From positions 13,259 to 77,258 of the forward strand of contig JBBACM010000001.1 of assembly GCA_041657045.1 (NCBI GenBank): a stretch of DNA of 64,000 nt, in the 5' to 3' direction. The notes under the pieces were generated by a model. That model made no database searches and had not been told where the DNA came from. It saw only the letters and a program-made list of their open reading frames with translations. Positions 1 through 64,000 of the stretch are shown one piece after another (positions within the stretch are counted from its first letter, which is position 1; the number at the start of each line of letters is the position of its first letter). A program made the translations under genes and the position numbers. Source of the DNA: Minisyncoccota bacterium (lineage in GTDB: Bacteria > Patescibacteriota > Minisyncoccia > Minisyncoccales > Minisyncoccaceae).

Positions 1-419
1 CAAGCGTTATTGGTATAAGTTCCTGTCTTTTTCTGAACATGACCATCGGATGCGCTGTATAATTTCAAAAATGTATCATAAATTCCCGAACAACTGCTTC
101 CCAACCCTGTCAATCCAGAGCAACAGAGACGATTACTATGCACTGTCGAAGCTGGCAAACCGGCATGCCCCCCCGTGGCATCGTATAATTTTAATAAAGT
201 TGTTCCCGAGGTGCAACTTGCAGAAACAGAGCAAGTTAAAGGTATGGTAGCGATACTTTCTTCTGAAGCTACTGACATATTACTTGCACTAGGCCCCTCT
301 GCCGCAGAAACATTGAAATCGCCACCTCTTTGAAGGATTACAAAAAAGCCGAGAATTAAAATTAAAATCGTAAAAGCTCCCATAATGAACTTTTTATTTT
401 TAAATATTTCTCGGTTCAT
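1..419 (-). CDS. N-terminal part (runs off window) of a secreted/anchored surface protein, paralog of the 583..5520 gene
   Basis: Manual minus-strand translation from ATG at 419: MNREIFKNKKFIMGAFTILILILGFFVILQRGG..., nearly the same signal-anchor as the 1645-aa neighbour. Not in the ORF track because it lacks a stop in the window. Confidence 0.5.
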   Translation of the reverse strand, partial: MNREIFKNKKFIMGAFTILILILGFFVILQRGGDFNVSAAEGPSASNMSVASEESIATIPLTCSVSASCTSGTTLLKLYDATGGHAGLPASTVHSNRLCCSGLTGLGSSCSGIYDTFLKLYSASDGHVQKKTGTYTNNA

Positions 420-486
420 GTTTTGATTAATTGTTTTTAAATTACCGATAAATGTAAGATTTCTTATAAAAAACTGATTCTAATTA

Positions 487-575
487 AAGCCAAAAAAGAG
501 AAAATGTTTTTGAATTTTAAAAATTCTTATCTTTAATAACATTTTCCCTGTTTTTAGCGCCCTTGTCAAGAAAAT
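487..575 (-). promoter_or_regulatory. Conserved promoter plus 5' leader (copy A): -35 TTGACA (564-569), 17-nt spacer, -10 GAAAAT (541-546), dyad TGAATTTTAAAAATTC (511-526)
   Basis: About 90 bp nearly identical to 5585..5665, upstream of the paralogous surface-protein gene. Confidence 0.45.
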
Positions 576-582
576 TGATAGT

Positions 583-3500
583 CTAGAGCGGCGATACCTC
601 TCTCCATTTCGGCAACAAGCTACCAGCAGGGCCAATTATTGCTTCATTCCCACAATAAGGAGAACCTTCAATCTCTAGTCCTACCGTTTTAGGAGCCGTT
701 GATGTGAAGTGAATAAATGGATTTGGAGAGTTCATATCGTCGCCTGGAGCAAAAGAATAATCATCGCCAAGAGTCCCAGGAATTTTCCATATGATAATGT
801 TTCCATTAGTAGAGCATGAAACTGGCGTTCCACCATCATAGCAAACGCTACATTTCCAATCCGTTGAACCAACTACGGCAGGGCCTGTTCCTTTCCAACA
901 AGTAGAATAACAAGTAGCTTCCGAATCACTAATATCTGTTCCGCTACAGAGCTGGATATCGCCATCAACGGAGGTAGCAACAGGGACAACCCTTACTGTC
1001 GAAAAGTGCCTTACGGGCGTTGTAAATGTTGCTGTTGCCCAATCAGATTCGGCACTATTGCTTCTAACTTTAACCCACCAATTATATGTCGTTCCATAAG
1101 CTATTTGATCGTCGCCTGGAGATATTTTTACCCATACCCTACCATACAGCTGCTCGTCAGTTGGTAGATGATCTGTTTCAACCCAACCTGTATTTATTTC
1201 TGCCTCACTAACAAGAGAAGAGGTTCCAATAGCAATCATGTAGTCTGTGATGTAGGCGCCAGGAGTATCGTCCTTGTACGTAAACCATAAATGTAAATTA
1301 CCATCATCTCCATCTAATAAATTTGTATGAGTATCCTCGTCGAAATAATGTTCACAATAGGCATAAGGATCCCATTGTCCGGCCGTATACATAGTTTCTG
1401 CACGAGGCCCTGAAGATGTAGATGATTCTCCTCCTAAAGAAGCAGTGGGCTCACTGGAAACATACTTACGGACAATTACATTATCTATCGTAAGATCTCC
1501 CCCTTGATAATGTGTGAAGCCTGTTTTAAACGTTGATGGAGCTGTATCAACATGATCATAGGTAGTCCAAGTAAGCCCACCATCCGAACTGAATTCGGTC
1601 TTCGTGCCAGCCCCATTCTGATTTATTATCTCTCTAGTATCGTATTGAGTATTGGGATAAATATATCCCGCAAACTGATCTACAACAGCACCGGCCTGAA
1701 AAATTTGAAAACGCCAATCCGTTTTAGCCGCTAGGCCAACCATATCGTAAATAAAGCTACTGCTACCAACTCCTGAGCTTGAATCTTTTACTCCAAGTAT
1801 CGTGTAGTCATAAAAGTTCGTTCCTCTTGCCAATGTTGTTTTATATTTACTTTGAACCATAACTCCACTGGTCGTTCTATCAAATGTAGTATTGGTGTGC
1901 ATTTCCGTACTATCCCACGCCTGATTACCATCGCTAATATTTAATGTTTCATTTTGAGTTATAAAATTATTAGCATCTGTTTTAGACCATTTCGTCGTGT
2001 TAATAATTGTTCCAGAAAAATCATCAAAGAAAAGGAATGTATCATCTCCTTTTGATGCAGGAGGCGCAGAACTATTTCCATAATACATATAAAAAGTAGT
2101 CGCGGGACTAGTGGCAATTGAAGGAATCTTAACCCAGACTTTGGCAGTATCAGGAGTAGCGACAGTATCTATTGACTCGATCCAATAAGGATAGATTGTC
2201 CCGTCTGACTTGGCAAATCTTAAATCGCTAAAATCAGCATTCATTTTCCCTGTAACATAGGGTACATCTATCTTCATGGCGTAATTTGTTAATGATGAAC
2301 CACTAGACACTGTTACCAACTTTTTATAACTCCAACCAGATAGAGAAGGTAGGCCTGAAGAAGCATAGGCCATGCAGCTGGAGGATAATCCCCCATAACT
2401 AGCACAGGTCCAATACCATGGGCCGGCACCAGTAACAGTTGGATTTGTAGAAATATCGGAACAAAGGGCGCTTCCCGAAGGGGCCGAAGCAACGAATGTT
2501 CCGTTTGCAGAACCGCAAATATTGATAGTTGATGCTTCTGCACCAAAACTACCTACAGTTGGTTCGGTTGCAGCATATTTACGCTGATATACCCAATCAA
2601 AATCTGCATTTGTTGTTCCTGAAGTATATGCAAGAACATTCAAAGAAATATGAGTTCCTGCAGGGTTAATAGCCCATGAATTCCAGGTTCCAGATTGACC
2701 AACCCGATAATAAAATGTTGAAGAATAGTCATGTCTCAACTCAAAAGTATACCATGTGCCCAAAGAAAATGTCTGTAAATTTGTCCCCCACGCAACATTT
2801 TCATTTAACGGAGCAATATAAAATGCATTGGAGTGTAATGTAAGTTTCGCACCAATATCATTACCAGTCGTTTTGATACCAACCCGAGCATCACAATCAT
2901 TTGATGTCGCAGTATTGCTTCTAAGCTTAGACCCAGTAATCACGGTCGCATTATTCGTATCTGTTTTTGCCGTAATGGTGTTCCAAGATAAAGGCCCAGA
3001 TATGGAGACAGACATTAAGCTGTTTGCAAATGTTCTAACGCCGGACGATGCAGTGCTGGTCCACTTTGTGGTGTCCAGAGATAATCCATTAAAATCATCG
3101 AAAAAAACAAAAGTGCTATTTCCATCAGATGCAGAAGGCGTAGAACTATTTCCATAATACATATAAATTGTATTTGCACCTGCCGAAAGAGATGTCTTAA
3201 CCCAGACTTTGGCAGTACTGCTTGAAGTATATGACTCAATCCAGTAAGGAAGAAGAGTAGATCCTGTAGAATCAGTGAACCTTATATCATCAAAATCAGG
3301 CTGCATGTCTGAGTCATAAGTAACAGTAATTGGCACTTGATAATCAGTTAATGCTCCGCCTGAACTATTAATCGGAATAGATTTTTTGTATCGTCCTATA
3401 AATGTAGACGTTGAACAGTTGGTCGGTATCGTCTCTCCGACACCGGTACATGTCCAAGTCCAGATACCGGCACCATTAGCAACAGGTCCGGTGACTATAT

Positions 3501-5520
3501 TGCCAGTAGCGCAAAGGCCTGTTGTGGGAGCTGAAGTCGGAAAGTATTGGCCGTTAGAAGAACCGCAAACTCCGGTAGGAACCTCTTCTGCAGAAAAGAT
3601 AGTCGTTGGAACGACCGCAGAATATTTGTGTACAATAATCCAATCCCAATAAGCTTCATAATTATAAAAATAATCATCATCATATCTTTCCCCTAAAGCA
3701 ATGGGCATTGACGTAATTGACCTGTTAATATTTGATACACTACCATAAGACGCCCCCGTAGCATAATTAGCGATAGATAGGTCTACGGCCGAACTGCTTT
3801 TCACGGCAATTTTTGTTAATAAGTCTGTTGCCGCTGGCGAACCCGATTCACCGCCAGGAAGCTCTATCCAATCATTATTAAAATACCAGTTAGACGCGAA
3901 AGGGATAGCTCCAAAACCAACATAATATGATGAATAAAATCCTCCGGACATAAAACCCATATCAGCCATAGTAACATAACGATGTTTTGTTTCTAGAACA
4001 AAGGGCGTTGTGGCGACGCTAAAAGTAGATATTGATTTTAATCTATCTTTAGTGTTTGACCCTTTTAATTCTCCACCATAAAGAACCCATTCTGGAGCAA
4101 CAGCTGTTCCACTAGACTGAATCCATTTAGAGAGACCGTTATTAAAATCGTCAAAAAAGATAAAAGTATTGGCTCCACTTGAACCAGGGCCAGTCCAACC
4201 ATTACCATAATACATATAAATTATAGTCGCGGCGGCATTAGAAATCGTCGGAACCTTAACCCAGACTTTGGCAACGTCTGGATTGGAGACAGTATCTATT
4301 GACTCGATCCAATAAGAGAGAAGGGTTGCTCCGGTAGAATCGGTGAATCTTAAATCATCAAAATCAGTTTGCATGTCTGAATCATAGGTAACATTAATGG
4401 GCACTTGATAATCAGTCAGTGCTGTCCCAGTATTAATTATTGTTATTGCCTTTCTGCGATCCCAAGCCTTGCTGGCTGTGGATAGTTGTTGGGCCCACAT
4501 TACATAAGTAGGCTCAGAGGGAGTAGGACCCGTAGACATAACAAATTTACGAACAGCAACCCAATCAACCGAGATAGCCTGTGCGTGTCCATAAAAAGAT
4601 GCGGGTAATTGAGAAATTGTTGTTGGTAAATTGGTAGTGATAGTAGAAACAACTGTATTGTCAACACTATAAATCGCACTTACAGTAGAGTTTCTACTAA
4701 TATCATAAATATGATATCCAGTGGTCGGAGTTAGTTGAACTTCTGTTTTATTCGCCGGATAAGGATTTCTTGAAAGTGCGCCAAAAGAACCGGCAACAGG
4801 ATAATTAACATAAAACATATCTGTATAATAATTGTCCGAAGTTCTAAATCCCCAACCAGCATAAGATGATGCTGAGGCCACGCTGACTCTTGAACGGAAA
4901 GAATATCCATTTCCAAATGTCGATATCGAACTTAACATTGATGTACTTGGAGTTCCGGTCGTAGGAATAGTTGCTATATAAGGAGAAATATTATTTAATG
5001 TTGCTGCTCCTGTCCATTTTGTTACATCAAAACTTGTCCCGATAAAATCATCAAAAAAATCAAAAGTATCTACTCCGCTTGAAAGCGTGCCTGTGGTAGA
5101 ATTTCCATAAAACATATACAGATAGGTTAAACCTGCAGTGGGTATGCTCGGAACCTTAACCCAAAAAGTGGCAACGTCTGGGTTGGGAGCAGTGTCTATA
5201 GATTCCAACCAATAAGGAAGTAAAGTAATCCCATCTATTGAAGTAAACCTTATATCATCAAAATCGGACTGCATTTCAGATACATAAGGAACTGTGATTT
5301 TAATCTGATAATCGGTTAAATTAACTCCGGTCGGATTAGTAATCTCTATTTGTCTCTTGTAAGTAAAGGTTGGCAGACGCTGCATCAGCCAGCTCTCTCC
5401 TGCTGCAGAAACATCAACGGTGGACTGTCTTTTAAAGATAAAAAAAGCTCCAAGAATTAAAATTAAAACTGATAGAGCTCCTATGATAAACTTTTTGTTC
5501 TTAGGTATTTTTGAGTGCAT
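583..5520 (-). CDS. Giant (1645 aa) secreted, N-terminally anchored surface protein with four DUF2341-like repeats, LamG/ConA-like modules and two Cys-rich modules
   Basis: N-terminal TM/signal anchor. Four repeats of ...LTDYQ(I/V)...DSDMQ.DFDD(I/L)RFT...YW(I/L)ES...AKVWVK(V/I)P...YMYYGN...F(F)FDDF. Two copies of a C-x5-C...W.WTC motif. Confidence 0.6.
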   Translation of the reverse strand: MHSKIPKNKKFIIGALSVLILILGAFFIFKRQSTVDVSAAGESWLMQRLPTFTYKRQIEITNPTGVNLTDYQIKITVPYVSEMQSDFDDIRFTSIDGITLLPYWLESIDTAPNPDVATFWVKVPSIPTAGLTYLYMFYGNSTTGTLSSGVDTFDFFDDFIGTSFDVTKWTGAATLNNISPYIATIPTTGTPSTSMLSSISTFGNGYSFRSRVSVASASSYAGWGFRTSDNYYTDMFYVNYPVAGSFGALSRNPYPANKTEVQLTPTTGYHIYDISRNSTVSAIYSVDNTVVSTITTNLPTTISQLPASFYGHAQAISVDWVAVRKFVMSTGPTPSEPTYVMWAQQLSTASKAWDRRKAITIINTGTALTDYQVPINVTYDSDMQTDFDDLRFTDSTGATLLSYWIESIDTVSNPDVAKVWVKVPTISNAAATIIYMYYGNGWTGPGSSGANTFIFFDDFNNGLSKWIQSSGTAVAPEWVLYGGELKGSNTKDRLKSISTFSVATTPFVLETKHRYVTMADMGFMSGGFYSSYYVGFGAIPFASNWYFNNDWIELPGGESGSPAATDLLTKIAVKSSSAVDLSIANYATGASYGSVSNINRSITSMPIALGERYDDDYFYNYEAYWDWIIVHKYSAVVPTTIFSAEEVPTGVCGSSNGQYFPTSAPTTGLCATGNIVTGPVANGAGIWTWTCTGVGETIPTNCSTSTFIGRYKKSIPINSSGGALTDYQVPITVTYDSDMQPDFDDIRFTDSTGSTLLPYWIESYTSSSTAKVWVKTSLSAGANTIYMYYGNSSTPSASDGNSTFVFFDDFNGLSLDTTKWTSTASSGVRTFANSLMSVSISGPLSWNTITAKTDTNNATVITGSKLRSNTATSNDCDARVGIKTTGNDIGAKLTLHSNAFYIAPLNENVAWGTNLQTFSLGTWYTFELRHDYSSTFYYRVGQSGTWNSWAINPAGTHISLNVLAYTSGTTNADFDWVYQRKYAATEPTVGSFGAEASTINICGSANGTFVASAPSGSALCSDISTNPTVTGAGPWYWTCASYGGLSSSCMAYASSGLPSLSGWSYKKLVTVSSGSSLTNYAMKIDVPYVTGKMNADFSDLRFAKSDGTIYPYWIESIDTVATPDTAKVWVKIPSIATSPATTFYMYYGNSSAPPASKGDDTFLFFDDFSGTIINTTKWSKTDANNFITQNETLNISDGNQAWDSTEMHTNTTFDRTTSGVMVQSKYKTTLARGTNFYDYTILGVKDSSSGVGSSSFIYDMVGLAAKTDWRFQIFQAGAVVDQFAGYIYPNTQYDTREIINQNGAGTKTEFSSDGGLTWTTYDHVDTAPSTFKTGFTHYQGGDLTIDNVIVRKYVSSEPTASLGGESSTSSGPRAETMYTAGQWDPYAYCEHYFDEDTHTNLLDGDDGNLHLWFTYKDDTPGAYITDYMIAIGTSSLVSEAEINTGWVETDHLPTDEQLYGRVWVKISPGDDQIAYGTTYNWWVKVRSNSAESDWATATFTTPVRHFSTVRVVPVATSVDGDIQLCSGTDISDSEATCYSTCWKGTGPAVVGSTDWKCSVCYDGGTPVSCSTNGNIIIWKIPGTLGDDYSFAPGDDMNSPNPFIHFTSTAPKTVGLEIEGSPYCGNEAIIGPAGSLLPKWREVSPL

Positions 5521-5561
5521 ATTTTAATTAATATTGAGCTTATAAATTTTTATCCAAAAAT

Positions 5562-5579
5562 TTCGGAATTAATTCCGAA
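5562..5579. repeat. 18-bp perfect palindrome TTCGGAATTAATTCCGAA in the leader of the giant surface-protein gene
   Basis: Read directly from the sequence. Confidence 0.5.
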
Positions 5580-5584
5580 TTAAA

Positions 5585-5665
5585 AAAAGGGAAATGTTTT
5601 TGAATTTTTAAAATTCATGTTTGTTAATAACATTTTCCCCTTTTTCTATTTCCTTGTCAAGAGAA
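5585..5665 (-). promoter_or_regulatory. Conserved promoter plus 5' leader (copy B): -35 TTGACA (5655-5660), 17-nt spacer, -10 GAAAAT (5632-5637), dyad TGAATTTTTAAAATTCA (5601-5617)
   Basis: Duplicate of the 487..575 region. Confidence 0.45.
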
Positions 5666-6265
5666 TTATTTTTTAGAAAGGATGACTTCGTCCACGACTC
5701 CGTATTCTTTGGCCTCTTCAGCTGTTAAATAGAAATCCCTGTCGGTATCTTTGGCAATTTTAGCCAAAGGCTGGCCCGTATGCTTTGACAAAATCTTGTT
5801 TACACTTTCCTTTATTCTTAATATCTGTTTAGCGGTAATTTCTATTTCCGAGGCCTGTCCCCTTACCCCGCCCATAACCTGATGGAGAAGGATTTCTGCA
5901 TTAGGCAAAGCATATCTCTTCCCCTTAGCTCCGGCAGCAAGAAGCATGGCGCCCATTGAAGCTGACATTCCGATTGAAACAGTAGAAACGTCTGGCTTTA
6001 TATACTGCATTGTGTCGTAGATAGCCAATCCCGCGGTCACTGAACCTCCAGGACTATTGATATATAATTGAATATCTTTCTTCGGATCTTTTGAAGTCAA
6101 AAAAAGCATCTGGGCCACAATAGTATTAGCCAAATGGTCGTCAATAACTCCGGCCAAAAAAATAATTCTGTCCTTTAAAAGACGGGAATAAATGTCGTAT
6201 GCCCTCTCCCCGGCTTGTGTTTTTTCGATTACAGTTGGAATTAACATACCTTTATATATTAGCAT
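5666..6265 (-). CDS. clpP: ATP-dependent Clp protease proteolytic subunit. The true start is probably the internal Met (MLIPTV..., about 6247), which would remove the overlap with tig.
   Basis: Strong ClpP family similarity ([24 protein letters not shown]) and the classic tig-clpP order. Confidence 0.9.
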
Positions 6266-7506
6266 CCGAATAATTGGAATATTTTTTCTCTTTTCAGCTC
6301 GTCTTCGATGTGCACTTTCGCATGCTCCATGTCTATTCCCTTCCTTGCTTCTTCCTTATCCGGATATTGATTAATTATTTCTTCTATCTTCTCTTCTATT
6401 TCTTTTTCTTCTACTTGTATTTTCTCATCTTTTACTATTTGGTTCAAGACCAAGAACCCTTTTACTTTTTCTCCGGCAATCTTCTCAAATTCTTTCTTAA
6501 CGTCTTCCTCTGTCTTTTTGATTTGCGATAAGTATTGGTCGTAAGCCATGCCTAATTCGCTTTGAACTCTTGATTTAACGTTTTCAATCATCATTTCAAC
6601 CTCTCTTTCAATTAAAATTTGAGGGACTTCGAACTTGACTTTTTCCAGTATTTTATTTATAGCTTGCTCTCTCTGTTTTTGCTTTTCAGCAATTTCTTTT
6701 TCTTGTTTTATCCCCTTCTTAATATCTTCTTTTAGTGCTGCTATATTCCCAAAATGCCCTAAAGATTTGGCCCACTCGTCGTTTATCTCTGGCAATTCCA
6801 TTTTTTTTACCGAATCAACTTTAACGCGAAGAGTTAATTTCTCTTTTTTTTCTTGAGGATTAACGGTTTCAAATTCCTTTTCTTCTCCCCTCTTCATCCC
6901 CGTAATCACGTCTTCAAGCCCTTCGATATAGTGGCCCTTACCCAAAACAATTCTGTCTTTTTTTACTGCATCATCTTTAATACTCAAGCAACTAAAAGAA
7001 AATTCCACCAAGTCGGTCTTTTCCGCTCCGCTTTCCTTTTCAGAAAACTTAGCCCTTGATTGCTGCAGCCAATTTAAAGTGTCCTCAACTTCTTTATCCT
7101 CCACTTTAACCTCTTCCCTCTTTATACCCTTGCCGATACTTTGCAAATCGGGCAGCTTAATCTCAGGAATAATTTCAAATTCCGCATTAAAAATAAAAGG
7201 ATTCCCCTTGGCAACTTTCACTATTTCTACCTGAGGAGGAGACACAACTTCAATCTTTGTTTCTTTAATAATTTTAATCCAATTATCTCTAATCGCGTGC
7301 TCTGACGCTTCGGATAAAACAGTGGCCGGATTAAGTTTTTCTTCAACTAAATTTTCCGGAGCTTTTCCTTTTCTAAAGCCGGGCAGTTCAACATCTTTAA
7401 CGATTTCTCTCAAGGCCTCAGCGTAATAATTATCAAATTCTTCAGGAGTTACTTCAACTTCCGCCTTTCTTTTAATTGATGATATTTCTTTAATTTCGTA
7501 TTTCAT
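6259..7506 (-). CDS. tig: Trigger factor
   Basis: Trigger-factor-like N-terminal ribosome-binding region, Glu/Lys-rich, directly upstream of clpP. Confidence 0.8.
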
Positions 7507-7517
7507 CTCTTTAAGTA

Positions 7518-8768
7518 TTATTCTTCTGATTCTTCATCAATATGAAGCTCTTCCTCTTCTTTTTTAACCTCATTCATCTGGTCTTCGCTTTTGACGTCTA
7601 TTTTCCAACCGGTTAGTTTAGCAGCTAATCTCACATTTTGACCGTCTTTTCCAATAGCCAAAGATAATTGGTCTTTAGGGACAATAACGATAGCCGTATT
7701 TCTGGGCTGGACTAAAACATCAATAATTTTGGCCGGAGATAAAGCGCTGGCAATAAATTTGGCTGTATCTTCATGGTATTCAATAATATCAATCTTTTCC
7801 CCGCCTAGTTCTGACATAACGGCGGCAACTCTTACTCCCCTCTGGCCAACCATGGCACCGATTGGATCAACTCCTTCGGCCGAAGAAGAAACGGCTATCT
7901 TTGTTCTTGAACCAGCCTCCCTGGCAATTGCTCTAATTTCAACTTGAGCGCCGGATATTTCTGGAACTTCTAGTTCAAATAACTTAGAAATCAATTTCGG
8001 GTAACTTCTTGATAGTAAAATAATAGGTCCTTTTGGAGTAGTATCAACTCTTAAAACATATAGCCTCAATCTCTGCCCTTCTTTATAGAACTCCCCCCTT
8101 ATCTGCTCTTCTTTAGGAAGGATTCCTAGAGATTTACCGATATCAAAATAAATATTCAATCCTTCGATTCTTTGAACTATTCCTGAAACAATTTCACCCT
8201 CCTTTGATTTGTATTCGGCCAAAACATTTTCTTTCTCCGCTTCCCTTATTTTCTGTAAAACAACCTGTTTTGCAGTTTGAGCTGCAATTCTGCCAAAATC
8301 ATCCCTGCTTTCAAGAGGAATAACCAATTCTTCGCCGGCTTTTAATTTCTTGTCTTCTTTAATAGCCTCTTCTATTAATATATGTTTTTCTGGATTGTAC
8401 CTTACCCTTCTCTCTGCATTCTCCCCTTCTTTTTCTATTTCTTCGGTATTTAATTCCGCTTCAGTCGGCCTATAACTATCCTTAAGTTTAATCTTTATTT
8501 CTTCTGTTGGTTCTGCTCCCCCTTCAACTTCTTCTGTCTTTTCGGGGATATAAACCATGGTGTCATCAACAACAGCTCTTACTCTCCAAAAATCAACCTT
8601 TCCGGTCTTGGGGTTTATCTTGGCCTTAATTACCTGCCCCTTCTTGCCATATTCTTTTTTATACGCCGAAGCCAAGGCATGCTCTACCGTATCTAAAACT
8701 TTCTCCGGTGATAGTCCTTTCTCTTCGGATATTTGCGTCATCGCTGATAAAAATGATTGAAAGTCCAT
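7518..8768 (-). CDS. nusA: Transcription termination/antitermination factor NusA
   Basis: N-terminal NusA domain plus S1 and KH regions, with an acidic C-terminus. Confidence 0.85.
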   Translation of the reverse strand: MDFQSFLSAMTQISEEKGLSPEKVLDTVEHALASAYKKEYGKKGQVIKAKINPKTGKVDFWRVRAVVDDTMVYIPEKTEEVEGGAEPTEEIKIKLKDSYRPTEAELNTEEIEKEGENAERRVRYNPEKHILIEEAIKEDKKLKAGEELVIPLESRDDFGRIAAQTAKQVVLQKIREAEKENVLAEYKSKEGEIVSGIVQRIEGLNIYFDIGKSLGILPKEEQIRGEFYKEGQRLRLYVLRVDTTPKGPIILLSRSYPKLISKLFELEVPEISGAQVEIRAIAREAGSRTKIAVSSSAEGVDPIGAMVGQRGVRVAAVMSELGGEKIDIIEYHEDTAKFIASALSPAKIIDVLVQPRNTAIVIVPKDQLSLAIGKDGQNVRLAAKLTGWKIDVKSEDQMNEVKKEEEELHIDEESEE

Positions 8769-8794
8769 ATTTTTAAATTATTATTTAAATTGGT

Positions 8795-8877
8795 AATAAA
8801 AAGGTCGGAACCATCCGACCAATCAAAAATCTACTCTATTCTTAATTACATTTTATCAGAACAAAAGGAGTTGTCAA
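8795..8877 (-). promoter_or_regulatory. nusA promoter and leader attenuator on the minus strand: -35 TTGACA (8872-8877), 16-nt spacer, -10 TAAAAT (8850-8855). Leader hairpin GGTCGGATGGTTCCGACC (8803-8820) followed by a U-run (8795-8802), about 26 nt before the nusA ATG.
   Basis: Read from the sequence. This is an intrinsic-terminator-like structure inside a 5' leader. Confidence 0.5.
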
Positions 8878-8905
8878 GTCTTAAATTTTAATATATTATT
8901 AAATC
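8871..8905 (+). promoter_or_regulatory. Putative cca promoter: -35 TTGTCA (8871-8876), 17-nt spacer, -10 TATTAT (8894-8899). The predicted transcription start is at or next to the ATG, so the mRNA would be leaderless.
   Basis: The hexamers overlap the divergent nusA -35 (near-palindrome CTTGACAAG). Confidence 0.35.
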
Positions 8906-10399
8906 ATGAAAATGGACTTGAAAAAAATTCCTGAAAATGTCTTGTTTTGTATTGAAGCTTTGCAAAAAAATGGATTTGAGGCATATATTGTCGGCGGGTG
9001 CACCAGAGATTTTCTAAGAGGCGTATCCCCGGCTGACTGGGATGTTGCCACCAATGCCATTCCCGAACAAACTCAGAAAATCTTTAAAGATCTAAAAATC
9101 AAGACTTTTTACGAAAATGACTTCGGCACAGTCGGGGTAGCTTTCCCCAAAAAAAATGACGAATTTGAAGTTATCGAGATAACTACATATAGAAACGAAG
9201 CGACTTACACAGACAGTCGCCATCCAGATAAGGTTAGCTGGTCTAAAACCATTGAAGAAGACCTAAAAAGAAGGGATTTTACAGTCAATTCTATAGCAAT
9301 ATCCCTAAAAAATGGCTCCGAAATGGAGATTATCGATATGTTTAACGGAAAAAACGACCTCGAAAAGCATATTCTTAGGGCTGTAGGCATTCCGAGCGAT
9401 AGATTCCAAGAAGACGCCTTGAGAATGATGAGAGCGGTTAGACTAAAGACTACTTTAGGTGATGATTGGACAATTGAAGAAAAAACCAAGCAAGCAATCA
9501 AAGATAACGCTCAATTATTGAACAAGATATCCCAAGAAAGGATTAGAGATGAGCTAATTAAGATAATCGATAGTGAGAATGCGGCTGCTGGAATTGAATC
9601 ATTAAGAAATAAAGGATTATTAACATATATAATGCCGGAATTGGAGGAAGGATACGAAGTCGCCCAAAACAAGCATCATATCTATGATTGCTACAAGCAT
9701 AATCTCGAATGCCTCAATTTCGCAAGTCATAAAGCTTATAAATTCGAGGTTCGCATGGCTGCCCTACTACATGATATAGGAAAACCGAAGACTAAGCGGG
9801 GAGAAGGTAATGACTCTACCTTTTATAACCATGAGATTATCGGAGCTCAAATGGCCGAGAAAATACTCAATCGCTTAAGGTTTCCCAAAAAAGATGTAGA
9901 AAAGATCGTTAATTTGGTAAGATACCATCTATTTTACTACAATGTAGATGAAGTAGGAGAAGCTTCGGTCCGAAGATTGGTTAGAAATGTAGGAGCTGAA
10001 AATATGGAAGATTTGCTGGAGTTAAGAATGGCTGATAGAATCGGGTCCGGATGCCCAAAAGCAGAACCATATAAGCTAAGGCACTTCAAATATATGATTG
10101 AAAAGGTGTCAAAAGACCCTATTTCCGTTAAAATGTTAAAGATTAACGGAGAAGAAGTAATGAAAACACTGAATATCCAGCCGTCCCCAAAGGTAGGCAT
10201 GATATTAGATATATTATTTGAAGATGTGCTAAAAGAACCTAAAAATAACGATAAAGCGTACTTAAGCAAGAGGTTATCGGAACTAGGAAGCTTAAATGAA
10301 GCTGAATTAAAGAATTTAGCTGAAAAAGCTAAGGAAGAAAGGAATAAAGTTATTATTAAGGAAGATGAGATGACTAAAGAAAAATACTGGGTAACATAG
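8906..10399 (+). CDS. cca: CCA-adding tRNA nucleotidyltransferase (Pol-beta-like head domain plus HD domain)
   Basis: GGCTRD...DWD nucleotidyltransferase motif and HD motif (LLHDIGKP). Located immediately before CCA-less tRNAs. Confidence 0.8.
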   Translation: MKMDLKKIPENVLFCIEALQKNGFEAYIVGGCTRDFLRGVSPADWDVATNAIPEQTQKIFKDLKIKTFYENDFGTVGVAFPKKNDEFEVIEITTYRNEATYTDSRHPDKVSWSKTIEEDLKRRDFTVNSIAISLKNGSEMEIIDMFNGKNDLEKHILRAVGIPSDRFQEDALRMMRAVRLKTTLGDDWTIEEKTKQAIKDNAQLLNKISQERIRDELIKIIDSENAAAGIESLRNKGLLTYIMPELEEGYEVAQNKHHIYDCYKHNLECLNFASHKAYKFEVRMAALLHDIGKPKTKRGEGNDSTFYNHEIIGAQMAEKILNRLRFPKKDVEKIVNLVRYHLFYYNVDEVGEASVRRLVRNVGAENMEDLLELRMADRIGSGCPKAEPYKLRHFKYMIEKVSKDPISVKMLKINGEEVMKTLNIQPSPKVGMILDILFEDVLKEPKNNDKAYLSKRLSELGSLNEAELKNLAEKAKEERNKVIIKEDEMTKEKYWVT

Positions 10400-10415
10400 T
10401 GTTTCACGTGAAACA
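10400..10415. repeat. Palindrome TGTTTCACGTGAAACA, copy 1 (directly after the cca stop)
   Basis: Perfect 16-bp palindrome. Confidence 0.9.
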
Positions 10416-10425
10416 CATCTTCAGA

Positions 10426-10441
10426 TGTTTCACGTGAAACA
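10426..10441. repeat. Palindrome TGTTTCACGTGAAACA, copy 2, 6 nt upstream of tRNA-Ala
   Basis: Perfect 16-bp palindrome. Confidence 0.9.
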
Positions 10442-10447
10442 TTGCCC

Positions 10448-10518
10448 GGGCCCGTAGTCCAACGGTAGAATACTGCATTCGCATTGCAGAGATATGAGTT
10501 CAATTCTCATCGGGTCCA
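10448..10518 (+). tRNA. tRNA-Ala (anticodon CGC), no encoded CCA
   Basis: Hand-folded cloverleaf: acceptor GGGCCCG/CGGGTCC with G3:U70 (the Ala identity pair), anticodon loop TTCGCAT, T-arm ATGAG-TTCAATT-CTCAT, discriminator A. Confidence 0.75.
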
Positions 10519-10708
10519 CAGTTTATTAATTAATCATATGATTAAACATAAACAAATAGAAATTATTGATTCGGCTATCGTTGAAAGTCCTAAAAAGAGA
10601 TGTATTGGTTAAATCTTATAAATAGATTACGTCCAGAGGCCATATTGAGCTAAAAGAAAGCTACGACTAAGCAACTGAAGATAACATTAAGTTTAAAAAG
10701 TCCAAAAA

Positions 10709-10724
10709 TGTTTCACGTGAAACA
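10709..10724. repeat. Palindrome TGTTTCACGTGAAACA, copy 3, 5 nt upstream of tRNA-Val
   Basis: Perfect 16-bp palindrome. Confidence 0.9.
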
Positions 10725-10729
10725 TTTGA

Positions 10730-10800
10730 GGACCTGTAGTTTAATGGTAGAACGCCACCTTCACACGGTGGTGGTATAAGTTCGATTCTTATCAGGTCCA
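10730..10800 (+). tRNA. tRNA-Val (anticodon CAC), no encoded CCA
   Basis: Acceptor GGACCTG/CAGGTCC, D-arm GTTT-AATGGTA-GAAC, anticodon loop TTCACAC, T-arm ATAAG-TTCGATT-CTTAT. Confidence 0.8.
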
Positions 10801-10909
10801 CAGTTTGTCCAGAATCGTGTCCAGAATTGTCCCCAATTTGTCCAGAATGTCCACAGTTTGTCCAGAATCGTGTCCAGAATGTCCAGAAAGAATTAAATTT
10901 GTCCAGAAT
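10798..10909 (+). repeat. Degenerate tandem array of GTCCAGAAT-type units (about 7 copies). It includes an exact 30-nt duplication (10798-10827 = 10851-10880) that begins with the last 3 nt of tRNA-Val.
   Basis: Read directly. The 12-mer GGTCCACAGTTT also follows tRNA-Ala. Confidence 0.85.
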
Positions 10910-10926
10910 GAAATAAAATAACAAAA

Positions 10927-10942
10927 TGTTTCACGTGAAACA
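10927..10942. repeat. Palindrome TGTTTCACGTGAAACA, copy 4, 5 nt upstream of tRNA-Pro
   Basis: Perfect 16-bp palindrome. Confidence 0.9.
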
Positions 10943-10947
10943 TCTAT

Positions 10948-11018
10948 CGGGATGTCATATAATGGCATTATGCAGGCTTCGGGAGTCTGTAATCCGGGTT
11001 CAAATCCCGGCATCCCGA
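10948..11018 (+). tRNA. tRNA-Pro (anticodon CGG), no encoded CCA
   Basis: Acceptor CGGGATG/CATCCCG with C1:G72 (typical of bacterial tRNA-Pro), anticodon loop TTCGGGA with G37, T-arm CCGGG-TTCAAAT-CCCGG. Confidence 0.7.
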
Positions 11019-11039
11019 CTATAATTAGTCTTAAAATAT

Positions 11040-11639
11040 ATGGAACAATATATACTGCTAATAATCTTCATTGTCTTGGGTTATTTATTCGGCTCTATCC
11101 CTTTCGGCTATATAATATCAAAGTCAAAAAAAATCGATATCACAAAGCAGGGAAGTGGTAATATCGGAGCGACTAATGTTTCAAGGGTGCTTGGCTTTAA
11201 ATATGCTTTTTTGGTTGGGGCTTTAGATATATTAAAGGCCGTTCTTCCTATATATATAGCAAGTCGCTATATAACCAACGAATGGTATATGGCCTTAGTG
11301 GCTATTTCTCCGATAATTGGCCATATCTTTTCTGTTTGGCTTAATTTTAAAGGAGGAAAGGCCATATCAACAATATTTGCTTCGATTATTTGGATCATCG
11401 GGTGGAAATACGCATTAATATTATTATTAGTTTGGATCGTTGCATTAAGAACAATTAAGATAATGAGTTTAACTAATTTGATAATCATTTGGTTTATACC
11501 TCTATTGTTCTGGTTCCAAACTCATTCTTTTGCCTACTTGACAATTAGTTTATTTTATATTCTTATAGTATACTGGACTCACCGAGAAAATATTCAAAGA
11601 CTAAAAAAGGGAACAGAGAAAAAAATAATTAAAAGCTGA
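11040..11639 (+). CDS. plsY: Glycerol-3-phosphate acyltransferase PlsY (acyl-phosphate dependent)
   Basis: Canonical PlsY motifs GSGNIGATN, FKGGKA and H.EN..RL..G.E, in a multi-TM protein. Confidence 0.8.
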   Translation: MEQYILLIIFIVLGYLFGSIPFGYIISKSKKIDITKQGSGNIGATNVSRVLGFKYAFLVGALDILKAVLPIYIASRYITNEWYMALVAISPIIGHIFSVWLNFKGGKAISTIFASIIWIIGWKYALILLLVWIVALRTIKIMSLTNLIIIWFIPLLFWFQTHSFAYLTISLFYILIVYWTHRENIQRLKKGTEKKIIKS

Positions 11640-11700
11640 TTGATTATAATTAACTTTTAATATATAATTATCTTAATGAATAAATTATCCAATAAATTTT

Positions 11701-12264
11701 GTGGTTAACTACATATATATACTATCCTGCATATATTTCTTCTTTCCGGCCGGGGTTGCCAATGCTTTTCCGCCCCTAGCCAATACTTTCAATATTCTGA
11801 ACGGCTTAAACAAGCCTATTGATGGAGGAAAACAGCTAAATGGAATGCCGATATTGGGCAGCCACAAAACCTGGAGAGGATTATTCTCTGAAATCATTAT
11901 CTGCACTCTTTTAACCCAGCTATTTTTATTTATTCACAAGTACTACAATCTTTCTCTTTATCAAACCATCGGATTTGATTACCAATCTATCAATTCCTGG
12001 CTTTTCGGCATTTTAATGTCTATCGGCATTGTTTTTGGAGACATTTTTTTTGCCTTCATAAAGAGAAGGCTGAGATTGAGACCAGGAGTCGCTTTTGTTC
12101 CTTTTGACCAGACCAATTATGTCATCGGTGCATTTATATTTTTGCAACCACTGATTCACCTATCTATTGAATTTTGGATTACTCTATTTGTCTTGACATT
12201 TTTATTACATGTTTTATCTAATAGGATTGGGTACAACTTAGGGTTGCACAAAGCCAAGTGGTAA
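11701..12264 (+). CDS. Polytopic membrane protein, putatively of the CDP-alcohol/CDP-archaeol synthase (CdsA/CarS-like, DUF46) family
   Basis: About 5 TM helices, a basic KRRLR patch next to an Asp-containing helix, and a phospholipid-gene context. Family assignment is tentative. Confidence 0.35.
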   Translation: MVNYIYILSCIYFFFPAGVANAFPPLANTFNILNGLNKPIDGGKQLNGMPILGSHKTWRGLFSEIIICTLLTQLFLFIHKYYNLSLYQTIGFDYQSINSWLFGILMSIGIVFGDIFFAFIKRRLRLRPGVAFVPFDQTNYVIGAFIFLQPLIHLSIEFWITLFVLTFLLHVLSNRIGYNLGLHKAKW

Positions 12265-12302
12265 TATAAGATTAAAAAGGTTAAAAAATAACCATTATTT
12301 TT

Positions 12303-12953
12303 ATGCAAAACATATTAGATCTATTTTATCAAGAATTATTAGTCCGCGTACCCGACTTGCTCTGGGCGCTGATAACTATATTTTTCGGATGGATTATTGC
12401 CGGAAAAATAAAAAATATCACTATTAATTTTTTAAACAAATTGCGGTTAAACCAGATGCTGAAGTCTTTGGGTTGGGAAACATTTTTCGACAAGTTTGAT
12501 GCTAAAATGAATATTCCTAAGTTCTTCGGTTTGATTGTTGAAATATATTTCTTCCTTCTTTTCCTTATTATCTCGTTCGACATCTTAAAGCTAAATACTA
12601 TAAGCAAACTGATAGGGGACGTTGTCGGATACTATCCTAATATTTTCATTTCAATCCTTATCTTCATTTTTACCGTATTTTTAGCCGATTTCAGTAAAAA
12701 AATAGTTGTCGGCAGCATGGAAAAAGAAAAAATAGTCTACTCTAATTTCTTGGGAGAAATTATTTCTTCTGGTGCCTGGCTTTTGGCAATATTGGCCATT
12801 CTCTACCAATTACAAATAGTCCAAACATTAATTTTAACAATCTTTATTGGAGTGGTAGCTGTTATTGTTATTGCCCTGGGAATTTCTTTCGGCTTGGGAG
12901 GAAAAGACATGGCCAGTAAAATCTTAGAAGACATGGAAAATCGAATGAAATAA
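12303..12953 (+). CDS. Hypothetical polytopic membrane protein
   Basis: Several hydrophobic helices and no recognisable catalytic motif. Confidence 0.4.
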   Translation: MQNILDLFYQELLVRVPDLLWALITIFFGWIIAGKIKNITINFLNKLRLNQMLKSLGWETFFDKFDAKMNIPKFFGLIVEIYFFLLFLIISFDILKLNTISKLIGDVVGYYPNIFISILIFIFTVFLADFSKKIVVGSMEKEKIVYSNFLGEIISSGAWLLAILAILYQLQIVQTLILTIFIGVVAVIVIALGISFGLGGKDMASKILEDMENRMK

Positions 12954-12983
12954 ATAAGATACTACACGTAGATTGTTTTACTT

Positions 12984-14768
12984 ATGGAACAAATATCACA
13001 AAACGAACTTAAAAAAATGCTTCTTTTCTCTTATGAAAGGATAGAAAGAGATAAGGAGCAGGTAAATAAAATAAATGTTTTCCCCGTACCGGACCAGGAC
13101 ACTGGGAATAATCTGGCCGCAACACTGAAGGGAATAAAAGAAGCAATTGAAAATAAAGAATTTGATTCAATCGAAGAACTAAGCAACAGCGCCTTAGACG
13201 GAGCACTGACTGCCGCTCAGGGCAACACTGGAATAATCTATACCGGATTTTTAGCCGGATTTTTTCCTGTAATTGCCAAAGAATCAACTGTTGATGCCAA
13301 AAAATTAGGAGAGGCTCTTACAAAAGGGTACGAAAGAGCCAGAGATTCTATCCAAAATCCCAAAGAGGGAACAATGCTTGATGTTATTGAGGCTTTTGCT
13401 TTAGGGGTCAATGAAAAAGCCAAAGAAGAAAAAGATATTGTTAAAATATTCTATTACGCTTTAGAAAAGGCCAACGCCGCACTATTAGATACCCCGAATA
13501 AAATGGAACTGCTTAAAAAGGCGGGCGTGGTTGATGCTGGAGGATTAGGATTTTTAATGATTATCGAAACATATTTGGATACTTTAAAAGAACAGTCAGA
13601 ACCATTTGTCATCAAGTCATTTGAAAAAGAAGAAATTAACAGGCCAAAAAGATTTGTCCAAATATTATCTAATAGATATGAGGTGGTTTCCTTACTTGAA
13701 GACGGAGACTATTCGGAAAAACAGATTAAAGAAAAACTTCATCATTTGGGCAACTGCCTTGATGTTATCCAAGTAGGAGAAAGGACGAAAATACACATTC
13801 ACACCGACGATCCATACGAAGTAAGGGACATTATTAAAAAGATGGGGAAAATTGAAGACTTGAGAATAGAAGATATGGCCAAAGAAGTAACGGGAGAAAA
13901 ATCGGTTGAAAATGTTTCTGTAGGAATTGTTGTCGATGAAAGAGCTGGCCTCTCGGCTAAAATAGTGGCTCACTACGGAATAGAGGTAATACCCTTAAAA
14001 ATATCCTGGCCGGAAGGGGAAAGTATTATCGGAGAAAATATATGCCAAAGAATTAAAGAGGCTAAAAAACAGGGAATAGTTTCTCAGCCCAAAATAGAAC
14101 CGATTTCGCCTGAATTCTTTATGGAATCATTTAAGAAACAGTTGGAAAATTTTGAAGATATTTTATGCATAATTTCTTCTTCTAGGCTCTCTAAAAACTA
14201 CGAAGCCGCAACCAAGGGAAGGGGAATGCTCAATTATGTCGAACGAGAACACGTCTTTGTAATTGATTCAAGAAACATCAGTGCCGGACAATCTCTTTTA
14301 ACTCTTGAAGCTTTAGAAATGATAACCGAACAAAGAAAAATAAGGGAAGTGCTAAAAAAACTGGATACCGCCATTATTAAAACCAACCTCTATTGCATCG
14401 TAGAAAAATCTGACTGGTGGAATAAAGAAAAAGCAAAACCTTTCTGGTTTAATAAAAAACAAGAAAAACGATATGCTTTAGGAGAAATGAAACACGGGAA
14501 AATTATACCCACCGAAACAATTAAAACAACCGATTTCGCCTCTGCATTGTTTAATAAAATAGAAAAAGAATCGAGGAAGGATATAAAGGAGGGGAAAAAA
14601 TTGAGAGCGGTCATCGTCCACGGAGATAACTTAGAACAAGCCGAAGAATTAAAACAAAAGCTTAAAACAATTAAAAAAACAGACATTTCTTTTGTAAATA
14701 TTACCGATCCGATTACAAGCATTAACGCTTGTCCACAAAGCATACTTGTCGGCTGGATAATCAAGTAG
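12984..14768 (+). CDS. fakA: Fatty acid kinase FakA (DAK2/DhaL-domain protein of the YloV family)
   Basis: N-terminal DhaL/DAK2 signature (PVPDQDTGNNLAATL) and a DegV-like C-terminal half, followed by two DegV (FakB) genes and PlsY paralogs. Confidence 0.7.
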   Translation: MEQISQNELKKMLLFSYERIERDKEQVNKINVFPVPDQDTGNNLAATLKGIKEAIENKEFDSIEELSNSALDGALTAAQGNTGIIYTGFLAGFFPVIAKESTVDAKKLGEALTKGYERARDSIQNPKEGTMLDVIEAFALGVNEKAKEEKDIVKIFYYALEKANAALLDTPNKMELLKKAGVVDAGGLGFLMIIETYLDTLKEQSEPFVIKSFEKEEINRPKRFVQILSNRYEVVSLLEDGDYSEKQIKEKLHHLGNCLDVIQVGERTKIHIHTDDPYEVRDIIKKMGKIEDLRIEDMAKEVTGEKSVENVSVGIVVDERAGLSAKIVAHYGIEVIPLKISWPEGESIIGENICQRIKEAKKQGIVSQPKIEPISPEFFMESFKKQLENFEDILCIISSSRLSKNYEAATKGRGMLNYVEREHVFVIDSRNISAGQSLLTLEALEMITEQRKIREVLKKLDTAIIKTNLYCIVEKSDWWNKEKAKPFWFNKKQEKRYALGEMKHGKIIPTETIKTTDFASALFNKIEKESRKDIKEGKKLRAVIVHGDNLEQAEELKQKLKTIKKTDISFVNITDPITSINACPQSILVGWIIK

Positions 14769-14860
14769 TATAATATTAAATATAATAATTAATCCTTATT
14801 CACAAAGCATACTTGTCGGCTGGATAATCAAGTAGTATAATATTAAATATAATAATTAAT
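14734..14860 (+). repeat. Tandem direct duplication (2 x ~60 nt, period 67) covering the last 12 codons and stop of fakA plus the downstream AT-rich spacer
   Basis: CACAAAGCATACTTGTCGGCTGGATAATCAAGTAGTATAATATTAAATATAATAATTAAT occurs twice. Confidence 0.9.
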
Positions 14861-14880
14861 AATAAAAATAAATAAAAGAT

Positions 14881-15828
14881 ATGTCTTCTATTCTCAAAAA
14901 AGCTTTTACGCTAATTGAGTTGCTAGTCGTAATCGCCATCATCGGTATTCTCTCTGGTCTAATCATAGTCGGAATGAATGGAATGACTAGACAGGCAAGT
15001 ATTGCTAAATCCCAGGTATTCAACAACTCACTAAGAAACTCATTGATGAATGATATGGCAGCAGATATTCCTTTAGACGGAAGCGCCGAAGACATCTGGA
15101 ATCACAATACCGGAACTGGCGTAGGAGGTACTTTTTTAACTCAAGCAAATGGTAATTGTGTTCAAAATACCTGCTATAGTTTCAACGGAGGAGTTGGCGG
15201 TGTCGCAACTACTGATTATGTTTGGCTAGCTGACAATGACAAATACGCCCTCACAAATCAAATGACCGCCATGATATGGGTAAAAGGAAACGCGCCAGCA
15301 ACTACAGACAGAGTCGCTTTCGGTCACTGGGATGCCTCCGGAGCAACAACAGTAAGAGGGGAATGGAAAATTATGTCGGCGATAACTACTGGTGCCCTTA
15401 GGGTAATCGTATCTAATGACGGAGCGGAATCAACTGCTGCTAATTATAAAAACTATGTTACTTCAAGCGCAACCCCCTTTGATGGAAATTGGCACTTAGT
15501 CGGATTCACTTTTAATGCTGGGACCCTAACTTTATATGTCGACGGAGTATCAGCTTTAGTCACCATGACAAACGATGGAGCAAGCGCCACAAGCATATAC
15601 GCTTCAACTTCCCACCTTACTTTAGGCGCCAGCTTAAACGCTAACGCCTTAGTTACTACAACTACTTTTGCCGGACTTTTAGACAGCGCCAGATTCTATG
15701 ACGCACCGATTCCGACATCTCAGATTAAAGAACTGTACTACGCTGGCTTAACTAACCTGTTCGCAAAAGGACAAATAACTGCACAAGAATATTCTGAAAG
15801 AATAAGCTCTGTAGGAATAAACAATTAA
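14881..15828 (+). CDS. Type IV pilin-like protein (prepilin-type N-terminal cleavage/methylation helix) with a large LamG/ConA-like globular domain
   Basis: N-terminus KKA|FTLIELLVVIAIIGIL with Glu at +5, followed by a Gly/Thr/Asn-rich beta domain. Confidence 0.65.
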   Translation: MSSILKKAFTLIELLVVIAIIGILSGLIIVGMNGMTRQASIAKSQVFNNSLRNSLMNDMAADIPLDGSAEDIWNHNTGTGVGGTFLTQANGNCVQNTCYSFNGGVGGVATTDYVWLADNDKYALTNQMTAMIWVKGNAPATTDRVAFGHWDASGATTVRGEWKIMSAITTGALRVIVSNDGAESTAANYKNYVTSSATPFDGNWHLVGFTFNAGTLTLYVDGVSALVTMTNDGASATSIYASTSHLTLGASLNANALVTTTTFAGLLDSARFYDAPIPTSQIKELYYAGLTNLFAKGQITAQEYSERISSVGINN

Positions 15829-15833
15829 TATAA

Positions 15834-16715
15834 ATGGAGTTAGTAAAAGAGAAAATAGGCCTCATCGTCGGCGAAACTTCTGATTTACCGCAAGAAATTG
15901 TCGACATAAATAAAATAACTGTTGTCAGGTTCAAATTAGATTTTCAAGAATTGGCAAATCTACCCGGCAATGTCTACGAAAAAGTAAGGGAAGGGGAAAA
16001 AAGAGGAATAAAAAGCCTAATAAAAACATCCCAACCATCAATTAACGATTTTCTCTCAGTATTCAAGGAAAAACTCAAAGAATTTGAAGAAATTTTATGC
16101 ATAACTTTTTCTTCAAAAATATCGGGAGCATATAATTCTGCGATACAGGCCAAAAAATTTCTAGAAGCTGAATTGCAAAATAAAGTACACGTATTTGATT
16201 CGATGAATGCCAGTGGCTCGGAAGGACTCGTTGCCTTAAAAGCAATTTCTTTGATTAAACAAAAACTTAATCTTAACGAAATTATCGAAAAGCTAAAAAA
16301 AGAATTGCCGAATATAAAACTCATAGGAATGTACAAGAGTCCGAAGTGGATTGAAGCAAGCGGAAGATTTCCAAGGTTTGTTCCCGCGATGATGAATCAG
16401 GCGGAAAGAATGGATATCAAGCCTGTCTTTGGATTAAGAGACGGAAAGTTAACAATTGTCGGGGTTAAAAAAAATATTAAAGACATTGCCACCGCTCTTT
16501 TCGAAGAATTTGAAAAAACAACGAAAAAAATCAGAGAGTCTGGAAAAAATATCGACATTGCCATAACCCACGCCGACAACATAGAACAAGCGAACAAATT
16601 GAAAGATTTAATCCTATCCCTTGAAAATACAAAAATTGCTTTTGTTAGCTTAATCTGTTTTCCAGTCGGGGGGCATATAGGTCCCGGCTCAATGGTTCTT
16701 TCTTGGAATCAATAA
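15834..16715 (+). CDS. DegV-family fatty-acid-binding protein (FakB-like)
   Basis: DegV family architecture; paralog of the next gene. Confidence 0.7.
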   Translation: MELVKEKIGLIVGETSDLPQEIVDINKITVVRFKLDFQELANLPGNVYEKVREGEKRGIKSLIKTSQPSINDFLSVFKEKLKEFEEILCITFSSKISGAYNSAIQAKKFLEAELQNKVHVFDSMNASGSEGLVALKAISLIKQKLNLNEIIEKLKKELPNIKLIGMYKSPKWIEASGRFPRFVPAMMNQAERMDIKPVFGLRDGKLTIVGVKKNIKDIATALFEEFEKTTKKIRESGKNIDIAITHADNIEQANKLKDLILSLENTKIAFVSLICFPVGGHIGPGSMVLSWNQ

Positions 16716-17605
16716 TAATTAAAAATATGAAAAACGCAACAATAATAGTAGGAGAAAGCGCATCTATGACCAAAGACGTTATTGATAAATTTGGAATGAT
16801 TGTCGCTCCTTTTGTTGTCGACTGGCCGGAAGGAATAAATCTTCCCGGTAACAATATTTTTGAAAAAATGAGGGAAGCCGAAAGGCTGGGAATAAAAACA
16901 ACCCCTAAAACTTCTCAACCATCAATAGGCTTATTCAAAAAAATCTTTGAAGAAGCCCTGGAAAACAGCGAAAATATTATTTGCATAACTATAAGTTCAG
17001 CTATCTCTGGAACATACAATTCCGCAGTGCAGGCTAAGAAAATGGTCGAAGAAGAAAAGCAAAAAAGAATCTTTGTTTTTGATTCTTTTAATGCCGACGC
17101 AAGTGAAAGCTTACTTGCAATTAAAGCTGCTGAAATGGCCGAAGAGGGAAAAAGGGGGAATGAAATAATGGTAACCCTGGAAACGCTTTCTCCCAAGACC
17201 TTTCTTTTCGGAATGCTTGAAAGCCCTAAATGGCTTGAAGCAGGAGGAAGAATAAACCATGCTTTATCAATAATTCTTTCTCAGATGCAAAAAATAGGAA
17301 TGAGGCCAATCCTTACCATAAAAGACGGACTGGTTAAGCCGGCTAATCTAAAAATGCAAGCTCAAGATACGGCTAATGCCATATTTAAACAATTAGAAAA
17401 CACCATCAAAAATCCTTTATCAGAAGGAAAAAAATGCCGGGTTGCTATTTCCCATGCCGACAATCTTGAGCAAGCTCAAAGGTTAAGAAGCATGATTGAA
17501 GAAAAATATCCGCAAGTTAAAATAGAATTTATCGGCATAACCAGTATTGTTATCGGCGCCCATGTCGGACCGGGAACATTACTCTGTTGCTCATTAGAAG
17601 GATAA
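16703..17605 (+). CDS. DegV-family fatty-acid-binding protein (FakB-like), second paralog
   Basis: Clear similarity to the preceding DegV gene (KTSQPSI..., CITISSAISGTYNSA..., ISHADNLEQA...). Confidence 0.7.
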   Translation: MESIIIKNMKNATIIVGESASMTKDVIDKFGMIVAPFVVDWPEGINLPGNNIFEKMREAERLGIKTTPKTSQPSIGLFKKIFEEALENSENIICITISSAISGTYNSAVQAKKMVEEEKQKRIFVFDSFNADASESLLAIKAAEMAEEGKRGNEIMVTLETLSPKTFLFGMLESPKWLEAGGRINHALSIILSQMQKIGMRPILTIKDGLVKPANLKMQAQDTANAIFKQLENTIKNPLSEGKKCRVAISHADNLEQAQRLRSMIEEKYPQVKIEFIGITSIVIGAHVGPGTLLCCSLEG

Positions 17606-17615
17606 TTGAAATAAA

Positions 17616-18287
17616 ATGAACATTAACTATCTTTTAATCGCTGCAGCTTCTTATCTAATAGGCTCAATCCCTTTTGCCCTTTTATACATAAAACTTCTAC
17701 TGAATAAAGACATTAGAAGTTTCGGCTCAAAAAATACTGGAGCACTCAATGCCTTAAGAATTGCCTCGCATGAAAAAGGAAGGGCGTGGGGAGTAATTTC
17801 ATTTTTAATAGTTTTTTTCTTTGATGCTTTTAAAGGTGCAATAGCTGTTATCCTGGCAACTAATTTAATGCCGGAGAACACAATACTCTCCATAACTATC
17901 GCAACATTCTTTGCTATCTTGGGACACAATTATTCAATAATTCTTAACTTTAAAGGAGGCAGGGGAGCGGCTACCTTGGGCGGGATATTATTATATCTCA
18001 ATTGGCAGGTATTCCTCGGCTCGGTTATTACCATCCTTTGTTTTATGATTCTCGCCGAAGCGTTAGCGGGAAGAAGAATTTCCAAAAAATTCTTTAAAAA
18101 AGCTGTTTCCGACCAAATAATAGGAAGATTAATCGGAGAAGCATATGCCGTGTGGTGGATATATCTTTTTGACCAGACACTATTTTATCCTGCTCTTTTC
18201 GGAACAATGTTGGTAATTTTTTCCCACAAAGACAGATTAACTGATCAAATTAAAGAGATAAAAAATAAAGCATACTTAAATGGATGA
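17616..18287 (+). CDS. Divergent PlsY-family membrane acyltransferase paralog
   Basis: Motifs GSKNTGALN and FKGGRGAAT; the third PlsY motif is degenerate. Confidence 0.55.
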   Translation: MNINYLLIAAASYLIGSIPFALLYIKLLLNKDIRSFGSKNTGALNALRIASHEKGRAWGVISFLIVFFFDAFKGAIAVILATNLMPENTILSITIATFFAILGHNYSIILNFKGGRGAATLGGILLYLNWQVFLGSVITILCFMILAEALAGRRISKKFFKKAVSDQIIGRLIGEAYAVWWIYLFDQTLFYPALFGTMLVIFSHKDRLTDQIKEIKNKAYLNG

Positions 18288-18933
18288 AGCTATCCTTCCT
18301 ATCTTTCTATTAATCGACGCCTATCTTTTAGGCTCCATTCCTTCCGGGTATTTGATAACCAAATACACAACCAATAAAAACCTGCTGGAAATAGGATGGA
18401 AAAAGAATTCCGGCTCAAATGTTTTTAAAAATGTCGGATTATGGCAGGGAGTATTCACTTTCCTCCTCGATGTAGCAAAAGGATTTCTTGCTGTCTATCT
18501 GGCCAGATATTTCGGTTTCTCCGAATTATTCCAGGTTTTCTGCGGTGTTTTAGCAGTAACCGGGCATAATTGGTCTATCTTCCTCGGATTAAAGGGAGGA
18601 AGAGGTTTAGCCGCCCTGGCAGGAGCACTATTAGTAATCTCTCCCTTAGTTTTAGTTATTTCCTTGATTCCTTTCGTCGTTTTTACTATAATTTGGACAG
18701 GTTCGGTGGGAACCCTTTTATCATTTTTAGCTGCTATTATTTTTTCCTTTTCTTTTAAAGGCTACGAAATGGCCGGATTACTAATGTTAATCTCCTTTAT
18801 CCCCGTGATAATCAAGAGATTGAGCCCGATTAAAGAACTGATAAATAACCCGAAACAAAAGGAGCTGATTGAAAACCGCCTTATTTTTGACCAAGATACT
18901 GTCCCACCAATCAGGCTTAAACTAAAAAAATAA
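18280..18933 (+). CDS. Divergent PlsY-family membrane protein paralog (third copy)
   Basis: LGSIPSGYL..., NSGSNVFKN, LKGGRGLAAL. More diverged than the other two. Confidence 0.45.
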   Translation: MDEAILPIFLLIDAYLLGSIPSGYLITKYTTNKNLLEIGWKKNSGSNVFKNVGLWQGVFTFLLDVAKGFLAVYLARYFGFSELFQVFCGVLAVTGHNWSIFLGLKGGRGLAALAGALLVISPLVLVISLIPFVVFTIIWTGSVGTLLSFLAAIIFSFSFKGYEMAGLLMLISFIPVIIKRLSPIKELINNPKQKELIENRLIFDQDTVPPIRLKLKK

Positions 18934-18939
18934 AGACAA

Positions 18940-19012
18940 GCCCCCGTAGCTCAATCGGATAGAGTGCTGGTCTTCGGAACCAGTGGTGCGAGTTCGAGTC
19001 TTGCCGGGGGCA
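18940..19012 (+). tRNA. tRNA-Arg (anticodon TCG), no encoded CCA
   Basis: Acceptor GCCCCCG/CGGGGGC, D-arm GCTC-AATCGGATA-GAGT, anticodon loop CTTCGGA, T-arm GCGAG-TTCGAGT-CTTGC. Confidence 0.75.
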
Positions 19013-19076
19013 CAAAACAGCTTGATTTTTTATAAAAAACAGGATATACTCCAGACACATAACAAAGTCAATTAAC

Positions 19077-19469
19077 ATGCTTAGAACAAAGACAAAAAGA
19101 CTAATCTTTGCTTCCGTATTGTTTTTTTTGTTTATAAGCTTTATGCCTGCTTTTGCCGCCTTGGTTACCTGCGGCAACGAAGGTCAGCCAGCTTGTACTC
19201 TAGATAACATGTTCGAAACATTGGTTAATGTGATTAATTTTGTTCTGTACGACATTGTTCCTCCATTGGCCGCATTCGGATTCGCCATGGCCGCGGTCAC
19301 TATGATGACTTCTAACGGAGATCCTGGCAAGTTCAAGCAGGGCAAAGACGCTATGATTACCATCGGAATAGGATTAATAATAATCTATCTCGCCTGGTTT
19401 ATAGTAAGCAGCTTCATTGAATTCTTAGGAGGAAAAGAGTGGACATTACAGTTTTTCAACAAGGAGTAA
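19077..19469 (+). CDS. VirB2/TrbC-like pilin (T4SS-type pilin): signal peptide plus two hydrophobic helices separated by a charged GDPGKFKQGKD loop
   Basis: Signal peptide ending AFA|A, the characteristic helix-loop-helix topology, and two N-terminal Cys. Shares its core module with the pilin-fusion genes at 26.2-31.0 kb. Confidence 0.55.
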   Translation: MLRTKTKRLIFASVLFFLFISFMPAFAALVTCGNEGQPACTLDNMFETLVNVINFVLYDIVPPLAAFGFAMAAVTMMTSNGDPGKFKQGKDAMITIGIGLIIIYLAWFIVSSFIEFLGGKEWTLQFFNKE

Positions 19470-19475
19470 AAATTG

Positions 19476-19547
19476 CCCCGTTAGCTCAGTTGGTAGAGCA
19501 GGAAGCTCTTAACTTCAAGGTCGTGGGTTCGAGTCCCTCACGGGGCA
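19476..19547 (+). tRNA. tRNA-Lys (anticodon CTT), no encoded CCA
   Basis: Acceptor GCCCCGT/ACGGGGC, D-arm GCTC-AGTTGGTA-GAGC, anticodon loop CTCTTAA, T-loop TTCGAGT. Confidence 0.7.
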
Positions 19548-19575
19548 CAGAAATATACAGTAATAATATAAACAT

Positions 19576-19842
19576 ATGTTAACAACAGAAGAAAAAACAA
19601 AAATTGTCAGCAAAAACAAGGTTCATGAAACGGATACCGGCTCAGCCGAAGTCCAAGTTGCCTTGTTAAGTGAAGAAATACAAAAACTCTTGGAGCATTT
19701 AAAAAAACAGAAAAAAGATGTGAGCTCAAAGAGGGGGCTGTTAAAAATGGTTTCGAAAAGAAGAAAGCTCTTGAAATTTCTTGAAAGAACAAACGAAAAT
19801 TCATACAAGGAGCTGACTAAGAAGATGGGATTAAAGGCATAA
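19576..19842 (+). CDS. rpsO: 30S ribosomal protein S15
   Basis: S15 family sequence; rpsO-pnp gene order. Confidence 0.9.
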   Translation: MLTTEEKTKIVSKNKVHETDTGSAEVQVALLSEEIQKLLEHLKKQKKDVSSKRGLLKMVSKRRKLLKFLERTNENSYKELTKKMGLKA

Positions 19843-19844
19843 TT

Positions 19845-21959
19845 ATGAAGACAGAATCTTTCAAGCTAAACATAGATAATAAGGTCTTAGAAGTAGAATT
19901 CAAAAATCTCGCCGAAAGAGCGAACAGTTCTGTTTTTATAAAACACGGAGAAACATGCCTCATGGCGACTGTCGTCATGAGCAAGAATGAAATCGAGGGA
20001 ATCGATTTTTTTCCTTTAACTGTTGCTTATGAAGAAAGATACTACGCCGTAGGGAGAATCTTGGGTTCACGCTTTATGAAAAGAGAGGGAAGACCGAGCG
20101 AACAATCCATCCTCACTTCAAGGCTGATTGACAGGGCAATAAGACCCTTGTTTCCTGCCGACTTTAGAAGAGATGTTCAAATTATAATCACCTGCCTATC
20201 TTGGGACAAAGAAAGCGATTTAGCCTGTTTGGGATTAATAGCCGCCTCAATACTTCTTTCGACCTCGGATATCCCCTGGAATGGACCGGTTGCTCCAGTA
20301 AGAATAGGAATGAGAGAAGGTAAAATGGTTGCTTTCCCGACTTTTGCAGAAAGAGAATCCGGCTCTTTAGATTTATTATTGTCAGGATTAAAAACCGAAT
20401 CAAAAAAAGAAATCCTTATTAATATGATTGAAGCCGGGATGAAAGAAGTGACAGAGGAAGATGTGTTAAAGGCCGTTGAACTGGCTGATAAATACCACAA
20501 GGACATTCTTGATTTTGAAGAAGAAATTGCAAGCAAGATGGGAAAAGAAAAAATCGTTCCTGCTATTTCTATAAAAGACGAAGAAGTTGAAAAAGAGGTC
20601 ACCGATTTACTATCAGGCAGAGTTCAAAATATTTTAAAAAAAGACAGCGAAGAGGATTTACATAAAATTAGGGAAGAGCTATCAGAAAATTTAAAAAAAC
20701 ACGAAGACCCTAAAAAAATAAAATACGGATTCTCTTTCTTCGAAAAGGAAACAGAAAAAATTATTCACGAAAGCGTAATTGAGAAGGGGATAAGGTTCGA
20801 CGGAAGAAAATCTGACGAACTCAGAGAAATATCTTGCGACGTTGCCGTAATTCCCAGAGTTCATGGAACAGGATTATTCTGTCGAGGAGAAACAAGAGTC
20901 TTGTCTTTCTTGACTTTAGGTTCCCCCGGAGACCAAAAAATATTTGAAGAAATGGAAATGGAAGGAAAAAAGAGATTTATGCACCACTACAATTTCCCGC
21001 CTTCTTGCGTAGGAGAAACTGGACCGCTAAGAGGACCTGGAAGAAGAGAGATAGGGCATGGAATGCTTGGAGAAAAAGCATTAAAAAATATGATTCCTGA
21101 AGCGGAAAAATTCCCTTATACGATAAGGGTCGTTTCCGAAGTTTTATGCTCTAATGGCTCTTCTTCAATGGCTTCAACCTGTGCTGCATGCTTGGCTTTA
21201 ATGGATGGGGGAGTTCCCATTAAAAACCCCGTTTCCGGAATCGCCATGGGGCTGATGATGGAAATGGACGATTCTAAAAGCACTGAAGATAAAAAATACC
21301 TTATCCTAACCGATGTCCAAGGAGAAGAGGACCATTATGGAGATATGGATTTTAAAGTCACTGGAACCAAAAATGGCATTACTGCCTTACAAATGGACTT
21401 AAAGGTAAGGGGAATAACTAAAAAAATAATTAAAGAATCTTTAGAGCAATCGAAGAAAGCAAGACTTGAAATATTGAAAAAAATGACTGAAGTTTTGCCT
21501 GAGCCGAGAAAAGAATTATCGCCCAATGCTCCAAGAATATATATCATTAAAATCAGGCCTGACCAAATCGGAGATGTTATCGGCACTGGCGGCAAAATCA
21601 TTAACGAAATCATTGATGAATGCGATGTCTTAATAGATATTGAGGACACAGGCGAAGTCTTCATTACCGCCGACAATGAAGAGAAAGCCAAAAAAGCTCT
21701 TGAGTGGATTAACAGCCTCACAAGAGAAATAAAGGTAGGAGAAATATTTGAAGGAAAAATTAAAAGAATCCTAGACTTCGGTGCCTTTGCCGAAATTCTT
21801 CCAGGACAAGAAGGCATGATTCACATATCCCAATTAGCCAATCAGAGAGTTGCAAAAGTTACTGACATTGTAAATCTCGGCGATATTGTTCCAGTTAAGG
21901 TTATATCTATTGACGAACAAGGTAGAATTAATCTATCATTAAAAGAGGCGAAGAAATAA
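19845..21959 (+). CDS. pnp: Polyribonucleotide nucleotidyltransferase (PNPase)
   Basis: Two RNase PH domains plus KH and S1 C-terminal domains. Confidence 0.9.
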   Translation: MKTESFKLNIDNKVLEVEFKNLAERANSSVFIKHGETCLMATVVMSKNEIEGIDFFPLTVAYEERYYAVGRILGSRFMKREGRPSEQSILTSRLIDRAIRPLFPADFRRDVQIIITCLSWDKESDLACLGLIAASILLSTSDIPWNGPVAPVRIGMREGKMVAFPTFAERESGSLDLLLSGLKTESKKEILINMIEAGMKEVTEEDVLKAVELADKYHKDILDFEEEIASKMGKEKIVPAISIKDEEVEKEVTDLLSGRVQNILKKDSEEDLHKIREELSENLKKHEDPKKIKYGFSFFEKETEKIIHESVIEKGIRFDGRKSDELREISCDVAVIPRVHGTGLFCRGETRVLSFLTLGSPGDQKIFEEMEMEGKKRFMHHYNFPPSCVGETGPLRGPGRREIGHGMLGEKALKNMIPEAEKFPYTIRVVSEVLCSNGSSSMASTCAACLALMDGGVPIKNPVSGIAMGLMMEMDDSKSTEDKKYLILTDVQGEEDHYGDMDFKVTGTKNGITALQMDLKVRGITKKIIKESLEQSKKARLEILKKMTEVLPEPRKELSPNAPRIYIIKIRPDQIGDVIGTGGKIINEIIDECDVLIDIEDTGEVFITADNEEKAKKALEWINSLTREIKVGEIFEGKIKRILDFGAFAEILPGQEGMIHISQLANQRVAKVTDIVNLGDIVPVKVISIDEQGRINLSLKEAKK

Positions 21960-22004
21960 TTTCACAAAATTCACCTTTTCATTTAAACATTCATCTCTTA
22001 TATT

Positions 22005-23567
22005 ATGGAAGAACTTCTTTTAGACAAAGAACAAATTAGGACAATGAAAAAAGACATGCGGGAAGCCGAGGGGGTCATGGTTTATCCGGCAGAAAAAGAA
22101 CAAACAATTAACTTGTCTTTAGATATCGGTGACTCTATTGAAAAAAGCAGCCCCAATCTTGACATTAAAAAATCTAAGGCAGAAAAAAATAATCAGAAAC
22201 AAGAAAAGCTGCCACCAGATAATGAACTTATGATTATTAAAGATAAGGTTAATCTTGCAATCGAAAAATCGCCAAAAAATATTGACCCTGCCGTCGAGCA
22301 AGAAAAATTAAAAGCCGAAAATCTCGCCCGCGAACTGGCTCTTTTAAGTAACGAAAGTAAAGACATTATTAAAGAACAAGTCTTACAAGAAGGGTCAGGA
22401 AAATCTCCTATAATAGAAAAAATTGCTACTGAAGAAACTTATCAAGAGCCTGCTCCAAAGCCTGATTTAATCATTCCCGAACCTGCCCCTGAGGTAATCG
22501 AACCAAAAGAACCTCTCGTGGAAGAGCCTGCTCCAAAACCTGATTTAATCATTCCCGAACCTGCCCCTGAGGTAATCGAACCTAAAAAACCCCAAGAAGA
22601 ACTGCCTAGTGCATTAGAATTAGGGCTTGAAGATCCAGAAGAAAAAGAAATCCCGATGGCTAAAGATCTAGAGCTGGAAGAAAAAACCGAAAAACCAGCT
22701 ATTGAAAAAGAAGTGGAAGTAGTTGACGAAAATGAAGCTAAGTTGGAAAGGATAGCCGAACAGAGCCTTGAACTTGAAGAAAAGATGAGAAAAATAAAGG
22801 ATGAAAACGCTCCCTTCGAAAAAAGAAAAAAAGAAATAGAAGAAGAAATAAGTAATATTAAGAAAAAGCTTGATTTAGTCCTCGAAAGAAAAATAAAAAT
22901 AGACGAAATCAAAAAGACTATTGAAGAAAAAGAGGCTTTGGCTAAAACTCCTGAAGAAAAAAGGGCTATTGAAAAAGAAAGGTGGAGAACTGAAGACGAC
23001 AGGAATTCTATCGAAAAAGAAAAGGATGAAAAAGAAGACGAAATAAAATCATTAAGACTCCAGCTAAGAGAGTGCGATTTGAACGCAGAAAAAATAACAG
23101 CTGCCGAAAAAGAAATAGCTCAAGACCTTGAGATACTAAAAAGAGATAGAGATAAAATAATCCTCGGACAAACTAAACAGGATTTAGAAAAAAGACTCAA
23201 GCCTCTTGAAGATGAAATAGAAAATATAAAAAGGGGGATGTTCGAGAACACAAAAATGAAAGACAAGTTAGACAAGACCCTAAATGATGTGCAGCTTAAA
23301 GAAAAATCAACAGAAGAAGAAATAAAATTGCTTGAGAAAAGGCAAAATGAAACCAAAGATGAAGTAATTTTACGCGACATTGAAACCAGAAGAAGAAACA
23401 TAGAAGAAAACAGGAGACAAATGGAAAAAGAAAGGTGGGATATCGAAGATAGAACGGCAGACTTGGAAGAAAAAAGAAAAATAATAAAGAAAAATTACCA
23501 AGAAGTAGCCAGCCAGGCAAGACAAATAAAAGCCGACCTCGTAGAAATAGAAGAAAAACTCAAATAA
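22005..23567 (+). CDS. Glu/Lys-rich coiled-coil protein with a tandemly repeated Pro-rich segment (EPAPKPDLIIPEPAPEVIEPK, 2 copies)
   Basis: 59-nt units at 22446-22504 and 22524-22582 with a 78-nt period. The rest is predicted coiled coil. Confidence 0.5.
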   Translation: MEELLLDKEQIRTMKKDMREAEGVMVYPAEKEQTINLSLDIGDSIEKSSPNLDIKKSKAEKNNQKQEKLPPDNELMIIKDKVNLAIEKSPKNIDPAVEQEKLKAENLARELALLSNESKDIIKEQVLQEGSGKSPIIEKIATEETYQEPAPKPDLIIPEPAPEVIEPKEPLVEEPAPKPDLIIPEPAPEVIEPKKPQEELPSALELGLEDPEEKEIPMAKDLELEEKTEKPAIEKEVEVVDENEAKLERIAEQSLELEEKMRKIKDENAPFEKRKKEIEEEISNIKKKLDLVLERKIKIDEIKKTIEEKEALAKTPEEKRAIEKERWRTEDDRNSIEKEKDEKEDEIKSLRLQLRECDLNAEKITAAEKEIAQDLEILKRDRDKIILGQTKQDLEKRLKPLEDEIENIKRGMFENTKMKDKLDKTLNDVQLKEKSTEEEIKLLEKRQNETKDEVILRDIETRRRNIEENRRQMEKERWDIEDRTADLEEKRKIIKKNYQEVASQARQIKADLVEIEEKLK

Positions 23568-23571
23568 AAAT

Positions 23572-23667
23572 ATGACCAAAAAACCAACTACTCTTTCTAA
23601 GATATTGGTTAGGCTGGCCATAGTCTTGATAATCTTATTTATTATTTTCTTAATTTTTAAAAAATAA
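23572..23667 (+). CDS. Possible 31-aa hydrophobic micro-protein (MTKKPTTLSKILVRLAIVLIILFIIFLIFKK)
   Basis: Manual translation; a single TM helix. Below the ORF-track length cutoff. Confidence 0.25.
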   Translation: MTKKPTTLSKILVRLAIVLIILFIIFLIFKK

Positions 23668-23672
23668 ACTAT

Positions 23673-24059
23673 ATGACTCCAGAATTCATAGCTCAAAGAA
23701 AAGAAGACCTACTAAAAAAGAAAGCTGCCCTTGAAGAAGAATTAAAAACCTTTGCCGACAAGAAAGAAGGGGATAATTGGCAGACTCAGTACCCAAAAAT
23801 GAATGAAAGTGAAGAAGATAAGGTTGACGAGGTTGAGGAATATGTGAATCTTCTTCCAGTCGAACACTCTATGGAAGAAAATCTTAAAAACGTTAATCTC
23901 GCTTTAGAAAAAATAGAAAATGGGACATATGGCAAATGTGAAAACTGCGGATGCGATTGCAATATTCCGGAAGAAAGGTTAATCGCCATTCCAGAAGCAC
24001 AGACTTGTAATAATTGCGAAGAGTGCCATTGTGAAGATTGTAAAAAAGAAGGGGAGTAG
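23673..24059 (+). CDS. DksA/TraR-family C4 zinc-finger protein
   Basis: C-terminal CxxC-x17-CxxC (CENCG...CNNC) after a coiled-coil region. Confidence 0.65.
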   Translation: MTPEFIAQRKEDLLKKKAALEEELKTFADKKEGDNWQTQYPKMNESEEDKVDEVEEYVNLLPVEHSMEENLKNVNLALEKIENGTYGKCENCGCDCNIPEERLIAIPEAQTCNNCEECHCEDCKKEGE

Positions 24060-24087
24060 CCCTTCTTTTTATTTCCCCGTATCTATT

Positions 24088-24118
24088 GAAAAACTGAACC
24101 TTTGTTCAGTTTATTTAG
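24088..24118. terminator. Bidirectional intrinsic terminator between convergent genes: AAACTGAAC-cttt-GTTCAGTTT followed by a T-run
   Basis: 9-bp perfect stem with A/T tracts on both sides. Confidence 0.6.
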
Positions 24119-25116
24119 TATGAAATTTTACTTCCTCTGCCGAATATGGCTGATAAAGGATTAGCAGCTCCTCTAGTTTCGAAGTGAAGATGTGATCCGG
24201 TTCCTCCCGAACCTCTTACCACATGCCCGGTATTCCCCATGTATCCTATAGTCTGGCCCTGAGAGACATTAACGCCCGCCTCTATTCCATTAGCAATAAA
24301 GCTCAAATGAGCATATAGGGTCACAACGCCATTCGGATGAAGAATAGTAATATAGTTACCATAGGGCCATCTATTCTTAGCAATCTGAATTTCTCCGCCG
24401 GCAGCAGCCACGACCGGAGTTCCAATAGCATTAGAAATATCAATAGAAGTATAATAGGCTTTACCGTTTGAACTGTATGAATAATGTGCTCCCTGAGAAA
24501 CGGTTCCTACGGTTGGAACGATAAAGTAAGAATTTGGTAGAGTGACCTGGGCGTAGCTCTGACTTGGAGTTGTTGTCGTAGTGGGAACGGCTTGCTTGGG
24601 CATCTTTCCATTAGGAACAATCAAAACATCTCCGATAAACACGTCTCCGCTTGAAGGCAAATCATTATAACTGACTATCTCATCTTTTTTGGCGCCATAT
24701 TTTTTGGCAATGGCATCTATGCTTTCGCCTTTCTCAACCATATGGATAATCCCGCTGACCGGTAAAATTAAAAGCTCTTGGCCGACTTGAATTTTGGTGT
24801 TATCCAATTCGTTGGCCAAGAGTATGGTGTCTATCGATATATTATATTTATCTGCTATGGTTGATAAAGTTTCCCCTTTTTCAACCGTGTATTTAATAAT
24901 ATCTTTTGATGCCGTTTCTTCATCAAACACTGAGCCCAAAGTCTGTGAAGAAACAAAAAGGGGAGAAGGCAAGGCACTTAAAATATTTCCCTGTTGAATT
25001 ATCAAATTATTAGTAATTGGCTGAAAAGCTGATTCAATGCTTAAAAAGTTATTTTGGAGCTTTAAAATGGCCTGTTTGCCTCTGGATTCTCCGTTACCTA
25101 TAAAGATAATGCTCAA
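24115..25116 (-). CDS. Secreted M23 (lysostaphin-like) peptidase with two LysM domains
   Basis: N-terminal signal peptide, LysM repeats (DTILLANEL..., DEIVSYNDL...), and the M23 HxH / GTGSHLHFE active-site region. Confidence 0.8.
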   Translation of the reverse strand: MSIIFIGNGESRGKQAILKLQNNFLSIESAFQPITNNLIIQQGNILSALPSPLFVSSQTLGSVFDEETASKDIIKYTVEKGETLSTIADKYNISIDTILLANELDNTKIQVGQELLILPVSGIIHMVEKGESIDAIAKKYGAKKDEIVSYNDLPSSGDVFIGDVLIVPNGKMPKQAVPTTTTTPSQSYAQVTLPNSYFIVPTVGTVSQGAHYSYSSNGKAYYTSIDISNAIGTPVVAAAGGEIQIAKNRWPYGNYITILHPNGVVTLYAHLSFIANGIEAGVNVSQGQTIGYMGNTGHVVRGSGGTGSHLHFETRGAANPLSAIFGRGSKISY

Positions 25117-25347
25117 AACGCAGAAAACAGCGAAAAAAGCCCAAAAAAGCCTTTTTTTACCTAATTTATTAATAATATTTGAAATTTTGTTTTTAGTTTT
25201 AATAAGCCAGAGTTACAGGGTTTCTGTTTAAAATCCTGCAGTTTAATCAATCCTTGAAATTCAAGTATTATATACATTTTAGACCCATATATGCATATGT
25301 CAAGGCGGTTCTCCACAGCAAAATGCTAACTCCAAGCACTCGACTTA

Positions 25348-26190
25348 ATGGGTGCATACGGATATAATAAACGGGATATGATTAGATATAAACGAGACGA
25401 AAACAGTCAACAGCCGAGACTCAAAAAAAGCCTTGGACAGAACCTCTTAAAGGATAAAAACCAGATTAGAAAAATCATGGAATTTTCCGGTATCGGTAAG
25501 AAAGATACCATTTTGGAGATAGGGCCGGGAACCGGAGCTTTAACGTTAGAAATGGCCCCAAAAGTCAAAAAGGTTGTTTGTATCGAAAAAGATGAAGGAA
25601 TGGTTTTATCCCTAAAGAACACCATAAAAGAAAAAGGAATTAAAAATGTCGACATTATTAATGAAGATATTCTTTCTTTTTTCAAAAAAGAAAAGCTTGA
25701 TGTCCCAAAGCTTAAAAAATATAAAGTTGTTGCTAATATCCCTTACTATCTGACTTCTTTTCTGATTAGGAATCTTTTGGAAATAAAAAACTTGCCAGAA
25801 GATATCTTTTTAATTATTCAAAAGGAGGTAGGGGAGAGAATCTGCTCCAAGCCAGGAGATATGTCTATACTTTCGGTTGCCGTTCAATATTATGCATCGC
25901 CCAAGATATTATTCGTTATTCCTCGAGGCTGTTTTGTCCCGTCGCCAAAAGTAGACAGTGTTTTGATAAGAATAACCCCAAAAGGAACTGCTAAAAATGA
26001 AAAATTCTTCAAGCTGGTTAGGGCTGGTTTTGCTCACCCTCGAAAACAGTTGATCGGCAACCTCAATAAAGAATTAAAAATAGATAGAGAATTTATTAAA
26101 AAATGGCTCCTTGATAATAATCTGAAGCCAGGAGAGAGAGCTGAGGTTTTATCTTTAGAGCAATGGAAAAATTTATCTTCTTTTTTATAA
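25348..26190 (+). CDS. rsmA: 16S rRNA (adenine1518/1519-N6) dimethyltransferase RsmA/KsgA
   Basis: SLGQNLL..., the SAM-binding EIGPGTGALT motif, and the NIPY motif. Confidence 0.85.
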   Translation: MGAYGYNKRDMIRYKRDENSQQPRLKKSLGQNLLKDKNQIRKIMEFSGIGKKDTILEIGPGTGALTLEMAPKVKKVVCIEKDEGMVLSLKNTIKEKGIKNVDIINEDILSFFKKEKLDVPKLKKYKVVANIPYYLTSFLIRNLLEIKNLPEDIFLIIQKEVGERICSKPGDMSILSVAVQYYASPKILFVIPRGCFVPSPKVDSVLIRITPKGTAKNEKFFKLVRAGFAHPRKQLIGNLNKELKIDREFIKKWLLDNNLKPGERAEVLSLEQWKNLSSFL

Positions 26191-26210
26191 ACAACTATTT
26201 TAAAATACTT

Positions 26211-27251
26211 CTATTCTTCTCTGTATAGAGAAAAAGTCATATATGAAAAGGGCTTAATCGGACTTTTTTCACTTGCATTATAGATGTAGCTATACTTAAT
26301 CGTATTGATACAATTAGAAGCACTTCCAGTAAAAAACTGGCATTGGCCTAACGCATTCTTATCCTTATCCTTAAAAAGAATTGCCGTTCCCGGATTAACC
26401 TCAACAGACAAAACATCTCCGACGAAATCCTTGCAAGAATCTTTAATGTTTGTAAACTCCGACACTGAACTAATCGTACAAACGCTTGTTTTTTCTTCTT
26501 GTTTGCCATATTCATCACTTCTCTTCTTGCAGTTTATATTATTGTACAATTTAACAGCGGGGGAGCCGTCAGCCGTCTCAAAAACGATAATAGAAGAAAG
26601 GGTGTCTTTGCCTATCGGAGGATTATTTTCACCTGCGTTAGAAGCTCCAAGATTATCGCTATTGCTTAAAAGATATGAACAATTTCCTTCCATATCTCCT
26701 TCAGGAAAAAGAACTGCACCGTATCCATAATTTTCCCCGTTGACGAATTCTATCGACTTAACCTTCCTCTCAAAACCCTCATTTATCAAAGAAGCTTTTG
26801 ATGATTTTAAAACCAAGGAATCTCCGTCGTCCTTATAGAGATAAACTCCTGTTGGTTTAACTGTTTCGTATGTTTGGCTTGACTTTGGCTCTTTACTCAA
26901 ATCATCTATTTTTATAATCGCAAGTTCTGGATTTATAGTATTCAATATCATAAAAGAAGCTAAAAGTATGACTGTGCCCAAAAGAGTGTCTTGGATTTTC
27001 TTTTTTGCACCCTCTATTTTGGATGGATCACCTCTTGAATTAACATAATCAATGCCGGCAACTATAATCATTACCGTGGCCACAATCGTTCCGATGGCTA
27101 TGGTTAAATTGAAAAAATAGACGACGAAATCAGATGCGGTTGCATTTTGAGGAATGCCGGCAATAACCGGTATTTTAATTGCGGCATATGCAGGAAAAGA
27201 AACGATTAATCCTGCAACGACCGAAAAAACTATTTTTTTTATTTTATTCAT
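26211..27251 (-). CDS. Pilin-domain fusion protein A (346 aa): signal peptide, VirB2/TrbC-like two-helix module, Cys-containing ectodomain
   Basis: N-terminal module VVYFFNLTIAIG...IIVAGI...RGDPSKIEGAKKKI...LLG...LNTINPEL, shared with the two upstream paralogs and with the 19077 pilin. Confidence 0.55.
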   Translation of the reverse strand: MNKIKKIVFSVVAGLIVSFPAYAAIKIPVIAGIPQNATASDFVVYFFNLTIAIGTIVATVMIIVAGIDYVNSRGDPSKIEGAKKKIQDTLLGTVILLASFMILNTINPELAIIKIDDLSKEPKSSQTYETVKPTGVYLYKDDGDSLVLKSSKASLINEGFERKVKSIEFVNGENYGYGAVLFPEGDMEGNCSYLLSNSDNLGASNAGENNPPIGKDTLSSIIVFETADGSPAVKLYNNINCKKRSDEYGKQEEKTSVCTISSVSEFTNIKDSCKDFVGDVLSVEVNPGTAILFKDKDKNALGQCQFFTGSASNCINTIKYSYIYNASEKSPIKPFSYMTFSLYREE

Positions 27252-27252
27252 T

Positions 27253-28566
27253 TTATCTTTTTTCTACCGGAAACAAAATAAAAGACATCGGCTGGGTTTT
27301 CCCTGGGTCGTAAATCGCGGTCGGTAATTTACTCTGACAAATACCTCCTCCTTCTATAGAATTAATATCGTAATATACGCACTTGCCATTAGCAACGCCT
27401 ACTGCTGCACTGCTTAAAACTACACCGATGGGGCCGCTTATAGAAAGAGACATAATCGCATCGCCCGGATCCAATTTTTCAGTACAAGCTAAATAGCTAT
27501 CGTTATAAATATTATGATGTCCATAGCCCTTCAGGGTGCATTTTTTAACTTCAGCAGATGAATTACTGGTTGATTCAGCGCAGTCTGGAGCAGTATAAAG
27601 GGTAACAACTCCTACGTCCGGCAAATCGGGGACTGGTTGTCTTATAATTATCAAAGAAGAAAGTGTATTATTTTTAATAGGCGTGGGATAGTATCCACCA
27701 ACCCCGCTATTCATGTTAGGAACATTTTGAGCGAGGAAAGAACATGAACCGCTATAATTCGGATCGGTAAATACGATTGCTTGATAATTTATTTTTTCCT
27801 TGCTCTGGTCAGGATTTAATATCTTTATTGAACTAGTTGAATTATCAAAAGACTTTTCGGATAGATTATAAATACCGTCCTCCGTGTAAAGAGGGAAAGG
27901 CTTTGTGTTAATAGTATAATTTAATCCGTCATAAAGATATAGTCCGGCTTTTTTCCATAGGAAAAAGATTGATTTTGCTCCGGATATTTCTCCGCTGGTA
28001 CATCCAGCTTCGCAAGAAAACTCTTGCCGTGTCCCCGTAAAACCCTCTTCGGAATAAGTATAAACTGCCAAAAGAGAATCTGGTTGAAAGTTCCACTCAA
28101 GAGTACCTTGGATATTATATCCTATTTTTGACATCGTGTCGGTAATACAGGCCTGGCTTATTTCATTGCTACCCTCAAGCGGTATCCTCGTCACAATAAT
28201 GCCCTGAGAACATTTCAATTGAGTTATTTTAATGGTCTCCAATTCTGGATTAATTGTATTTAAAACGACATAAGAGCCGATAAGAACTGCTACTCCTAAA
28301 AGAGTATTTTTAATCTTGCTTTTAGCCGACTCTATTTTGCTTGGATTGCCCTCGGCGGTCATCCATTCTATTCCTGCCATTATCACAATAACAATGGCGA
28401 TAAAAGACCCGAAGGCAACAATCAGGTTGAAAAAATAAACAACAAATCCTGCGGCGGTTGCATCCTTCGGAAAACCGGCGAGCAAAGGTATGTCTGCCGC
28501 CATGGCTGGTAGAGCCGTTAATAATATTATTGCTGCAACAACCGATATCTTCGTTTTATTATTCAT
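27253..28566 (-). CDS. Pilin-domain fusion protein B (437 aa), same architecture
   Basis: VVYFFNLIVAFG...IMAGI...EGNPSKIESAKSKIKNTLLG...LNTINPEL, followed by a Cys-containing ~320-aa domain. Confidence 0.55.
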   Translation of the reverse strand: MNNKTKISVVAAIILLTALPAMAADIPLLAGFPKDATAAGFVVYFFNLIVAFGSFIAIVIVIMAGIEWMTAEGNPSKIESAKSKIKNTLLGVAVLIGSYVVLNTINPELETIKITQLKCSQGIIVTRIPLEGSNEISQACITDTMSKIGYNIQGTLEWNFQPDSLLAVYTYSEEGFTGTRQEFSCEAGCTSGEISGAKSIFFLWKKAGLYLYDGLNYTINTKPFPLYTEDGIYNLSEKSFDNSTSSIKILNPDQSKEKINYQAIVFTDPNYSGSCSFLAQNVPNMNSGVGGYYPTPIKNNTLSSLIIIRQPVPDLPDVGVVTLYTAPDCAESTSNSSAEVKKCTLKGYGHHNIYNDSYLACTEKLDPGDAIMSLSISGPIGVVLSSAAVGVANGKCVYYDINSIEGGGICQSKLPTAIYDPGKTQPMSFILFPVEKR

Positions 28567-28578
28567 ATTGATTACATT

Positions 28579-31047
28579 TTACTTACAACAATAATAATTG
28601 TCCATATATTCCTCAACATCCATCTGACATCCTGGATTTGTTCCGTCGCCGACACGATTAATATTCTGAAAACATTTGCTTCTTTGCTCTTTCGTCAAAT
28701 CTAAACTATTATAAGGATAACAATTTTGATATCCTTCATTTTTAGTATTAGGATAGGGAAAATCAGGAAGGATAACTAATTTGTCTAGGGTCACATGATT
28801 AATTCCTTCCAAACAATTAAATATTTGCGTTTGAGATTTATTTTCCTTATAAGACGAACCGTAGCCGGTAATACAAGAGTTCATCTTTCTTCTTGAATCA
28901 AGTAACATTTCTATTAAAACAAACCTATTTTTAATCGTGTTGCCTTCGGTAAGAGAGCTGTTGCATTCGACTTTCTTTTTGTTTTCTATAATTTCTTTAT
29001 TTTCTTCAATGCAAACCTCGTCATCTATGTCGCATATTTTTTCCTTCCTATCTGGTCTCATGTCTTCAGGACAGATAGTGTTAACAAGCTCAATCCCCGC
29101 AGCTGGATCAAATTCTCTGATTTCTTCAAGGCTGTCGACAGAAGATAATGCAAATAATCTTTTTTCTCTTTCTGCCCATCTCTGCAAGGCTCCTGCTTTG
29201 GCTAAATTAGAAATTCTTAAAGTTGCCTCTGCCTCATCTTTTGTGGAGTCATAGCAAGAATCATCTATTTCTCTTACTGCGTATATACTTTTAATTAAAT
29301 CGCAAAAACTCCTGTAGGGGCAAGCCCAATACTGTTCTCGTGGTAAAGGAAAACGAGGCATAGGATCTCCGTGCTCTATACAAAGGTCAGAACATCCAAT
29401 ATATGCACGAGAGTACTCAGGATAAGGATAATCTTCTGCCGCTTCTCCGGGATAACAGGTAGTATAGTAAATGCTCGGGCAAGGGCACGTACTGTTAGAA
29501 TTACATTGCGGACGGACACAGCAATTACTGCTCGCAAGCTTACAATTACTGCCATCGCAATTATTCGGTAATTCAGCGATGCTTAATCCTGAATTATAAA
29601 CTTCTTTAACTTCTTTAATTAAATCTTCTATTCTTTTTACCAATTCTTCTCCATATCGTTCGGTTTCATCGACCGTTTCTCCTATGGGTATGACTCCGGA
29701 ATATTTTTTATCATAGACACTACACGTGTCGTCTTTGCTCGCATCAACGGCTGTCTCTCTTTGTTTTTTATCGTTATATTCTTGACTAAAGTAGAATGTC
29801 GCAGGGTCTCCATCATACAAATATCTTTCTTGGCCGTTCACCATTTTACACATTCTTTCTGCTTCGTTTAAATCATATTTGACGCAAACTTCTATATTAT
29901 TATCATATCCTTTCTGTACACAATAATCATCGCAATATCTGGAAATATCATAATCTTCAAAAGGAGTCGATGCAAGGATAGATGAATTATCTTGATTTTG
30001 AAGGCTATGGAATTCAGCAATACTTAATCTTTCTCCAAACGGCCTTTTAGTGCTAAGTTCTACCTGCTTCAACTTATTTACTTGATTTGTAAAATAATCC
30101 TTAAAGCCGGACAGTCTTTCTGTCCCGTCTTTAAAGGTAACCATATTTGGATATTTAGGAGCATCTTCTTTTATCCATCCTTTTTCGTAGCAAATCTTTT
30201 CGGGATCGCTTCCGTCCATCAATTGCTTTATCTCTTCTCTTTTACAGTCTATTTGCTTTCTGTTGGGACAAGGATCGTAAGGATACTGTTCCAGCTCCGG
30301 TTCTCCTACAAGATTATTTCCAGGAGCCTCTGGACATCCCGTGTGTGAATGACCGCAAAGATTACAGTATGATTCCCCGCAAGTAGGACAAACACAAGTA
30401 CCTGTTGTCATTCCTATTCTTCCTAAAGGATTAGGAGGGAAGGGAGCGGTATAAACTCTAGAACATTCGCATTCCTTCATTAAAACATCTAATTCTTTTA
30501 TTAATCGGCTAAGTTCGACTTCGGCTTTTTTCCTGAGAGCTTCTTCGAGGTCCTTCATGCAATAAAAAATATCCCTATCGAGAATAATATCTTTTTCGTT
30601 TATTTGTCCGTCACTATTTTTATCAATAATATTTCCGTCTTCATTGTATTCGTAACATTCAAGTGCATTTTTGGTTGAAGAATTTCCGGATAGAATACTT
30701 TCTACCAATGTTCCTATTGGCAATTCTTGAAATGTTATTGTCTCTTTTACCTCTTTTTTTACTTCGGGAGTTAGAATGGGAATGTCTACATGAACTCCAA
30801 CCAGAGAAACATTTTTAAGAGCGACTAAATCAGGATTAATTGTTGTTAGAAGAACGTATGAAACAAGAAGAACAGCCAGCCCAAGCAGGGCACTAATTAT
30901 TTTCTTCTTTGCTTCCTGTTTAGCTGAAGGATTTCCAGATGAGCTCAAGATATTTATTCCGCTATAGGCAATAACGATAAAAGCGAGGACGGCTCCCATT
31001 GCCACACCGAGATTGAAAATATATATAATGTAATCGGCAAATGTCAT
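28579..31047 (-). CDS. Pilin-domain fusion protein C (822 aa): VirB2/TrbC-like module plus a very Cys-rich ~740-aa ectodomain. It has no signal peptide of its own.
   Basis: IIYIFNLGVAMG...IAYSGI...SGNPSAKQEAKKKI...LLG...LTTINPDL, followed by CxxC-rich repeats. Confidence 0.55.
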   Translation of the reverse strand: MTFADYIIYIFNLGVAMGAVLAFIVIAYSGINILSSSGNPSAKQEAKKKIISALLGLAVLLVSYVLLTTINPDLVALKNVSLVGVHVDIPILTPEVKKEVKETITFQELPIGTLVESILSGNSSTKNALECYEYNEDGNIIDKNSDGQINEKDIILDRDIFYCMKDLEEALRKKAEVELSRLIKELDVLMKECECSRVYTAPFPPNPLGRIGMTTGTCVCPTCGESYCNLCGHSHTGCPEAPGNNLVGEPELEQYPYDPCPNRKQIDCKREEIKQLMDGSDPEKICYEKGWIKEDAPKYPNMVTFKDGTERLSGFKDYFTNQVNKLKQVELSTKRPFGERLSIAEFHSLQNQDNSSILASTPFEDYDISRYCDDYCVQKGYDNNIEVCVKYDLNEAERMCKMVNGQERYLYDGDPATFYFSQEYNDKKQRETAVDASKDDTCSVYDKKYSGVIPIGETVDETERYGEELVKRIEDLIKEVKEVYNSGLSIAELPNNCDGSNCKLASSNCCVRPQCNSNSTCPCPSIYYTTCYPGEAAEDYPYPEYSRAYIGCSDLCIEHGDPMPRFPLPREQYWACPYRSFCDLIKSIYAVREIDDSCYDSTKDEAEATLRISNLAKAGALQRWAEREKRLFALSSVDSLEEIREFDPAAGIELVNTICPEDMRPDRKEKICDIDDEVCIEENKEIIENKKKVECNSSLTEGNTIKNRFVLIEMLLDSRRKMNSCITGYGSSYKENKSQTQIFNCLEGINHVTLDKLVILPDFPYPNTKNEGYQNCYPYNSLDLTKEQRSKCFQNINRVGDGTNPGCQMDVEEYMDNYYCCK

Positions 31048-31048
31048 T

Positions 31049-31384
31049 TTATTCTGTATCGATTAAATTAAACAAAACAGATAATGTCCAGAAGGGAACA
31101 ACTCCGACATAAGGAATTAATTCTCCAAAAGTAGGAATGGATATTTTTGTCGAATTTCCGGTAAATAATTTACTAAGCTCCTCTAATGCTCCTTTTCGCC
31201 CCCGAGCGTTTCTCGGCTTCTTGTTTCTTATAATCAGCCACATGTTTATAGTAGCAATTCCTATCATGTCTGTCATCCCAAAATCATCCCAACCCAAACA
31301 AAAGAGAACAATTCCAACTGCATCCAATCCTATTGCAAGGGGGAGCATACAAAAAACTTCTGGGGTAAATTTAAGTCCGAGCAT
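31049..31384 (-). CDS. Small membrane protein. Its C-terminus (IPTFGELIPY...SVLFNLIDTE) resembles the leader/first-helix region of the pilin-fusion paralogs; it may be a split-off N-terminus of the 822-aa gene.
   Basis: Manual alignment with the N-termini of 26211 and 27253. It abuts the 822-aa start with a 1-nt gap in a different frame. Confidence 0.4.
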   Translation of the reverse strand: MLGLKFTPEVFCMLPLAIGLDAVGIVLFCLGWDDFGMTDMIGIATINMWLIIRNKKPRNARGRKGALEELSKLFTGNSTKISIPTFGELIPYVGVVPFWTLSVLFNLIDTE

Positions 31385-31479
31385 ATTAATTTAATTATAC
31401 TTTATTGGCCTTGAGACATCAACCCTGCCAAAAAAAAGTTTACAATTTATTAGAAAGTATTGTATAATATTTATAATAT

Positions 31480-33429
31480 ATGAAAATAACAAATTTTTAT
31501 AAAATACTATTAATAGTTGCAGTGGCATTTATTATATTCCCGGCAGCTAACACGTACGCAGCTGATAATGTTGCTGTAATAGCAAACCCTGGATCTTGCG
31601 ATCTTCTTCTGCACCCTCTCGAATGTGTTTCAAGCGGAATAATAAACACTATTATTAATATCGCAGGAATTTTAGCGCCCGCCGCATTAAGGATAGGAGA
31701 ATATTTCCTTAACGCTGCCATTAGCGGTGATGTTTTAGGGGCTGGCTTCACTCCGGACAGCAACGAATATATCGCTACTGGATGGGGAATAGTCAGAAAT
31801 TTGGCCAATGCGGCGCTGGTAATAGGATTAGTTGTTATAGCTGTAGGTATAATTTTAGGATATCAAGAGAATCAAGCTAAAAAAATTCTACTTAATTTTA
31901 TAATTATCGCACTCTTAATTAACTTTACTCCGGTAATCTGCGGCTTTATTATAGATGGCGCAAACATACTTACAAAATCGATGATGACGGGAGGAATAGA
32001 CGATAGTTATTCAAAATCCATATCAAATCTATTCGTTATAATAGGGAATATGAAGGGTGGTTGGATTGATCAGCTTGCTCTCACGATAGTAGTAACATTT
32101 TTTTCATTGTTCGCAACAGTCATATATCTTTTATACGCCCTTCTTTTTTTCGGAAGAATTGTTATTCTTTGGATATTGGTCATTGTTTCTCCAATAGCCT
32201 TTGCCACAAAAGTATTTCCTCAATCAAAATACATAAGGAACTTTTTCCCGAGCGTAACTTATTGGGATGACTGGTGGGAAAGCTTTATCCAATGGTGTGT
32301 TATAGGAATTCCGGCAGGAATGTCGATATACCTTTCAAATACGATGATTGCAAAAATAGCAAGCACATCTAATTCTACAGCAGCAACCGAAGCAAATATA
32401 TTTGGAATATTAATCGGGTATTCGATTCCATTCATCTTCCTGCTTGCCGGATTCTTTATCTCTATTTCTTCAGGCGGAAAAGTTGGAACATTTGTGGGTG
32501 GAGTAGCAACTGGTGCATGGGCCGTTTCAGGAGGAAGGGCGGCAAATTGGGGTAGAGAAAAAATAAAAGCAGGCGGGGAATGGGTAGAGGGAAGAACTGC
32601 TGCTACCGGATCTTATATAAAAGAAGGTGCAGCGGGAATTGCTGGTGTTATAGCAATGGATAAAACAGATCAACCAAGACCACTGTCTGTATTTAATAAA
32701 GAAGATAGAGAAGCAGGAAGACAAGCAATATCGGGATGGAAAAAAAGAGTCGTTCAAGACACTCCTCTTAAATATTTAACCAACCCTCCAGCCTTAGAAA
32801 AAGACAAGGAGGCTGCTATGGAAAATTACAACAAAAATTGGAATCGTTATAATCAAAACGATAGAGATAAAATTGAAAAAATGCTTATCGATAAAGACAC
32901 TTCTTTGTTCTTGAAAGGAGGTATTGATAAAGATAAAACTCCCGAAGAAAATTCTAGAGAATACCAGAGAAGATTGGCTTCTGTTGGGCTACACGGGGGA
33001 GAAAAAACAAAATTTGAAGCTTATCTCCACGCCTCCGGAAATACTCAATTTGCCGGTATGGGAGGAATACAAGCGGTAAATGAATGGGCAACGAAAAATA
33101 AAATTGATGCTCCTAAAAAACTAAGATCAATGAGCGCAAAAGACGCTAGAGAAAAAATAGGTGCTGATGCTATAAGACAAAATCCAGAAATTCTTCGAAA
33201 TATGGGAGAAAAAGCAGCATTTAATATCTTACAGCAAGGATCAGTAGAGCAAAGAAAGGCGATTAAAGAAAAAACTATTGGTAGAGACAATGCGTTATTT
33301 ACAAAATACATGCAAGATCAGCTGAATATATCAACCGACAGGACATTAACCGAAGACCAAAGAGAAGAGGCAGAGATGAACTATAATAGATGTTATAAAA
33401 TAGCAGAAGAAGTACATATTAATACTTAA
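31480..33429 (+). CDS. VirB6/TrbL-like polytopic membrane protein (signal peptide, about 7 TM helices, Trp-rich loop, hydrophilic C-terminal ~300 aa)
   Basis: Topology and locus context. The N-terminal ADNVAVIANPGSCDLL...GIINTIINIAG segment echoes the pilin leader region. Confidence 0.45.
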   Translation: MKITNFYKILLIVAVAFIIFPAANTYAADNVAVIANPGSCDLLLHPLECVSSGIINTIINIAGILAPAALRIGEYFLNAAISGDVLGAGFTPDSNEYIATGWGIVRNLANAALVIGLVVIAVGIILGYQENQAKKILLNFIIIALLINFTPVICGFIIDGANILTKSMMTGGIDDSYSKSISNLFVIIGNMKGGWIDQLALTIVVTFFSLFATVIYLLYALLFFGRIVILWILVIVSPIAFATKVFPQSKYIRNFFPSVTYWDDWWESFIQWCVIGIPAGMSIYLSNTMIAKIASTSNSTAATEANIFGILIGYSIPFIFLLAGFFISISSGGKVGTFVGGVATGAWAVSGGRAANWGREKIKAGGEWVEGRTAATGSYIKEGAAGIAGVIAMDKTDQPRPLSVFNKEDREAGRQAISGWKKRVVQDTPLKYLTNPPALEKDKEAAMENYNKNWNRYNQNDRDKIEKMLIDKDTSLFLKGGIDKDKTPEENSREYQRRLASVGLHGGEKTKFEAYLHASGNTQFAGMGGIQAVNEWATKNKIDAPKKLRSMSAKDAREKIGADAIRQNPEILRNMGEKAAFNILQQGSVEQRKAIKEKTIGRDNALFTKYMQDQLNISTDRTLTEDQREEAEMNYNRCYKIAEEVHINT

Positions 33430-33432
33430 TTT

Positions 33433-33912
33433 ATGCCATTAACCAAACAAACAATTTCTTTCATAGAGGAAATAATGATTAAATATGGCCTTGAGGATAA
33501 GCTTATAGAAAATGACGCTCTATTAAAAAATAAAATATCGGGAGTAGAAGATCTTTCTGAAAGGGCTGTATTAAAATTACTTTTCGGGGAAAAAATAAAA
33601 GAACAAGAGATGGCTGGCAAATCATTGGAAGATATTTTGCCCTCAATGAGGCTTAAAAGAATATTAGAAAAATTAGTAGACAAGAAAATATCATACAAAG
33701 ATTTACCAGGATTAATCAAAAGTGGATTAAGTACCGACCAATCTATGACCGATGAAATAGTGAAATTAATAGAAAACAACACTGAACTTCACGCCGCCAT
33801 AAACAAGCCTGTTGAAAATAAAATTGTAGAAGAAGAAATAACTGAGGAAGAGTCGGCGCAAAAAATAATTACAGAAAATAAAAAAAGTATAGGAAACGAA
33901 TTGTTGAAATAA
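33433..33912 (+). CDS. Hypothetical soluble acidic protein, translationally coupled to the VirB6-like gene
   Basis: ORF only. Confidence 0.35.
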   Translation: MPLTKQTISFIEEIMIKYGLEDKLIENDALLKNKISGVEDLSERAVLKLLFGEKIKEQEMAGKSLEDILPSMRLKRILEKLVDKKISYKDLPGLIKSGLSTDQSMTDEIVKLIENNTELHAAINKPVENKIVEEEITEEESAQKIITENKKSIGNELLK

Positions 33913-33927
33913 AAAAAATAGCTGGTA

Positions 33928-35331
33928 TCATTCATCATTTTTTGGTTTGAATGGTATCCCAGCTTTCTTAAGAGCTTCTCTTGTTTTGTCGGTAATATTT
34001 TTTTTATTACTTTCACCGTCTTCCACAGAAGCTTTTTCGTTTTCTTTCTTTTGGATAGGACTATTGTTAAACGTCTTTTGAAATACTGCGGCAGCGCTCA
34101 AAAGTTCGTTCCCTCCTGTTCCTTTTCCCTCGGTGAAAATTCTAACTCCAGTCCCTTGTCTTATGGCCATGCCGTCCAAGACATCTCTTCTGCATTTATT
34201 GTATATAGGGCCGTAAATCCTTTTGAATTCTTCTGGATTTTTTATTAATGAAGCAAACTCTTCTGGAGTAGTCGCTGTTCTTCTTTGGAATAAAGCATCG
34301 GTCGCTGACATTTCTGTCACTAGCCGTTCCTGATTCATCTGCGCCTGAATGGCGACAGCTTTCTTCTCGAATTCTTGCCTTATTGGCTCATTGGCCGCAT
34401 CGATGATTTCCTTTGGGACGGTCAGCTTAGATATTTGTATTTTTATAATATATATTCCGTACTTTTCTAAACATATTCGGATGGTAGACTTTCCTTTATC
34501 ATCTCCATATTTTTTCTGTTCTTCAAATTTTTTATAAAAATGCATTGCTAATTCTTCATCTTCTTTCTGGAGATCGTTATAGTCTGAATTCCTTATTTCC
34601 TCAAATATTACATTATATACTTCTGATATAAAAGCCTTATACCAATCCTTAATCAAGAATTGAGAAAGAGGCGGGTTAAAAGGCTGTCCCAGTATCCCCA
34701 TATTGAAACTGATTGGAACATTATCCTTACTGTAAATATCTTTTATCTTCAGACCATAATTATATGGAGCAACAACCCAATCCCACATTACATCTTCTTC
34801 CTTTGTAACCTCTTGGGTAGTAGGATTATATTTCTCCCATCTTAAAATACCCTCAAAAGGCTCTTCAAATAATCCAAGGAGTTTAAAAAACCTCAAGTTA
34901 TGGATTACAGGAATTATCCTCGTTGTTTTTATTTTTTCCCCTGGGTCTATCCCAAATTTTTCAGGAATACTTTCTCCCTCCAGGGGAACGATCCATCCTT
35001 TTTCGGTGAGAGTATGACCGTCTAACTGTAGGTCTGATCGAGTATATCCCTCGCCCTCCATAATCAAGAGTAGGTGGCTTTGTCGAACAAAGTAACCAAA
35101 AATTCTTACTGGAGCCAAGATAAAATAAGTCACAAAAAAAATAATTACTGGAAGTAGAATAAATGAAGCTATAGCAGCAACAAATGGATTTTTTAAAAAA
35201 ATCCACAATAAGAAGAAAGCAAGCAAGAATGATACAATAATCATTGTAAATCCTTTTTTCCTGGAATTTCTTCTTTGTTCTTTTGTCTGTTCCAACTTTT
35301 TTTCAATACTTAACCTTTCCATGATTTTCAC
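33928..35331 (-). CDS. Membrane-anchored protein with an SPFH/band-7-like region
   Basis: N-terminal TM helices. C-terminal ...YIIKIQISKLTVPKEIIDAANEPIRQEFEKKAVAIQAQM... resembles the stomatin/HflC helical segment. Confidence 0.4.
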   Translation of the reverse strand: MKIMERLSIEKKLEQTKEQRRNSRKKGFTMIIVSFLLAFFLLWIFLKNPFVAAIASFILLPVIIFFVTYFILAPVRIFGYFVRQSHLLLIMEGEGYTRSDLQLDGHTLTEKGWIVPLEGESIPEKFGIDPGEKIKTTRIIPVIHNLRFFKLLGLFEEPFEGILRWEKYNPTTQEVTKEEDVMWDWVVAPYNYGLKIKDIYSKDNVPISFNMGILGQPFNPPLSQFLIKDWYKAFISEVYNVIFEEIRNSDYNDLQKEDEELAMHFYKKFEEQKKYGDDKGKSTIRICLEKYGIYIIKIQISKLTVPKEIIDAANEPIRQEFEKKAVAIQAQMNQERLVTEMSATDALFQRRTATTPEEFASLIKNPEEFKRIYGPIYNKCRRDVLDGMAIRQGTGVRIFTEGKGTGGNELLSAAAVFQKTFNNSPIQKKENEKASVEDGESNKKNITDKTREALKKAGIPFKPKNDE

Positions 35332-35502
35332 CTTTCCTTTTCTGTTTTAAAGTTTCACATTACATAATCGTAATATCCCTTGGCTTAGCCAAAGAACACT
35401 ATTATTATGTACTATATTAACACTTTTGTCAAGCTACCACGCATATCTTAATAGCGCACCCATTGAATCTCAAAAAATATATGGTAAAATACTTATATAC
35501 AT

Positions 35503-35958
35503 ATGGAAGAACAAAAAGACTCCAAAGATTTATTTTGGAAAACATACGAAACACTGCCGGACAATATTAAAGAAGCTCTTTTCTCAGAAGAGAATTTTAA
35601 TATTGTTTCTGAAATATGCGAAAAAAACGGAATAAGCGATGAAGAAATAAAATCTCAACTAATGAAGTACATAGGAAAAACATTAATGGGATTGCTGCCG
35701 ATAAAAGAATTTTCTATAATCCTTGAATTAGAATTAAATCTTGAAACCGAAAAAGCAAGAGATATAAGCTGGGACATCGACCGAAGAATTTTCAGCCATT
35801 TAAGAATTTCTTTAAACAAACTTTATTCTCCAAGTGTTGCAGAGAATAAAGAAGTAAGCGATAATACTAAGAAAGAGGGGGTACCAGAAACTAAAGAAGT
35901 GGTAAAGCCTAAAGTATTCGTTAATCCAAAAGACCCTTACAAAGAACCGCTAATCTAA
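35503..35958 (+). CDS. Hypothetical protein, first gene of the VirB3/VirB4 operon
   Basis: ORF with an upstream extended -10 (TGGTAAAAT at about 35478). Confidence 0.35.
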   Translation: MEEQKDSKDLFWKTYETLPDNIKEALFSEENFNIVSEICEKNGISDEEIKSQLMKYIGKTLMGLLPIKEFSIILELELNLETEKARDISWDIDRRIFSHLRISLNKLYSPSVAENKEVSDNTKKEGVPETKEVVKPKVFVNPKDPYKEPLI

Positions 35959-35960
35959 AT

Positions 35961-36386
35961 ATGCAATACAGAGTTCCTCAATTCATAGAGCACGAGGCTA
36001 AAATATTGGGCCCGCTCAATATAAAGCAAAGTTTGATGGTCGGAGGATCTCTCGCCGCCTGTTTTTTTCTTTACTTTATGGTCGGCCAGACAAACTTTTT
36101 TCTTTTTCTCATAATCGCTGCTTTTATAACCGGAGGAGCCTTGGCCATATCCTTCACAAAAATAGAAGGGCTGGAGCTTCCAACAGTAATTAAGAACTGG
36201 ATAAATTATAACGTTAATCCAAAAATATTCCTCTGGAGAAGAAAGCAATCTCCTGTATACTTATCAACCGAAAGAATAAGAAGAGAGATAGTCGCAAAAG
36301 AAAAAAAATCGCCCCTTAAAGTAAAGCAGGAAGGAAAAATAGGGGATTTAATTAAAAGAATTGATTTTGAAAGAAAAGGAGAATAA
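35961..36386 (+). CDS. VirB3/PrgI-like small membrane protein (two adjacent TM helices)
   Basis: About 25-aa hydrophilic N-terminus, then two hydrophobic helices. Sits immediately upstream of VirB4. Confidence 0.4.
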   Translation: MQYRVPQFIEHEAKILGPLNIKQSLMVGGSLAACFFLYFMVGQTNFFLFLIIAAFITGGALAISFTKIEGLELPTVIKNWINYNVNPKIFLWRRKQSPVYLSTERIRREIVAKEKKSPLKVKQEGKIGDLIKRIDFERKGE

Positions 36387-36388
36387 TT

Positions 36389-37024
36389 ATGGTAAATGTC
36401 CCGTCACAACAATTTATGCCCGTGGAACAAATAAGAGAGGGCGTAATGGTAATGAAAGATAAATCATTAAAATCTGTTCTTTTGGTGTCTTCGCTAAACT
36501 TCGCTTTGAAGTCTGAAGATGAACAGATGGCTATTATTTATCAATTTCAAAACTTCTTAAATTCTCTTGATTTCAGCTGCCAAATTATCGTAAATTCAAG
36601 AAAGGTGAACATAACAGGATATATTGATAAAATAAAAGACTTAGAAAATAAACAAAAGAACGAACTTTTAAAAATACAAACAGCTGAATACAGAACCTTC
36701 ATTGAAGAAATAGTTGCCGGCGGAAGCATCATGAGTAAGAACTTCTACATTGTTGTCCCTTACTTTCCGATGACCGAATTAGCGAACATCACCGGAATCG
36801 GACCAAAAGAAGATAAAAATAATTTGACTGAAAAAAAATTCCAAACAGGCAAATACCAATTATTACAAAGGATGGAATATGTTTCTTTAGGAATAAGAAG
36901 GTGCGGATTAAAATCGGCCGCGCTCGGCTCTGAAGAATTGATTGAATTACTATGGGGGTTGCATCACCCGAAGCAGGCCGAATTGGGATATTACCCTGAT
37001 TTGCCTCCGGAAGTTATAATGTAA
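36389..37024 (+). CDS. VirB4/TrbE N-terminal domain, encoded as a separate ORF
   Basis: The EQIREGVMVMKDKSLKSVLLVSSLNF...SEDE... pattern is typical of the VirB4 N-terminus. Combined length with the next ORF is about 800 aa. Confidence 0.45.
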   Translation: MVNVPSQQFMPVEQIREGVMVMKDKSLKSVLLVSSLNFALKSEDEQMAIIYQFQNFLNSLDFSCQIIVNSRKVNITGYIDKIKDLENKQKNELLKIQTAEYRTFIEEIVAGGSIMSKNFYIVVPYFPMTELANITGIGPKEDKNNLTEKKFQTGKYQLLQRMEYVSLGIRRCGLKSAALGSEELIELLWGLHHPKQAELGYYPDLPPEVIM

Positions 37025-37028
37025 AAAT

Positions 37029-38804
37029 ATGAGCTTATTCGGAAAAAAACCAAAACAAGAAAAATTCTTAGAAAAAGAGATGACGACGGCTCTGGATATT
37101 ATCGCACCCGCTTCAATTGAAGTAAACCAGAACTATGTCCAGATGGAAGAAAAATTAGCTAAAACTTACTTTGTTTTTTCCTATCCAAGATATTTAACTA
37201 CCGGTTGGCTTTCTCCGATTATTAATATGGATATTCCCTTAGATATTTCTTTCTTTTTCCATCCGATTGAAACAGGAAGCATTTTAAGACAATTGAGAAA
37301 AAGCGTTACCGAAGTTCAGGCGGAAATTATGGAAAGAGAAGAAAAGGGTCTTATCAGAGACCCTGCCTTGGAAACGGCCTATCAAGACCTGGAAGACTTA
37401 AGAAGTAGACTACAAACAGCTCAGGAAAAAATGTTCAAGTTTGGACTATATATTACGATATATGCGGATAGCGCAAAAGAATTAGAAACAATCGAAACAA
37501 CGTTAAGGTCAATCCTTGAGTCAAGATTAATTTACATTAAACCGGCATTATACCAGCAAAAAGAAGGCTTGATTTCTTCTTTCCCTTATGGAAGCGATTT
37601 GTTGCAAATACACAACACCTTAAACACAACTCCTTTATCGAGTATTTTCCCATTTATTTCTTTTGATTTAAGTTCAAACGAGGGGATACTCTACGGGATA
37701 AACAAACACAACAACTCTTTGGTTCTATTTGACCGTTTCAGCATGGAAAACGCCAATATGGTAATATTTGCCAAGTCTGGCTCCGGTAAATCATATGCGG
37801 TCAAATTAGAGATATTAAGGTCCCTTATGATGGGAACCGAGTGTATAATTCTCGACCCTGAAAACGAATACAAAACATTGTCAGAGGCAGTGGATGGCTC
37901 ATTCTTTAAAATATCTTTGAGCTCGGATAGCCACATCAATCCTTTTGACTTGCCTGAACCGAGAGAAGACGAAACCCCGGAAGATGTTTTAAGATCGAAC
38001 ATAATCAACTTAGTCGGATTGATGAGGATAATGCTTGGAGGATTAAGCCCGGAAGAAGATGCTATTATGGACAGAGCGCTTTCCGAAACATATGCCGCTA
38101 AAGACATTACTGCCAACTCAGACCCGAAGGCCTGGGGCACCAGCGTTCCCATCATGTCTGATCTGGAATCTGTTTTAGACACTATGGATGGAGCAGAGTC
38201 CTTAGTTGAAAGGTTGAGAAAATTCACCAAAGGAACGTTCGCTTCTTTCTTTAATCAAAAGTCAAATATTTCAATGGATAAATCTCTTGTTGTTTTTGGC
38301 ATCAGAGACATGGAAGACGAATTAAGACCTATGGCTATGTTTATAATCATGAGATATATATGGAATACGGCCAGGGCTGAATTGAAAAAAAGAATTCTGG
38401 TAATTGATGAAGCCTGGTGGATGATGAAAACCGACGATGGAGCTTCTTTCTTGTTCGGCATCTGTAAAAGAGCGAGAAAATACTGGCTTGGAGTTACAAC
38501 CATTACCCAGGATGTTTCCGACTTTATGCGTTCCGAATATGGAAAACCTATTATTACAAACTCTTCAATTCAATTACTATTAAAGCAAAGCCCGGCAACG
38601 ATTGATTTAATCCAACAGACGTTTACCTTGACCGAACAAGAAAAATTCCTCCTGCTCGAAACTCCGGTAGGGGAAGGCATTTTCTTCGCTGGACAAAAAC
38701 ACGTTGCTATCAGGATAGTAGCCTCATACACCGAGGACCAGATAATAACTACCAGTCCGGAAGAAATAATGAAAATAAAAAAAGCAAAAGAAAACTTGCT
38801 ATAA
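37029..38804 (+). CDS. VirB4/TraC-family conjugation-type ATPase (C-terminal two thirds)
   Basis: Walker A FAKSGSGKSYA, Walker B ILVIDEAWWMM, and a CagE/TrbE/VirB4-like region (FVFSYPRYLTTGW...). Confidence 0.65.
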   Translation: MSLFGKKPKQEKFLEKEMTTALDIIAPASIEVNQNYVQMEEKLAKTYFVFSYPRYLTTGWLSPIINMDIPLDISFFFHPIETGSILRQLRKSVTEVQAEIMEREEKGLIRDPALETAYQDLEDLRSRLQTAQEKMFKFGLYITIYADSAKELETIETTLRSILESRLIYIKPALYQQKEGLISSFPYGSDLLQIHNTLNTTPLSSIFPFISFDLSSNEGILYGINKHNNSLVLFDRFSMENANMVIFAKSGSGKSYAVKLEILRSLMMGTECIILDPENEYKTLSEAVDGSFFKISLSSDSHINPFDLPEPREDETPEDVLRSNIINLVGLMRIMLGGLSPEEDAIMDRALSETYAAKDITANSDPKAWGTSVPIMSDLESVLDTMDGAESLVERLRKFTKGTFASFFNQKSNISMDKSLVVFGIRDMEDELRPMAMFIIMRYIWNTARAELKKRILVIDEAWWMMKTDDGASFLFGICKRARKYWLGVTTITQDVSDFMRSEYGKPIITNSSIQLLLKQSPATIDLIQQTFTLTEQEKFLLLETPVGEGIFFAGQKHVAIRIVASYTEDQIITTSPEEIMKIKKAKENLL

Positions 38805-38835
38805 TTTAAAACCGGGTCGTCTACCCGGTTTTTAG

Positions 38836-39306
38836 TTAAATTTTAGGTTTGACAATTACTTTCCTTTCTTCTCCTTCTCCGACGCTTTCGGTCGTCACAT
38901 CTTTTCTGTCCGCCAATTCCATGTGGACTATCCTCCTGTCAAAAGAAGAAGTAAAAGGGAGTTCTTTCTCTCTGCCTGTTCTTGATACTTCATCGGCCAC
39001 ACTCTGGGCTACATCTCTTAAATAATTTTCTTTATTCTTTTTGTAATTATCTATGTCTAAACTTAAATAAAAATCTTTATCAGTTTTCTTCTTTATTACC
39101 TTTCTTAAAAGTAATTGTATATCGGCCAAAACTAATCCCTGTTTTCCGATAAGAGCTTGAGCTTCAACTGTTTTAATGTTTATATCCAATACATCTTCGC
39201 CGTCCCTTTCTTCGGCTTTTCCTTCGACCTCAACCACAAAACCAACTTGAACAAAAAAGTCTTTAATAATTTCTTTAATGTTTTCCAGTTGTTCCTGGTC
39301 AATCAT
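38836..39306 (-). CDS. Jag/KhpB-like RNA-binding protein (KH plus R3H)
   Basis: KH-like N-terminus, R3H-like C-terminus, and position downstream of yidC. Confidence 0.65.
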   Translation of the reverse strand: MIDQEQLENIKEIIKDFFVQVGFVVEVEGKAEERDGEDVLDINIKTVEAQALIGKQGLVLADIQLLLRKVIKKKTDKDFYLSLDIDNYKKNKENYLRDVAQSVADEVSRTGREKELPFTSSFDRRIVHMELADRKDVTTESVGEGEERKVIVKPKI

Positions 39307-40013
39307 ATTCCTTTCTTATTAAATATTTTTCTCTGTTGGAAAATTGTAAAGACTGTTGTTATCAACCAATACAATCCTAAGGCTGCGGGAAGATTGTATA
39401 GAACGAAGAAGGTTATTAGGGGAATAAAGAAAACCATTTGCTTTGTTACCATTTCAGAAACTTGCGAAGCAGTATCCTTTGTGTCTGACTTCGGAGTAGT
39501 CGGTGTCCCAGTTTTAGCTTGGAAGAATTGAGCAACAGCGGTTATTACGGCTAGAATAATATTAGGCTTAGACAAATCTACAGTCAAAAAATATGTATTG
39601 ATGTTTTGAGGAAGAGAAATGAAAGAATAGATAAGGCTGGGGTCGGATATCTTTCCCCCTTCTTTAAATACGTAAAACAAGGCCCAGAGAATCGGTATTT
39701 GAATAAAGAGTAAGAATATTCCCGAAAAAGGATTGAATTTCTTTTCTTTATACAAAGCCATCATTTCTTCGGCCTGCTTTTGTTGATTATCTTTATTTCT
39801 TTTTTGTATTTCTTGAAGTCTTGGCTGTATTTCCGCCATAGCCTTCTGCGACTTTAAAGCCTTATCGTTTAAAGGGTTAGTTAAAAATTTAATTAAAAGT
39901 GTTAAGGCGATTACGGCTATGCCGAAATTATTTGTATAGACATATACCAGCACCAAAAAATTCAGCATCGGCTGATAAAGAATCGTATTGAAGATTAATG
40001 AAAAAATATTCAC
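39303..40013 (-). CDS. yidC: Membrane protein insertase YidC (short form)
   Basis: YidC/Oxa1 conserved TM core; rnpA-yidC-jag order. Confidence 0.8.
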   Translation of the reverse strand: MNIFSLIFNTILYQPMLNFLVLVYVYTNNFGIAVIALTLLIKFLTNPLNDKALKSQKAMAEIQPRLQEIQKRNKDNQQKQAEEMMALYKEKKFNPFSGIFLLFIQIPILWALFYVFKEGGKISDPSLIYSFISLPQNINTYFLTVDLSKPNIILAVITAVAQFFQAKTGTPTTPKSDTKDTASQVSEMVTKQMVFFIPLITFFVLYNLPAALGLYWLITTVFTIFQQRKIFNKKGI

Positions 40014-40019
40014 AATAGT

Positions 40020-40352
40020 TTATTTTATCTTTTCTAAAAGATTGGCGATGTCTTTCTCTATTTCCTCGTAGCCGGCGTCTTTAATGGGGGATAGGGCGAT
40101 AATGATTATTCTCATTCCATCTTTAATCTCTTTTTTTCTTAGTCTGACAATCTCCCTCATTCTTCTTTTCGCTTTGTTTCTAATAACGGCCAGTTTGGAA
40201 ACTTTTTTACTGACCACAAATCCTATCTTTGTCTTCTCATCTTCTTCCTTAGAATACTTTAAAAAAACGTAATTGCCTTTAAGTGTTTTTCCTTCCTTAA
40301 AAACCGCCTCGAATTCTTTCTTTCTTTTTAACCTGTTTTCTTTAGGCAACAT
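40020..40352 (-). CDS. rnpA: RNase P protein component
   Basis: Basic ~110-aa protein (KENRLKRKKEF...) located between rpmH and yidC. Confidence 0.8.
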   Translation of the reverse strand: MLPKENRLKRKKEFEAVFKEGKTLKGNYVFLKYSKEEDEKTKIGFVVSKKVSKLAVIRNKAKRRMREIVRLRKKEIKDGMRIIIIALSPIKDAGYEEIEKDIANLLEKIK

Positions 40353-40359
40353 ACAAAAA

Positions 40360-40494
40360 CTAAACGCTTAATTTGGCTCTACCTTTTCTTCTTCTTTTGG
40401 CCAAAATAGTTTTTCCGCTCTTGGTTTTGCTTCTTTCTAAGAATCCGTGAGCCCTGACTCTTTTCTTTTTTTTCGGTTGATATGTTTGACTCAT
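40360..40494 (-). CDS. rpmH: 50S ribosomal protein L34 (44 aa: [44 protein letters not shown])
   Basis: Manual translation; not in the ORF track because it is below 60 aa. Canonical L34 ending. Confidence 0.85.
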
Positions 40495-40708
40495 ATTGTT
40501 ATTTTTTTATTCTGTTTTATATATAGAACTATATCAAAAAAACAGGCTCTGGTCAATCAATTTTAACACTAAAAATAGGACAATTTTTATTAACCCTTTG
40601 TCCACAAATTATCCACACAGACTATATAAACCATTGATAATACTACTCCTTTTGCTTTCTTGACAATATGTAAGGTATAATAATAGTAATATTATTAAAC
40701 GGGGTATT
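40495..40708. other. Putative oriC part 1: DnaA boxes TTGTCCACA (40598-40606) and TTATCCACA (40609-40617) between rpmH and dnaA
   Basis: Perfect consensus DnaA box and conserved origin synteny. Confidence 0.55.
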
Positions 40709-42067
40709 ATGACTAACGAAGAACTCTGGCAGACAGTATCGTCTCAAATCCAATTAAATATCTCTCCGGCGAATTTCGCCACATGGTTTGCAAACACCAA
40801 AATATCTTCGGTCGAAGATAATGTCGTGACTGTTTCTGTCCCTAACTCTTTTTCAAAAGAATGGATGGAACAGAAATACCATAAAGATATTTTCAAAATA
40901 CTAAAATCTCTGGATGAAAACATTAAAGACATACAATATGTGGTTAATCCCGTTAATATAAAAATTAATGTCGGTGGAAAAAAAGGACTTAAAAAAGAAA
41001 ACTCTATTGAGCAGATGGGATTTTCAGAATTGGAAGTAAGCAAAGAAACAAACCTTAATCCTAAATATACTTTTGATAATTTTATAACCGGACCATTTAA
41101 TGAAATAGCTTACGCCGCTGCGATGGCCGTAGTCGAAGAGCCGGGGAAAAGCTACAACCCCTTATTCATATATGGAGATGTCGGGCTAGGTAAAACTCAT
41201 TTAATCCAGGCCATAGGGAATAAAATAAAAGAAAACGACCCAGATAAAAAAGTTAAATACATCCCAGCCGAAAAACTTATCTCCACCATAGTTAATGCCA
41301 TAAGAGGCCAAAGCGTTGAAGAATTAAAAAAGAATTTACGCAACATTGATGTATTAATAGTTGACGACATTCAATTTCTCGCCGGCAAGGACAAAACTCA
41401 GGAAGAATTTTTCCACACCTTTAATTCTCTTTACCAAAAAAATAAACAAATAATTCTTTCTTCAGATAGACATCCTAATAACATTCCTGCCATAACCGAA
41501 AGATTAAAATCAAGATTCGGCGGGGGGATGATTGCTGATATAAATATCCCTGACTATGAAACTAGAATGGCCATTTTAAAACAAAAGGCTGAAGAAAAAG
41601 GCGTTGTTGTCCCTGCTGATGTTTTAGAGTATATCGCCAATAATATCCAAAAAAATGTAAGAGAGTTGGAGGGAGCTATAAGCCGTTTGATTATATACAA
41701 AAAAACAAATGGAAAAACTGTAACAATCGAAGACGCCAAAAAGCTCTTAAAGAATATCATTGTTTCGCCGGCGAAAGTAACAAATTATAAAAAAATAATT
41801 GAGGCAATTACTGAATTTTACGATATTCCCTTCGGAAACATGTTCTTCAGCTCAAGGAAAAAAGAGTTCGCTAGACCAAGACAATTAGCCATGTTTTTAC
41901 TAAAAAAAGAGTTAAAAATGTCATACTCTGAAATCGGTAGAAAATTCGGAGGAAAAGACCACACGACAGTCATTCACTCTTGTCAGTTAATAGAAAAAGA
42001 AGACGAAGAAAACGAAAAAATACACCAAGAAATAGAATTAATCCTTCAAAGAATATACAGTAAATAG
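40709..42067 (+). CDS. dnaA: Chromosomal replication initiator DnaA
   Basis: AAA+ Walker A GDVGLGKTHL and the C-terminal DNA-binding domain. Confidence 0.95.
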   Translation: MTNEELWQTVSSQIQLNISPANFATWFANTKISSVEDNVVTVSVPNSFSKEWMEQKYHKDIFKILKSLDENIKDIQYVVNPVNIKINVGGKKGLKKENSIEQMGFSELEVSKETNLNPKYTFDNFITGPFNEIAYAAAMAVVEEPGKSYNPLFIYGDVGLGKTHLIQAIGNKIKENDPDKKVKYIPAEKLISTIVNAIRGQSVEELKKNLRNIDVLIVDDIQFLAGKDKTQEEFFHTFNSLYQKNKQIILSSDRHPNNIPAITERLKSRFGGGMIADINIPDYETRMAILKQKAEEKGVVVPADVLEYIANNIQKNVRELEGAISRLIIYKKTNGKTVTIEDAKKLLKNIIVSPAKVTNYKKIIEAITEFYDIPFGNMFFSSRKKEFARPRQLAMFLLKKELKMSYSEIGRKFGGKDHTTVIHSCQLIEKEDEENEKIHQEIELILQRIYSK

Positions 42068-42297
42068 TGTGGAAAACATGAGGGAATAGAAGGTAAGGGG
42101 TGCTGACAAAATCGAGCACAAAAAAGTTATCAGACTAACCACGCAGAAATAGTCCCCAAGATGTCCCGAGTTATCCACAAAACAATTATTTCAAAAATCA
42201 TTTAAAACAAAAGAAAAACAATCATTAATAAATATTATCCACAAAAATACAATAATTAATAGTAATAATAAAAAATAAATCTTATTTTTAAAAACAT
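42068..42297. other. Putative oriC part 2: DnaA boxes TGTGGAAAA (42068-42076, reverse orientation), TTATCCACA (42170-42178) and TTATCCACA (42234-42242) in the AT-rich dnaA-dnaN spacer
   Basis: Read directly from the sequence. Confidence 0.55.
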
Positions 42298-43425
42298 ATG
42301 AATTTTACAATGCTTACCAAAGAATTAAAAAAGGGTGTAGGGGTAGTTGAAAAAATAACAGGAAAAAATTTAACTCTTCCTATTTTGGATAATTTATTAA
42401 TTGAGGCCACTCCTAATTTTTTGAAAATATCTTCAACTGACCTTGAGGTTGGAATGCAGTGGTGGGGATTATGTAAAACAGAAAAAGAAGGGAAAATAGC
42501 AGTCCCAGCAAGATTTATTAACCAGCTTATCGGGTCTTTGCCCGATGACAAGGTTACCATCAAAGAAAAGAGCAACTCCTTAATAATAGAGTCGAAAAAT
42601 CTCAAAACACAAATTAAAGGATTTTCCGCTGAAGATTTTCCAATTATACCTTCTTTTTTGAAAGAAATATACATTGAGGTAGACGGAAAGAAACTGAAAG
42701 ACGGATTAATGAGCGTTGTGGACATTGCAAGCCTTTCTCAAATCAGGCCGGAGATATCAGGAATATATCTATCTTTTGGAAAAGATTCGGTTAAATTAGT
42801 AGCTACGGACAGCTTCAGGTTGGCTGAAAAAATAATTAATTTGAAGTCCGGATTTAAAAATTTATTTAATAGAGAAGTGAATTTTATATTGCCTCAAAAA
42901 ACAATTAAAGAATTAATCAATATTTTGCCTGAAGAAGAAAAGGGAATAAGAATTTATCTTTCAGAATCTCAAGTTTTGTTCGAAACATTTTTACCTAATT
43001 CTGAGCATCCGGAAATAAATCTCATTTCTCGCCAAATAGAAGGAGAGTATCCCTCCTATCAGGAAATTATTCCCAAGGCCAGTAAAACAAAAATTATTTT
43101 AAACAAAGAAGAATTTGCTAAGCAAATTAAAACAGCCGGGCTGTTCGGAGGAAGGACAAATGAGGTTGTCTTGAATGTGAGCGCAAAAGAATTGGAAATA
43201 AAAAGCCAGGATTCTGAAATAGGAGAGAGCGAGTCGGTTGTGGCAGCAAAGATTGAAGGAGAATCTTTAAAGGTATCTTTTAATTGGAAATTTATTATTG
43301 ACGGATTATCAAATATTAAAAGTTCGGAAATAAGTTTTGAGCTTCAGGGAGGAGACGGCCCGGCAGTAATTAGACCGACGGGCGATGCGAGCTATCTGTA
43401 CGTGATTATGCCGATAAAGATATAA
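42298..43425 (+). CDS. dnaN: DNA polymerase III beta sliding clamp
   Basis: Three-domain clamp architecture, directly after dnaA. Confidence 0.9.
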   Translation: MNFTMLTKELKKGVGVVEKITGKNLTLPILDNLLIEATPNFLKISSTDLEVGMQWWGLCKTEKEGKIAVPARFINQLIGSLPDDKVTIKEKSNSLIIESKNLKTQIKGFSAEDFPIIPSFLKEIYIEVDGKKLKDGLMSVVDIASLSQIRPEISGIYLSFGKDSVKLVATDSFRLAEKIINLKSGFKNLFNREVNFILPQKTIKELINILPEEEKGIRIYLSESQVLFETFLPNSEHPEINLISRQIEGEYPSYQEIIPKASKTKIILNKEEFAKQIKTAGLFGGRTNEVVLNVSAKELEIKSQDSEIGESESVVAAKIEGESLKVSFNWKFIIDGLSNIKSSEISFELQGGDGPAVIRPTGDASYLYVIMPIKI

Positions 43426-43426
43426 G

Positions 43427-43454
43427 AAAAAACGCGGACTATTCCGCGTTTTTT
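43427..43454. terminator. Bidirectional intrinsic terminator AAAAAACGCGGA-ctat-TCCGCGTTTTTT between dnaN and the convergent PBP gene (the PBP stop codon lies in the loop)
   Basis: 8-bp GC-rich stem flanked by an A-run and a T-run. Confidence 0.7.
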
Positions 43455-45319
43455 AACTCCACACTTTTTTCAATTATTTTTCTCCAGGCCGGACCCGATG
43501 CTGATTCTCCAACTCCTCCAGTCATAGGGGAGTTGTTATTATTACCCGACCAAACTCCGACACAAGTATCTTCGGTGCACCCGAGAACCCATCCGTCAAC
43601 GTTCTTCTGGGTTGTTCCCGTTTTGGCAAAAACTTTATAACTATCAAATCTTAAATTTGAGTTTTGTCCGAAGATCGGAGCCCTGGCATCGTTGTCAGAT
43701 AAAATACTTGTAATTGTTTCACAGACGCTGCTTTCGATAACTTTTCTCGGGGTATTATTGTTCTCGTAAATTATACTCCCGTTTGCATCTTCTATTTTAA
43801 TTATCGAAGATGGTTCTATTTTGTAGCCGTTGTTAGCAAAAACTCCGTAGGCCGAAACCATATCTAAAAGATGGACTTCTCCACCTCCTAAGACTAAAGA
43901 TAGCCCATAATATCCGGGTTCCCGGTTTAGTGTGGTAATGCCCATTTTTTTAGCAAGGGCGATGCTATCATTTAGCCCGGCCAGGTCTCTCAATACTTTT
44001 ACGGCAGGGACGTTTAATGACTGCGCTAAGGCGTTTCTCAAGGTCACTGGACCTCTGAATCGTCCATCGTAGTTTTGAGGCTCGTAGGGCTTTCCTCCCC
44101 ACATTCCGAAGTTTGTCGGTTCGTCGACTACTATGGTTTTGTCTGTTGCGCCTTTTATAAAAGCTTCGGCGTAAACAAAGGGCTTGAAAGACGATCCTGG
44201 CTGTCTCCCTAGTCCGTCGGTAGCTACGTTAAAGCTCGGCACAAATTTACAAGTAGTGGCTGGGTCGCAGCCTTTGGGCAATGATTCTCCCCAAGGGTCG
44301 GCAGAACCGACCATAGACAGAATTTCTCCTGTTTTTGGGTCAAGAGAAACGAGGGCCGAATTATATGCTCCGAACCTAGCTATGTTGTTTTTAACGTTTT
44401 CTGTGATTGCTATTTCGGAAGCCTGCTGTAAATCCCAATTCAAGGTCGTATATATTTTTAATCCTTTAGTTTCCAAAAATTCCGGGCCGTAATTTTTTTC
44501 TATTTCCTTTTTAACATATTCAACAAAATGAATCGCCATTGTTTTGGGGAGTTTATTAAAAGTCAATTCTACCTTTTGAGCGTTGTCTCTTTCTTCGGCA
44601 GTAATGTAGTGTTCTTGTTCCATTCTCTTTAGGACGTAATCTTTTCTTCCCAGCAATTCTTCGAGATGGTTGCCGTAGGGAGAGTAGTAGCTTGGGATTT
44701 GGATGATTGCAGCCAATAACGCCGCTTCGGGCAAAGTTAGATCTTGAGCTGATTTTTGGAAGTAAGTAAGAGATGCTTCTTCTACCCCGTAAATATTAAT
44801 ACCAAAAGGAACTTGGTTTAAATACCATTCAAGAATTTGGTCTTTACTATATTTTCTGTCTAACTCTACAGAAAGGACAATCTCTTTTACCTTTCTGCTG
44901 ATTGTTTTGTCAGGAGTTAAGAAAGTGCTTCTGATTAATTGCTGGGTTATGGTCGAAGCACCGTGAGACCTGCTTCGAGTCGTAATGTCTATTTTTATAG
45001 CTCTAAATAATGCAGGAATATCTATTCCAAAATGGCTATAAAAATTAGAATCTTCAGTCGCGATAACAGCTTTTTTCATTACGTCAGGAATTTTGTCCAG
45101 CGGGATGTATGTTCTTTTTTCTTCTCCGTAAACGCTTGAAAGCAGTATTTTTCCAGTTCGGTCATATATTTTAGTCGACTGGTTTATTTGGGCCTCGGTA
45201 AAGACTTCCGGCCTCGGCAAGTCTTTAAGAAAAAGAAAAAACATGGCGATTATTAATAAAAAGACGGACAGAGTGGCATATCCTAGTGTTTTAAGCAGGT
45301 TTTTGTTGTTTTTTGTCAT
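43439..45319 (-). CDS. Class A penicillin-binding protein (GT51 transglycosylase plus transpeptidase)
   Basis: N-terminal TM; GT51 motifs (ATEDSNFYSHFGID, RSHGASTITQQL); transpeptidase SxxK/SxN-like region. Confidence 0.85.
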   Translation of the reverse strand: MTKNNKNLLKTLGYATLSVFLLIIAMFFLFLKDLPRPEVFTEAQINQSTKIYDRTGKILLSSVYGEEKRTYIPLDKIPDVMKKAVIATEDSNFYSHFGIDIPALFRAIKIDITTRSRSHGASTITQQLIRSTFLTPDKTISRKVKEIVLSVELDRKYSKDQILEWYLNQVPFGINIYGVEEASLTYFQKSAQDLTLPEAALLAAIIQIPSYYSPYGNHLEELLGRKDYVLKRMEQEHYITAEERDNAQKVELTFNKLPKTMAIHFVEYVKKEIEKNYGPEFLETKGLKIYTTLNWDLQQASEIAITENVKNNIARFGAYNSALVSLDPKTGEILSMVGSADPWGESLPKGCDPATTCKFVPSFNVATDGLGRQPGSSFKPFVYAEAFIKGATDKTIVVDEPTNFGMWGGKPYEPQNYDGRFRGPVTLRNALAQSLNVPAVKVLRDLAGLNDSIALAKKMGITTLNREPGYYGLSLVLGGGEVHLLDMVSAYGVFANNGYKIEPSSIIKIEDANGSIIYENNNTPRKVIESSVCETITSILSDNDARAPIFGQNSNLRFDSYKVFAKTGTTQKNVDGWVLGCTEDTCVGVWSGNNNNSPMTGGVGESASGPAWRKIIEKSVELKNAE

Positions 45320-45416
45320 GACTTAATACTATCAAATAACATATTTACAGACAAGGGATTTTTATCTACAATATATACAAGATGAATAGGGAGTATATTG
45401 CACTTAACTTATATAC

Positions 45417-46625
45417 ATGAAAATAATAACAGACGAAAACAAAATAGACGAGATATTAAACAGGGGGACAGAAGACATTATTGATAAAGAAAATCTTAAA
45501 AAGAAGTTAATGTCGGGCAAGCAACTGAATATCAAATTCGGCATTGACCCGACCGGGCCAAGGATCCATTTGGGCAGGGCTACCGCCTTAATGAAATTAA
45601 GGGATTTTCAAGACCTGGGGCATAGAATTACTTTAATCATCGGAGATTTTACCGCTTTAATCGGTGATGCTTCAGACAAAGATTCGATTAGAAAGCCCTT
45701 AACCGAAAAAGAAATTAGAAATAATTTAAAAGATTATCTCAGTCAAATAGGGAAGATTTTGGATTTAAAAAAAGTAGACGTTAGGCATAATAAGGATTGG
45801 TTCGGTAAAATGAAAATCGAAGAGTTGATTAAGCTTTCTATGAGCTTTACTGCTCAGCAGATGATACAAAGAAGAAACTTTAAAGAAAGATGGGACAGTG
45901 CAAAGCCAATCGGAGTTCATGAATTATTGTATCCAATATTGCAAGGATATGATTCGGTTGTCATCAAATCCGATTTAGAAATAGGAGGATTTGATCAGCT
46001 ATTTAATTTAAAGGCTGGAAGAGAGTTGCAAAAAATATTCAATCAAGAGCCGCAAGACGTGATGACCTTAAGAATGATATATGGATTAGATGGCAGGAAA
46101 ATGTCTACTTCTTGGGGCAACGTTATTAATATTTTAGACGAACCTAAAGATATGTTCGGAAAATTGATGAGCTTAAGAGACGAGCTGATTATCGGATACT
46201 TTGAATCTTGCACCAGGGTTCCTATGATACAAATAAACGAATTCAAAAACAGCTTAGAAAGTAAAACAGTCAACCCAAAGGAAGTTAAAAAGATTTTGGC
46301 CAAAGAAATAATATCTTTTTTCTACGGGGCAAAGCTATCCGAAGCAGCGGAAGAAGAATTTGAACAAGTGTTTGAAGAAAAAAAACTTCCATCGGAAGTA
46401 GAGGAAGTCAGAATTGAAGAAGAAAAAATAAATGTCCAAGAATTTTTAGTAAAATTGGGGCTATCCACTTCAAAAGGAGAAGCTAAAAGGTTGATAGGGC
46501 AAGGAGGGGTAAGATTAATTAAAGGAGAAAACATTCAAGAAATTAATGATTGGCAATTAGAAATACAAATAGAAAAGGGAATGATTGTCCAGGTTGGGAA
46601 AAGGAACTTCAGAAAAATAGTTTAA
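45417..46625 (+). CDS. tyrS: Tyrosyl-tRNA synthetase
   Basis: Class I HIGH-type motif (PRIHLG), KMSKS-type motif (KMSTS) and a C-terminal S4 domain. Confidence 0.8.
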   Translation: MKIITDENKIDEILNRGTEDIIDKENLKKKLMSGKQLNIKFGIDPTGPRIHLGRATALMKLRDFQDLGHRITLIIGDFTALIGDASDKDSIRKPLTEKEIRNNLKDYLSQIGKILDLKKVDVRHNKDWFGKMKIEELIKLSMSFTAQQMIQRRNFKERWDSAKPIGVHELLYPILQGYDSVVIKSDLEIGGFDQLFNLKAGRELQKIFNQEPQDVMTLRMIYGLDGRKMSTSWGNVINILDEPKDMFGKLMSLRDELIIGYFESCTRVPMIQINEFKNSLESKTVNPKEVKKILAKEIISFFYGAKLSEAAEEEFEQVFEEKKLPSEVEEVRIEEEKINVQEFLVKLGLSTSKGEAKRLIGQGGVRLIKGENIQEINDWQLEIQIEKGMIVQVGKRNFRKIV

Positions 46626-47098
46626 TTGAACTTGCATTTATCGGCACAGCAAATAGCTACAGCTAAAGCATCGGCCGCGTCATCAGGCTTAGGAATTTTG
46701 TCCAGGCTTAAGAGTTTTTTGACCATTTCTTGAACCTGGTTTTTTGTTGCTTTACCGTATCCTGTTACCGCTGTTTTGGCCTGCATAGGAGTGAGTTCAA
46801 GTATGGGAACATTCTTTTTAGCTAAAGTAAAAATAATAACGCCTCGAGCTTGGCTTACTGGCATGGCTGTTTTTAAGTTTTTAAAAAAGAAAAGGCTTTC
46901 CACGGCAGCCATTTCCGGTTTGTGTTTTTTAATGACTTGGCTTAAATCAAAATTGAGTTGTTTTAATCTTTCTCCCGGGTTAAGCTTCGGAGATGTTTCA
47001 ATCACTCCGTAATCAAGGCACGTCATTTTTTTCTTTTTGTAGTCGATTACCCCGAAGCCGGTAGTGGCCGTGCCCGGGTCAATGCCTAAAATTATCAT
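46622..47098 (-). CDS. ruvC: Holliday junction resolvase RuvC
   Basis: The ILGIDPGTATTGFGV motif. Confidence 0.9.
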   Translation of the reverse strand: MIILGIDPGTATTGFGVIDYKKKKMTCLDYGVIETSPKLNPGERLKQLNFDLSQVIKKHKPEMAAVESLFFFKNLKTAMPVSQARGVIIFTLAKKNVPILELTPMQAKTAVTGYGKATKNQVQEMVKKLLSLDKIPKPDDAADALAVAICCADKCKFN

Positions 47099-47808
47099 AT
47101 ATTGGTATATATGTTTTGCACATCATCATTTTCGTCCAGGGATTCAAATAACTTTTGATTTTTTTCTTTTACGTCTTCGTCGATAGAAGTATTTTCTTTT
47201 GGAACCCATTCTAAATTAGATGATTCTATTTTCAGTTTTCTTTCTTCCAGTGCTTTTTTTGTTTTTTCTAATTCTTCTAGTTTAATGTAGATATAGAGAG
47301 TGTTTTCTTGCCAGTCAATATCTTCTGCTCCGGCTTCAATTGCAATCAATTCCATTTCTTCTTTGTCTTTATTCGAAGCGTCTATTGAGATAACACCCTT
47401 TTTTTCGAACATCCATTTAATTCCTCCTTCGTTAACATACTTTCCCCCTCTTTGGGTTAGAATTAATTTTATCTCTCCTAAAGTCCTGTTTTTATTATCA
47501 GTTATGCCTTCAATTATGAAAGCGGTTCCTCCAGGTCCATAGGCTTCCATTAAAAATTCTTCATATGAAAAACCTTCCAGCTCTCCCGAACCTTTTTTAA
47601 TGGCTTTTTCAATGCTGTCAGCCGGCATATTCATTGATTTGGCTTTTTCTACGGCTGACCTTAATTTAGGGTTGAATACTATGTCAGAGCCTCCGTCCTT
47701 GGCGGCAACCGAGATTTCTTTTGAAAGCTTGGAGAAGGTTTTACTTCTCTTTGCATCTTCGGCGCCTTTTTTTATTTTAATGTTGTGGAAATGGGAATGT
47801 CCGCTCAT
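47095..47808 (-). CDS. YebC/PmpR-family transcriptional regulator
   Basis: YebC family sequence (MSGHSHFHNIK...). Confidence 0.85.
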   Translation of the reverse strand: MSGHSHFHNIKIKKGAEDAKRSKTFSKLSKEISVAAKDGGSDIVFNPKLRSAVEKAKSMNMPADSIEKAIKKGSGELEGFSYEEFLMEAYGPGGTAFIIEGITDNKNRTLGEIKLILTQRGGKYVNEGGIKWMFEKKGVISIDASNKDKEEMELIAIEAGAEDIDWQENTLYIYIKLEELEKTKKALEERKLKIESSNLEWVPKENTSIDEDVKEKNQKLFESLDENDDVQNIYTNI

Positions 47809-47884
47809 ATGTTTATTTCTTTACTATATGTTTGCATATTAGCTTAAAAAGTGAAAATATTCAATTTATATAATCTTAGTCAAG

Positions 47885-47910
47885 GAAAACCCCGCTATTT
47901 GCGGGGGCTT
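47885..47910 (-). terminator. Intrinsic terminator downstream of the FBP aldolase/phosphatase gene (minus-strand reading GCCCCCGC-aaata-GCGGGG-UUUU)
   Basis: 6-bp GC stem plus U-run on the minus strand. Confidence 0.65.
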
Positions 47911-47913
47911 TGT

Positions 47914-49026
47914 TTATTTCCTGATTTCAAATCTTTTTTCCAGCTTTTCCATTTTACTTACTATCCCGCCGTACTCCAATTCGCTGTAGGGGAGCATGGC
48001 GTTTCCAAAGAATCCTTGTCTTCTAATTTCTATGGCTTTTTTGGAAATATTATCTCTGACGTGATCCCAGAACGGATGGTCAAAGGCATCAACAGCTTCG
48101 GTTAATTTTCCGTGGTGAACACAATAAGCGGCGCAGGAAACTAAGGGAGGACCGTCAAAGAAAGAAGTGGGGCAGTTTTGCTTGACCGGCATCAATGGTC
48201 CGGTATGGCTTCCGCGCATAAAGCCGGCGACATATGGTCCGATTGGATAAGGAGAAAGAATTTCTCCGGTTGCGGGAAAAGCTCCTTGAGTTCTAACCAA
48301 TTGAATGGGGTCGTCTTTCCCTGTATATTTTCCGGCGATATTTCTTAGTCTGGTTGTGGAAACGGCAGCAGCTTTTTCTCCAGTCTCCCTCGAAACTATT
48401 TTTTCAATAACGAATCTTTCCGGGTCTCTTAAAAGTGCGGCGATATCGTAAGATTCTTCGGGAGCATTTAAAGAGATAACTCTGTCGGCTTCAACATATG
48501 CTACATCCATAATATCAAAGCGGAATCCCTTAGCCATATTAGGAGAGAGGATTAGTCCGGAACAATACATTGGGTCTGTAAAAGCGAGATAAAGGGGAAG
48601 GTTATATGCTCCCGGGTCTGTTTTGTCGGCAGCGAAGAAAAGAATCGGCTCGTTTGGCCTTTCTTCAAATTCCATTTCACAGACGGCTGGTCCAAGCCCC
48701 TTCACGTTTCCCGAGAAGGCGTCTTTTAATAAGTCTTGGCCTGCTCCGTATAGCCCCTGGTCTTTGGCCGCTTCAGTTCCGGCCTTAAAAGCGTCCCAAG
48801 CTAAATGATGAATTTCGTCGTTGTTTTCTCCCTTAGTATGGGTGCAGAGAATAGCAATATCGTCTCCCGTGTAGGTGATGCGCCAATCGATAAGCATTCC
48901 TTTGTGGTTCTGTTCAATATATTCTTTTACGGTTTTGACGACTCTTTCGCTCGGCTTAATATGTCCTCCAATACTTCCAATATCGGCCTTAATTGCTGTG
49001 ACTGTTATTTTATCTCCTTTTTCCAT
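47914..49026 (-). CDS. fbp: Fructose-1,6-bisphosphate aldolase/phosphatase (class V FBPase, archaeal type)
   Basis: N-terminal VTAIKADIGSIGGH and overall similarity to bifunctional FBPA/P. Confidence 0.75.
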   Translation of the reverse strand: MEKGDKITVTAIKADIGSIGGHIKPSERVVKTVKEYIEQNHKGMLIDWRITYTGDDIAILCTHTKGENNDEIHHLAWDAFKAGTEAAKDQGLYGAGQDLLKDAFSGNVKGLGPAVCEMEFEERPNEPILFFAADKTDPGAYNLPLYLAFTDPMYCSGLILSPNMAKGFRFDIMDVAYVEADRVISLNAPEESYDIAALLRDPERFVIEKIVSRETGEKAAAVSTTRLRNIAGKYTGKDDPIQLVRTQGAFPATGEILSPYPIGPYVAGFMRGSHTGPLMPVKQNCPTSFFDGPPLVSCAAYCVHHGKLTEAVDAFDHPFWDHVRDNISKKAIEIRRQGFFGNAMLPYSELEYGGIVSKMEKLEKRFEIRK

Positions 49027-49090
49027 ATATTTTAATTTTATTTTTATATTTTAATTATATACCTTTTTTTATAGGAGAAAAGTCAAATTA

Positions 49091-50107
49091 TTAAAAAAGC
49101 TTCTTTTGGTTTTTAGGCAAGGGGATATTTAAGTGTTCATATGCCAGCTTAGTTGCATTCCTGCCTTGAGAGGTTCTTTTTATCAAGCCAAGCTGGATTA
49201 AATACGGTTCATAGATATCAAGAATAGCATTCTTTTCTTCCGAGGTTGCGGCGGAAAGAGATTGTAGTCCGGCTGGCCCGCCTTCGAATTTGTTAATAAT
49301 TACTTCGAGTATTTTTCTATCGGCCGGTTCAAGACCCATGCCGTCGACTTCCAAAAAATCAAGAGCCTTTTTTGCAATCTCTTCGGTTATTTTTCCTTGT
49401 CCTTCTATTTCGGCAAAGTCTCTCAGCCTTTTTAAAAGTTTATTGGCTATTCTCGGAGTGCATCTTGCGCGTTTGGCTATTTCTTCTATTGCTCCTTTTT
49501 CAATTTCAATATTTAATATTTTAGCCGAACGCTTTATTATCTCTTCTATTTCTTTAACATTGTAATAATTCAATTGGAAGATTGCTCCGAACCTGCTTCT
49601 CAGTGGAGAAGAGATCAAATCTAATCTTGTTGTTGCTCCGACCAAAGTAAAGCGGGGAATTTGTATATCAATATTTTTAGCCATCGGACCTTTTCCTAAA
49701 ATCAGATTTAGCCTGAAGTCTTCCATGGCTGAGTATAGATATTCTTCGACAAACCTATTTAATCTATGGCATTCGTCGATGAAAAGAAAATCTCCTTCGT
49801 TCAAGTTTGTTAGGAGGGCGATGAGGTCTCCCGATTTTTCAATTACCGGACCTGTCGTGATTTTAATATTCGCTCCTGATTCTTTTGCAATCAAGTGAGC
49901 AAGGGTTGTTTTCCCTAAACCGGCCGGTCCGTAGAAAAGAATATGGTCCGGAGCTTCTTTTCTTTGTTTCGCCGCGTCAATCATAACTCGGAGATTTTTT
50001 TTGACCCTGTCTTGCCCGATATAATCCATCCAATCTCTGGGTCTCAGAGCAGAATTGATGAATTCCTCGTCCGGATTAGGTTGTGGGGGAAAGCTCTTGA
50101 CAGGCAT
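49091..50107 (-). CDS. ruvB: Holliday junction DNA helicase RuvB
   Basis: AAA+ GPAGLGKTTLA motif and a winged-helix C-terminus. Confidence 0.95.
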   Translation of the reverse strand: MPVKSFPPQPNPDEEFINSALRPRDWMDYIGQDRVKKNLRVMIDAAKQRKEAPDHILFYGPAGLGKTTLAHLIAKESGANIKITTGPVIEKSGDLIALLTNLNEGDFLFIDECHRLNRFVEEYLYSAMEDFRLNLILGKGPMAKNIDIQIPRFTLVGATTRLDLISSPLRSRFGAIFQLNYYNVKEIEEIIKRSAKILNIEIEKGAIEEIAKRARCTPRIANKLLKRLRDFAEIEGQGKITEEIAKKALDFLEVDGMGLEPADRKILEVIINKFEGGPAGLQSLSAATSEEKNAILDIYEPYLIQLGLIKRTSQGRNATKLAYEHLNIPLPKNQKKLF

Positions 50108-50151
50108 TTTGATGTGTGTTATGTTATTTAGGCTTCCAAAAATGAACGATT

Positions 50152-50280
50152 ATTGAACTGGGGGGAAGGAAATTTCTTTAGTTAACGGATAATTTGGCTC
50201 GCGCTGGGTTACTCCTCGGGAAATTTCTTTAGCTTAGCCCTAACGCTAACAAGGACCCCCAGTTCAGGAATCGTTTTTTT
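50152..50280 (+). ncRNA. Candidate structured element or small RNA. Terminal 11-bp inverted repeat GAACTGGGGGG / CCCCCAGTTC (50155-50165 and 50256-50265) encloses two direct repeats GGAAATTTCTTTAG(T/C)TTA(A/G)C and is followed by a T7 run.
   Basis: Read directly. Located between pilB-like and ruvB (both minus-strand) with no ORF. Function and strand are uncertain. Confidence 0.3.
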
Positions 50281-50281
50281 G

Positions 50282-51586
50282 TTACCCGACGACTCTTTTT
50301 ACTTCTTCCATTGTCGTTACTCCTTTTAATATTTTAATCAGTCCGTCTTGTTTCATCAGAGTCATTCCTTTTTTAATCGCAAGTTTTTCCATGGCCGAGG
50401 TTGAAGGGGAAGTGAGGATAAAGTCTTGCATTTCATCGTCGATGGTCATAGCTTCAAAGATTCCGATTCTGCCTTTGTATCCAGTGAAATTACAATATTC
50501 ACAACCCTTAATATTTGCTACGAGGATATCTGGTTTTAGTTCTGGCATGTCTACGCCTTGAGGAAGTTCTTCAAGGTCTTTTTTAATCTCTTCAAAAAGT
50601 TCGCTTGTGATGGGCTTCATTTCGGCGCATTTGGAGCAGACTTTTCTTACCAGTCTTTGGGCGATACAGACATTGATTGCCGGAGCGATATTTACCGCCT
50701 TTTCTCCCAAAGCTTGCAGACGGGCGATTGTTCCAGCGGCGTCATTAGTATGAAGGGTGGATAAAACGAGGTGTCCGGTTAAAGCCGCTTGAAGCGCGAT
50801 TGAAGCGGTTTCCAGATCTCTTATTTCTCCGACAAGAATAGCATCGGGGTCTTGTCTGACAATTGATTTTAGGCCGGCAGCGAAATCATACCCTTTTTTA
50901 GGATTAACCTGGGTCTGGGAAATTCCATCCAAGCGATATTCAATAGGATCTTCAATTGTAACAACTTTTATTTCAGGATTTCTTATTTTTTTTAAAAAAG
51001 CGTACAGGGTTGTTGTTTTACCAGAACCGGTAGGACCGGTGACGATAATCATACCGTTAGGTTTTTCGGCCTGGACATTAAATATTTCGTAAAGATCTTT
51101 TCTTAATCCTAAATCTTCAAGGCTGATAAGGTTTTTTGGATTAAGAACCCTCATAACAATAGTTTCTCCGTATTCGGTAGGAAGAGTCGAAACCCTGATT
51201 TCTACTTCTTCAACTTTGTCGTTTCTGTTTAATATTATGGAAAATCTGCCATCCTGTGGCTTGTCTTCAATATTCAGTTTTAATCCGGAAAGGAGTTTTA
51301 TTCTTGAAACTATACTTTGATGCTTTTGCAAATCAAAAGAAACGACTTCCTGCAAGACTCCGTCTACTCTCACTCTTAAGGTTGAGCCACTTTCGATAGC
51401 CTCAATGTGCATATCTGAACTATCAAGGATGATGGAGCCGAACATCAGCGCTTTTAAAAGGATAGAAACGTCTTTTGTTGAAAGCTCCTCCGCTTTAATT
51501 TTTAAAGAAGGAATGTTCGTTATCTCTTTTTCGAACTTTTCACTTAGCTCCTTTTCGATTTCTATTTTTTCAGTTATTGTTTCCAT
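50282..51586 (-). CDS. PilB/GspE-family type II/IV secretion ATPase (short form, no N-terminal GSPII domain)
   Basis: Walker A GPTGSGKTTT, Asp/His boxes, and the C-terminal tetracysteine CxxC...CxxC. Confidence 0.8.
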   Translation of the reverse strand: METITEKIEIEKELSEKFEKEITNIPSLKIKAEELSTKDVSILLKALMFGSIILDSSDMHIEAIESGSTLRVRVDGVLQEVVSFDLQKHQSIVSRIKLLSGLKLNIEDKPQDGRFSIILNRNDKVEEVEIRVSTLPTEYGETIVMRVLNPKNLISLEDLGLRKDLYEIFNVQAEKPNGMIIVTGPTGSGKTTTLYAFLKKIRNPEIKVVTIEDPIEYRLDGISQTQVNPKKGYDFAAGLKSIVRQDPDAILVGEIRDLETASIALQAALTGHLVLSTLHTNDAAGTIARLQALGEKAVNIAPAINVCIAQRLVRKVCSKCAEMKPITSELFEEIKKDLEELPQGVDMPELKPDILVANIKGCEYCNFTGYKGRIGIFEAMTIDDEMQDFILTSPSTSAMEKLAIKKGMTLMKQDGLIKILKGVTTMEEVKRVVG

Positions 51587-51590
51587 ATTT

Positions 51591-52670
51591 TTATTTTAAG
51601 CAAGAAAATATTTTATCTCTTGCCGTGTTTATAGATGTTTCTTCTGTTAAAAAGAGAGCGCCGTTGCCTTTGGAAACTCCTTTAAAGCTGTTTACTATTT
51701 TTTCGATTGAAGACTTATTGTCGGAATAGAAGATTCCCTTAACCGAAAGAGGAGAAGTTCTGCTCTCCCACAAAAGAAGGAAAGAGGGTATTTTAAAGAA
51801 GTTTTTAACTTTTTCTACAGTAAAGGCCAAATCTTTTGAAGTGGCATTACTGTCAATCATGTTTTTTTCAGAAAGGGCCGAGACGTATACATTTTCTTTT
51901 TCGACAAAGTTGATGTTTTTTAAAACCAATTCAAGAATTTTATTCTGCGGTCCGCTTGATTCTAAAAGACTTAAATCTCCTCCGTGTTCGAAAAGCCACT
52001 TTATAGTCGGTAGGTTTTTTTTGTTTTTAATATTTTTCGGAGAGGAGGTAAGTCCGTATAAGAGAAAGTTGGCGACATCTTTATTTAAATATTCGTTGCC
52101 CATTTGTTTTAACAGACAGGAAATCTTTTGTGATAAAGATTGTTCGTCTTCGATAAGATTATATTCGCCGTAGTTTTGATTATTCAAATCATTGTCGATA
52201 TTAACTACTGTGCAGGCATATAGCTGATCCAGGCTGTCGCTCAGCAAACCTTCGACTTCTTGGAATTCTTCAATGCCGATAGTTATTAAGATATCATAAT
52301 TAGGAGATGTATCAGACAAAAGATGTTCCATCCCCGAGATTATTTTATAGGAAAAACTTTCATTATTTACTTCTCCGTTTTTGGGAGTTAGATATAAGTC
52401 GATGCCATCGTCATTTTTCTCATAATAAACCTCGGAGACATCTTCTTTGAAAGAGATATGGAACTTTTTGTGTTCCTTATTTTTTATCAAATTAGCTATT
52501 TTTTCGGGAATTTTTTCAACGGGGAAGAAAATTCTTTTATTGGTGTTTTTAAGTGCAAAAAAAAGAGCCAAAGTCGCTCCTATGGCATCGTCGCTTGCAT
52601 TAGTTTTAGTTAAAATACCGATGTTTTTGGCATTTTCTATAATGTTTTTTAAGCCTAATATTTCCTCCAT
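51591..52670 (-). CDS. DHH/DHHA1-family phosphoesterase-like protein (NrnA-like) with a degenerate DHH motif
   Basis: Motif I-like SDDAIGATLAL. Motif III reads NIDND rather than IDHH. Confidence 0.45.
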   Translation of the reverse strand: MEEILGLKNIIENAKNIGILTKTNASDDAIGATLALFFALKNTNKRIFFPVEKIPEKIANLIKNKEHKKFHISFKEDVSEVYYEKNDDGIDLYLTPKNGEVNNESFSYKIISGMEHLLSDTSPNYDILITIGIEEFQEVEGLLSDSLDQLYACTVVNIDNDLNNQNYGEYNLIEDEQSLSQKISCLLKQMGNEYLNKDVANFLLYGLTSSPKNIKNKKNLPTIKWLFEHGGDLSLLESSGPQNKILELVLKNINFVEKENVYVSALSEKNMIDSNATSKDLAFTVEKVKNFFKIPSFLLLWESRTSPLSVKGIFYSDNKSSIEKIVNSFKGVSKGNGALFLTEETSINTARDKIFSCLK

Positions 52671-52753
52671 ATTCTTGCCTTAACCTTACTTTATTTAACA
52701 TCAAAAGTCAACCATTTCCTTTTTAGTTTAAAAATAGTATAATCTATGAATAT

Positions 52754-53194
52754 ATGGAGTATTTGACTGAAAATTCAGCAGAAACAAAAGAAGTGGGAAT
52801 TGGGCTTTCCCAACAATTAAAGCTTAAAAAAGGAGCTCTTATTTTTGGCCTTAAGGGTGATTTAGGCGCGGGCAAGACAACCTTTTTGCAAGGGTTCGCC
52901 AAAGGCCTCGGAATTAAGGATAAAATAACAAGTCCGACCTTTGTAATAATGAATAGATTCCCGATTAAAAAAGGGAAATTCAGGAACTTTTATCACCTTG
53001 ATTGTTATAGAGTAGAAAATTATAAAGAGATAGAAAATATAGGAATTAAAGAAATCATTTCCGATTCAAAAAATATAGTTTGCATCGAGTGGCCGGAGAA
53101 AATAAAAAGAATCATCCCGAAAGACGTACCCTTCATCAGGTTTGATATTCTGGAGGGCGATAAGAGAAAAATAACAATTGACTATGGAGAATAA
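52754..53194 (+). CDS. tsaE: tRNA threonylcarbamoyladenosine biosynthesis protein TsaE
   Basis: P-loop GDLGAGKTTF and TsaE family size. Confidence 0.8.
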   Translation: MEYLTENSAETKEVGIGLSQQLKLKKGALIFGLKGDLGAGKTTFLQGFAKGLGIKDKITSPTFVIMNRFPIKKGKFRNFYHLDCYRVENYKEIENIGIKEIISDSKNIVCIEWPEKIKRIIPKDVPFIRFDILEGDKRKITIDYGE

Positions 53195-54095
53195 AGAAAA
53201 TTTTGTAATTATTGACAGTAACTCGGTAATCCATCGAGCTTTCCATGCTCTGCCACCTCTTACGTCCAAGGACGGAAAAGTGGTTAATGCCGTTTACGGC
53301 TTTCTCTTGGTTTTGTTTAAACTAATTAAAGAACTTAAGCCTAAATATCTTGTGGCCTGTTTTGATTTACCGGAGCCGACGTTAAGAAAACAGGCTTTTG
53401 CCGAATACAAAGCTCACCGTAAAAAAGCTCCCGACGAATTGTATGATCAAATTCCTGTGGTTAAAGAAGTTTTAAGGAAATTCAATGTCCCTATTTTTGA
53501 AAAAGCAGGATATGAAGGGGACGATCTAATTGGAACTTTGGCTCAAAAAAGCAAGAAGAATAACATTATTGTCTCGGGAGATTTAGATAATTTACAATTA
53601 ATCAATCAAAATACTTTTGTTTATTATCTAAATAAAGGAGTGAAGAATGCTTTATTGTATGATGAAAAAGCCGTAGGAGAAAAATACGAAGGATTATCTC
53701 CCAATCAACTTGTCGACCTCAAAGGTTTACGTGGCGATGCTTCAGATAATATCCCGGGAGTAAAGGGTATTGGAGAAAAAACAGCTTTGAAATTAATAAA
53801 AGAATTCGACAGTATTGACAATTTGTATTTCAAATTAGAAAAAGGAGAAGTTAGCTTACCGCAAAAGATAAAGGAAAAACTATTTAATGACAAGGAAAAA
53901 GCTTTTTTAAGTAGGTCTTTAGGAGAGATAAAGAAAGATGTTCCTGTCGAAGTTAATCTAAAAGCCTGCGAGTGGGGAGGCTACGACGAAAAAGAGATAG
54001 TCGATATGCTTAAAGATTTCGGATTTAATAGTTTGATTAAAAATATCATTTCTGAAGAAGAAAAATTGGTTGGTCAAAACTTGAAGTTGTGGTAA
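53178..54095 (+). CDS. 5'-3' exonuclease / flap endonuclease (Pol I N-terminal-domain homolog)
   Basis: PIN-like and H3TH motifs (IDSNSVIHRAFHA, GYEGDDLIGT, LRGDASDNIPGVKGIG). Confidence 0.85.
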   Translation: MTMENKENFVIIDSNSVIHRAFHALPPLTSKDGKVVNAVYGFLLVLFKLIKELKPKYLVACFDLPEPTLRKQAFAEYKAHRKKAPDELYDQIPVVKEVLRKFNVPIFEKAGYEGDDLIGTLAQKSKKNNIIVSGDLDNLQLINQNTFVYYLNKGVKNALLYDEKAVGEKYEGLSPNQLVDLKGLRGDASDNIPGVKGIGEKTALKLIKEFDSIDNLYFKLEKGEVSLPQKIKEKLFNDKEKAFLSRSLGEIKKDVPVEVNLKACEWGGYDEKEIVDMLKDFGFNSLIKNIISEEEKLVGQNLKLW

Positions 54096-54109
54096 AGTAA
54101 AAGAAAGAA

Positions 54110-55273
54110 ATGTACGAAGAAAAAGCAAACTTCAAAGAAGGCACGGATGAAACGTTCCGCAGAGTGAGGGGGGCGCTTTTAAATGTGCTTGAAGATACTG
54201 ATGAAGCTAGAAAAGAAGCTGTCAATGAAAAAAACAAGACGATGGCTATCGTCGAAAATCTAACCGACGGAATTTTACTTTTGAATAATAAGAATGTAGT
54301 GGAAATTATTAGTCATCCTGTTGTTGATTTTTTTAAGAAAGATGAAAAAGATATCGTAGGTCAAGATATAAGAGAGCTTTTAAAAGGGGAAGATTTTAAA
54401 GCTTTGAGAGAATTATTAATGAGCGAAGAAGACAAGAATATAAAAATTGTTCACAAGCAGGAAGTTTCTGTTGCGAAGAACATGGATTTAGAGTTAACCA
54501 CTGTTTTTTTAAGCAAAGAAGGAGAGGTTTTGATAATTTTTCATGATATTACTGGAGACAAATTAGTGGAGAAAATGAAGACAGAATTCGTTTCTATCGC
54601 TGCTCACCAGCTAAGGACTCCGCTTTCGGCAATCAAATGGACATTGAGAATGGTTCTTGACGGAGACGTCGGAGAGTTAGAGGATGACCAAAAAGAACTT
54701 TTAGAAAAAACATATATTAGCAATGAGAGGATGATTAGTTTAATTAACGACCTTCTCAACATTTCGAGAATTGAAGAGGGGAAATTTTTGTATAGGCAGG
54801 AGCCGGGACAATTGGAAGATGTTGTCAAGGCAATAGTTGAAGGTTCTCAGGAATTATTAAAAATGAAGAAGATGAAATTAAGTGTGGATATTCCTAAGGA
54901 AAAGTTGCCCGATTTAAATATTGATAAAGAGAAAGTAGGGATAGCCGTACAGAATCTATTAGAAAACGCGGTTAAATATACTCCTGAGGGCGGGAGCATT
55001 CACATATCTTTGGAGAAAATAGGGAGAGAAATTATTTTTAAGATAAAGGATACGGGAGTGGGAATACCTGGTTCGGACCACAAAAGGATATTTACCAAGT
55101 TTTTTAGAGGCGATAATATTATTAAAATGGAAACTGAGGGCTCTGGTTTGGGACTTTATACTACGAAAAACATTATTGAAGCCCATCAGGGGAAAATTTG
55201 GTTTGAGTCAAAAGAAGGGGAAGGAACCACTTTCTATTTTTCCATACCCATAGATATTGACCGTTTAGTGTAA
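54110..55273 (+). CDS. Cytoplasmic sensor histidine kinase (PAS-like, HisKA, HATPase)
   Basis: H-box HQLRTPLSAI and N/G1/G2 boxes; no TM segment. Confidence 0.85.
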   Translation: MYEEKANFKEGTDETFRRVRGALLNVLEDTDEARKEAVNEKNKTMAIVENLTDGILLLNNKNVVEIISHPVVDFFKKDEKDIVGQDIRELLKGEDFKALRELLMSEEDKNIKIVHKQEVSVAKNMDLELTTVFLSKEGEVLIIFHDITGDKLVEKMKTEFVSIAAHQLRTPLSAIKWTLRMVLDGDVGELEDDQKELLEKTYISNERMISLINDLLNISRIEEGKFLYRQEPGQLEDVVKAIVEGSQELLKMKKMKLSVDIPKEKLPDLNIDKEKVGIAVQNLLENAVKYTPEGGSIHISLEKIGREIIFKIKDTGVGIPGSDHKRIFTKFFRGDNIIKMETEGSGLGLYTTKNIIEAHQGKIWFESKEGEGTTFYFSIPIDIDRLV

Positions 55274-55296
55274 TAAGTTTAAAATATAAAAAACAT

Positions 55297-55665
55297 ATGT
55301 TTAAAAAAATATTAATAATCGAAGATGATAAGTTCCTAAGGGAATTAATGAGCAAGAAACTTTTAAGTATGGGCTACGATGTAGTTTCTGCTGCTGATGG
55401 GGAAAGCGGTCTGGTTATGATCAAAGAATCAAAGCCTGACGTTGTTCTTCTGGACTTGATACTTCCTGGGATTAACGGATTCGAGGTTTTAGAAATGGCT
55501 AAGAAAGATCCTGAAACTGCTAACGTGCCGATTGTTATTCTTTCCAACCTGGGGCAAGGAGAAGATATCGAAAAAGGGCTGAAGCTTGGCGCTAAAGATT
55601 TTTTAGTCAAAGCTCATTTTACTCCTCAGGAAATTATTAATAAACTTAAAATTATTTTAGACTAA
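55297..55665 (+). CDS. Single-domain response regulator (CheY-like receiver)
   Basis: Receiver Asp (DVVLLDLILPG) and a conserved Lys. Confidence 0.85.
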   Translation: MFKKILIIEDDKFLRELMSKKLLSMGYDVVSAADGESGLVMIKESKPDVVLLDLILPGINGFEVLEMAKKDPETANVPIVILSNLGQGEDIEKGLKLGAKDFLVKAHFTPQEIINKLKIILD

Positions 55666-56543
55666 TGCCCGAGCTTCCTGAAGTAGAAACAATAGTCAGA
55701 GATTTAGACAGAGAAGTCCGCAACAGGACTTTTCTTGACATTTGGACCGATGCCAGGAATTTGATAAAAAGAGATACCTTTGAAAGTTTTAAGAAAAAAC
55801 TTATCGGGAAAAAGATATTAAGAGTAAGAAGAAGAGCTAAAAATATTTTAATAGATTTATCAGAAGGTTACGTTCTTTTAATCCATCAAAAAATGACAGG
55901 ACACCTTCTTTTGGGGAAATGGAAGTTTGAAAAAGAAAAATGGGTTGCGGAAAAAGAAGGACCGCTTTCTCTCGACCCCATGAACAGATTTCTTCATGTA
56001 GTTTTTCTTTTAGATGATAAAAGACAGTTGGCCTTGTCTGACGCCAGAAAGTTTGCAAAAATTGAGTTGTGGGAAAAAGAAGAATTGGGAAAGTCGGAAG
56101 AATTTTTGAGGATCGGTCCCGAGCCGCTGGAAGAAGATTTTACTTTTGAAAAATTTGAAAAGCTATTCGAAAAGAAGAGGGGGAAGATAAAGCAAGTTTT
56201 GATGGACCAGAGCATTATTGCCGGCATAGGTAACATTTATGCTTCGGAAATTCTTTTTGAGTCGAAAATTCATCCTGAAGACGATGTTTCCAAATTAACA
56301 AAAGAAGATTTGAAAAAAATATATAAGGCGATGAGAAGAATCCTTGAGAAATCAATTGAGCTCAGGGGAGACAGTTTTTCAGATTTTCGCACTATCTATG
56401 GAGAAAAAGGGAGGACTCAAGAAATTGTCAGGGTCTATCAAAAAGAAGGGGAAAAATGTTATCATTGTAGCGGAGTAGTTAAAAGAATAGTTCAAGGGCA
56501 GAGAAGTTCTTTCTTTTGTCCCAAATGTCAGGTAAAAAAATGA
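55665..56543 (+). CDS. mutM: Formamidopyrimidine-DNA glycosylase
   Basis: N-terminal MPELPEVE and a C-terminal zinc finger (CYHC...CPKC). Confidence 0.9.
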   Translation: MPELPEVETIVRDLDREVRNRTFLDIWTDARNLIKRDTFESFKKKLIGKKILRVRRRAKNILIDLSEGYVLLIHQKMTGHLLLGKWKFEKEKWVAEKEGPLSLDPMNRFLHVVFLLDDKRQLALSDARKFAKIELWEKEELGKSEEFLRIGPEPLEEDFTFEKFEKLFEKKRGKIKQVLMDQSIIAGIGNIYASEILFESKIHPEDDVSKLTKEDLKKIYKAMRRILEKSIELRGDSFSDFRTIYGEKGRTQEIVRVYQKEGEKCYHCSGVVKRIVQGQRSSFFCPKCQVKK

Positions 56544-57439
56544 TAATACTATTACACGGAGAAGATATATATAGAATGAAGATGAAAGTCTCGGAAATCA
56601 TGGAAGAGCATAAGCAAAAGCACAAAAGCGGGCTTAATTTAAGATGCTTAGAAGCAAAGAATATCAGTTTTGATGATTTAAGGAATGAAATGCTTGGAGT
56701 ATCAATGTTTAAAGAAAAGAAGCTTATAGTCGTTTCCGACCTTTTTTCTAATTCAAAGCTTAAGGAAGATATGCTCGAAAAAGGCAAAGTTTTTGTTGAT
56801 TCAGACAATGTTCTTCTTTTGACCGAAAGGACGAGCATCCTCAAAAAAGAAAAACTGCTTTCTTTTTTGGAAAAAGAGGGAAAGATTCAAGAGTTTGAGC
56901 CCTTGAAAGGAGTTAAGCTGAACAGTTGGGTTAAAAAAGAAGTTGAAGAGCTAAAAGGAGAAATTGAAGAAAGGGCCTTGGAAAAATTAACAGAATATGT
57001 TGGAGGTGATTTATGGCAGATGGAAAACGAAATTAAAAAGCTGGTTAGTTATTCAAGGAAAATTTCAGAAAAAGATGTTGATGATATGGTCAGGCCTAAA
57101 TACGAAAGCAACATATTCGATACGATTGATGCTATCGCGATTAAAGACAGGAAAAAAGCGATAAAGCTTTTAAAGGAGCACATACAGAAAGGTGATTCAG
57201 TTTTGTTTCTTCTATCAATGATAGCATCGCAGATAAGGAATATGATTTCAGTTAAAGCCGATTCGGGAGTGACGGGAATGCACCCTTTTGTTTTAAGAAA
57301 AGCCACTTTTCAGGCCAAGAATTTTTCTATAGAAGACTTGAAAAGAATATACAGAAAAATCGTTGACTTGGATTCGGAGATAAAAGTTGGTAAGATAGAA
57401 CAGGATATTGCATTGGATGTTTTAATTTCTGAAATATGA
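56516..57439 (+). CDS. holA: DNA polymerase III delta subunit (the true start is probably the internal MIILLHG)
   Basis: HolA-like N-terminus and size. Confidence 0.6.
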   Translation: MSQMSGKKMIILLHGEDIYRMKMKVSEIMEEHKQKHKSGLNLRCLEAKNISFDDLRNEMLGVSMFKEKKLIVVSDLFSNSKLKEDMLEKGKVFVDSDNVLLLTERTSILKKEKLLSFLEKEGKIQEFEPLKGVKLNSWVKKEVEELKGEIEERALEKLTEYVGGDLWQMENEIKKLVSYSRKISEKDVDDMVRPKYESNIFDTIDAIAIKDRKKAIKLLKEHIQKGDSVLFLLSMIASQIRNMISVKADSGVTGMHPFVLRKATFQAKNFSIEDLKRIYRKIVDLDSEIKVGKIEQDIALDVLISEI

Positions 57440-58077
57440 ACAAAATAATTTGCTTTGATGTCAATGGGACCTTGGTAAAAGAAAATTCTTGGGAGATTTT
57501 TACTTATGGGAAGAAAGACGTAGAAAAAGAGATTGAGGAAGTTTTTTTGAGTTACTATAAAAAAGAAATACCTATAGATGAGATGTGGAAAAGAATGGTT
57601 GTTTCATTAAAAAATACCGGAAGAGCCAATAGAAGGTTTATAGAAAATTGTTGGGATGTAACCAGCACCTTTAAAGAGGGGGCGGAAGAAATTATCAAAT
57701 ACTTGAAAGGAAAAGAATATAAGATATATTTAATATCGTGCTCGATTGATGCTTACCTTGATTGTCTTGTTCAAAAACTTAATCTCGACGGATTTTACGC
57801 TGGGAGTCATTTGATTTTCGACGGGAAAGGCGAACTTGAGAACATCACGAGCGAGTGCATTAAGAGTAGGGAATACAAGGAATTAAGGTTGAGGGAGCTG
57901 GCTGATAAAGAAGGAGTTAATATTAATGATATTATTTTTGTGGGAGACGGAGATAATGACATAGGTGCTTTTAAGCTGGTAAAGCGGGGAATTGCCATAG
58001 ATACCAATAACGAAGAATTATTAAGATGTGCCTGGAAGAAGATTGATAGCTTGTGGCAGATACAGGATATATTATAA
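57436..58077 (+). CDS. HAD-superfamily phosphatase (subfamily IB-like)
   Basis: Motif I FDVNGTL and motif IV GDGDND. Confidence 0.7.
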   Translation: MNKIICFDVNGTLVKENSWEIFTYGKKDVEKEIEEVFLSYYKKEIPIDEMWKRMVVSLKNTGRANRRFIENCWDVTSTFKEGAEEIIKYLKGKEYKIYLISCSIDAYLDCLVQKLNLDGFYAGSHLIFDGKGELENITSECIKSREYKELRLRELADKEGVNINDIIFVGDGDNDIGAFKLVKRGIAIDTNNEELLRCAWKKIDSLWQIQDIL

Positions 58078-58105
58078 AAAAACCGGGGAGACCCGATTTT
58101 TTATT
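58071..58105. terminator. Probable bidirectional terminator (A7-CGGG-gaga-CCCG-T6) between the HAD gene and the convergent rpsT
   Basis: Short GC stem with flanking A-run and T-run. Weak. Confidence 0.35.
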
Positions 58106-58367
58106 TCTTTAATTTGTTTACCTTTTTCATTATTCTCGATTTTCTTCTCGAGGCCGCATTTTTCTTAATAACTCCTCTTTTAGCAGCTTTATCAATCGCT
58201 TTGTATATCCTGGGAAGCATTTTTTCAACTTCTTCAATATTATTTAAGGACAATAAAGTATTAGCTTCTTTGATAAGCTTTCTCATTTCCAAAATTCTTT
58301 TGGTGTTAACAGCTCTGCGTCTTTCAATTTGAGCAGGGCGTCTTTTAGTTGTTTTTGTAACTGGCAT
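58101..58367 (-). CDS. rpsT: 30S ribosomal protein S20
   Basis: S20 family basic helical protein. Confidence 0.85.
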   Translation of the reverse strand: MPVTKTTKRRPAQIERRRAVNTKRILEMRKLIKEANTLLSLNNIEEVEKMLPRIYKAIDKAAKRGVIKKNAASRRKSRIMKKVNKLKK

Positions 58368-58413
58368 ATAACTATATATACACTAATTTGTAGAAATATG
58401 CAAGTTTGGTATA

Positions 58414-58986
58414 ATGAAATCAATGATAAGTCATATCTACGGTAAAATCATATATAAGGATGACAAAAAAGCTATTCTTGATAAGAGCGGGATAGGCTTT
58501 GAGGTCTTTTTAGCCCCTTCTGACTTAAGAAATTTGAAGGTTGGAGACGAGAGAGACGTTTATACCTTTCTATTTTTAGGAGAAAAAGTACTTGAATTAT
58601 ATGGTTTTTTGACTCCGGAAAGATTGGAATTGTTTAAAATATTAAAAGGGGTTTCGGGGGTAGGTCCCAAAACAGCCATGGGACTATCAGTGGCTGGTTC
58701 TTTGGAAAAGTTAAAAGATTCTTTGGAGCAGGGAGAGCTACCCGAAGACGTTAAGGGGGTAGGGGTGAAAAGATTACAGAAGATACTTTTAGAAATTACG
58801 GGGAAGATAAAAGAAGTTAAAAAGATTTCTCCGAAGAAGAAAATAACCAAAGACGATGTTTTTGATGCCCTGGTTTCTTTAGGATTTAACAAGCAAGACG
58901 TGGCCGATGCTGTTGCCCAGGTTCCTGAAGAAATCGTCGGAGCGGAAAATAGATTAAAAGAAGCGTTAAAATATTTAGGGAGATGA
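58414..58986 (+). CDS. ruvA: Holliday junction DNA helicase RuvA
   Basis: OB-fold N-terminus (MISHIYGKI) and HhH motifs (GVSGVGPKTA). Confidence 0.9.
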   Translation: MKSMISHIYGKIIYKDDKKAILDKSGIGFEVFLAPSDLRNLKVGDERDVYTFLFLGEKVLELYGFLTPERLELFKILKGVSGVGPKTAMGLSVAGSLEKLKDSLEQGELPEDVKGVGVKRLQKILLEITGKIKEVKKISPKKKITKDDVFDALVSLGFNKQDVADAVAQVPEEIVGAENRLKEALKYLGR

Positions 58987-60233
58987 GCTTGAAGACAATA
59001 ATTAGAAAATTGATTCCGAAAAGTGCTATTAATTTTTATCATTTCGGTATGGCTTTTTTTTCAGCCTTGTTCTACGGATTTCCTTCAAGAAAGATAAAGG
59101 TTATAGGCATTACAGGTACTAACGGTAAATCTACGACCTTAAATATTGCTGCCAAGATTTTAGAAGAAGCGGGTTATAAGGTGGCAGCTTTAACCTCTAT
59201 TGTCTTTAAGGTAGGAGAAAAGGAAGAAGAAAATAAGCTTAAAATGACTATGCCTGGCAGGTTTGTGATTAATAAGTTTTTGAGTGATGCTGTCAAAGCT
59301 AAATGTGATTATGCTTTGGTAGAAACAACCTCCGAAGGCGTAGCTCAGAATCGTCACAAATTCATTGATTTTAAAACAGCAGTTATTACTAATTTGAATC
59401 CAGAACACATTGAGTCTCATGGTGGATTTGAAAATTATAAACACGCTAAGGGGAAATTTTTTAATGATGTTAAGGGAACCCACATTGTTAATATTGATGA
59501 TAAGCATTCGGACTACTTTTTGTCTTTTTTTGCAAATAAAATAATTACCTATGGGATTAAAAACGAAAAATCAGATATTAGAGGGGAGAATATTGTTGCT
59601 ACTTCTGATGGTTCTAAATTTTCCGTCGAAGGAATTAATTTTGATTTGAAGATTCTGTGCGATTTTAATATTTACAATGCTTTAGCTGCGATTTCCATTG
59701 CTATTTCCGAAGGGGTTGATTTGAATACTTGTCAGAAAGGAATTGCTAAGGTTAATCAGATAGCTGGTAGAATGGAAAAAATAATAGAAAAACCTTTTCA
59801 AGTTTTTGTTGATTATGCATTTGTTCCAGAAGCTTTGGATAAAGTTTATCAATTTGTAAAACCGAAAGACGGAAAATTAATTTGTGTTTTAGGGTCCTGC
59901 GGAGGGGGAAGAGATAAGTGGAAAAGATCGGTTTTAGGAGGATTGGCTAATAACTACGGTGATTTAGTTATAGTTACCAACGAAGACCCTTACGATGAAA
60001 AGCCGGAAGATATTATTGATCAGGTTAGTGTCGGAGTAAAAAATAAGGAGAAATTGATTAAGATTTTAGATAGAAGGGAGGCTATACGAAAAGCTCTGTT
60101 TTCGGCCAAGGAAGGGGACGTTGTTGTTATAACCGGAAAGGGATGCGAGCCCTGGATTTGTTGGGAAGACGGGAGAAAAGAACCATGGGATGATAGGAGA
60201 ATAGTAAAAGAAGAGTTAGGGAGACTTTCTTGA
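58983..60233 (+). CDS. Mur ligase family protein, MurE-like (short N-terminus)
   Basis: GITGTNGKSTT P-loop, NLNPEHIESHGGFENYKHAK, DYAFVPEAL, GSCGGGRDKWKR. Confidence 0.6.
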   Translation: MSLKTIIRKLIPKSAINFYHFGMAFFSALFYGFPSRKIKVIGITGTNGKSTTLNIAAKILEEAGYKVAALTSIVFKVGEKEEENKLKMTMPGRFVINKFLSDAVKAKCDYALVETTSEGVAQNRHKFIDFKTAVITNLNPEHIESHGGFENYKHAKGKFFNDVKGTHIVNIDDKHSDYFLSFFANKIITYGIKNEKSDIRGENIVATSDGSKFSVEGINFDLKILCDFNIYNALAAISIAISEGVDLNTCQKGIAKVNQIAGRMEKIIEKPFQVFVDYAFVPEALDKVYQFVKPKDGKLICVLGSCGGGRDKWKRSVLGGLANNYGDLVIVTNEDPYDEKPEDIIDQVSVGVKNKEKLIKILDRREAIRKALFSAKEGDVVVITGKGCEPWICWEDGRKEPWDDRRIVKEELGRLS

Positions 60234-60262
60234 CATAAGAGGTTTTTCCAGTAAAATGAGAC

Positions 60263-60976
60263 TTGTTGGATATGAACATACATATAGCCCTTACGGGGGA
60301 GCCAGTTTTTAATTTTTTAGGAATAGAATTTACCAATACTTTCATATTGGCTATTGTTTGTGCATTTTTAATCATGATTGCGTTTTCGTTTGCTTTAAGA
60401 AAAAAAGAGATTGTTCCCGATAAAGTGCAGAATTTTTTTGAATTTATTTTAGAGACCATATTCGGAATTTTCGACAGTATGACGGGAAATAGAAAAAAAA
60501 CGGAAGAAATTTTTCCTTTGTCAGCTACTTTGTTTATTTTTATTTTACTTAATAATTTGATAGAAATAATCCCCGGTTTGGGGGTTTTTAAATTTTTAAG
60601 ATCACCCAGCTCAGATTTACATTTCACTTTAGCCTTAGCCATTTTTTCAATGGTTTTTATTCATTTTTCCGCTATTAAAAAATTGGGTGGAGTTAATTAT
60701 TTAAAAAAGTTTGTTAGACTAGAAAGTCCTATTATGTTTTTTGTAGGAGCATTAGAAGTAATGGGAGAGGTAACTAAGACGGCCTCCTTAGGCATTAGGT
60801 TGTTCGGAAATTTATTTGCCGGAGAGATTCTTTTAATGATAGTTTCATTTATGGTTCCATACATAGCGCCGTTACCGTTCTTAGGACTTGAATTGTTTGT
60901 CGGATTTATTCAGGCATTAGTTTTTTCATCATTAATAACAGTTTTTTATGTCTTTACAACCGCAGAAGAACATTAA
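60263..60976 (+). CDS. atpB: F0F1 ATP synthase subunit a
   Basis: Conserved LGIRLFGNLFAGE with the essential Arg. Confidence 0.85.
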   Translation: MLDMNIHIALTGEPVFNFLGIEFTNTFILAIVCAFLIMIAFSFALRKKEIVPDKVQNFFEFILETIFGIFDSMTGNRKKTEEIFPLSATLFIFILLNNLIEIIPGLGVFKFLRSPSSDLHFTLALAIFSMVFIHFSAIKKLGGVNYLKKFVRLESPIMFFVGALEVMGEVTKTASLGIRLFGNLFAGEILLMIVSFMVPYIAPLPFLGLELFVGFIQALVFSSLITVFYVFTTAEEH

Positions 60977-61202
60977 TTTAGGGCAGATTATCACTTTGGG
61001 TAGCGAATTAGGTTTTCTGATAGCGCTTCCTATAGTAATTTGCATTTTTCTGGGATTGTGGATAGATAAAAAATTGAATACGTTTCCTTTGGTATTGTTA
61101 GCGTCGATTTTAGTGGGAATAGTTCTAACTATTGTAAACGTATATAAAATAGTAATTCCGTTTTTGGAAAAAAGGTCGGATAATAATAAGATAATTAAAT
61201 AA
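60948..61202 (+). CDS. AtpZ/AtpI-like small two-TM protein; overlaps the atpB 3' end by 29 nt
   Basis: LGSELGFLIALPIVICIFLGLWIDKKLNTFP... resembles the AtpZ family. Its position between atpB and atpE is atypical. Confidence 0.4.
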   Translation: MSLQPQKNINLGQIITLGSELGFLIALPIVICIFLGLWIDKKLNTFPLVLLASILVGIVLTIVNVYKIVIPFLEKRSDNNKIIK

Positions 61203-61433
<231 letters not shown>

Positions 61434-61443
61434 TTAAACTAAA

Positions 61444-61932
61444 ATGAGTGCTTTAGAAATAGACTGGAAAGTATTAATAGGACAGATAGTCAACTTCGCT
61501 ATCCTTTTTTTCGTGCTCAAAATTTTTGTTTATAAACCCTTTTTAAGTCTATTAAAAACAAGAAGAGATAAAATAGAAGAAGGGATAAATAAGTCGGCTG
61601 AGGCGGAAGAGCGTCTTTCTAGGATGGAAGAGATGAAAAAGAAGATGGAAGAAAAAAATGAAGACGAGAAAAAGAAGGTTTTAATCGCCGCTGAATCAGA
61701 GGCGAAAAAGAGAATCGCCGAATCAATGCAAAAAGCAGAAGAAGAAAAGTCTCAACTTTTGGTTAAAGCCAGAAAAGAGGCGGAAGAGATTAAAGAAAAG
61801 GAAAGCGAAGAAGTTAAAAAAAGAACAATTGAAAATGTTTTTGCTCTAACGGAGAAACTCTTAAAGGAAAAAATTGACGAAAAGGAAGGGAAGAAAATTG
61901 CCAACGAATTTTTAAGTAAATTAAAGGTATGA
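61444..61932 (+). CDS. atpF: F0F1 ATP synthase subunit b
   Basis: N-terminal TM followed by a long charged helix. Confidence 0.8.
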   Translation: MSALEIDWKVLIGQIVNFAILFFVLKIFVYKPFLSLLKTRRDKIEEGINKSAEAEERLSRMEEMKKKMEEKNEDEKKKVLIAAESEAKKRIAESMQKAEEEKSQLLVKARKEAEEIKEKESEEVKKRTIENVFALTEKLLKEKIDEKEGKKIANEFLSKLKV

Positions 61933-62321
61933 AGATAGAGAAAGAAATTTCTTCTTGGGCTCGCGCCCTTTATCTAGCTTTTGAAGAAAATCCCGATAAG
62001 GTCGAGAGTATTTTGGTTAACTTTAAAAAATCATTAGGGAAGAAACAGGTTATTATTGTTTCTATTTTTAAAAAATTGGAAAGGATTTATTTAAAAGAGA
62101 AGAGAGCGGAGCTTTCTTTGGCTCAAGAGTTTAGCGAACACGATAAAAAAGAGTTTAAAGAAAAAATCAAAGGCATAGTTCCAGGAATTGAAAAAGTCGA
62201 CGATGTTTTAGACGAATCACTTTTGGCGGGATTTCGTTTAAAAACAAAAGATGTGTTAGTTAGAGCTTCTTTAAAAGATGTTTTATTGAAGCTAAAAAAC
62301 AAAATATATGGACATAATTGA
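61929..62321 (+). CDS. atpH: F0F1 ATP synthase subunit delta (short)
   Basis: Operon position and OSCP-like helical protein. Confidence 0.6.
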   Translation: MKIEKEISSWARALYLAFEENPDKVESILVNFKKSLGKKQVIIVSIFKKLERIYLKEKRAELSLAQEFSEHDKKEFKEKIKGIVPGIEKVDDVLDESLLAGFRLKTKDVLVRASLKDVLLKLKNKIYGHN

Positions 62322-63810
62322 ACAATTTAAAAAACAATTGGAAGGACTGGATGTTTCTCCGGAAATGGAAGAGGTGGGGGAAGTTGTCGAGGTGAAAGAT
62401 GGCGTAGTTAAAATATCTGGACTTAGAAATGTTGAGAATTTTGAGATGATAGAGTTTGAAGAAGCTGGAGTGATGGGACTGGTTTTAAACCTAGAAGAGT
62501 ATGAAGTCGGTGCCGTAATTTTGGGCAGCGACAAAAATATTAAACAGGGAACGACAGTTAAAAGGACCAAGAAGGTTTTCTCCGTGCCGGTGGGTGAGGG
62601 TCTTTTAGGTCGTGTTGTCGATCCTTTAGGAAGGCCGCTTGATGGAAAGGGAGAAATTAAAGCTAAAGAATATCTTCCTTTGGAAAGAAAGGGTCCTTCG
62701 GTTATTGAAAGGAAGCCCATAACTAAGCCTCTGCATACGGGAATTAAAATGGTTGATGCTTTAATTCCGATTGGCCGAGGACAAAGAGAGTTAATTATTG
62801 GAGATAGGGGTCTTGGAAAAACAGCCATTGCCCTAGATGCAATTATTAATCAAAAGACTGAAAAGAACAGGCCTTACTGTGTTTACGTTGCTTGCGGACA
62901 GAAAAAAAGCAAAGTAAGGAGATTAATCGCCACCTTAGAAAAAGAAGGAGCAATGGAGTACACAACTGTGGTTTGTGCTTTTCCAGACGACCCAACCAGT
63001 TTTGTTTATCTGGCTCCTTTCGCCGGAGCAACAATCGGAGAATATTTTAGAGATAACAAGCAGGATGCTTTGGTTGTTTACGACGATTTAACCAGGCAAG
63101 CTTGGGCGTGGAGAGAAATATCTTTGATTTTAAGGCGTCCGCCAGGCAGAGAAGCCTATCCGGGAGACGTCTTCTATCTTCATTCAAGATTGCTTGAAAG
63201 AGCGGCTATGATGAGCGATGAAATGGGAGGAGGTTCTTTAACCGCTTTGCCCATTATTGAAACTCAAGCCGGAGATATTTCCGGATATATTCCGACCAAT
63301 GTGATTTCTATCACTGACGGTCAGATATTCTTGGATTCAACTTTATTTAGAAAAGAACAGAAGCCAGCAATCAATATCGGAACTTCAGTATCGAGAGTCG
63401 GTTCTTCGGCTCAAATGAAAGCAACCAAAAAAGTTGCCGGAAGATTGAAGCTTGATTTGGCCCAGTTCCAAGAATTGGAAAGATTCTCCGAGTTTACGGA
63501 AGAACTTGATCCTCAAACCAAAAAAACCATTGAAAGAGGAAAAAGAATGAGGGTACTTTTAAGACAGCCAGATTTGATTCCTCTCCCAATTGAAAAAGAA
63601 GTTATCGTTATTTTCACCGGAGTTAATAGCGATATAGAAGAGGTTCCGATGGAGAAAATAAAGGATTTTGAGGTAGATGTTCTAAGAAGTGTTGAATTGG
63701 AAAGTCCTGATATTTTAAAAGAAATTAAAGAAACGGGAGACATGAGCGACGGCAGCAAGAGCAAGCTTCTAGAAATTATTAAGAAGATTAAGAATAGCTA
63801 TGGATCTTAA
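62308..63810 (+). CDS. atpA: F0F1 ATP synthase subunit alpha
   Basis: P-loop GDRGLGKT and strong alpha-subunit similarity. Confidence 0.95.
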   Translation: MDIIEQFKKQLEGLDVSPEMEEVGEVVEVKDGVVKISGLRNVENFEMIEFEEAGVMGLVLNLEEYEVGAVILGSDKNIKQGTTVKRTKKVFSVPVGEGLLGRVVDPLGRPLDGKGEIKAKEYLPLERKGPSVIERKPITKPLHTGIKMVDALIPIGRGQRELIIGDRGLGKTAIALDAIINQKTEKNRPYCVYVACGQKKSKVRRLIATLEKEGAMEYTTVVCAFPDDPTSFVYLAPFAGATIGEYFRDNKQDALVVYDDLTRQAWAWREISLILRRPPGREAYPGDVFYLHSRLLERAAMMSDEMGGGSLTALPIIETQAGDISGYIPTNVISITDGQIFLDSTLFRKEQKPAINIGTSVSRVGSSAQMKATKKVAGRLKLDLAQFQELERFSEFTEELDPQTKKTIERGKRMRVLLRQPDLIPLPIEKEVIVIFTGVNSDIEEVPMEKIKDFEVDVLRSVELESPDILKEIKETGDMSDGSKSKLLEIIKKIKNSYGS

Positions 63811-64000
63811 AGAAGTAAAAGCTAAAATAGGTTCTGTTAAGAATATTTCCGAGCTGACAAGTGCTCTTGAGACTTTTTCAGCCTTAAAAATGAAGAAGAC
63901 CCAGAAAGTATTTTCCGAATCAAAGCCTTTTGCAGAAGAAATGGCGAAGATGTTAAGGAAGATGAAAAAGTCGCTTAAAGACGGCAAGTCAGTTTTCTTA
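63800..64000 (+). CDS. atpG: F0F1 ATP synthase subunit gamma, N-terminal fragment (runs off window)
   Basis: MDLKEVKAKIGSVKNISELTSALETFSALKMKK matches the gamma N-terminus. Confidence 0.75.
   Translation, partial: MDLKEVKAKIGSVKNISELTSALETFSALKMKKTQKVFSESKPFAEEMAKMLRKMKKSLKDGKSVFL

Follow-up and report, generated by a model that had tools for sequence, protein, structure and literature searches.

Modular VirB2-family pilins with large ectodomains in an origin-proximal type IV secretion locus of Paceibacteria

Can a pilin of a type IV secretion system (T4SS) carry a large folded domain? The question is raised by three consecutive genes on the minus strand of a Paceibacteria (CPR) chromosome, within the 64,000-nucleotide stretch of DNA analyzed here (hereafter, the window). 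The original prediction, made from the sequence alone, was that the products of these genes fuse a VirB2/TrbC-like two-helix module to long Cys-rich ectodomains. To our knowledge, every characterized T4SS pilin is a small peptide, with adhesion normally provided by separate proteins. The three genes and the segments encoding the module are as follows:

26211..27251, minus strand: 346-aa modular pilin (ORF with a PF18895 match)
27253..28566, minus strand: 437-aa modular pilin (ORF; signal peptide, hairpin, and ectodomain)
28579..31047, minus strand: 822-aa modular pilin (ORF; hairpin, linker, and Cys-rich ectodomain)
26898..27140, minus strand: pilin module of the 346-aa protein (residues 38-118, ...GDPSK...LNTINPEL)
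28216..28458, minus strand: pilin module of the 437-aa protein (residues 37-117, ...GNPSK...LNTINPEL; AF2)
30808..31047, minus strand: pilin module of the 822-aa protein (residues 1-80, ending in TTINPDL; alignment and AF2)

The size of these proteins (346, 437, and 822 aa, including ectodomains of 230-750 aa) exceeds that of small mature pilins (about 7-12 kDa). The ORFs are separated by gaps of 1 and 12 nt, and each product has 35-43 full-length homologues drawn from many independent assemblies (NCBI, JGI, ENA, and Logan); the module is absent from three homologues only, and these look N-terminally truncated. Among the 26 related loci, 21 reach beyond the second gene of the trio, and the large-medium-small order is kept in 20 of these 21 species-representative loci, with strict 1:1:1 orthology and lengths conserved across the species representatives. 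Because of the independent full-length homologues and the conserved order of the trio, a gene-fusion or assembly artefact, the second of which the original prediction had named among the outcomes that would undo it, can be ruled out, and the extensions are genuine and conserved.

The two-helix module of about 80 aa is common to all three proteins. The N-terminal modules align with 46-57% identity and 29 invariant columns, and the GNPSK/GDPSK and INPEL/INPDL motifs occupy the positions previously given for them. When all six-frame ORFs of the window were searched with an HMM of the module, exactly the trio (E 1e-40 to 1e-45) and one additional ORF of 130 aa (19077-19469) were retrieved, so the sharing of the module is not a matter of chance; the latter ORF is the stand-alone pilin in which the same core had been noticed. 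PF18895 (T4SS_pilin) is matched by the 346-, 437-, and 822-aa proteins with E 2.6e-7, 1.2e-4, and 2.6e-5, respectively; given the gathering cut-off of 26.6 bits, the first of these passes (31.0 bits) and the other two (22.5 and 24.6 bits) fall just under it. In a direct scan, PF18895 was matched by 38 of the 43 members of the 822-aa family, and a precomputed PF18895 annotation is present on 26 of 36 members of the 437-aa family among the matches listed. The membership in the VirB2/TrbC-like superfamily is borne out by these matches and by profile-profile comparison (hhalign) of the module with short stand-alone pilins (PF18895 matched by 9/9, TrbC by 2/9), which gave a probability of 99.9% and E 7e-32. 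A PDB search with the short-pilin family profile detected no sequence link to any solved pilin, and in a Foldseek comparison of the hairpin with solved pilins, the match to 8dfu (E 8) was not significant, the helical hairpin fold being generic.

The AF2 models place the two helices at residues 38-69 and 75-105 in the 437-aa protein and at 3-35 and 40-70 in the 822-aa protein; hydropathy analysis likewise delineates two hydrophobic segments, with 4-5 Lys/Arg vs 1-3 Asp/Glu in the loop between them. In each protein, conservation peaks in the hairpin, which is under more constraint than a mere membrane anchor would require: identity across homologues reaches 61-68% in the hairpin, compared with 33-49% in the ectodomains and 43% in the signal peptide (822-aa protein, 61% vs 33-49%; 437-aa protein, 68% vs 38-48%). 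A signal peptide had been proposed for each protein. The 346- and 437-aa proteins do have signal-peptide-like N-termini (…PAYA/AI and …PAMA/AD), but the proposal fails for the 822-aa protein, where the stop-to-stop frame reaches only 5 codons upstream of the ATG; its close orthologues also begin directly at helix 1, and more distant homologues do have a signal-peptide-like N-terminus.

The genes surrounding the trio place it in a T4SS locus:

31049..31384, minus strand: small membrane protein of 111 aa, a conserved partner encoded at the head of the operon
31385..31479, no strand: divergent intergenic region with promoter-like sites in both directions (consensus matches only)
31480..33429, plus strand: 649-aa polytopic membrane protein, transcribed away from the pilin operon and probably the VirB6/TrbL-like channel subunit
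35961..36386, plus strand: PrgI/VirB3-like protein (PF12666, E 1.7e-5; syntenic)
36389..37024, plus strand: TrsD-like protein corresponding to the VirB4 N-terminal part (NCBIfam VirB4_plasma, CD1110, and TrsD models match)
37029..38804, plus strand: VirB4-family ATPase (NF045971, E 6.5e-109, 365 bits with a cut-off of 325; TraG P-loop, E 3.5e-27)
19077..19469, plus strand: 130-aa stand-alone TrbC/VirB2-like pilin (PF18895, E 4e-10; TrbC, 29.5 bits with a cut-off of 27.9)

The VirB4, TrsD, and PrgI genes lie 5-8 kb from the trio, the VirB6-like gene is adjacent and divergent, and this arrangement, near dnaA, is syntenic across the 26 related loci; in two of these (L029 and L030), the large fusion is located directly downstream of virB4, on the same strand. 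The assignment of the 649-aa protein as a VirB6/TrbL-like channel subunit is probable: its homologues carry precomputed PF19590, which we take to be a TrbL/VirB6-like family, and its gene is syntenic in the related loci and corresponds in position to the VirB6-like SEML1_0013 of S. epibionticum. Together with the gene for the 111-aa membrane protein, which precedes it, the trio makes up a conserved operon within the T4SS locus; the 111-aa gene is directly upstream of the large fusion in 24/26 related loci and encodes invariant residues E9, D21, D34, W49, R53, and P91. No Pfam or PDB match was found for this protein, including a search of PDB with its family profile, and the possibility that it is a degenerate pilin was rejected (hhalign probability 0.2%). 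The intergenic region contains TTTACA-18-TATAAT on the plus strand (31439-31468) and TTGATG-17-TATAAT on the minus strand (31422-31394), consensus matches that fit divergent promoters, although in the promoter/terminator scan the number of sites was not above that in shuffled controls. The 130-aa pilin, the sole short pilin in the window, is encoded beside rpsO and pnp (the S15-like ORF follows at 19576-19842), in a position matching that of the pilin SEML1_0024 of S. epibionticum and of locus L003; in none of the 26 loci does a short pilin of the trio's own YxFN...INPxL subfamily occur less than 6 kb away from the trio.

Could the hairpin be nothing more than a generic signal-anchor on ordinary surface proteins unrelated to T4SS? 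Two of the three Pfam scores are just below the cut-off and helical hairpins are structurally generic, but the profile-profile match to pilins, the high conservation of the hairpin relative to the rest of each protein, and the conserved linkage to T4SS genes all contradict this reading; together with the artefact excluded above, we consider it extremely improbable.

What, then, are the extensions? In the 822-aa protein, the pilin hairpin (residues 1-74) is followed by a disordered linker (75-98) and a Cys-rich ectodomain (100-822; AF2 model with pLDDT 82.8 and pTM 0.78). This ectodomain is a large novel Cys-rich domain: it produced no informative structure match in PDB, the family profile found nothing meaningful among PDB sequences, and no Pfam match to an ectodomain was obtained for the window proteins or the 43 members of this family, with NCBIfam adding only weak matches to the Mycoplasma ICE pilin-like model NF045849. 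The description of all three ectodomains as Cys-rich applies to the 822-aa protein, with its 42 Cys, of which about 36 are conserved in at least 80% of homologues, and is inappropriate for the 437- and 346-aa proteins, with 10 and 6; in all three proteins, the Cys residues are even in number and mostly conserved, as befits folded ectodomains of the disulfide type.

The 437-aa protein consists of a predicted signal peptide, the hairpin (residues 38-105), a short linker, and an ectodomain (119-437) with about three beta-rich segments of the beta-gamma-crystallin fold, a double Greek-key beta-sandwich; the AF2 models of this and the 822-aa protein share the succession of hairpin, disordered linker, and folded ectodomain. 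The 346-aa protein is a paralogue that lacks the first ectodomain segment (36% identity over the full length, with common Cys residues and a TLSS motif), and the crystallin assignment of its ectodomain is made through this full-length sequence alignment. The Y/F-x-x-x-x-Y/F-x-G signature is present as YSEEGFTG (G178 in 35/37 sequences) and FTDPNYSG (F266 and G273 in 37/37), and S246, S303, S304, and S373 are conserved in 36-37 of the 37. The crystallin domains of the 437-aa protein carry a largely conserved candidate Ca-site motif, N/D-N/D-x-x-S/T-S, in the form of DNSTSS and NNTLSS, with a putative counterpart, KDTLSS, in the 346-aa protein; across the family, the N/D positions are occupied accordingly in 21-34 of 37 sequences, and position five of the first motif is S in 16/37. 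No window protein matches Pfam Crystall at E up to 0.1, the profile of the 437/346-aa family found nothing meaningful among PDB sequences, and internal repeats are undetectable by sequence in these domains. The conserved Cys, the even Cys counts in most related extensions, and the crystallin fold with its motifs all suggest that the ectodomains are extracellular.

The pilin with a large extension is not rare but common in metagenomic data. A profile search with the module family yielded 33,162 cluster representatives at E up to 0.001, and in 66 of the 74 closest single-module representatives, the extension is 100 aa or longer. The Cys count is even in 57 of these 66 extensions, and the ectodomains to which the module is fused are highly diverse; one of the 66 related long pilins matches Crystall_3, and in the other 65 no Pfam match was found in the ectodomain. 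NCBI already names some of the proteins with this arrangement 'pilin'.

The explanation that we favor, with about an even chance of being correct, is that the trio are modular VirB2-family (PF18895) pilins functioning as minor or tip subunits of a chromosomal, origin-proximal T4SS of Paceibacteria (CPR). The hairpin would be inserted with a cytoplasmic loop and an external C-terminal domain, and would be handled by the VirB4/VirB6 machinery like any VirB2 pilin. In the solved VirB2-type pili, the positive loop faces the lumen, which would put the C-terminus outside, and the geometry (C5 symmetry, 12 A rise, 90 A diameter; PMC12037004), by our own estimate, does not provide the space for each subunit to bear an 80-kDa domain. 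With ectodomains of such bulk, the trio would be low-copy or terminal subunits that decorate a short T4SS filament sparsely or form its tip or priming complex, presenting their ectodomains to the host cell surface; the filament body, if any, would come from a short pilin such as the 130-aa protein. This explanation is favored by the location of the operon, which diverges from the VirB6-like gene and takes the place occupied in S. epibionticum by the essential short-pilin array. Conversely, neither polymerization of any PF18895 protein nor a T4SS pilus in Patescibacteria has been reported in the literature; the only candidate major pilin in the window is the more TrbC-like 130-aa protein, the S. 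epibionticum counterpart of which is non-essential; and the 822-aa ectodomain yields no functional clue. In addition, the trio is not hypervariable but conserved 1:1:1, a pattern as compatible with a fixed structural part as with an adhesin, and beta-gamma-crystallin domains are generic Ca-dependent structural modules.

Such fixed parts are the subject of an alternative that we regard as unlikely but serious, namely, that the trio proteins do not polymerize, the hairpin docks to VirB6/VirB3/VirB4, and the ectodomains form a wall-spanning or host-contacting conduit, replacing VirB5/VirB8/VirB9/VirB10-type parts that are absent from this monoderm system. Apart from the strict orthology and conserved lengths, this alternative is consistent with the lack of a short pilin of the same subfamily at the locus, with crystallin domains being typical rigid Ca-stabilized spacers, and with the observation that VirB8 is often undetectable in Patescibacteria and may be replaced by a completely different protein (PMC12102498). 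However, the module is homologous to free-standing pilins, down to the basic loop, and its combination with diverse ectodomains elsewhere is more like a display scaffold; moreover, by our estimate, ectodomains of 230-320 aa on linkers of 8-10 residues would barely span the cell wall.

The conserved INPxL had been proposed as a processing site, in which case the trio could be pro-proteins that are cut after helix 2, at or near this motif, to free a secreted or wall-associated ectodomain and a small mature pilin. There are precedents just after the last helix, where, ahead of cyclization, TrbC loses 27 C-terminal residues (to the TraF peptidase) and TrhA 5 (PMC12037004); INPxL and the short stretch after it are strongly conserved, a disordered linker follows, and the 111-aa membrane protein with its invariant acidic residues is co-transcribed with the trio. 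Nevertheless, INPxL is equally conserved at the end of the short stand-alone pilins of the YxFN...INPxL subfamily, which stop 1-14 residues past it, so that the motif is a feature of the pilin module itself rather than of the fusions, and nothing marks it as a cleavage site. Furthermore, no TraF/LepB-like (S26) peptidase was found among the scanned genes of this T4SS locus, and making an 80-kDa domain to shed an anchor would be unusual, though not impossible. All told, we consider cleavage improbable.

T4SS are widespread in Patescibacteria, are encoded near the replication origin, and are essential for epibiotic growth in the one species tested; the T4SS is essential in Saccharibacteria, and its role has been called 'completely unknown' (PMC11665869). 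Here, a T4SS pilin module is fused to large folded surface domains. If the trio proteins do serve as filament subunits, they are the obvious candidates through which CPR bacteria would recognize a host, and the closest single-module relatives, mostly with long, largely unannotated, disulfide-type extensions, would represent a rich untapped set of surface domains, which would fit the reported dominance of PF18895 among freshwater-specific structure clusters. Tentatively, and with failure the likelier outcome, one can go further and envisage the VirB2 hairpin as a portable plug-in that lets the Patescibacteria T4SS display varied domains on a filament, the trio being the host-contacting tip or priming complex. 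A monoderm would then possess a VirB2-type pilus that has its adhesins built in, much like the tip complexes that minor pilins form in type II secretion and type IV pili, and this would provide the first concrete host-recognition candidates for this T4SS. The conserved trio is a defined target for structural work and metaproteomics.

The original prediction knew of no characterized example of this arrangement, and we likewise found none in the literature, the Patescibacteria papers retrieved describing small VirB2-like pilin arrays only (Wang et al. 2023, PMC10633639; Quinonero-Coronel et al. 2025, PMC12102498). These arrays belong to the same PF18895 family as the trio and are similarly composed of tandem pilin genes that diverge from the VirB6-like gene in a chromosomal MPF-FATA-like T4SS locus close to dnaA, with a separate pilin encoded beside rpsO. 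They are, however, variable small paralogues, whereas the trio is a conserved orthologous set with a folded ectodomain of 230-750 aa on each pilin: the S. epibionticum array genes for which lengths are given span 312-417 nt, and in the other members described, the module is near the C-terminal end, at most at residue 180. In the supplement of the 2025 survey (PMC12102498), the figure legends mention neither pilin length nor extra domains.

VirB2, TrbC, TraA, and TrhA (PF04956 and relatives) resemble the trio in the signal peptide (predicted for two of the trio), the two hydrophobic helices with a short basic loop, and the company of VirB4, VirB3, and VirB6. In mature form, however, the canonical pilins measure about 7 kDa, and any C-terminal tail they have is short and is cleaved off; the trio proteins are 5-12 times larger and one of them, the 822-aa protein, lacks a signal peptide. 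The CPR 'Pam' pilus (bioRxiv 10.64898/2026.03.03.709456), an Ig-fold donor-strand system, is unrelated. In the VirB5/TraC tip proteins and the Gram-positive PrgB adhesins, the proposed role, contact with the target cell at the distal end of the T4SS, is the same, but neither shows sequence or fold similarity to the trio, and a VirB2 hairpin is not the basis of VirB5. In Patescibacteria, the 2025 survey detected no adhesin resembling PrgB (PMC12102498), which would leave this role vacant.

Microbial beta-gamma-crystallins include Protein S, spherulin 3a, clostrillin, and the Flavobacterium protein 3hzb; here, such domains share a polypeptide with a pilin hairpin. Examples of modular or minor type IV pilins are S. 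sanguinis PilB/PilC, GspK-type tip pilins, and R64 PilV, in which a polymerization module is fused to a bulky or functional module displayed on, or capping, the filament. The window also encodes a protein with N_methyl and Laminin_G_3 domains (14881-15828), a type IV-pilin example of the same design principle. Type IV pili are unrelated in pilin fold and in assembly machinery, employing a single N-terminal helix with PilB/PilC, as opposed to the helical hairpin with VirB4/VirB6 in T4SS; functionally, the trio would resemble these modular type IV pilins and the VirB5-type tip proteins.

The three tandem pilin-module genes of the original prediction were recovered on the minus strand as open reading frames (ORFs) with exactly the predicted boundaries, separated by 1 and 12 nt, and their shared N-terminal module aligns. 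The operon runs from a gene for a 111-aa protein through those for the 822-, 437- and 346-aa fusions (hereafter, the trio) and is divergent from the gene for a 649-aa polytopic protein, homologues of which carry the PF19590 annotation. We take PF19590 to be a TrbL/VirB6-like family, so that the 649-aa protein is presumably VirB6-like. Farther along the locus from the 649-aa gene lie genes for PrgI/VirB3, a TrsD-like protein and VirB4.

Genes of the pilin operon and of the T4SS locus around it (window positions)
31049-31384, minus strand: 111-aa ORF, ending one base before the start of the 822-aa ORF
28579-31047, minus strand: 822-aa fusion
27253-28566, minus strand: 437-aa fusion
26211-27251, minus strand: 346-aa fusion
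33433-33912, plus strand: small ORF, 159 aa, no family match, syntenic in most related loci
33928-35331, minus strand: SPFH/Band7 protein, likewise syntenic in most related loci
35503-35958, plus strand: small ORF, 151 aa, no family match, syntenic in most related loci
36389-37024, plus strand: TrsD-like protein, 211 aa, matching the N-terminal part of VirB4 models
37029-38804, plus strand: VirB4 ATPase, 591 aa, matching the remainder of VirB4 models

VirB4 is split in two genes here, in agreement with the published account of the Patescibacterial T4SS. The window belongs to the core chromosome of a Paceibacteria MAG and carries, among other housekeeping genes, dnaA, dnaN, rnpA, yidC, jag, pnp, rpsO and ksgA; the location of a T4SS near dnaA in Patescibacteria was already known (PMC12102498).

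Synteny was examined in 26 related loci from a scan of species-representative genomes. Of the 21 loci that reach beyond the second gene, 20 have consecutive pilin-module genes in the order large (736-1200 aa), medium (428-491 aa), small (343-465 aa); five loci end at a contig edge and are outside this count, and one locus (L030) has two pilin-module genes only. The 111-aa gene, the VirB6-like gene, the two small ORFs and the genes for the SPFH protein, PrgI, TrsD and VirB4 are also syntenic in related loci, and in L029 and L030, whose arrangements diverge most, the large fusion lies directly 3' of virB4 on the same strand. Together, the trio and the 111-aa gene make up a conserved operon within this T4SS locus. 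The 111-aa product is a membrane protein, encoded directly 5' of the large fusion in 24 of the 26 loci, with invariant E9, D21, D34, G36, W49, R53 and P91; it has no match in Pfam or PDB, was considered as a pilin-like protein and rejected as such, and may act as a factor dedicated to assembly or processing. The SPFH/Band7 protein and the 159- and 151-aa ORFs may be unrecognised T4SS components. Seven loci that carry the Paceibacteria-type operon (L011, L012, L018, L022, L025, L029 and L031) stem from bins with the labels Pacearchaeota archaeon, Bacillales or Saccharibacteria; these bins are probably mislabelled or contaminated MAGs.

The module, that is, the N-terminal ~80 residues of the fusions, shows 46-57% identity and 29 invariant columns in the alignment of the three, including YxFNL, G(N/D)PS, AKxKI and TINPxL. 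Among all six-frame ORFs of the window, the module HMM matched the trio (E 1e-40 to 1e-45) and, beyond it, solely a 130-aa ORF (19077-19469, plus strand), a stand-alone pilin that passes both PF18895 (T4SS_pilin) and TrbC/VirB2. PF18895 also covers the two-helix region of the 346-, 437- and 822-aa proteins (E 2.6e-7, 1.2e-4 and 2.6e-5, respectively), one score being above the gathering cut-off and two just below. The evidence is stronger at the family level than these single-protein scores: in the 822-aa family, a direct scan matched 38 of 43 proteins to PF18895, the precomputed PF18895 annotation is present on 26 of the 36 listed matches of the 437-aa family, and the trio-module profile matches one built from nine short stand-alone pilins (all nine matching PF18895 and two also TrbC) with an hhalign probability of 99.9% and E 7e-32. 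NCBIfam yielded weak matches only, to its 'pilin-like conjugal transfer protein' model for Mycoplasma ICE. AlphaFold, run on family alignments, yielded a helix-loop-helix for the 437-aa protein (residues 38-69 and 75-105) and the 822-aa protein (residues 3-35 and 40-70), and the inter-helix loops of the trio contain 4-5 Lys/Arg. Helical hairpins are generic, so fold searches lack the power to confirm specific kinship to solved pilins; the one suggestive match, to the Aeropyrum conjugation pilus (8dfu), was not significant, and a PDB sequence search with the pilin profile produced no match to solved pilins. With these searches uninformative, it is by sequence profiles and gene context that the module is assigned to the VirB2-family pilins. 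The hairpin is the best-conserved region in the 437-aa and 822-aa families (61-68% identity versus 33-49% in the ectodomains). This conservation, the hhalign match and the conserved, T4SS-linked order of the trio contradict the notion that the hairpin is a generic anchor or that the fusions are artefacts, which we consider extremely improbable.

The C-terminal extensions, likewise, are genuine, as borne out by full-length homologues and the conserved order of the trio. The 437-aa protein has an exact match (100% identity) in the NCBI entry 'MAG: pilin [Candidatus Paceibacterota bacterium]', and its 35 homologues measure 364-474 aa, most with at least 86% query coverage; the 346-aa protein is its paralogue (36% identity over the full length). 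The 822-aa protein has 42 homologues, mostly full-length, at 31-55% identity. In the model of the 437-aa protein (pLDDT 80.7), a disordered linker (109-116) precedes an all-beta ectodomain (pLDDT ~90); across the family, the Greek-key signature and the key serines show hardly any variation, and the putative Ca-site motif N/D-N/D-x-x-S/T-S, present as DNSTSS and NNTLSS, is kept by the majority of homologues. The model of the 822-aa protein (pLDDT 82.8, pTM 0.78) has a 24-residue disordered linker and an ectodomain with long helices (160-190, 305-332 and 455-496) plus Cys-rich beta elements, and a Pfam scan of 43 family members detected no family beyond the pilin module. The predicted Cys-richness of the ectodomains holds for the 822-aa protein (42 Cys, ~36 of which are kept in at least 80% of homologues) and not for the 437- and 346-aa proteins (10 and 6 Cys). 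The signal peptide predicted for the 822-aa protein was not found, just 5 open codons preceding its ATG; it is absent from close orthologues, too, and present in distant ones. The architecture comprises a VirB2-family hairpin whose loop is basic, then a flexible linker and, at the C-terminus, a folded domain of the disulfide type.

The INPxL motif, previously proposed as a possible processing site, is situated at the outer tip of helix 2, just after the Pfam model stops, and is equally well conserved in short pilins, which stop 1-14 residues later; judging from this comparison, it is part of the pilin module. That the fusions are pro-proteins cut after helix 2 has precedent in TrbC and TrhA (PMC12037004) and yet appears improbable, given that INPxL is not fusion-specific and that no S26 peptidase match was detected among the scanned T4SS-locus genes.

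Solved VirB2-type pili form a C5 helix with a ~12 Å rise and a 90 Å diameter, in which the positively charged loop points towards the lumen and both termini sit side by side (PMC12037004). In the trio, the basic loop would be cytoplasmic and the C-terminal domain outside; by the geometry of the solved pili, such a domain would project from the outer surface of a filament. We estimate the outer surface at ~700 Å2 per subunit, which leaves no room for an 80-kDa domain at full occupancy and is borderline for the crystallin-type fusions of 437 and 346 aa. The trio might also be non-polymerising structural parts of the channel in view of its strict 1:1:1 orthology and of the lack of a same-subfamily short pilin within 6 kb of it in 26 of 26 loci; on balance, we regard this as rather unlikely. 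Our preferred reading, which we infer with about even confidence, is that the three proteins are subunits of a minor or terminal kind, making up a tip or priming complex or decorating the filament sparsely, and present host-binding or spacer domains, in which case modular type IV pilins and VirB5 would be their analogues. The observation behind the original prediction holds, and its interpretation is supported in part: the VirB2-family module and the conserved extensions stand, the signal peptide of the 822-aa protein does not, and INPxL is shared with short pilins.

Searching 1.84 billion cluster representatives with the module profile, we obtained 33,162 proteins at E ≤ 0.001 and 4,957 at E ≤ 1e-10. 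Among the best 143 new representatives, a sample skewed to close relatives of the query module such that its proportions are not global, 74 have a single module. At least 100 aa follow the module in 66 of these 74 (median 267 aa, maximum 1693 aa); the number of Cys is even in 57 of the 66 long extensions, and 65 of the 66 proteins match PF18895, with the extensions almost entirely devoid of Pfam annotation. Large modular ectodomains on Patescibacterial VirB2-like pilins are widespread, and we found no description or characterisation of them. In 69 of the 143 representatives, 2-17 pilin modules are arranged in tandem within one polypeptide; one such polypilin, P0086 (L005:950-4393, on a contig of 52% GC), encompasses 11 modules in an ORF uninterrupted under genetic codes 11, 4 and 25. 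Polypilins may be polyprotein precursors or concatenated pilins.

Several other genes of the window merit mention. In the product of a plus-strand gene (14881-15828), the N_methyl signal of type IV pilins is joined to a lectin domain of the ConA-like kind (Laminin_G_3); this modular type IV pilin is a same-genome parallel to the modular T4SS pilins. Immediately 5' of the 130-aa pilin is a lipid-scavenging cluster (11040-18933, plus strand) with three PlsY paralogues, a FakA-like kinase with an additional match to DegV, two DegV proteins and a CDP-archaeol-synthase-like protein; phospholipid is a stoichiometric constituent of VirB2-type pili, but any connection with the cluster is speculative. 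A 1645-aa protein with four DUF2341 domains (E 2e-96; 583-5520, minus strand) is probably another large surface protein. An extremely Glu/Lys-rich 520-aa protein (22005-23567, plus strand) contains a duplicated segment (EPAPKPDLIIPEPAPEVIEPK...) and has no Pfam match; in loci L001-L003, ORFs of 464-511 aa, also without a Pfam match, are found in the corresponding place next to pnp.

'Completely unknown' is how the role of the T4SS has been described (PMC11665869). Tandem arrays of 2-11 VirB2-like pilin genes are known in Patescibacteria (PMC12102498); the pilins are treated as small proteins (PMC12102498, PMC10633639, PMC12857230), and large C-terminal domains on them are unmentioned in the main texts of these papers and in the supplement figure legends of PMC12102498. 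A structure-universe preprint reports that PF18895 dominates freshwater-specific structure clusters, a finding consistent with a single module bearing many different ectodomains. The newly described CPR pilus (Pam) was considered as the same system and rejected, being an unrelated Ig-fold system. In S. epibionticum, the one characterised Patescibacterium, a further, non-essential pilin, SEML1_0024, adjoins rpsO, the same placement as that of the 130-aa pilin here, which is adjacent to the rpsO ORF (19576-19842, plus strand) with pnp nearby, and of its counterpart in L003; the pilin-rpsO linkage therefore spans distant Patescibacteria classes. The essential series of pilins in S. epibionticum (PMC10633639; reviewed in PMC12857230) occupies the same position as the trio, divergent from the VirB6-like gene, but those array genes for which lengths are given comprise 312-417 nt, whereas the fusions described here are 346-822 aa long.

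What the first reader, a model, noticed from the sequence alone, without database searches (positions are those of the whole stretch)
36389..38804. VirB4 ATPase encoded as two adjacent ORFs (N-terminal domain separate, 4-nt gap, different frame)
The 211-aa and 591-aa products together make about 800 aa, the usual VirB4 length. The first carries the N-terminal VirB4-like segment and the second carries Walker A/B. This is either a natural split VirB4, a programmed frameshift, a sequencing error, or pseudogenisation of the key ATPase.
Basis: partly seen in the sequence, partly recalled or inferred. Interest (0 to 1): 0.55.

Follow-up and report, generated by a model that had tools for sequence, protein, structure and literature searches.

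The report
Naturally split VirB4 secretion ATPase
The motor ATPase of this ultra-small bacterium's type IV secretion system is encoded as two adjacent genes, a small N-terminal piece and the ATPase core; the split is conserved across many related genomes and has already been described, so it is real but ordinary.

Summary
ORF1 (36389-37024, 211 aa) and ORF2 (37029-38804, 591 aa) are 4 nt apart in different frames. Together they match one full-length VirB4: ORF1 matches the first ~120-210 residues and ORF2 the rest, including Walker A and B.

- All 77 related species-level loci (Paceibacterota, Minisyncoccales, Nealsonbacteria and others) that hold both halves are split at the same protein position.
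- Those loci have gaps from -4 to 183 nt and use all three relative frames.
- Both halves show low dN with saturated dS.
- In the window, stop codons in both frames leave only a 4-nt interval where an error could fuse the ORFs.

This rules out a sequencing error, a programmed frameshift and a pseudogene.

A sister clade (Ca. Colwellbacteria and others) has the same gene fused (~790 aa) at the same oriC-proximal locus. Staphylococcal plasmid pGO1 has the same VirB3-like, TrsD, TrsE order, broken at the same point.

The arrangement is published: Quinonero-Coronel et al. 2025 (PMC12102498) report TrsD homologues, remote relatives of the VirB4 N-terminus, next to virB4 in Patescibacteria. Verdict: real, already known, low interest.

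The parts
35961..36386 (+). PrgI-family (VirB3-like) small membrane protein, 141 aa, directly upstream of ORF1
   Evidence: Pfam PrgI E 1.7e-5, 25.7 bits, just under the 27-bit cut-off. It has a hydrophobic hairpin at residues 24-57. It occupies the same position as trsC in pGO1 and as the PrgI genes in L081, L083 and L084.
36376..36381 (+). Shine-Dalgarno-like AAGGAG, 7 nt upstream of the ORF1 ATG
   Evidence: Read from the sequence. Duplex energy with a generic anti-SD is -9.3 kcal/mol, against a window background of -2.6 +/- 2.9. It is not conserved in relatives.
36389..37024 (+). ORF1: TrsD-like free-standing N-terminal domain of VirB4 (211 aa; Pfam PF26593 TraC-like in the precomputed annotation)
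   Evidence: Matches to VirB4 N-terminal profile positions. 38% identity to residues 8-213 of the fused 797-aa P0260, E 8e-43. The top 12 Foldseek PDB hits of the AF2 model (pLDDT 74) are all TrwK/VirB4. 6,593 relatives, with the best 120 all 190-254 aa. No hydrophobic segment.
37025..37028 (.). 4-nt spacer (AAAT) between the ORF1 stop and the ORF2 start
   Evidence: The same spacer occurs in the closest relatives L001-L006, while other relatives have gaps from -4 to 183 nt.
37029..38804 (+). ORF2: VirB4 core (second N-terminal subdomain plus RecA-like ATPase domain), 591 aa
   Evidence: NCBIfam CD1110 VirB4-like E 6.5e-109, above cut-off, profile positions 180-733 of 752. Pfam P-loop_TraG E 3.5e-27. 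57% identity to P0260 residues 232-796. Residues 4-563 align to pGO1 TrsE residues 5-617, E 2e-38.
37770..37793 (+). Walker A motif AKSGSGKS (ORF2 residues 248-255)
   Evidence: Relatives L035, L047, L057 and L075 carry an intein inserted exactly here.
38394..38417 (+). Walker B motif ILVIDEAW (ORF2 residues 456-463)
26211..31047 (-). Three consecutive genes (346, 437 and 822 aa), each with an N-terminal T4SS_pilin domain; the pilin-like part of the same secretion system
   Evidence: Pfam PF18895 E 2.6e-7, 1.2e-4 and 2.6e-5. NCBIfam Mbov_0395 pilin-like hits. A pilin cluster is reported in Patescibacteria T4SS loci.
31480..33429 (+). 649-aa polytopic membrane protein with no family hit; candidate VirB6-like channel subunit (inference only)
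   Evidence: About 6 hydrophobic segments. No Pfam or NCBIfam match.

Best explanation
This is a natural, evolutionarily stable two-gene VirB4 of the Patescibacteria (CPR) type IV secretion system.

ORF1 encodes the first N-terminal subdomain of VirB4 as a separate soluble 211-aa protein, the counterpart of TrsD of the staphylococcal plasmid pGO1. ORF2 encodes the rest: the second N-terminal subdomain plus the Walker A/B ATPase domain.

Both are translated as independent polypeptides from one operon, in the order PrgI/VirB3-like, ORF1, ORF2. The very short spacer probably allows translational coupling.

By inference from the R388 T4SS structure, ORF1 binds ORF2 non-covalently and rebuilds a VirB4 protomer. 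In R388 the VirB4 N-terminal domain dimerises protomers and contacts VirB3, VirB8 and the membrane. ORF1 would likewise dock the ATPase ring onto the VirB3-like membrane protein.

Shown here: homology of each piece, colinearity with fused forms, conservation of the split, and purifying selection. Inferred: physical reassembly and the docking role.
For: 1. Each ORF covers a complementary part of VirB4 profiles and of a fused 797-aa homologue: ORF1 6-198 to 8-213, and ORF2 23-588 to 232-796.
2. The AF2 model of the fused homologue matches full-length TrwK/VirB4 (E 5.8e-27, TMq 0.62). The ORF1 model's best PDB hits are all TrwK/VirB4.
3. All 77 GTDB species loci that hold both halves are split at the same protein position. 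ORF1 always ends 3-5 residues after the conserved GYYPxLPPE. Gaps run from -4 to 183 nt and relative frames 0/1/2 occur 19/33/25 times.
4. The best 120 database relatives of ORF1 are all 190-254 aa. Of the 150 best 50%-identity representatives, 149 are short (125-443 aa) and one is a fused 797-aa protein.
5. dN is 0.05-0.18 for ORF1 and 0.03-0.11 for ORF2, with dS saturated.
6. pGO1 has the same order, trsC, trsD (227 aa), trsE (672 aa). TrsE residue 5 aligns with ORF2 residue 4, so the break point is the same.
7. In the fused model, confidence dips at residues 211-230, where the split falls.
8. The literature reports TrsD homologues next to virB4 in Patescibacteria, one of them essential in Ca. 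Southlakia epibionticum. It also describes the docking role of the VirB4 N-terminal domain.
Against: - No direct evidence that the two polypeptides associate; no multimer prediction or experiment was possible.
- Direct similarity of ORF1 to pGO1 TrsD is weak: hhalign E 0.0029 with probability 10.7%, and NCBIfam TrsD 19.8 bits against a 200-bit cut-off.
- The ORF1-only fold match to TrwK is modest (TMq 0.38-0.48, E ~0.01-0.06).
- Ribosome-binding signals gave no information on how ORF2 is initiated.
Confidence: 0.93

Rival explanations
1. Sequencing or assembly error: the true gene is one ~800-aa VirB4 and a 1-nt indel created the apparent split.
For: The two ORFs are 4 nt apart in adjacent frames. 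Fused ~790-aa homologues exist in another Patescibacteria clade. Assembly artefacts can truncate this gene: P0289 and P0385 are cut by 100-N scaffold gaps.
Against: Stops in both frames (37017-19 and 37022-24) leave only a 4-nt interval with no homopolymer where an indel could fuse the ORFs. The identical protein is seen on 4 contigs from 3 sources. All 77 independent related assemblies are split, with different junction sequences. ORF2 starts with a conserved Met-led N-terminus that aligns with pGO1 TrsE residue 5.
Confidence: 0.01
2. Programmed +1 ribosomal frameshift or stop-codon bypass yields a single fused VirB4 polypeptide.
For: In the window and its closest relatives ORF2 is in the +1 frame, only 4 nt after the stop.
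Against: The relative frame is not conserved: frames 0/1/2 occur 19/33/25 times. Gaps reach 183 nt, some junctions are ATGA overlaps, and in-frame cases still carry a stop. No slippery motif is conserved. In the window, P-site AUG cannot re-pair in the +1 frame (UGU). ORF2 has its own ATG in 76 of 77 loci.
Confidence: 0.01
3. Pseudogenisation: the VirB4 gene is broken and decaying.
For: A key ATPase interrupted by a stop codon could look like an early pseudogene.
Against: Both halves are intact and strongly conserved: 61 invariant ORF1 columns across 27 sequences down to 63% identity. dN is low while dS is saturated. Walker A and B are intact. The split is phylogenetically broad. The T4SS, including the TrsD homologue, is essential in a cultured relative.
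Confidence: 0.01
4. ORF1 descends from the VirB4 N-terminus but now acts as an autonomous accessory or regulatory factor, for example an adaptor present at a different stoichiometry. In this reading it is not a constitutive piece of the VirB4 protomer.
For: Some homologues carry 100-230-aa low-complexity C-terminal tails or a ~40-aa loop insert, which suggests independent evolution of the piece. TrsD homologues in Gracilibacteria are not linked to virB4, and no function is assigned to TrsD. ORF1 evolves faster than ORF2: 38% against 57% identity to P0260.
Against: Tight adjacency, mostly 1-7 nt gaps, in 77 of 77 loci. Fused forms sit at the orthologous locus. The conserved C-terminal GYYPxLPPE motif at the break fits an obligate partner interface.
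Confidence: 0.08

Closest known systems
TrsD + VirB4 pair of the Patescibacteria T4SS (Quinonero-Coronel et al., Microb Genom 2025, PMC12102498)
   Same: Same phylum and same arrangement: a small TrsD-like protein adjacent to virB4, together with PrgI/VirB3-like and VirB2-like pilin genes. Same chromosomal neighbourhood near dnaA, rnpA, rpmH and ksgA in Paceibacteria (window).
   Different: Nothing substantive; the window is one more instance. The parts of the paper read here do not mention the fused sister clade or the varied junctions found here.
TrsD/TrsE (TraD/TraE) of staphylococcal conjugative plasmid pGO1 (MPF_FATA class)
   Same: Same gene order: VirB3-like trsC, trsD (227 aa), trsE (672 aa VirB4-like). 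The break point is equivalent, with ORF2 residue 4 aligned to TrsE residue 5, E 2e-38.
   Different: ORF1 is only weakly similar to TrsD (hhalign E 0.0029; NCBIfam 19.8 bits against a 200-bit cut-off). pGO1 is a conjugative plasmid with a relaxase and a coupling protein. This locus is chromosomal, close to oriC, and has large pilin-domain proteins nearby.
Single-chain VirB4 (R388 TrwK; CD1110-family VirB4-like ATPases; fused Patescibacteria VirB4 of Ca. Colwellbacteria)
   Same: Same domains in the same order. Fused CPR homologues are 38% (N-terminal part) and 57% (core) identical to the window ORFs and lie at the syntenic locus. The fold matches TrwK over its full length.
   Different: One polypeptide there and two here. 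The split falls in a low-confidence linker of the fused model.

Membership tests
VirB4/TraC-type T4SS ATPase (NCBIfam NF045971, CD1110 family; Pfam P-loop_TraG) | Score above the curated family cut-off | tested here: met
   ORF2 scores 365.2 bits against a 325-bit cut-off, E 6.5e-109. P-loop_TraG scores 95.5 bits against 25.8.
VirB4/TraC-type T4SS ATPase (NCBIfam NF045971, CD1110 family; Pfam P-loop_TraG) | Intact Walker A and Walker B motifs | tested here: met
   AKSGSGKS at residues 248-255 and ILVIDEAW at 456-463 of ORF2.
VirB4/TraC-type T4SS ATPase (NCBIfam NF045971, CD1110 family; Pfam P-loop_TraG) | N-terminal domain and ATPase domain in one polypeptide covering the whole profile | tested here: not met
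   ORF2 covers only profile positions 180-733 of 752. Positions 4-118 are supplied by the separate ORF1. This is the split architecture.
VirB4/TraC-type T4SS ATPase (NCBIfam NF045971, CD1110 family; Pfam P-loop_TraG) | Genomic association with other T4SS components (VirB3-like, pilin, VirB6-like) | tested here: met
   A PrgI-like gene lies directly upstream. Three T4SS_pilin-domain genes lie at 26211-31047. The VirB6 candidate is inferred only.
VirB4/TraC-type T4SS ATPase (NCBIfam NF045971, CD1110 family; Pfam P-loop_TraG) | ATP hydrolysis and hexamer formation | not testable with these tools
   Needs biochemistry.
TrsD/TraD family (NCBIfam NF041427; CONJScan TrsD) | Sequence score above the NCBIfam cut-off | tested here: not met
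   19.8 bits against a 200-bit cut-off, E 5.6e-4. hhalign of the ORF1 family profile against pGO1 TrsD gives E 0.0029, probability 10.7%, colinear over 165 columns. The relationship is remote and ORF1 is not a member of the narrow NCBIfam family. The 2025 paper assigns such proteins to TrsD with CONJScan and profile-profile searches.
TrsD/TraD family (NCBIfam NF041427; CONJScan TrsD) | ~200-230-aa protein encoded between a VirB3-like gene and the VirB4-like ATPase gene | tested here: met
   The window order is PrgI-like, ORF1, ORF2. The pGO1 order is trsC, trsD, trsE.
TrsD/TraD family (NCBIfam NF041427; CONJScan TrsD) | Homology to the N-terminal portion of VirB4 | tested here: met
Pfam PF26593 (TraC-like domain) | Match to the Pfam model | tested here: inconclusive
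   The precomputed annotation lists PF26593.2 for the identical protein P0001 and for all listed relatives. The local Pfam scan returned no PF26593 hit for ORF1, even at E<=1.
Programmed ribosomal frameshift gene | Conserved frame relationship and slippery site; no independent start for the downstream frame | tested here: not met
   Frames 0/1/2 occur 19/33/25 times and gaps run from -4 to 183 nt. ORF2 starts with ATG in 76 of 77 loci.

The most novel reading that the evidence does not exclude
The linker after the first VirB4 N-terminal subdomain may be a recurrent site of gene fission and fusion. It is split in Minisyncoccales, Nealsonbacteria and relatives and in pGO1. It is fused in Ca. Colwellbacteria and in CD1110-type elements. 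If so, releasing the subdomain as a free protein could let these epibionts regulate how, or at what stoichiometry, the essential T4SS ATPase docks on its VirB3-like membrane anchor. This goes beyond what the 2025 survey, as far as it was read here, says about TrsD ('no function assigned').
Probability: 0.2. Interest if true: 0.4.

Novelty: already known. Interest (0 to 1): 0.15.

Why it matters
It matters mainly for annotation. ORF1 is deposited as 'hypothetical protein' and should be read as the detached N-terminal subdomain of VirB4 (TrsD-like). The downstream 591-aa gene should not be flagged as truncated or as a pseudogene.

Biologically, the Patescibacteria T4SS is essential for the epibiotic lifestyle in the one system tested. 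Knowing that its motor has two chains is useful for structural and genetic work, for instance in the cultured Minisyncoccus archaeiphilus, which has the same split (L048). It does not open a new question.

Tried and rejected
- A sequence search of the ORF1 family profile against PDB chains found no VirB4, only chance-level hits. The relationship needed fold comparison and the fused homologue.
- Shine-Dalgarno analysis of ORF1 and ORF2 leaders in 33 loci was uninformative. Mean duplex energies (-1.9 and -0.9) were no better than the window background (-2.6), so nothing can be said about coupling versus independent initiation.
- dN/dS ratios could not be given as numbers for several pairs because dS is saturated or undefined. 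Only 'low dN, saturated dS' is claimed.
- Two 600-aa proteins inside the fused clade (P0289, P0385) looked like independent recent splits. They are artefacts of 100-N scaffold gaps inside the N-terminal coding region.
- The literature search with 'split', 'N-terminal domain' and 'two genes' returned nothing specific.
- NCBIfam and Pfam gave no hits for the neighbouring 520-, 649-, 151-, 111- and 159-aa proteins.
- I did not determine whether the fused or the split state is ancestral.

Full report
**Observation**

The window has ORF1 at 36389..37024 (+, 211 aa) and ORF2 at 37029..38804 (+, 591 aa). They are separated by four bases (AAAT), and ORF2 is in the +1 frame relative to ORF1.

ORF2's frame is closed by TAA at 37017-19 and ORF1 ends with TAA at 37022-24. 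Only an artefact within 37019-37022 could join them. That interval is not a homopolymer. The A-run that follows begins inside the stop codon, so a change in its length cannot remove the stop.

ORF1 has a strong AAGGAG 7 nt before its ATG.

**What the two ORFs are**

NCBIfam places the two ORFs on complementary parts of VirB4 models.
- ORF1 residues 9-122 match positions 4-118 of 752 in the CD1110 VirB4-like model (E 6.8e-6).
- ORF1 residues 7-124 match positions 105-234 of 894 in VirB4_plasma (E 1.3e-9).
- ORF1 also gives a weak hit to the TrsD/TraD model (E 5.6e-4).
- ORF2 residues 14-560 match positions 180-733 of 752 in CD1110 (E 6.5e-109, above the cut-off).

Pfam finds P-loop_TraG, AAA_10 and DUF87 in ORF2. 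Walker A (AKSGSGKS, residues 248-255) and Walker B (ILVIDEAW, 456-463) are intact. Neither ORF has a hydrophobic segment.

The gene directly upstream (35961..36386) is PrgI-family, that is VirB3-like. Three genes at 26211-31047 on the minus strand carry T4SS_pilin domains. Downstream lie jag, yidC, rnpA and rpmH on the minus strand and dnaA on the plus strand, so the locus is next to the replication origin.

**Is the split real and conserved?**

ORF1 has 6,593 relatives at 90% clustering. The best 120 reach down to 58% identity, are all 190-254 aa, and are mostly labelled Candidatus Paceibacterota. The identical protein is deposited as a hypothetical protein.

An alignment of 27 of these relatives shows 61 invariant columns and a conserved C-terminal GYYPxLPPE, with the stop 3-5 residues later.

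A scan of GTDB species representatives confirmed 348 loci, and the best 80 were kept. They come from Paceibacterota, Minisyncoccales, Nealsonbacteria, Wildermuthbacteria and Gribaldobacteria. They include the cultured Minisyncoccus archaeiphilus and Ca. Microsyncoccus archaeolyticus.

In all 77 loci that contain both halves, the halves are separate ORFs.
- Spacers range from a 4-nt ATGA overlap to 183 nt.
- Relative frames 0, 1 and 2 occur 19, 33 and 25 times.
- In-frame cases still have the stop codon.
- ORF2 starts with ATG in 76 of 77 loci.

Against close relatives, dN is 0.05-0.18 for ORF1 and 0.03-0.11 for ORF2, while dS is saturated. These results exclude a sequencing error, a programmed frameshift and pseudogenisation.

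**Fused relatives**

An exhaustive search of 50%-identity representatives gave 1,883 hits at E<=1e-3. Of the best 150, 149 are short (125-443 aa) and one, P0260, is a 797-aa protein.

P0260 aligns colinearly with both window ORFs:
- ORF1 6-198 to P0260 8-213, 38% identity, E 8e-43.
- ORF2 23-588 to P0260 232-796, 57% identity.

P0260 lies in a syntenic locus: PrgI, VirB4, one unassigned gene, jag, yidC, rnpA, a 34-aa ORF, dnaA, dnaN.

A search with P0260 shows a large fused clade. Of the best 120 hits, 118 are 775-807 aa, many from Ca. Colwellbacteria. The two 600-aa exceptions are caused by 100-N scaffold gaps.

The AF2 model of P0260 (pLDDT 70.7) matches full-length TrwK/VirB4 of R388 (E 5.8e-27, TMq 0.62). 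Its confidence dips at residues 211-230, exactly where the split forms are cut.

The ORF1 model (pLDDT 74) has the same order of secondary-structure elements as the P0260 N-terminus. Its 12 best PDB hits are all TrwK/VirB4 chains, with probability 0.85-0.99, although TM-scores are modest at 0.38-0.48.

**Comparison with what is known**

pGO1 of Staphylococcus aureus carries trsC (VirB3-like), trsD (227 aa) and trsE (672 aa, VirB4-like) in the same order. ORF2 residues 4-563 align to TrsE residues 5-617 (E 2e-38), so the break point is equivalent. Direct similarity between ORF1 and TrsD is weak but colinear.

Quinonero-Coronel et al. 2025 (PMC12102498) already report the following.
[quoted passage not shown] - The TrsD homologue of Ca. 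Southlakia epibionticum is essential.
- In Paceibacteria the system lies near dnaA, dnaN, rnpA, rpmH and ksgA.

The window matches that description, including a ksgA-like RrnaAD gene at 25348-26190. A 2025 review summarises the role of the VirB4 N-terminal domain in R388: it dimerises protomers, embeds in the membrane and contacts VirB3 and VirB8.

**Mechanism**

Shown here: two separately encoded, conserved polypeptides that together equal one VirB4.

Inferred: they reassemble non-covalently. ORF1 would then mediate docking of the ATPase ring to the PrgI/VirB3-like membrane protein, as the covalently attached subdomain does in R388.

The short spacers suggest translational coupling, but the Shine-Dalgarno analysis gave no information on this.

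A minority reading is that ORF1 has become an autonomous accessory factor. Variable C-terminal tails and loop inserts in some homologues hint at this. So does the unlinked TrsD of Gracilibacteria.

**Verdict**

The feature is already described in the literature for this phylum and for pGO1-type plasmids. Interest is low.

Noticed in passing
L035 1608-5399; L047 1682-5035; L057 1273-5037; L075 1515-5321: ORF2 homologues of 1117-1268 aa carry a ~520-670-aa insertion directly after the GK of the Walker A motif. The insertion starts with Ser and ends in HN, and is followed by the Ser of GKS. This is the signature of an intein in the VirB4 P-loop.
   Followed up: partly
window 26211-31047 (-): Three consecutive large proteins (346, 437 and 822 aa) each begin with a T4SS_pilin domain and hydrophobic N-terminal segments. 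They are much longer than classical VirB2 pilins. The function of the long C-terminal parts is unknown.
   Followed up: partly
window 31480-33429 (+): A 649-aa protein with about six hydrophobic segments and no Pfam or NCBIfam hit lies between the pilin-like genes and the VirB4 genes. It is a possible divergent VirB6-like channel subunit.
   Followed up: partly
L081 544-2937 (P0260) and proteins P0271-P0389: A large sister clade (Ca. Colwellbacteria and other Parcubacteria) has the same VirB4 as a single 775-807-aa chain at the syntenic oriC-proximal locus. Split and fused forms therefore coexist within Patescibacteria. Which state is ancestral was not resolved.
   Followed up: partly
L083 ~1200-1680; L084 ~1170-2053: Two apparent 600-aa 'split' VirB4 proteins inside the fused clade (P0289, P0385) are artefacts. 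A run of 100 N (a scaffold gap) interrupts the N-terminal coding region.
   Followed up: yes
proteins P0153, P0161, P0166 (406-443 aa); P0111, P0112, P0118, P0120; L048 (Minisyncoccus archaeiphilus): Some TrsD-like homologues carry long low-complexity Pro/Gln/Ala-rich C-terminal tails. Others, including the one in the cultured Minisyncoccus, have a ~40-aa insert in the loop that corresponds to ORF1 residues ~128-147.
   Followed up: no
window 33928-35331 (-): A 467-aa SPFH/Band 7 domain membrane protein (Pfam E 2e-6) lies between the T4SS pilin/membrane genes and the PrgI-VirB4 operon. Whether it is linked to the secretion system is unknown.
   Followed up: no
window 38836-42067: The locus abuts the replication-origin gene set: jag/EloR, yidC, rnpA and rpmH (44-aa L34 in the 40353-40709 interval) on the minus strand, and dnaA on the plus strand.
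   Followed up: partly

Follow-up and report, generated by a model that had tools for sequence, protein, structure and literature searches.

A candidate gene for a conserved structured RNA of about 150 nt between pilB-like and ruvB genes in Paceibacteria

The gap between a ruvB gene and a gene for a T2SSE/PilB-like ATPase in a Minisyncoccota genome probably contains a gene for a structured RNA. We analyzed a 64,000-nt stretch of this genome (here called the window, to which all coordinates refer unless another locus is named). The explanation that we favor, and regard as likely overall, is that positions 50097-50280 constitute a self-contained gene on the plus strand, encoding an RNA of ~150 nt that belongs to a Paceibacteria family without a match in Rfam. 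The signals of the gene, the fold of the RNA, the strand that is read, the purifying selection, the single copy and the distribution of the family are each demonstrated by comparison of sequences. We suggest more tentatively, and with a confidence that falls a little short of even, that the RNA acts in trans as a stable and probably protein-bound species.

The gap is 174 nt in length, and houses an inverted-repeat element that had been pointed out in a first-pass annotation made from the sequence. Both flanking genes lie on the minus strand (Table 1), as stated there, and the RNA gene on the plus strand is therefore opposite to both. It is convergent with the pilB-like gene, and overlaps the start region of a ruvB-fbp-yebC-ruvC operon. 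The G+C content of the window is ~37%, and the relatives of its RuvB are found in metagenome-assembled genomes of Candidatus Paceibacterota / Minisyncoccales. The minus-strand run of ruvB, fbp, yebC and ruvC extends over 46622-50107, where fbp (47914-49026) encodes an archaeal-type fructose-1,6-bisphosphate aldolase/phosphatase (PF01950). The ruvA gene lies 8 kb away on the plus strand (58414-58986); the usual adjacency of ruvA and ruvB is thus broken, and the RNA gene occupies the normal position of ruvA. The region 39303-43425 contains yidC, rnpA (40020-40352), dnaA (40709-42067) and dnaN (42298-43425), which suggests that replication starts at around 40-41 kb, some 9 kb away from the RNA gene. 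In that case the RNA gene would be read in the direction of replication, and pilB and ruvB would be head-on to it.

Several other features of the window were recorded. A minus-strand ORF of 359 aa (51591-52670) is found upstream of the pilB-like gene, with no match in Pfam or NCBIfam. It is retained with pilB in all relatives having the window type of RNA (type 1), at 37-80% identity; in more distant genomes it is missing upstream of pilB, and nusA and tig are found there instead. Five tRNA genes fall into two clusters, 10448-11019 (Ala-CGC, Val-CAC and Pro-CGG) and 18940-19548 (Arg-TCG and Lys-CTT). There is an ORF of 1645 aa on the minus strand (583-5520), another of 649 aa on the plus strand (31480-33429) that matches nothing in Pfam or NCBIfam, and a gene for a TraG/VirD4-like P-loop ATPase (PF19044; 37029-38804, plus strand).

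Table 1. Positions of the genes, predicted transcription signals and elements of RNA structure in the window.
Feature	Position	Strand	Remarks
ruvB	49091-50107	minus	
T2SSE/PilB-like ATPase gene	50282-51586	minus	
-35 box TTGACA	50097-50102	+	promoter scan; inside ruvB codons 2-4 (other strand)
Extended -10, TGT-TATGTT	50117-50125	+	17 nt past the -35 box
Predicted primary transcript, ~150 nt	50131-50280	+	5' end from -10 position, 3' end from U-tract
Perfect arms GAACTGGGGG and CCCCCAGTTC	50155-50164; 50256-50265		repeat finder
P1 outer	50144-50151 with 50269-50276	+	compensatory UA/CG and AU/GC changes (RNAalifold, pair counts)
P1 inner	50153-50164 with 50256-50267	+	arms of the first-pass annotation
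P3a	50168-50178 with 50218-50228	+	the two "direct repeat" copies
Asymmetric internal loop UAGUUAAY	50179-50186, opposite UC 50216-50217	+	near-invariant unpaired bases (alignments)
Distal P3	50187-50215	+	most conserved module of the family; core common to distant versions
P3b	50187-50189 with 50213-50215	+	
P3c	50192-50198 with 50203-50209	+	tandem U-G/G-U pairs
Tetraloop UCGC	50199-50202	+	varies among relatives
P4 hairpin UUAGC-CCUAAC-GCUAA	50234-50249	+	predicted
P1 3' strands	50256-50267 inner, 50269-50276 outer	+	right arm of the first-pass annotation
U-tract	50274-50280	+	with P1, predicted intrinsic terminator

The element had been described as having GC-rich inverted-repeat arms of 11 bp. 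The arms are indeed present, but their perfect pairing is 10 bp in length and the sixth G (50165) is unpaired. The pairing extends outward, and the repeat finder gives 25-nt arms (50140-50164 and 50256-50280) with 84% complementarity. A 14-nt direct repeat, GGAAATTTCTTTAG, occurs exactly in two copies (50168-50181 and 50219-50232); the proposed extension of it, (T/C)TTA(A/G)C, fits the second copy (CTTAGC) but not the first, which reads TTAACG. The interpretation as internal direct repeats was a misreading. The two copies make up helix P3a, one as its 5' strand and the other as its 3' strand; the helix happens to have a near-palindromic sequence in this organism (GAAAUUUC), and relatives conserve the pairing and not the repeat. 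The GC-rich core GGCTCGCGCTGGG is found at 50196-50208, and corresponds to the tip of arm P3, a tandem G-U helix beneath a variable tetraloop. The run of seven T residues is present as reported. Folding prediction, which had been proposed as a check, gives a structured molecule, yet the signal from the single sequence is modest, with a minimum free energy (MFE) of -43 kcal/mol and a z-score of -2.7. With one mismatch allowed, the arm motif is not rarer in the window than chance. The proof that the element is more than a chance occurrence is comparative, from alignment of related sequences, and not single-sequence.

Close relatives were fetched through RuvB alone, with RuvB identities of 70-87%. 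Poor conservation in relatives had been named as a sign against a functional element; in fact all 16 of them carry the element in the syntenic position directly upstream of ruvB. At the nucleotide level their copies are 71-91% identical to that of the window, compared with 79-91% for codon positions 1 and 2 of ruvB and 41-55% for position 3. The conservation of the element is thus equal to that of codon positions 1 and 2 and far above that of position 3, indicating purifying selection at the level of the aligned sequences. A pattern scan of metagenome contigs yielded 55 further loci, which score 118-153 bits with a covariance model of the window type (R1), except for one 5'-truncated copy at 86 bits. 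R1 matches the window at 50139-50279 with 150.9 bits. In the collection-wide scan there was one match per contig, even where the contigs are about 360-656 kb in length, and we conclude that there is one copy per genome. No second copy was found in the 64-kb window, and BLAST gave no match in phage and plasmid collections. The core pattern TGGTTYCGACTGGGN{3,6}CTC has 26 matches in viral contigs, which we rejected because by a rough estimate about 26 are expected by chance; R1 gave a single unrelated weak match there (E 0.59). The tip of P3 (50197-50212) shares 15-16 nt of identity with sequences upstream of ruvB in four termite-gut Defluviitaleaceae loci (L020, L022, L032 and L036, at about 2835-2881), in the opposite relative orientation. 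These loci are interrelated and were counted once, and the identity is probably due to chance.

The RNA body is preceded by a predicted near-consensus sigma-70-type promoter, and promoters and terminators were counted in the 55 distinct copies with enough flanking sequence. All 55 have TTGACA without mismatch, followed after a 17-nt spacer by TATNNT, and TGT precedes the -10 box in 54. In two loci, L063 and L077, the RNA promoter is unchanged even though the RNA and ruvB are 2 kb apart, with unrelated genes in between. As the promoter is intact where there is no adjacent ruvB, the -35 box is not there because of ruvB. The insertions between the RNA gene and ruvB, of 1-2 kb, differ between the two loci. 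One locus (L077:6553-7559) has a pair of neighboring ORFs, of 183 and 152 aa, and the other (L063:5939-7670) a 198-aa ORF plus an opposite-strand 381-aa ORF; the gap beside the RNA promoter seems to be a hot spot for insertion.

A U-run adjacent to helix P1 is found in 23 of the 55 copies, including that of the window. A separate GC-rich hairpin with a T-run on the RNA strand is present in 31, and one copy has neither type of terminator. The separate hairpin often has no preceding A-run, making it one-directional. At the predicted terminator the transcript would stop 1-2 nt short of the last codon, the stop, of the convergent pilB-like gene. Taken together, promoter, structured body and terminator predict an independent transcription unit. 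A small ORF within the RNA (ATGAACGATTATTGA) was discounted; it has only four codons, and its frame is not conserved in the alignment.

Alignment of the close copies gives the fold of the RNA as a three-way junction with 46 base pairs in RNAalifold, in which P1, a helix of 20 bp, encloses the long arm P3 and the small hairpin P4. Over 53 distinct sequences, 99.0% of the cells at the 46 predicted pairs form standard pairs, and 12 pairs exhibit changes on both sides, in 142 cells. Not one of 500 shuffles reached the observed values of pairing and covariation, and sliding the register lowers the paired fraction to 40-63%. The column pairs with the highest mutual information are predicted Watson-Crick pairs. 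One C-G pair of inner P1 is replaced by A-U or U-A in 14 of the 53 sequences, and five of the 11 pairs of P3a have changes on both sides. The five pairs of P4 never vary in the type-1 copies, and hence receive no support from covariation; distant versions have a hairpin of other sequence at this position. P3c contains three consecutive U-G pairs followed by one G-U in the window copy, beneath a tetraloop that is found as UCGC, UUCG, UCCG, UUAU or UUUU in relatives. Mutual information revealed no pseudoknot or tertiary pairing, and all column pairs that score high but do not belong to the structure reflect subfamilies and are not Watson-Crick.

The fold also reports on the strand. Among the predicted pairs there are many G-U, and several of these are invariant. 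The invariant G-U pairs exist only on the plus strand, and on the minus strand at least nine G-U positions become A-C mismatches. The alifold energy is -83.6 kcal/mol for the plus strand compared with -55.6 kcal/mol for the reverse complement, and the single-sequence MFE is lower on the plus strand in all 53 sequences. The conserved G-U pairs and the weaker fold of the reverse complement thus indicate that the RNA is read from the plus strand, opposite to both neighbors. The element has its own predicted promoter and terminator, is read on one strand and has a fold maintained by compensatory change, which are the properties of a stand-alone structured small RNA gene. An independently transcribed small RNA was among the candidates of the first-pass annotation, and it is the one that the conserved promoter, the terminator, the covariation and the strand-specific G-U pairs bear out.

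The family extends well beyond the close relatives. R1 gave weak matches, with E from 1e-4 to 0.4, in seven distant Paceibacteria loci whose RuvB identity is about 51-53%; position and strand of the matches are unchanged there. All seven of these loci, retrieved through RuvB, have a version of ~160 nt with a four-way junction in the gap between pilB and ruvB, as does every locus retrieved through PilB with enough flanking sequence (Yanofskybacteria and other Parcubacteria). In these versions P1 has 20-26 bp, with the sequence AAYCUGUAGGCAA / UUGCCUACAGRUUA; in L131 the segment CUGUAGG/CCUACAG is changed in compensatory fashion to CCGCAGG/CCUGCGG. There is an extra variable hairpin, P2, plus a P4 hairpin, and the same distal P3 module, GAUGGKUAAYYUGGYUYCGRCUGGNUUAUACCUC. 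Promoters are of consensus type, and in several copies a U-run follows P1. Single sequences fold by themselves into the four-way junction, that of L028 at -58.7 kcal/mol with z = -5.3.

A second model, R2, was built only from the distant four-way versions. It matches the window copy at 50146-50276 with a score of 29.9 bits (E 1e-4) and scores as high as 50 bits with other copies of type 1, so R1 and R2 each detect the versions of the other. R2 found nothing in the ruvB loci of Gracilibacteria, Peribacteria, Firmicutes and Chlamydiae, nor in L017 and L018. By these sequence comparisons, the window RNA is a reduced member, with no P2, of a family present throughout the sampled Paceibacteria (Parcubacteria). 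The order of pilB, opposite-strand RNA and ruvB likewise appears ancient in the comparison, being kept from Minisyncoccales to Yanofskybacteria, where RuvB is only about 51% identical.

Two features of the distant loci may be recorded here. Some four-way versions have a small GC hairpin and a U-run between the promoter and the RNA body, e.g. AUCCCUAUAGGGUUCAUAGGGAUUUUU, located on the minus strand at approximately L129:3860-3905, L128:3880-3925, L131:3925-3965, L138:3880-3920 and L134:5570-5600. This leader hairpin resembles a terminator or attenuator, and the window version has none. Two PilB homologs are unusually long, with 911 and 965 aa (L133:2312-5045 and L134:2501-5398), and match the T2SSE domain twice around a large insert that is possibly an intein or an inserted domain; in L134 the RNA still follows directly after pilB.

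How might such an RNA work? The near-consensus promoter would start transcription near 50131, and P1 followed by U7 would terminate the transcript. The distal P3 module (the GAUGG/CCUC helix, a 2x3 loop and the tandem G-U helix) would, together with the junction, be the surface that is recognized. As for the long P1, it would terminate transcription and shield the ends, and might be a processing site for RNase III. The invariant sequence lies in the internal loops, the tandem G-U helix and much of P1, the tetraloop, P3a and P2 vary freely, and no single-stranded stretch is conserved across the variants. This pattern is that of an RNA recognized by a protein or some other macromolecule rather than of a small RNA that pairs through a seed, and it is from the pattern of conservation that we infer a protein-bound role in trans.

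The main rival is that the gene is a regulator in cis, acting by antisense or interference, and we consider this unlikely as the whole explanation. A strong constitutive promoter could lower or uncouple the expression of pilB and ruvB through collision of polymerases or cleavage of duplex by RNase III, with the fold serving mainly for stability; the RNA would match, base for base, any transcript that reads through from pilB and any ruvB 5' UTR of more than about 25 nt. Such a system could tune genes of DNA uptake and recombination. The arrangement is suggestive. The gene order is retained across the great distances noted above, the -35 box lies within the first codons of ruvB, and the predicted 3' end of the RNA lies right beside the stop codon of pilB. 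The distance from the ruvB ATG to the predicted RNA start is only about 24 nt, and inspection by eye and a promoter scan found no ruvB promoter on the minus strand there or inside the element. On the pilB strand, the terminator hairpin of many copies lacks a T-run, and transcripts of pilB should hence continue through the RNA gene. Given the strict placement and the absence of a recognizable ruvB promoter, a local role in cis fits at least as naturally. Yet RNA and promoter remain intact in L063 and L077, where the RNA and ruvB are kept apart by unrelated genes, one of which is on the opposite strand; coupling to ruvB is thus not obligatory. Moreover, a pure antisense function needs neither invariant loop bases, nor tandem G-U pairs, nor compensatory changes throughout the fold. 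Like cis-antisense and convergent-promoter systems, the RNA runs opposite to two co-oriented genes and lies between them, its promoter overlapping the start of one and its terminator abutting the end of the other. Unlike them, it is intergenic and not opposite a coding region or ribosome-binding site, and its fold is kept by compensatory change across a whole bacterial class. Action in cis and in trans are not mutually exclusive.

It is much less probable that the RNA is a divergent form of a known housekeeping RNA, either the "missing" SRP (4.5S) RNA of Parcubacteria or a 6S-like RNA that binds polymerase. In E. coli 4.5S RNA, the symmetric loop with A-G-G opposite A-G-C-A binds the M domain of Ffh. 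The window RNA shares with SRP 4.5S RNA (RF00169, ~110-150 nt) its size, closure by a 5' G-run and 3' C-run, single copy and probably high expression, and its paired ends, strong predicted promoter and presence across the lineage are typical of the RNA of an RNP. However, it is branched rather than a single rod, and lacks the conserved symmetric and asymmetric loops. The GNRA (GGAA-type) tetraloop is missing, the sole long arm ending in a freely varying tetraloop, and the AGCA / A-G-G motif occurs in no variant; a U-G/U-G/G-U helix is found there, with flanking pairs that covary. No SRP model matched the window, L028, L129 or L134 sequences at E<=10. The first-pass annotation was correct in setting SRP RNA aside for want of the hallmarks of domain IV. 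With 6S RNA (RF00013) there is a likeness in the long closing helix formed by the ends, the apical stem and the strong promoter, and the four-way versions can be drawn as a closing stem, a center flanked by two small hairpins and an apical stem. But the large two-sided central bubble is absent. The 5' side of the type-1 junction has only 3-4 unpaired nt, leaving no central bubble or template strand, the four-way versions have almost no unpaired bases in the junction, and there is no match to a 6S model. Nelson and Stegen (2015) detected neither ffh nor ffs in 17 Parcubacteria genomes (PMC4508563). This would leave room for an undetected SRP RNA, but with ffh also missing there would be no partner left for it; the absence of ffs is itself a weak negative, since the RNA search was made by HMMER rather than with covariance models.

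Other known classes fare no better. At E<=10 Rfam 15 gave no family match to the four variants (window, L028, L129 and L134), and at gathering thresholds the only matches in the whole window were the five tRNAs; the Rfam scan suggested in the first-pass annotation thus returned nothing for the element. Permissive searches with the element, three distant variants and eight whole loci gave scattered noise only (snoRNA, lncRNA and SAM-V, the last with 17.8 bits against a gathering score of 41). A search of the literature for a described CPR or Parcubacteria non-coding RNA of this type found none. tmRNA and tRNA are rejected by ARAGORN, which finds only the five ordinary tRNAs elsewhere in the window, and by Rfam, and the resemblance of UGGUUYCGACUGGG to the tmRNA 5' D-region or T-arm was treated as a coincidence, the pairing geometry being unlike that of a T-loop. 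Size, ARAGORN and Rfam are against 5S RNA. RNase P RNA, which measures about 200 nt or more and has a P4 pseudoknot with the conserved sequences CR-I and CR-V, is rejected by the size of ~130-160 nt, the lack of a model match at E<=10 and the lack of pseudoknot covariation. As rnpA is present, the genome should encode its RNase P RNA at another place; the RNase P RNAs of CPR bacteria are reported to be divergent (PMC8172020). A retron is excluded by the neighbors, which are RuvB, the T2SSE ATPase and the 359-aa protein with no reverse transcriptase, and by the lack of an ORF downstream on the RNA strand. A four-way RNA in place of RuvA was also rejected; ruvA is present, and the window version is three-way.

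Least probable by far is an element of DNA or mRNA with no RNA gene of its own: a miniature inverted-repeat element or recombination site, both of them candidates in the first-pass annotation, a bidirectional terminator or insulator, or a minus-strand riboswitch in the ruvB 5' UTR. The long arms, the location immediately upstream of ruvB, and the A-run before P1 and T-run after it, which make the closing helix terminator-like on both strands in the window, might be read in this way. However, a mobile element is contradicted by the single copy at the same syntenic site in each genome and the empty phage and plasmid collections, nothing points to recombination where the constraint is on RNA pairing including G-U pairs, and a terminator does not need some 100 nt of interior conserved with covariation. 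The promoter and terminators face the plus strand, the A-C mismatches and far weaker fold affect the strand of ruvB, a P1 of 20-26 bp is too stable for the switch helix of a ligand-controlled riboswitch, and on the RNA strand there is no downstream gene for a leader to control, the pilB-like gene being convergent.

We return to a stand-alone structured small RNA, which is a familiar kind of bacterial RNA; the newness lies in the family, which appears to be undescribed, with no likeness in Rfam 15 and no description found in the literature. The closest parallels are raiA, ROOL and OLE, orphan structured non-coding RNAs of bacteria that emerged from the comparative surveys of Weinberg and Breaker. 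Like these, the RNA has a stand-alone gene, a covarying fold of several helices, invariant loop and junction bases, restriction to a lineage and a function that cannot be deduced from the sequence. It differs in having no match in Rfam 15, in being much smaller than ROOL or OLE, and in being confined to one syntenic slot in the tiny genomes of Paceibacteria.

The Paceibacteria or Parcubacteria, which are uncultured, account for a very large share of the bacterial tree. Their genomes have roughly 600-1000 genes, and to our knowledge very few regulators or non-coding RNAs have been described in them. Purifying selection comparable to that on protein, a consensus promoter and a fixed locus across the class make an important role likely. 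The two covariance models, R1 and R2, can be used for annotating the RNA, which offers a target for metatranscriptomics and for pull-downs in CPR co-cultures. A bolder idea, which we think rather improbable, is that Paceibacteria have a housekeeping RNP of their own with this RNA at its core, the RNA being essential and abundant in genomes of about 0.6 Mb that are reported to have no detectable SRP components. If this were true, the RNA might functionally replace a universal RNA, in an SRP-like or 6S-like manner, or it might serve a process found only in these episymbionts, for instance one that links recombination to the uptake of DNA by pili. The family would in this way provide a test of whether the Paceibacteria have replaced or lost universal RNPs.
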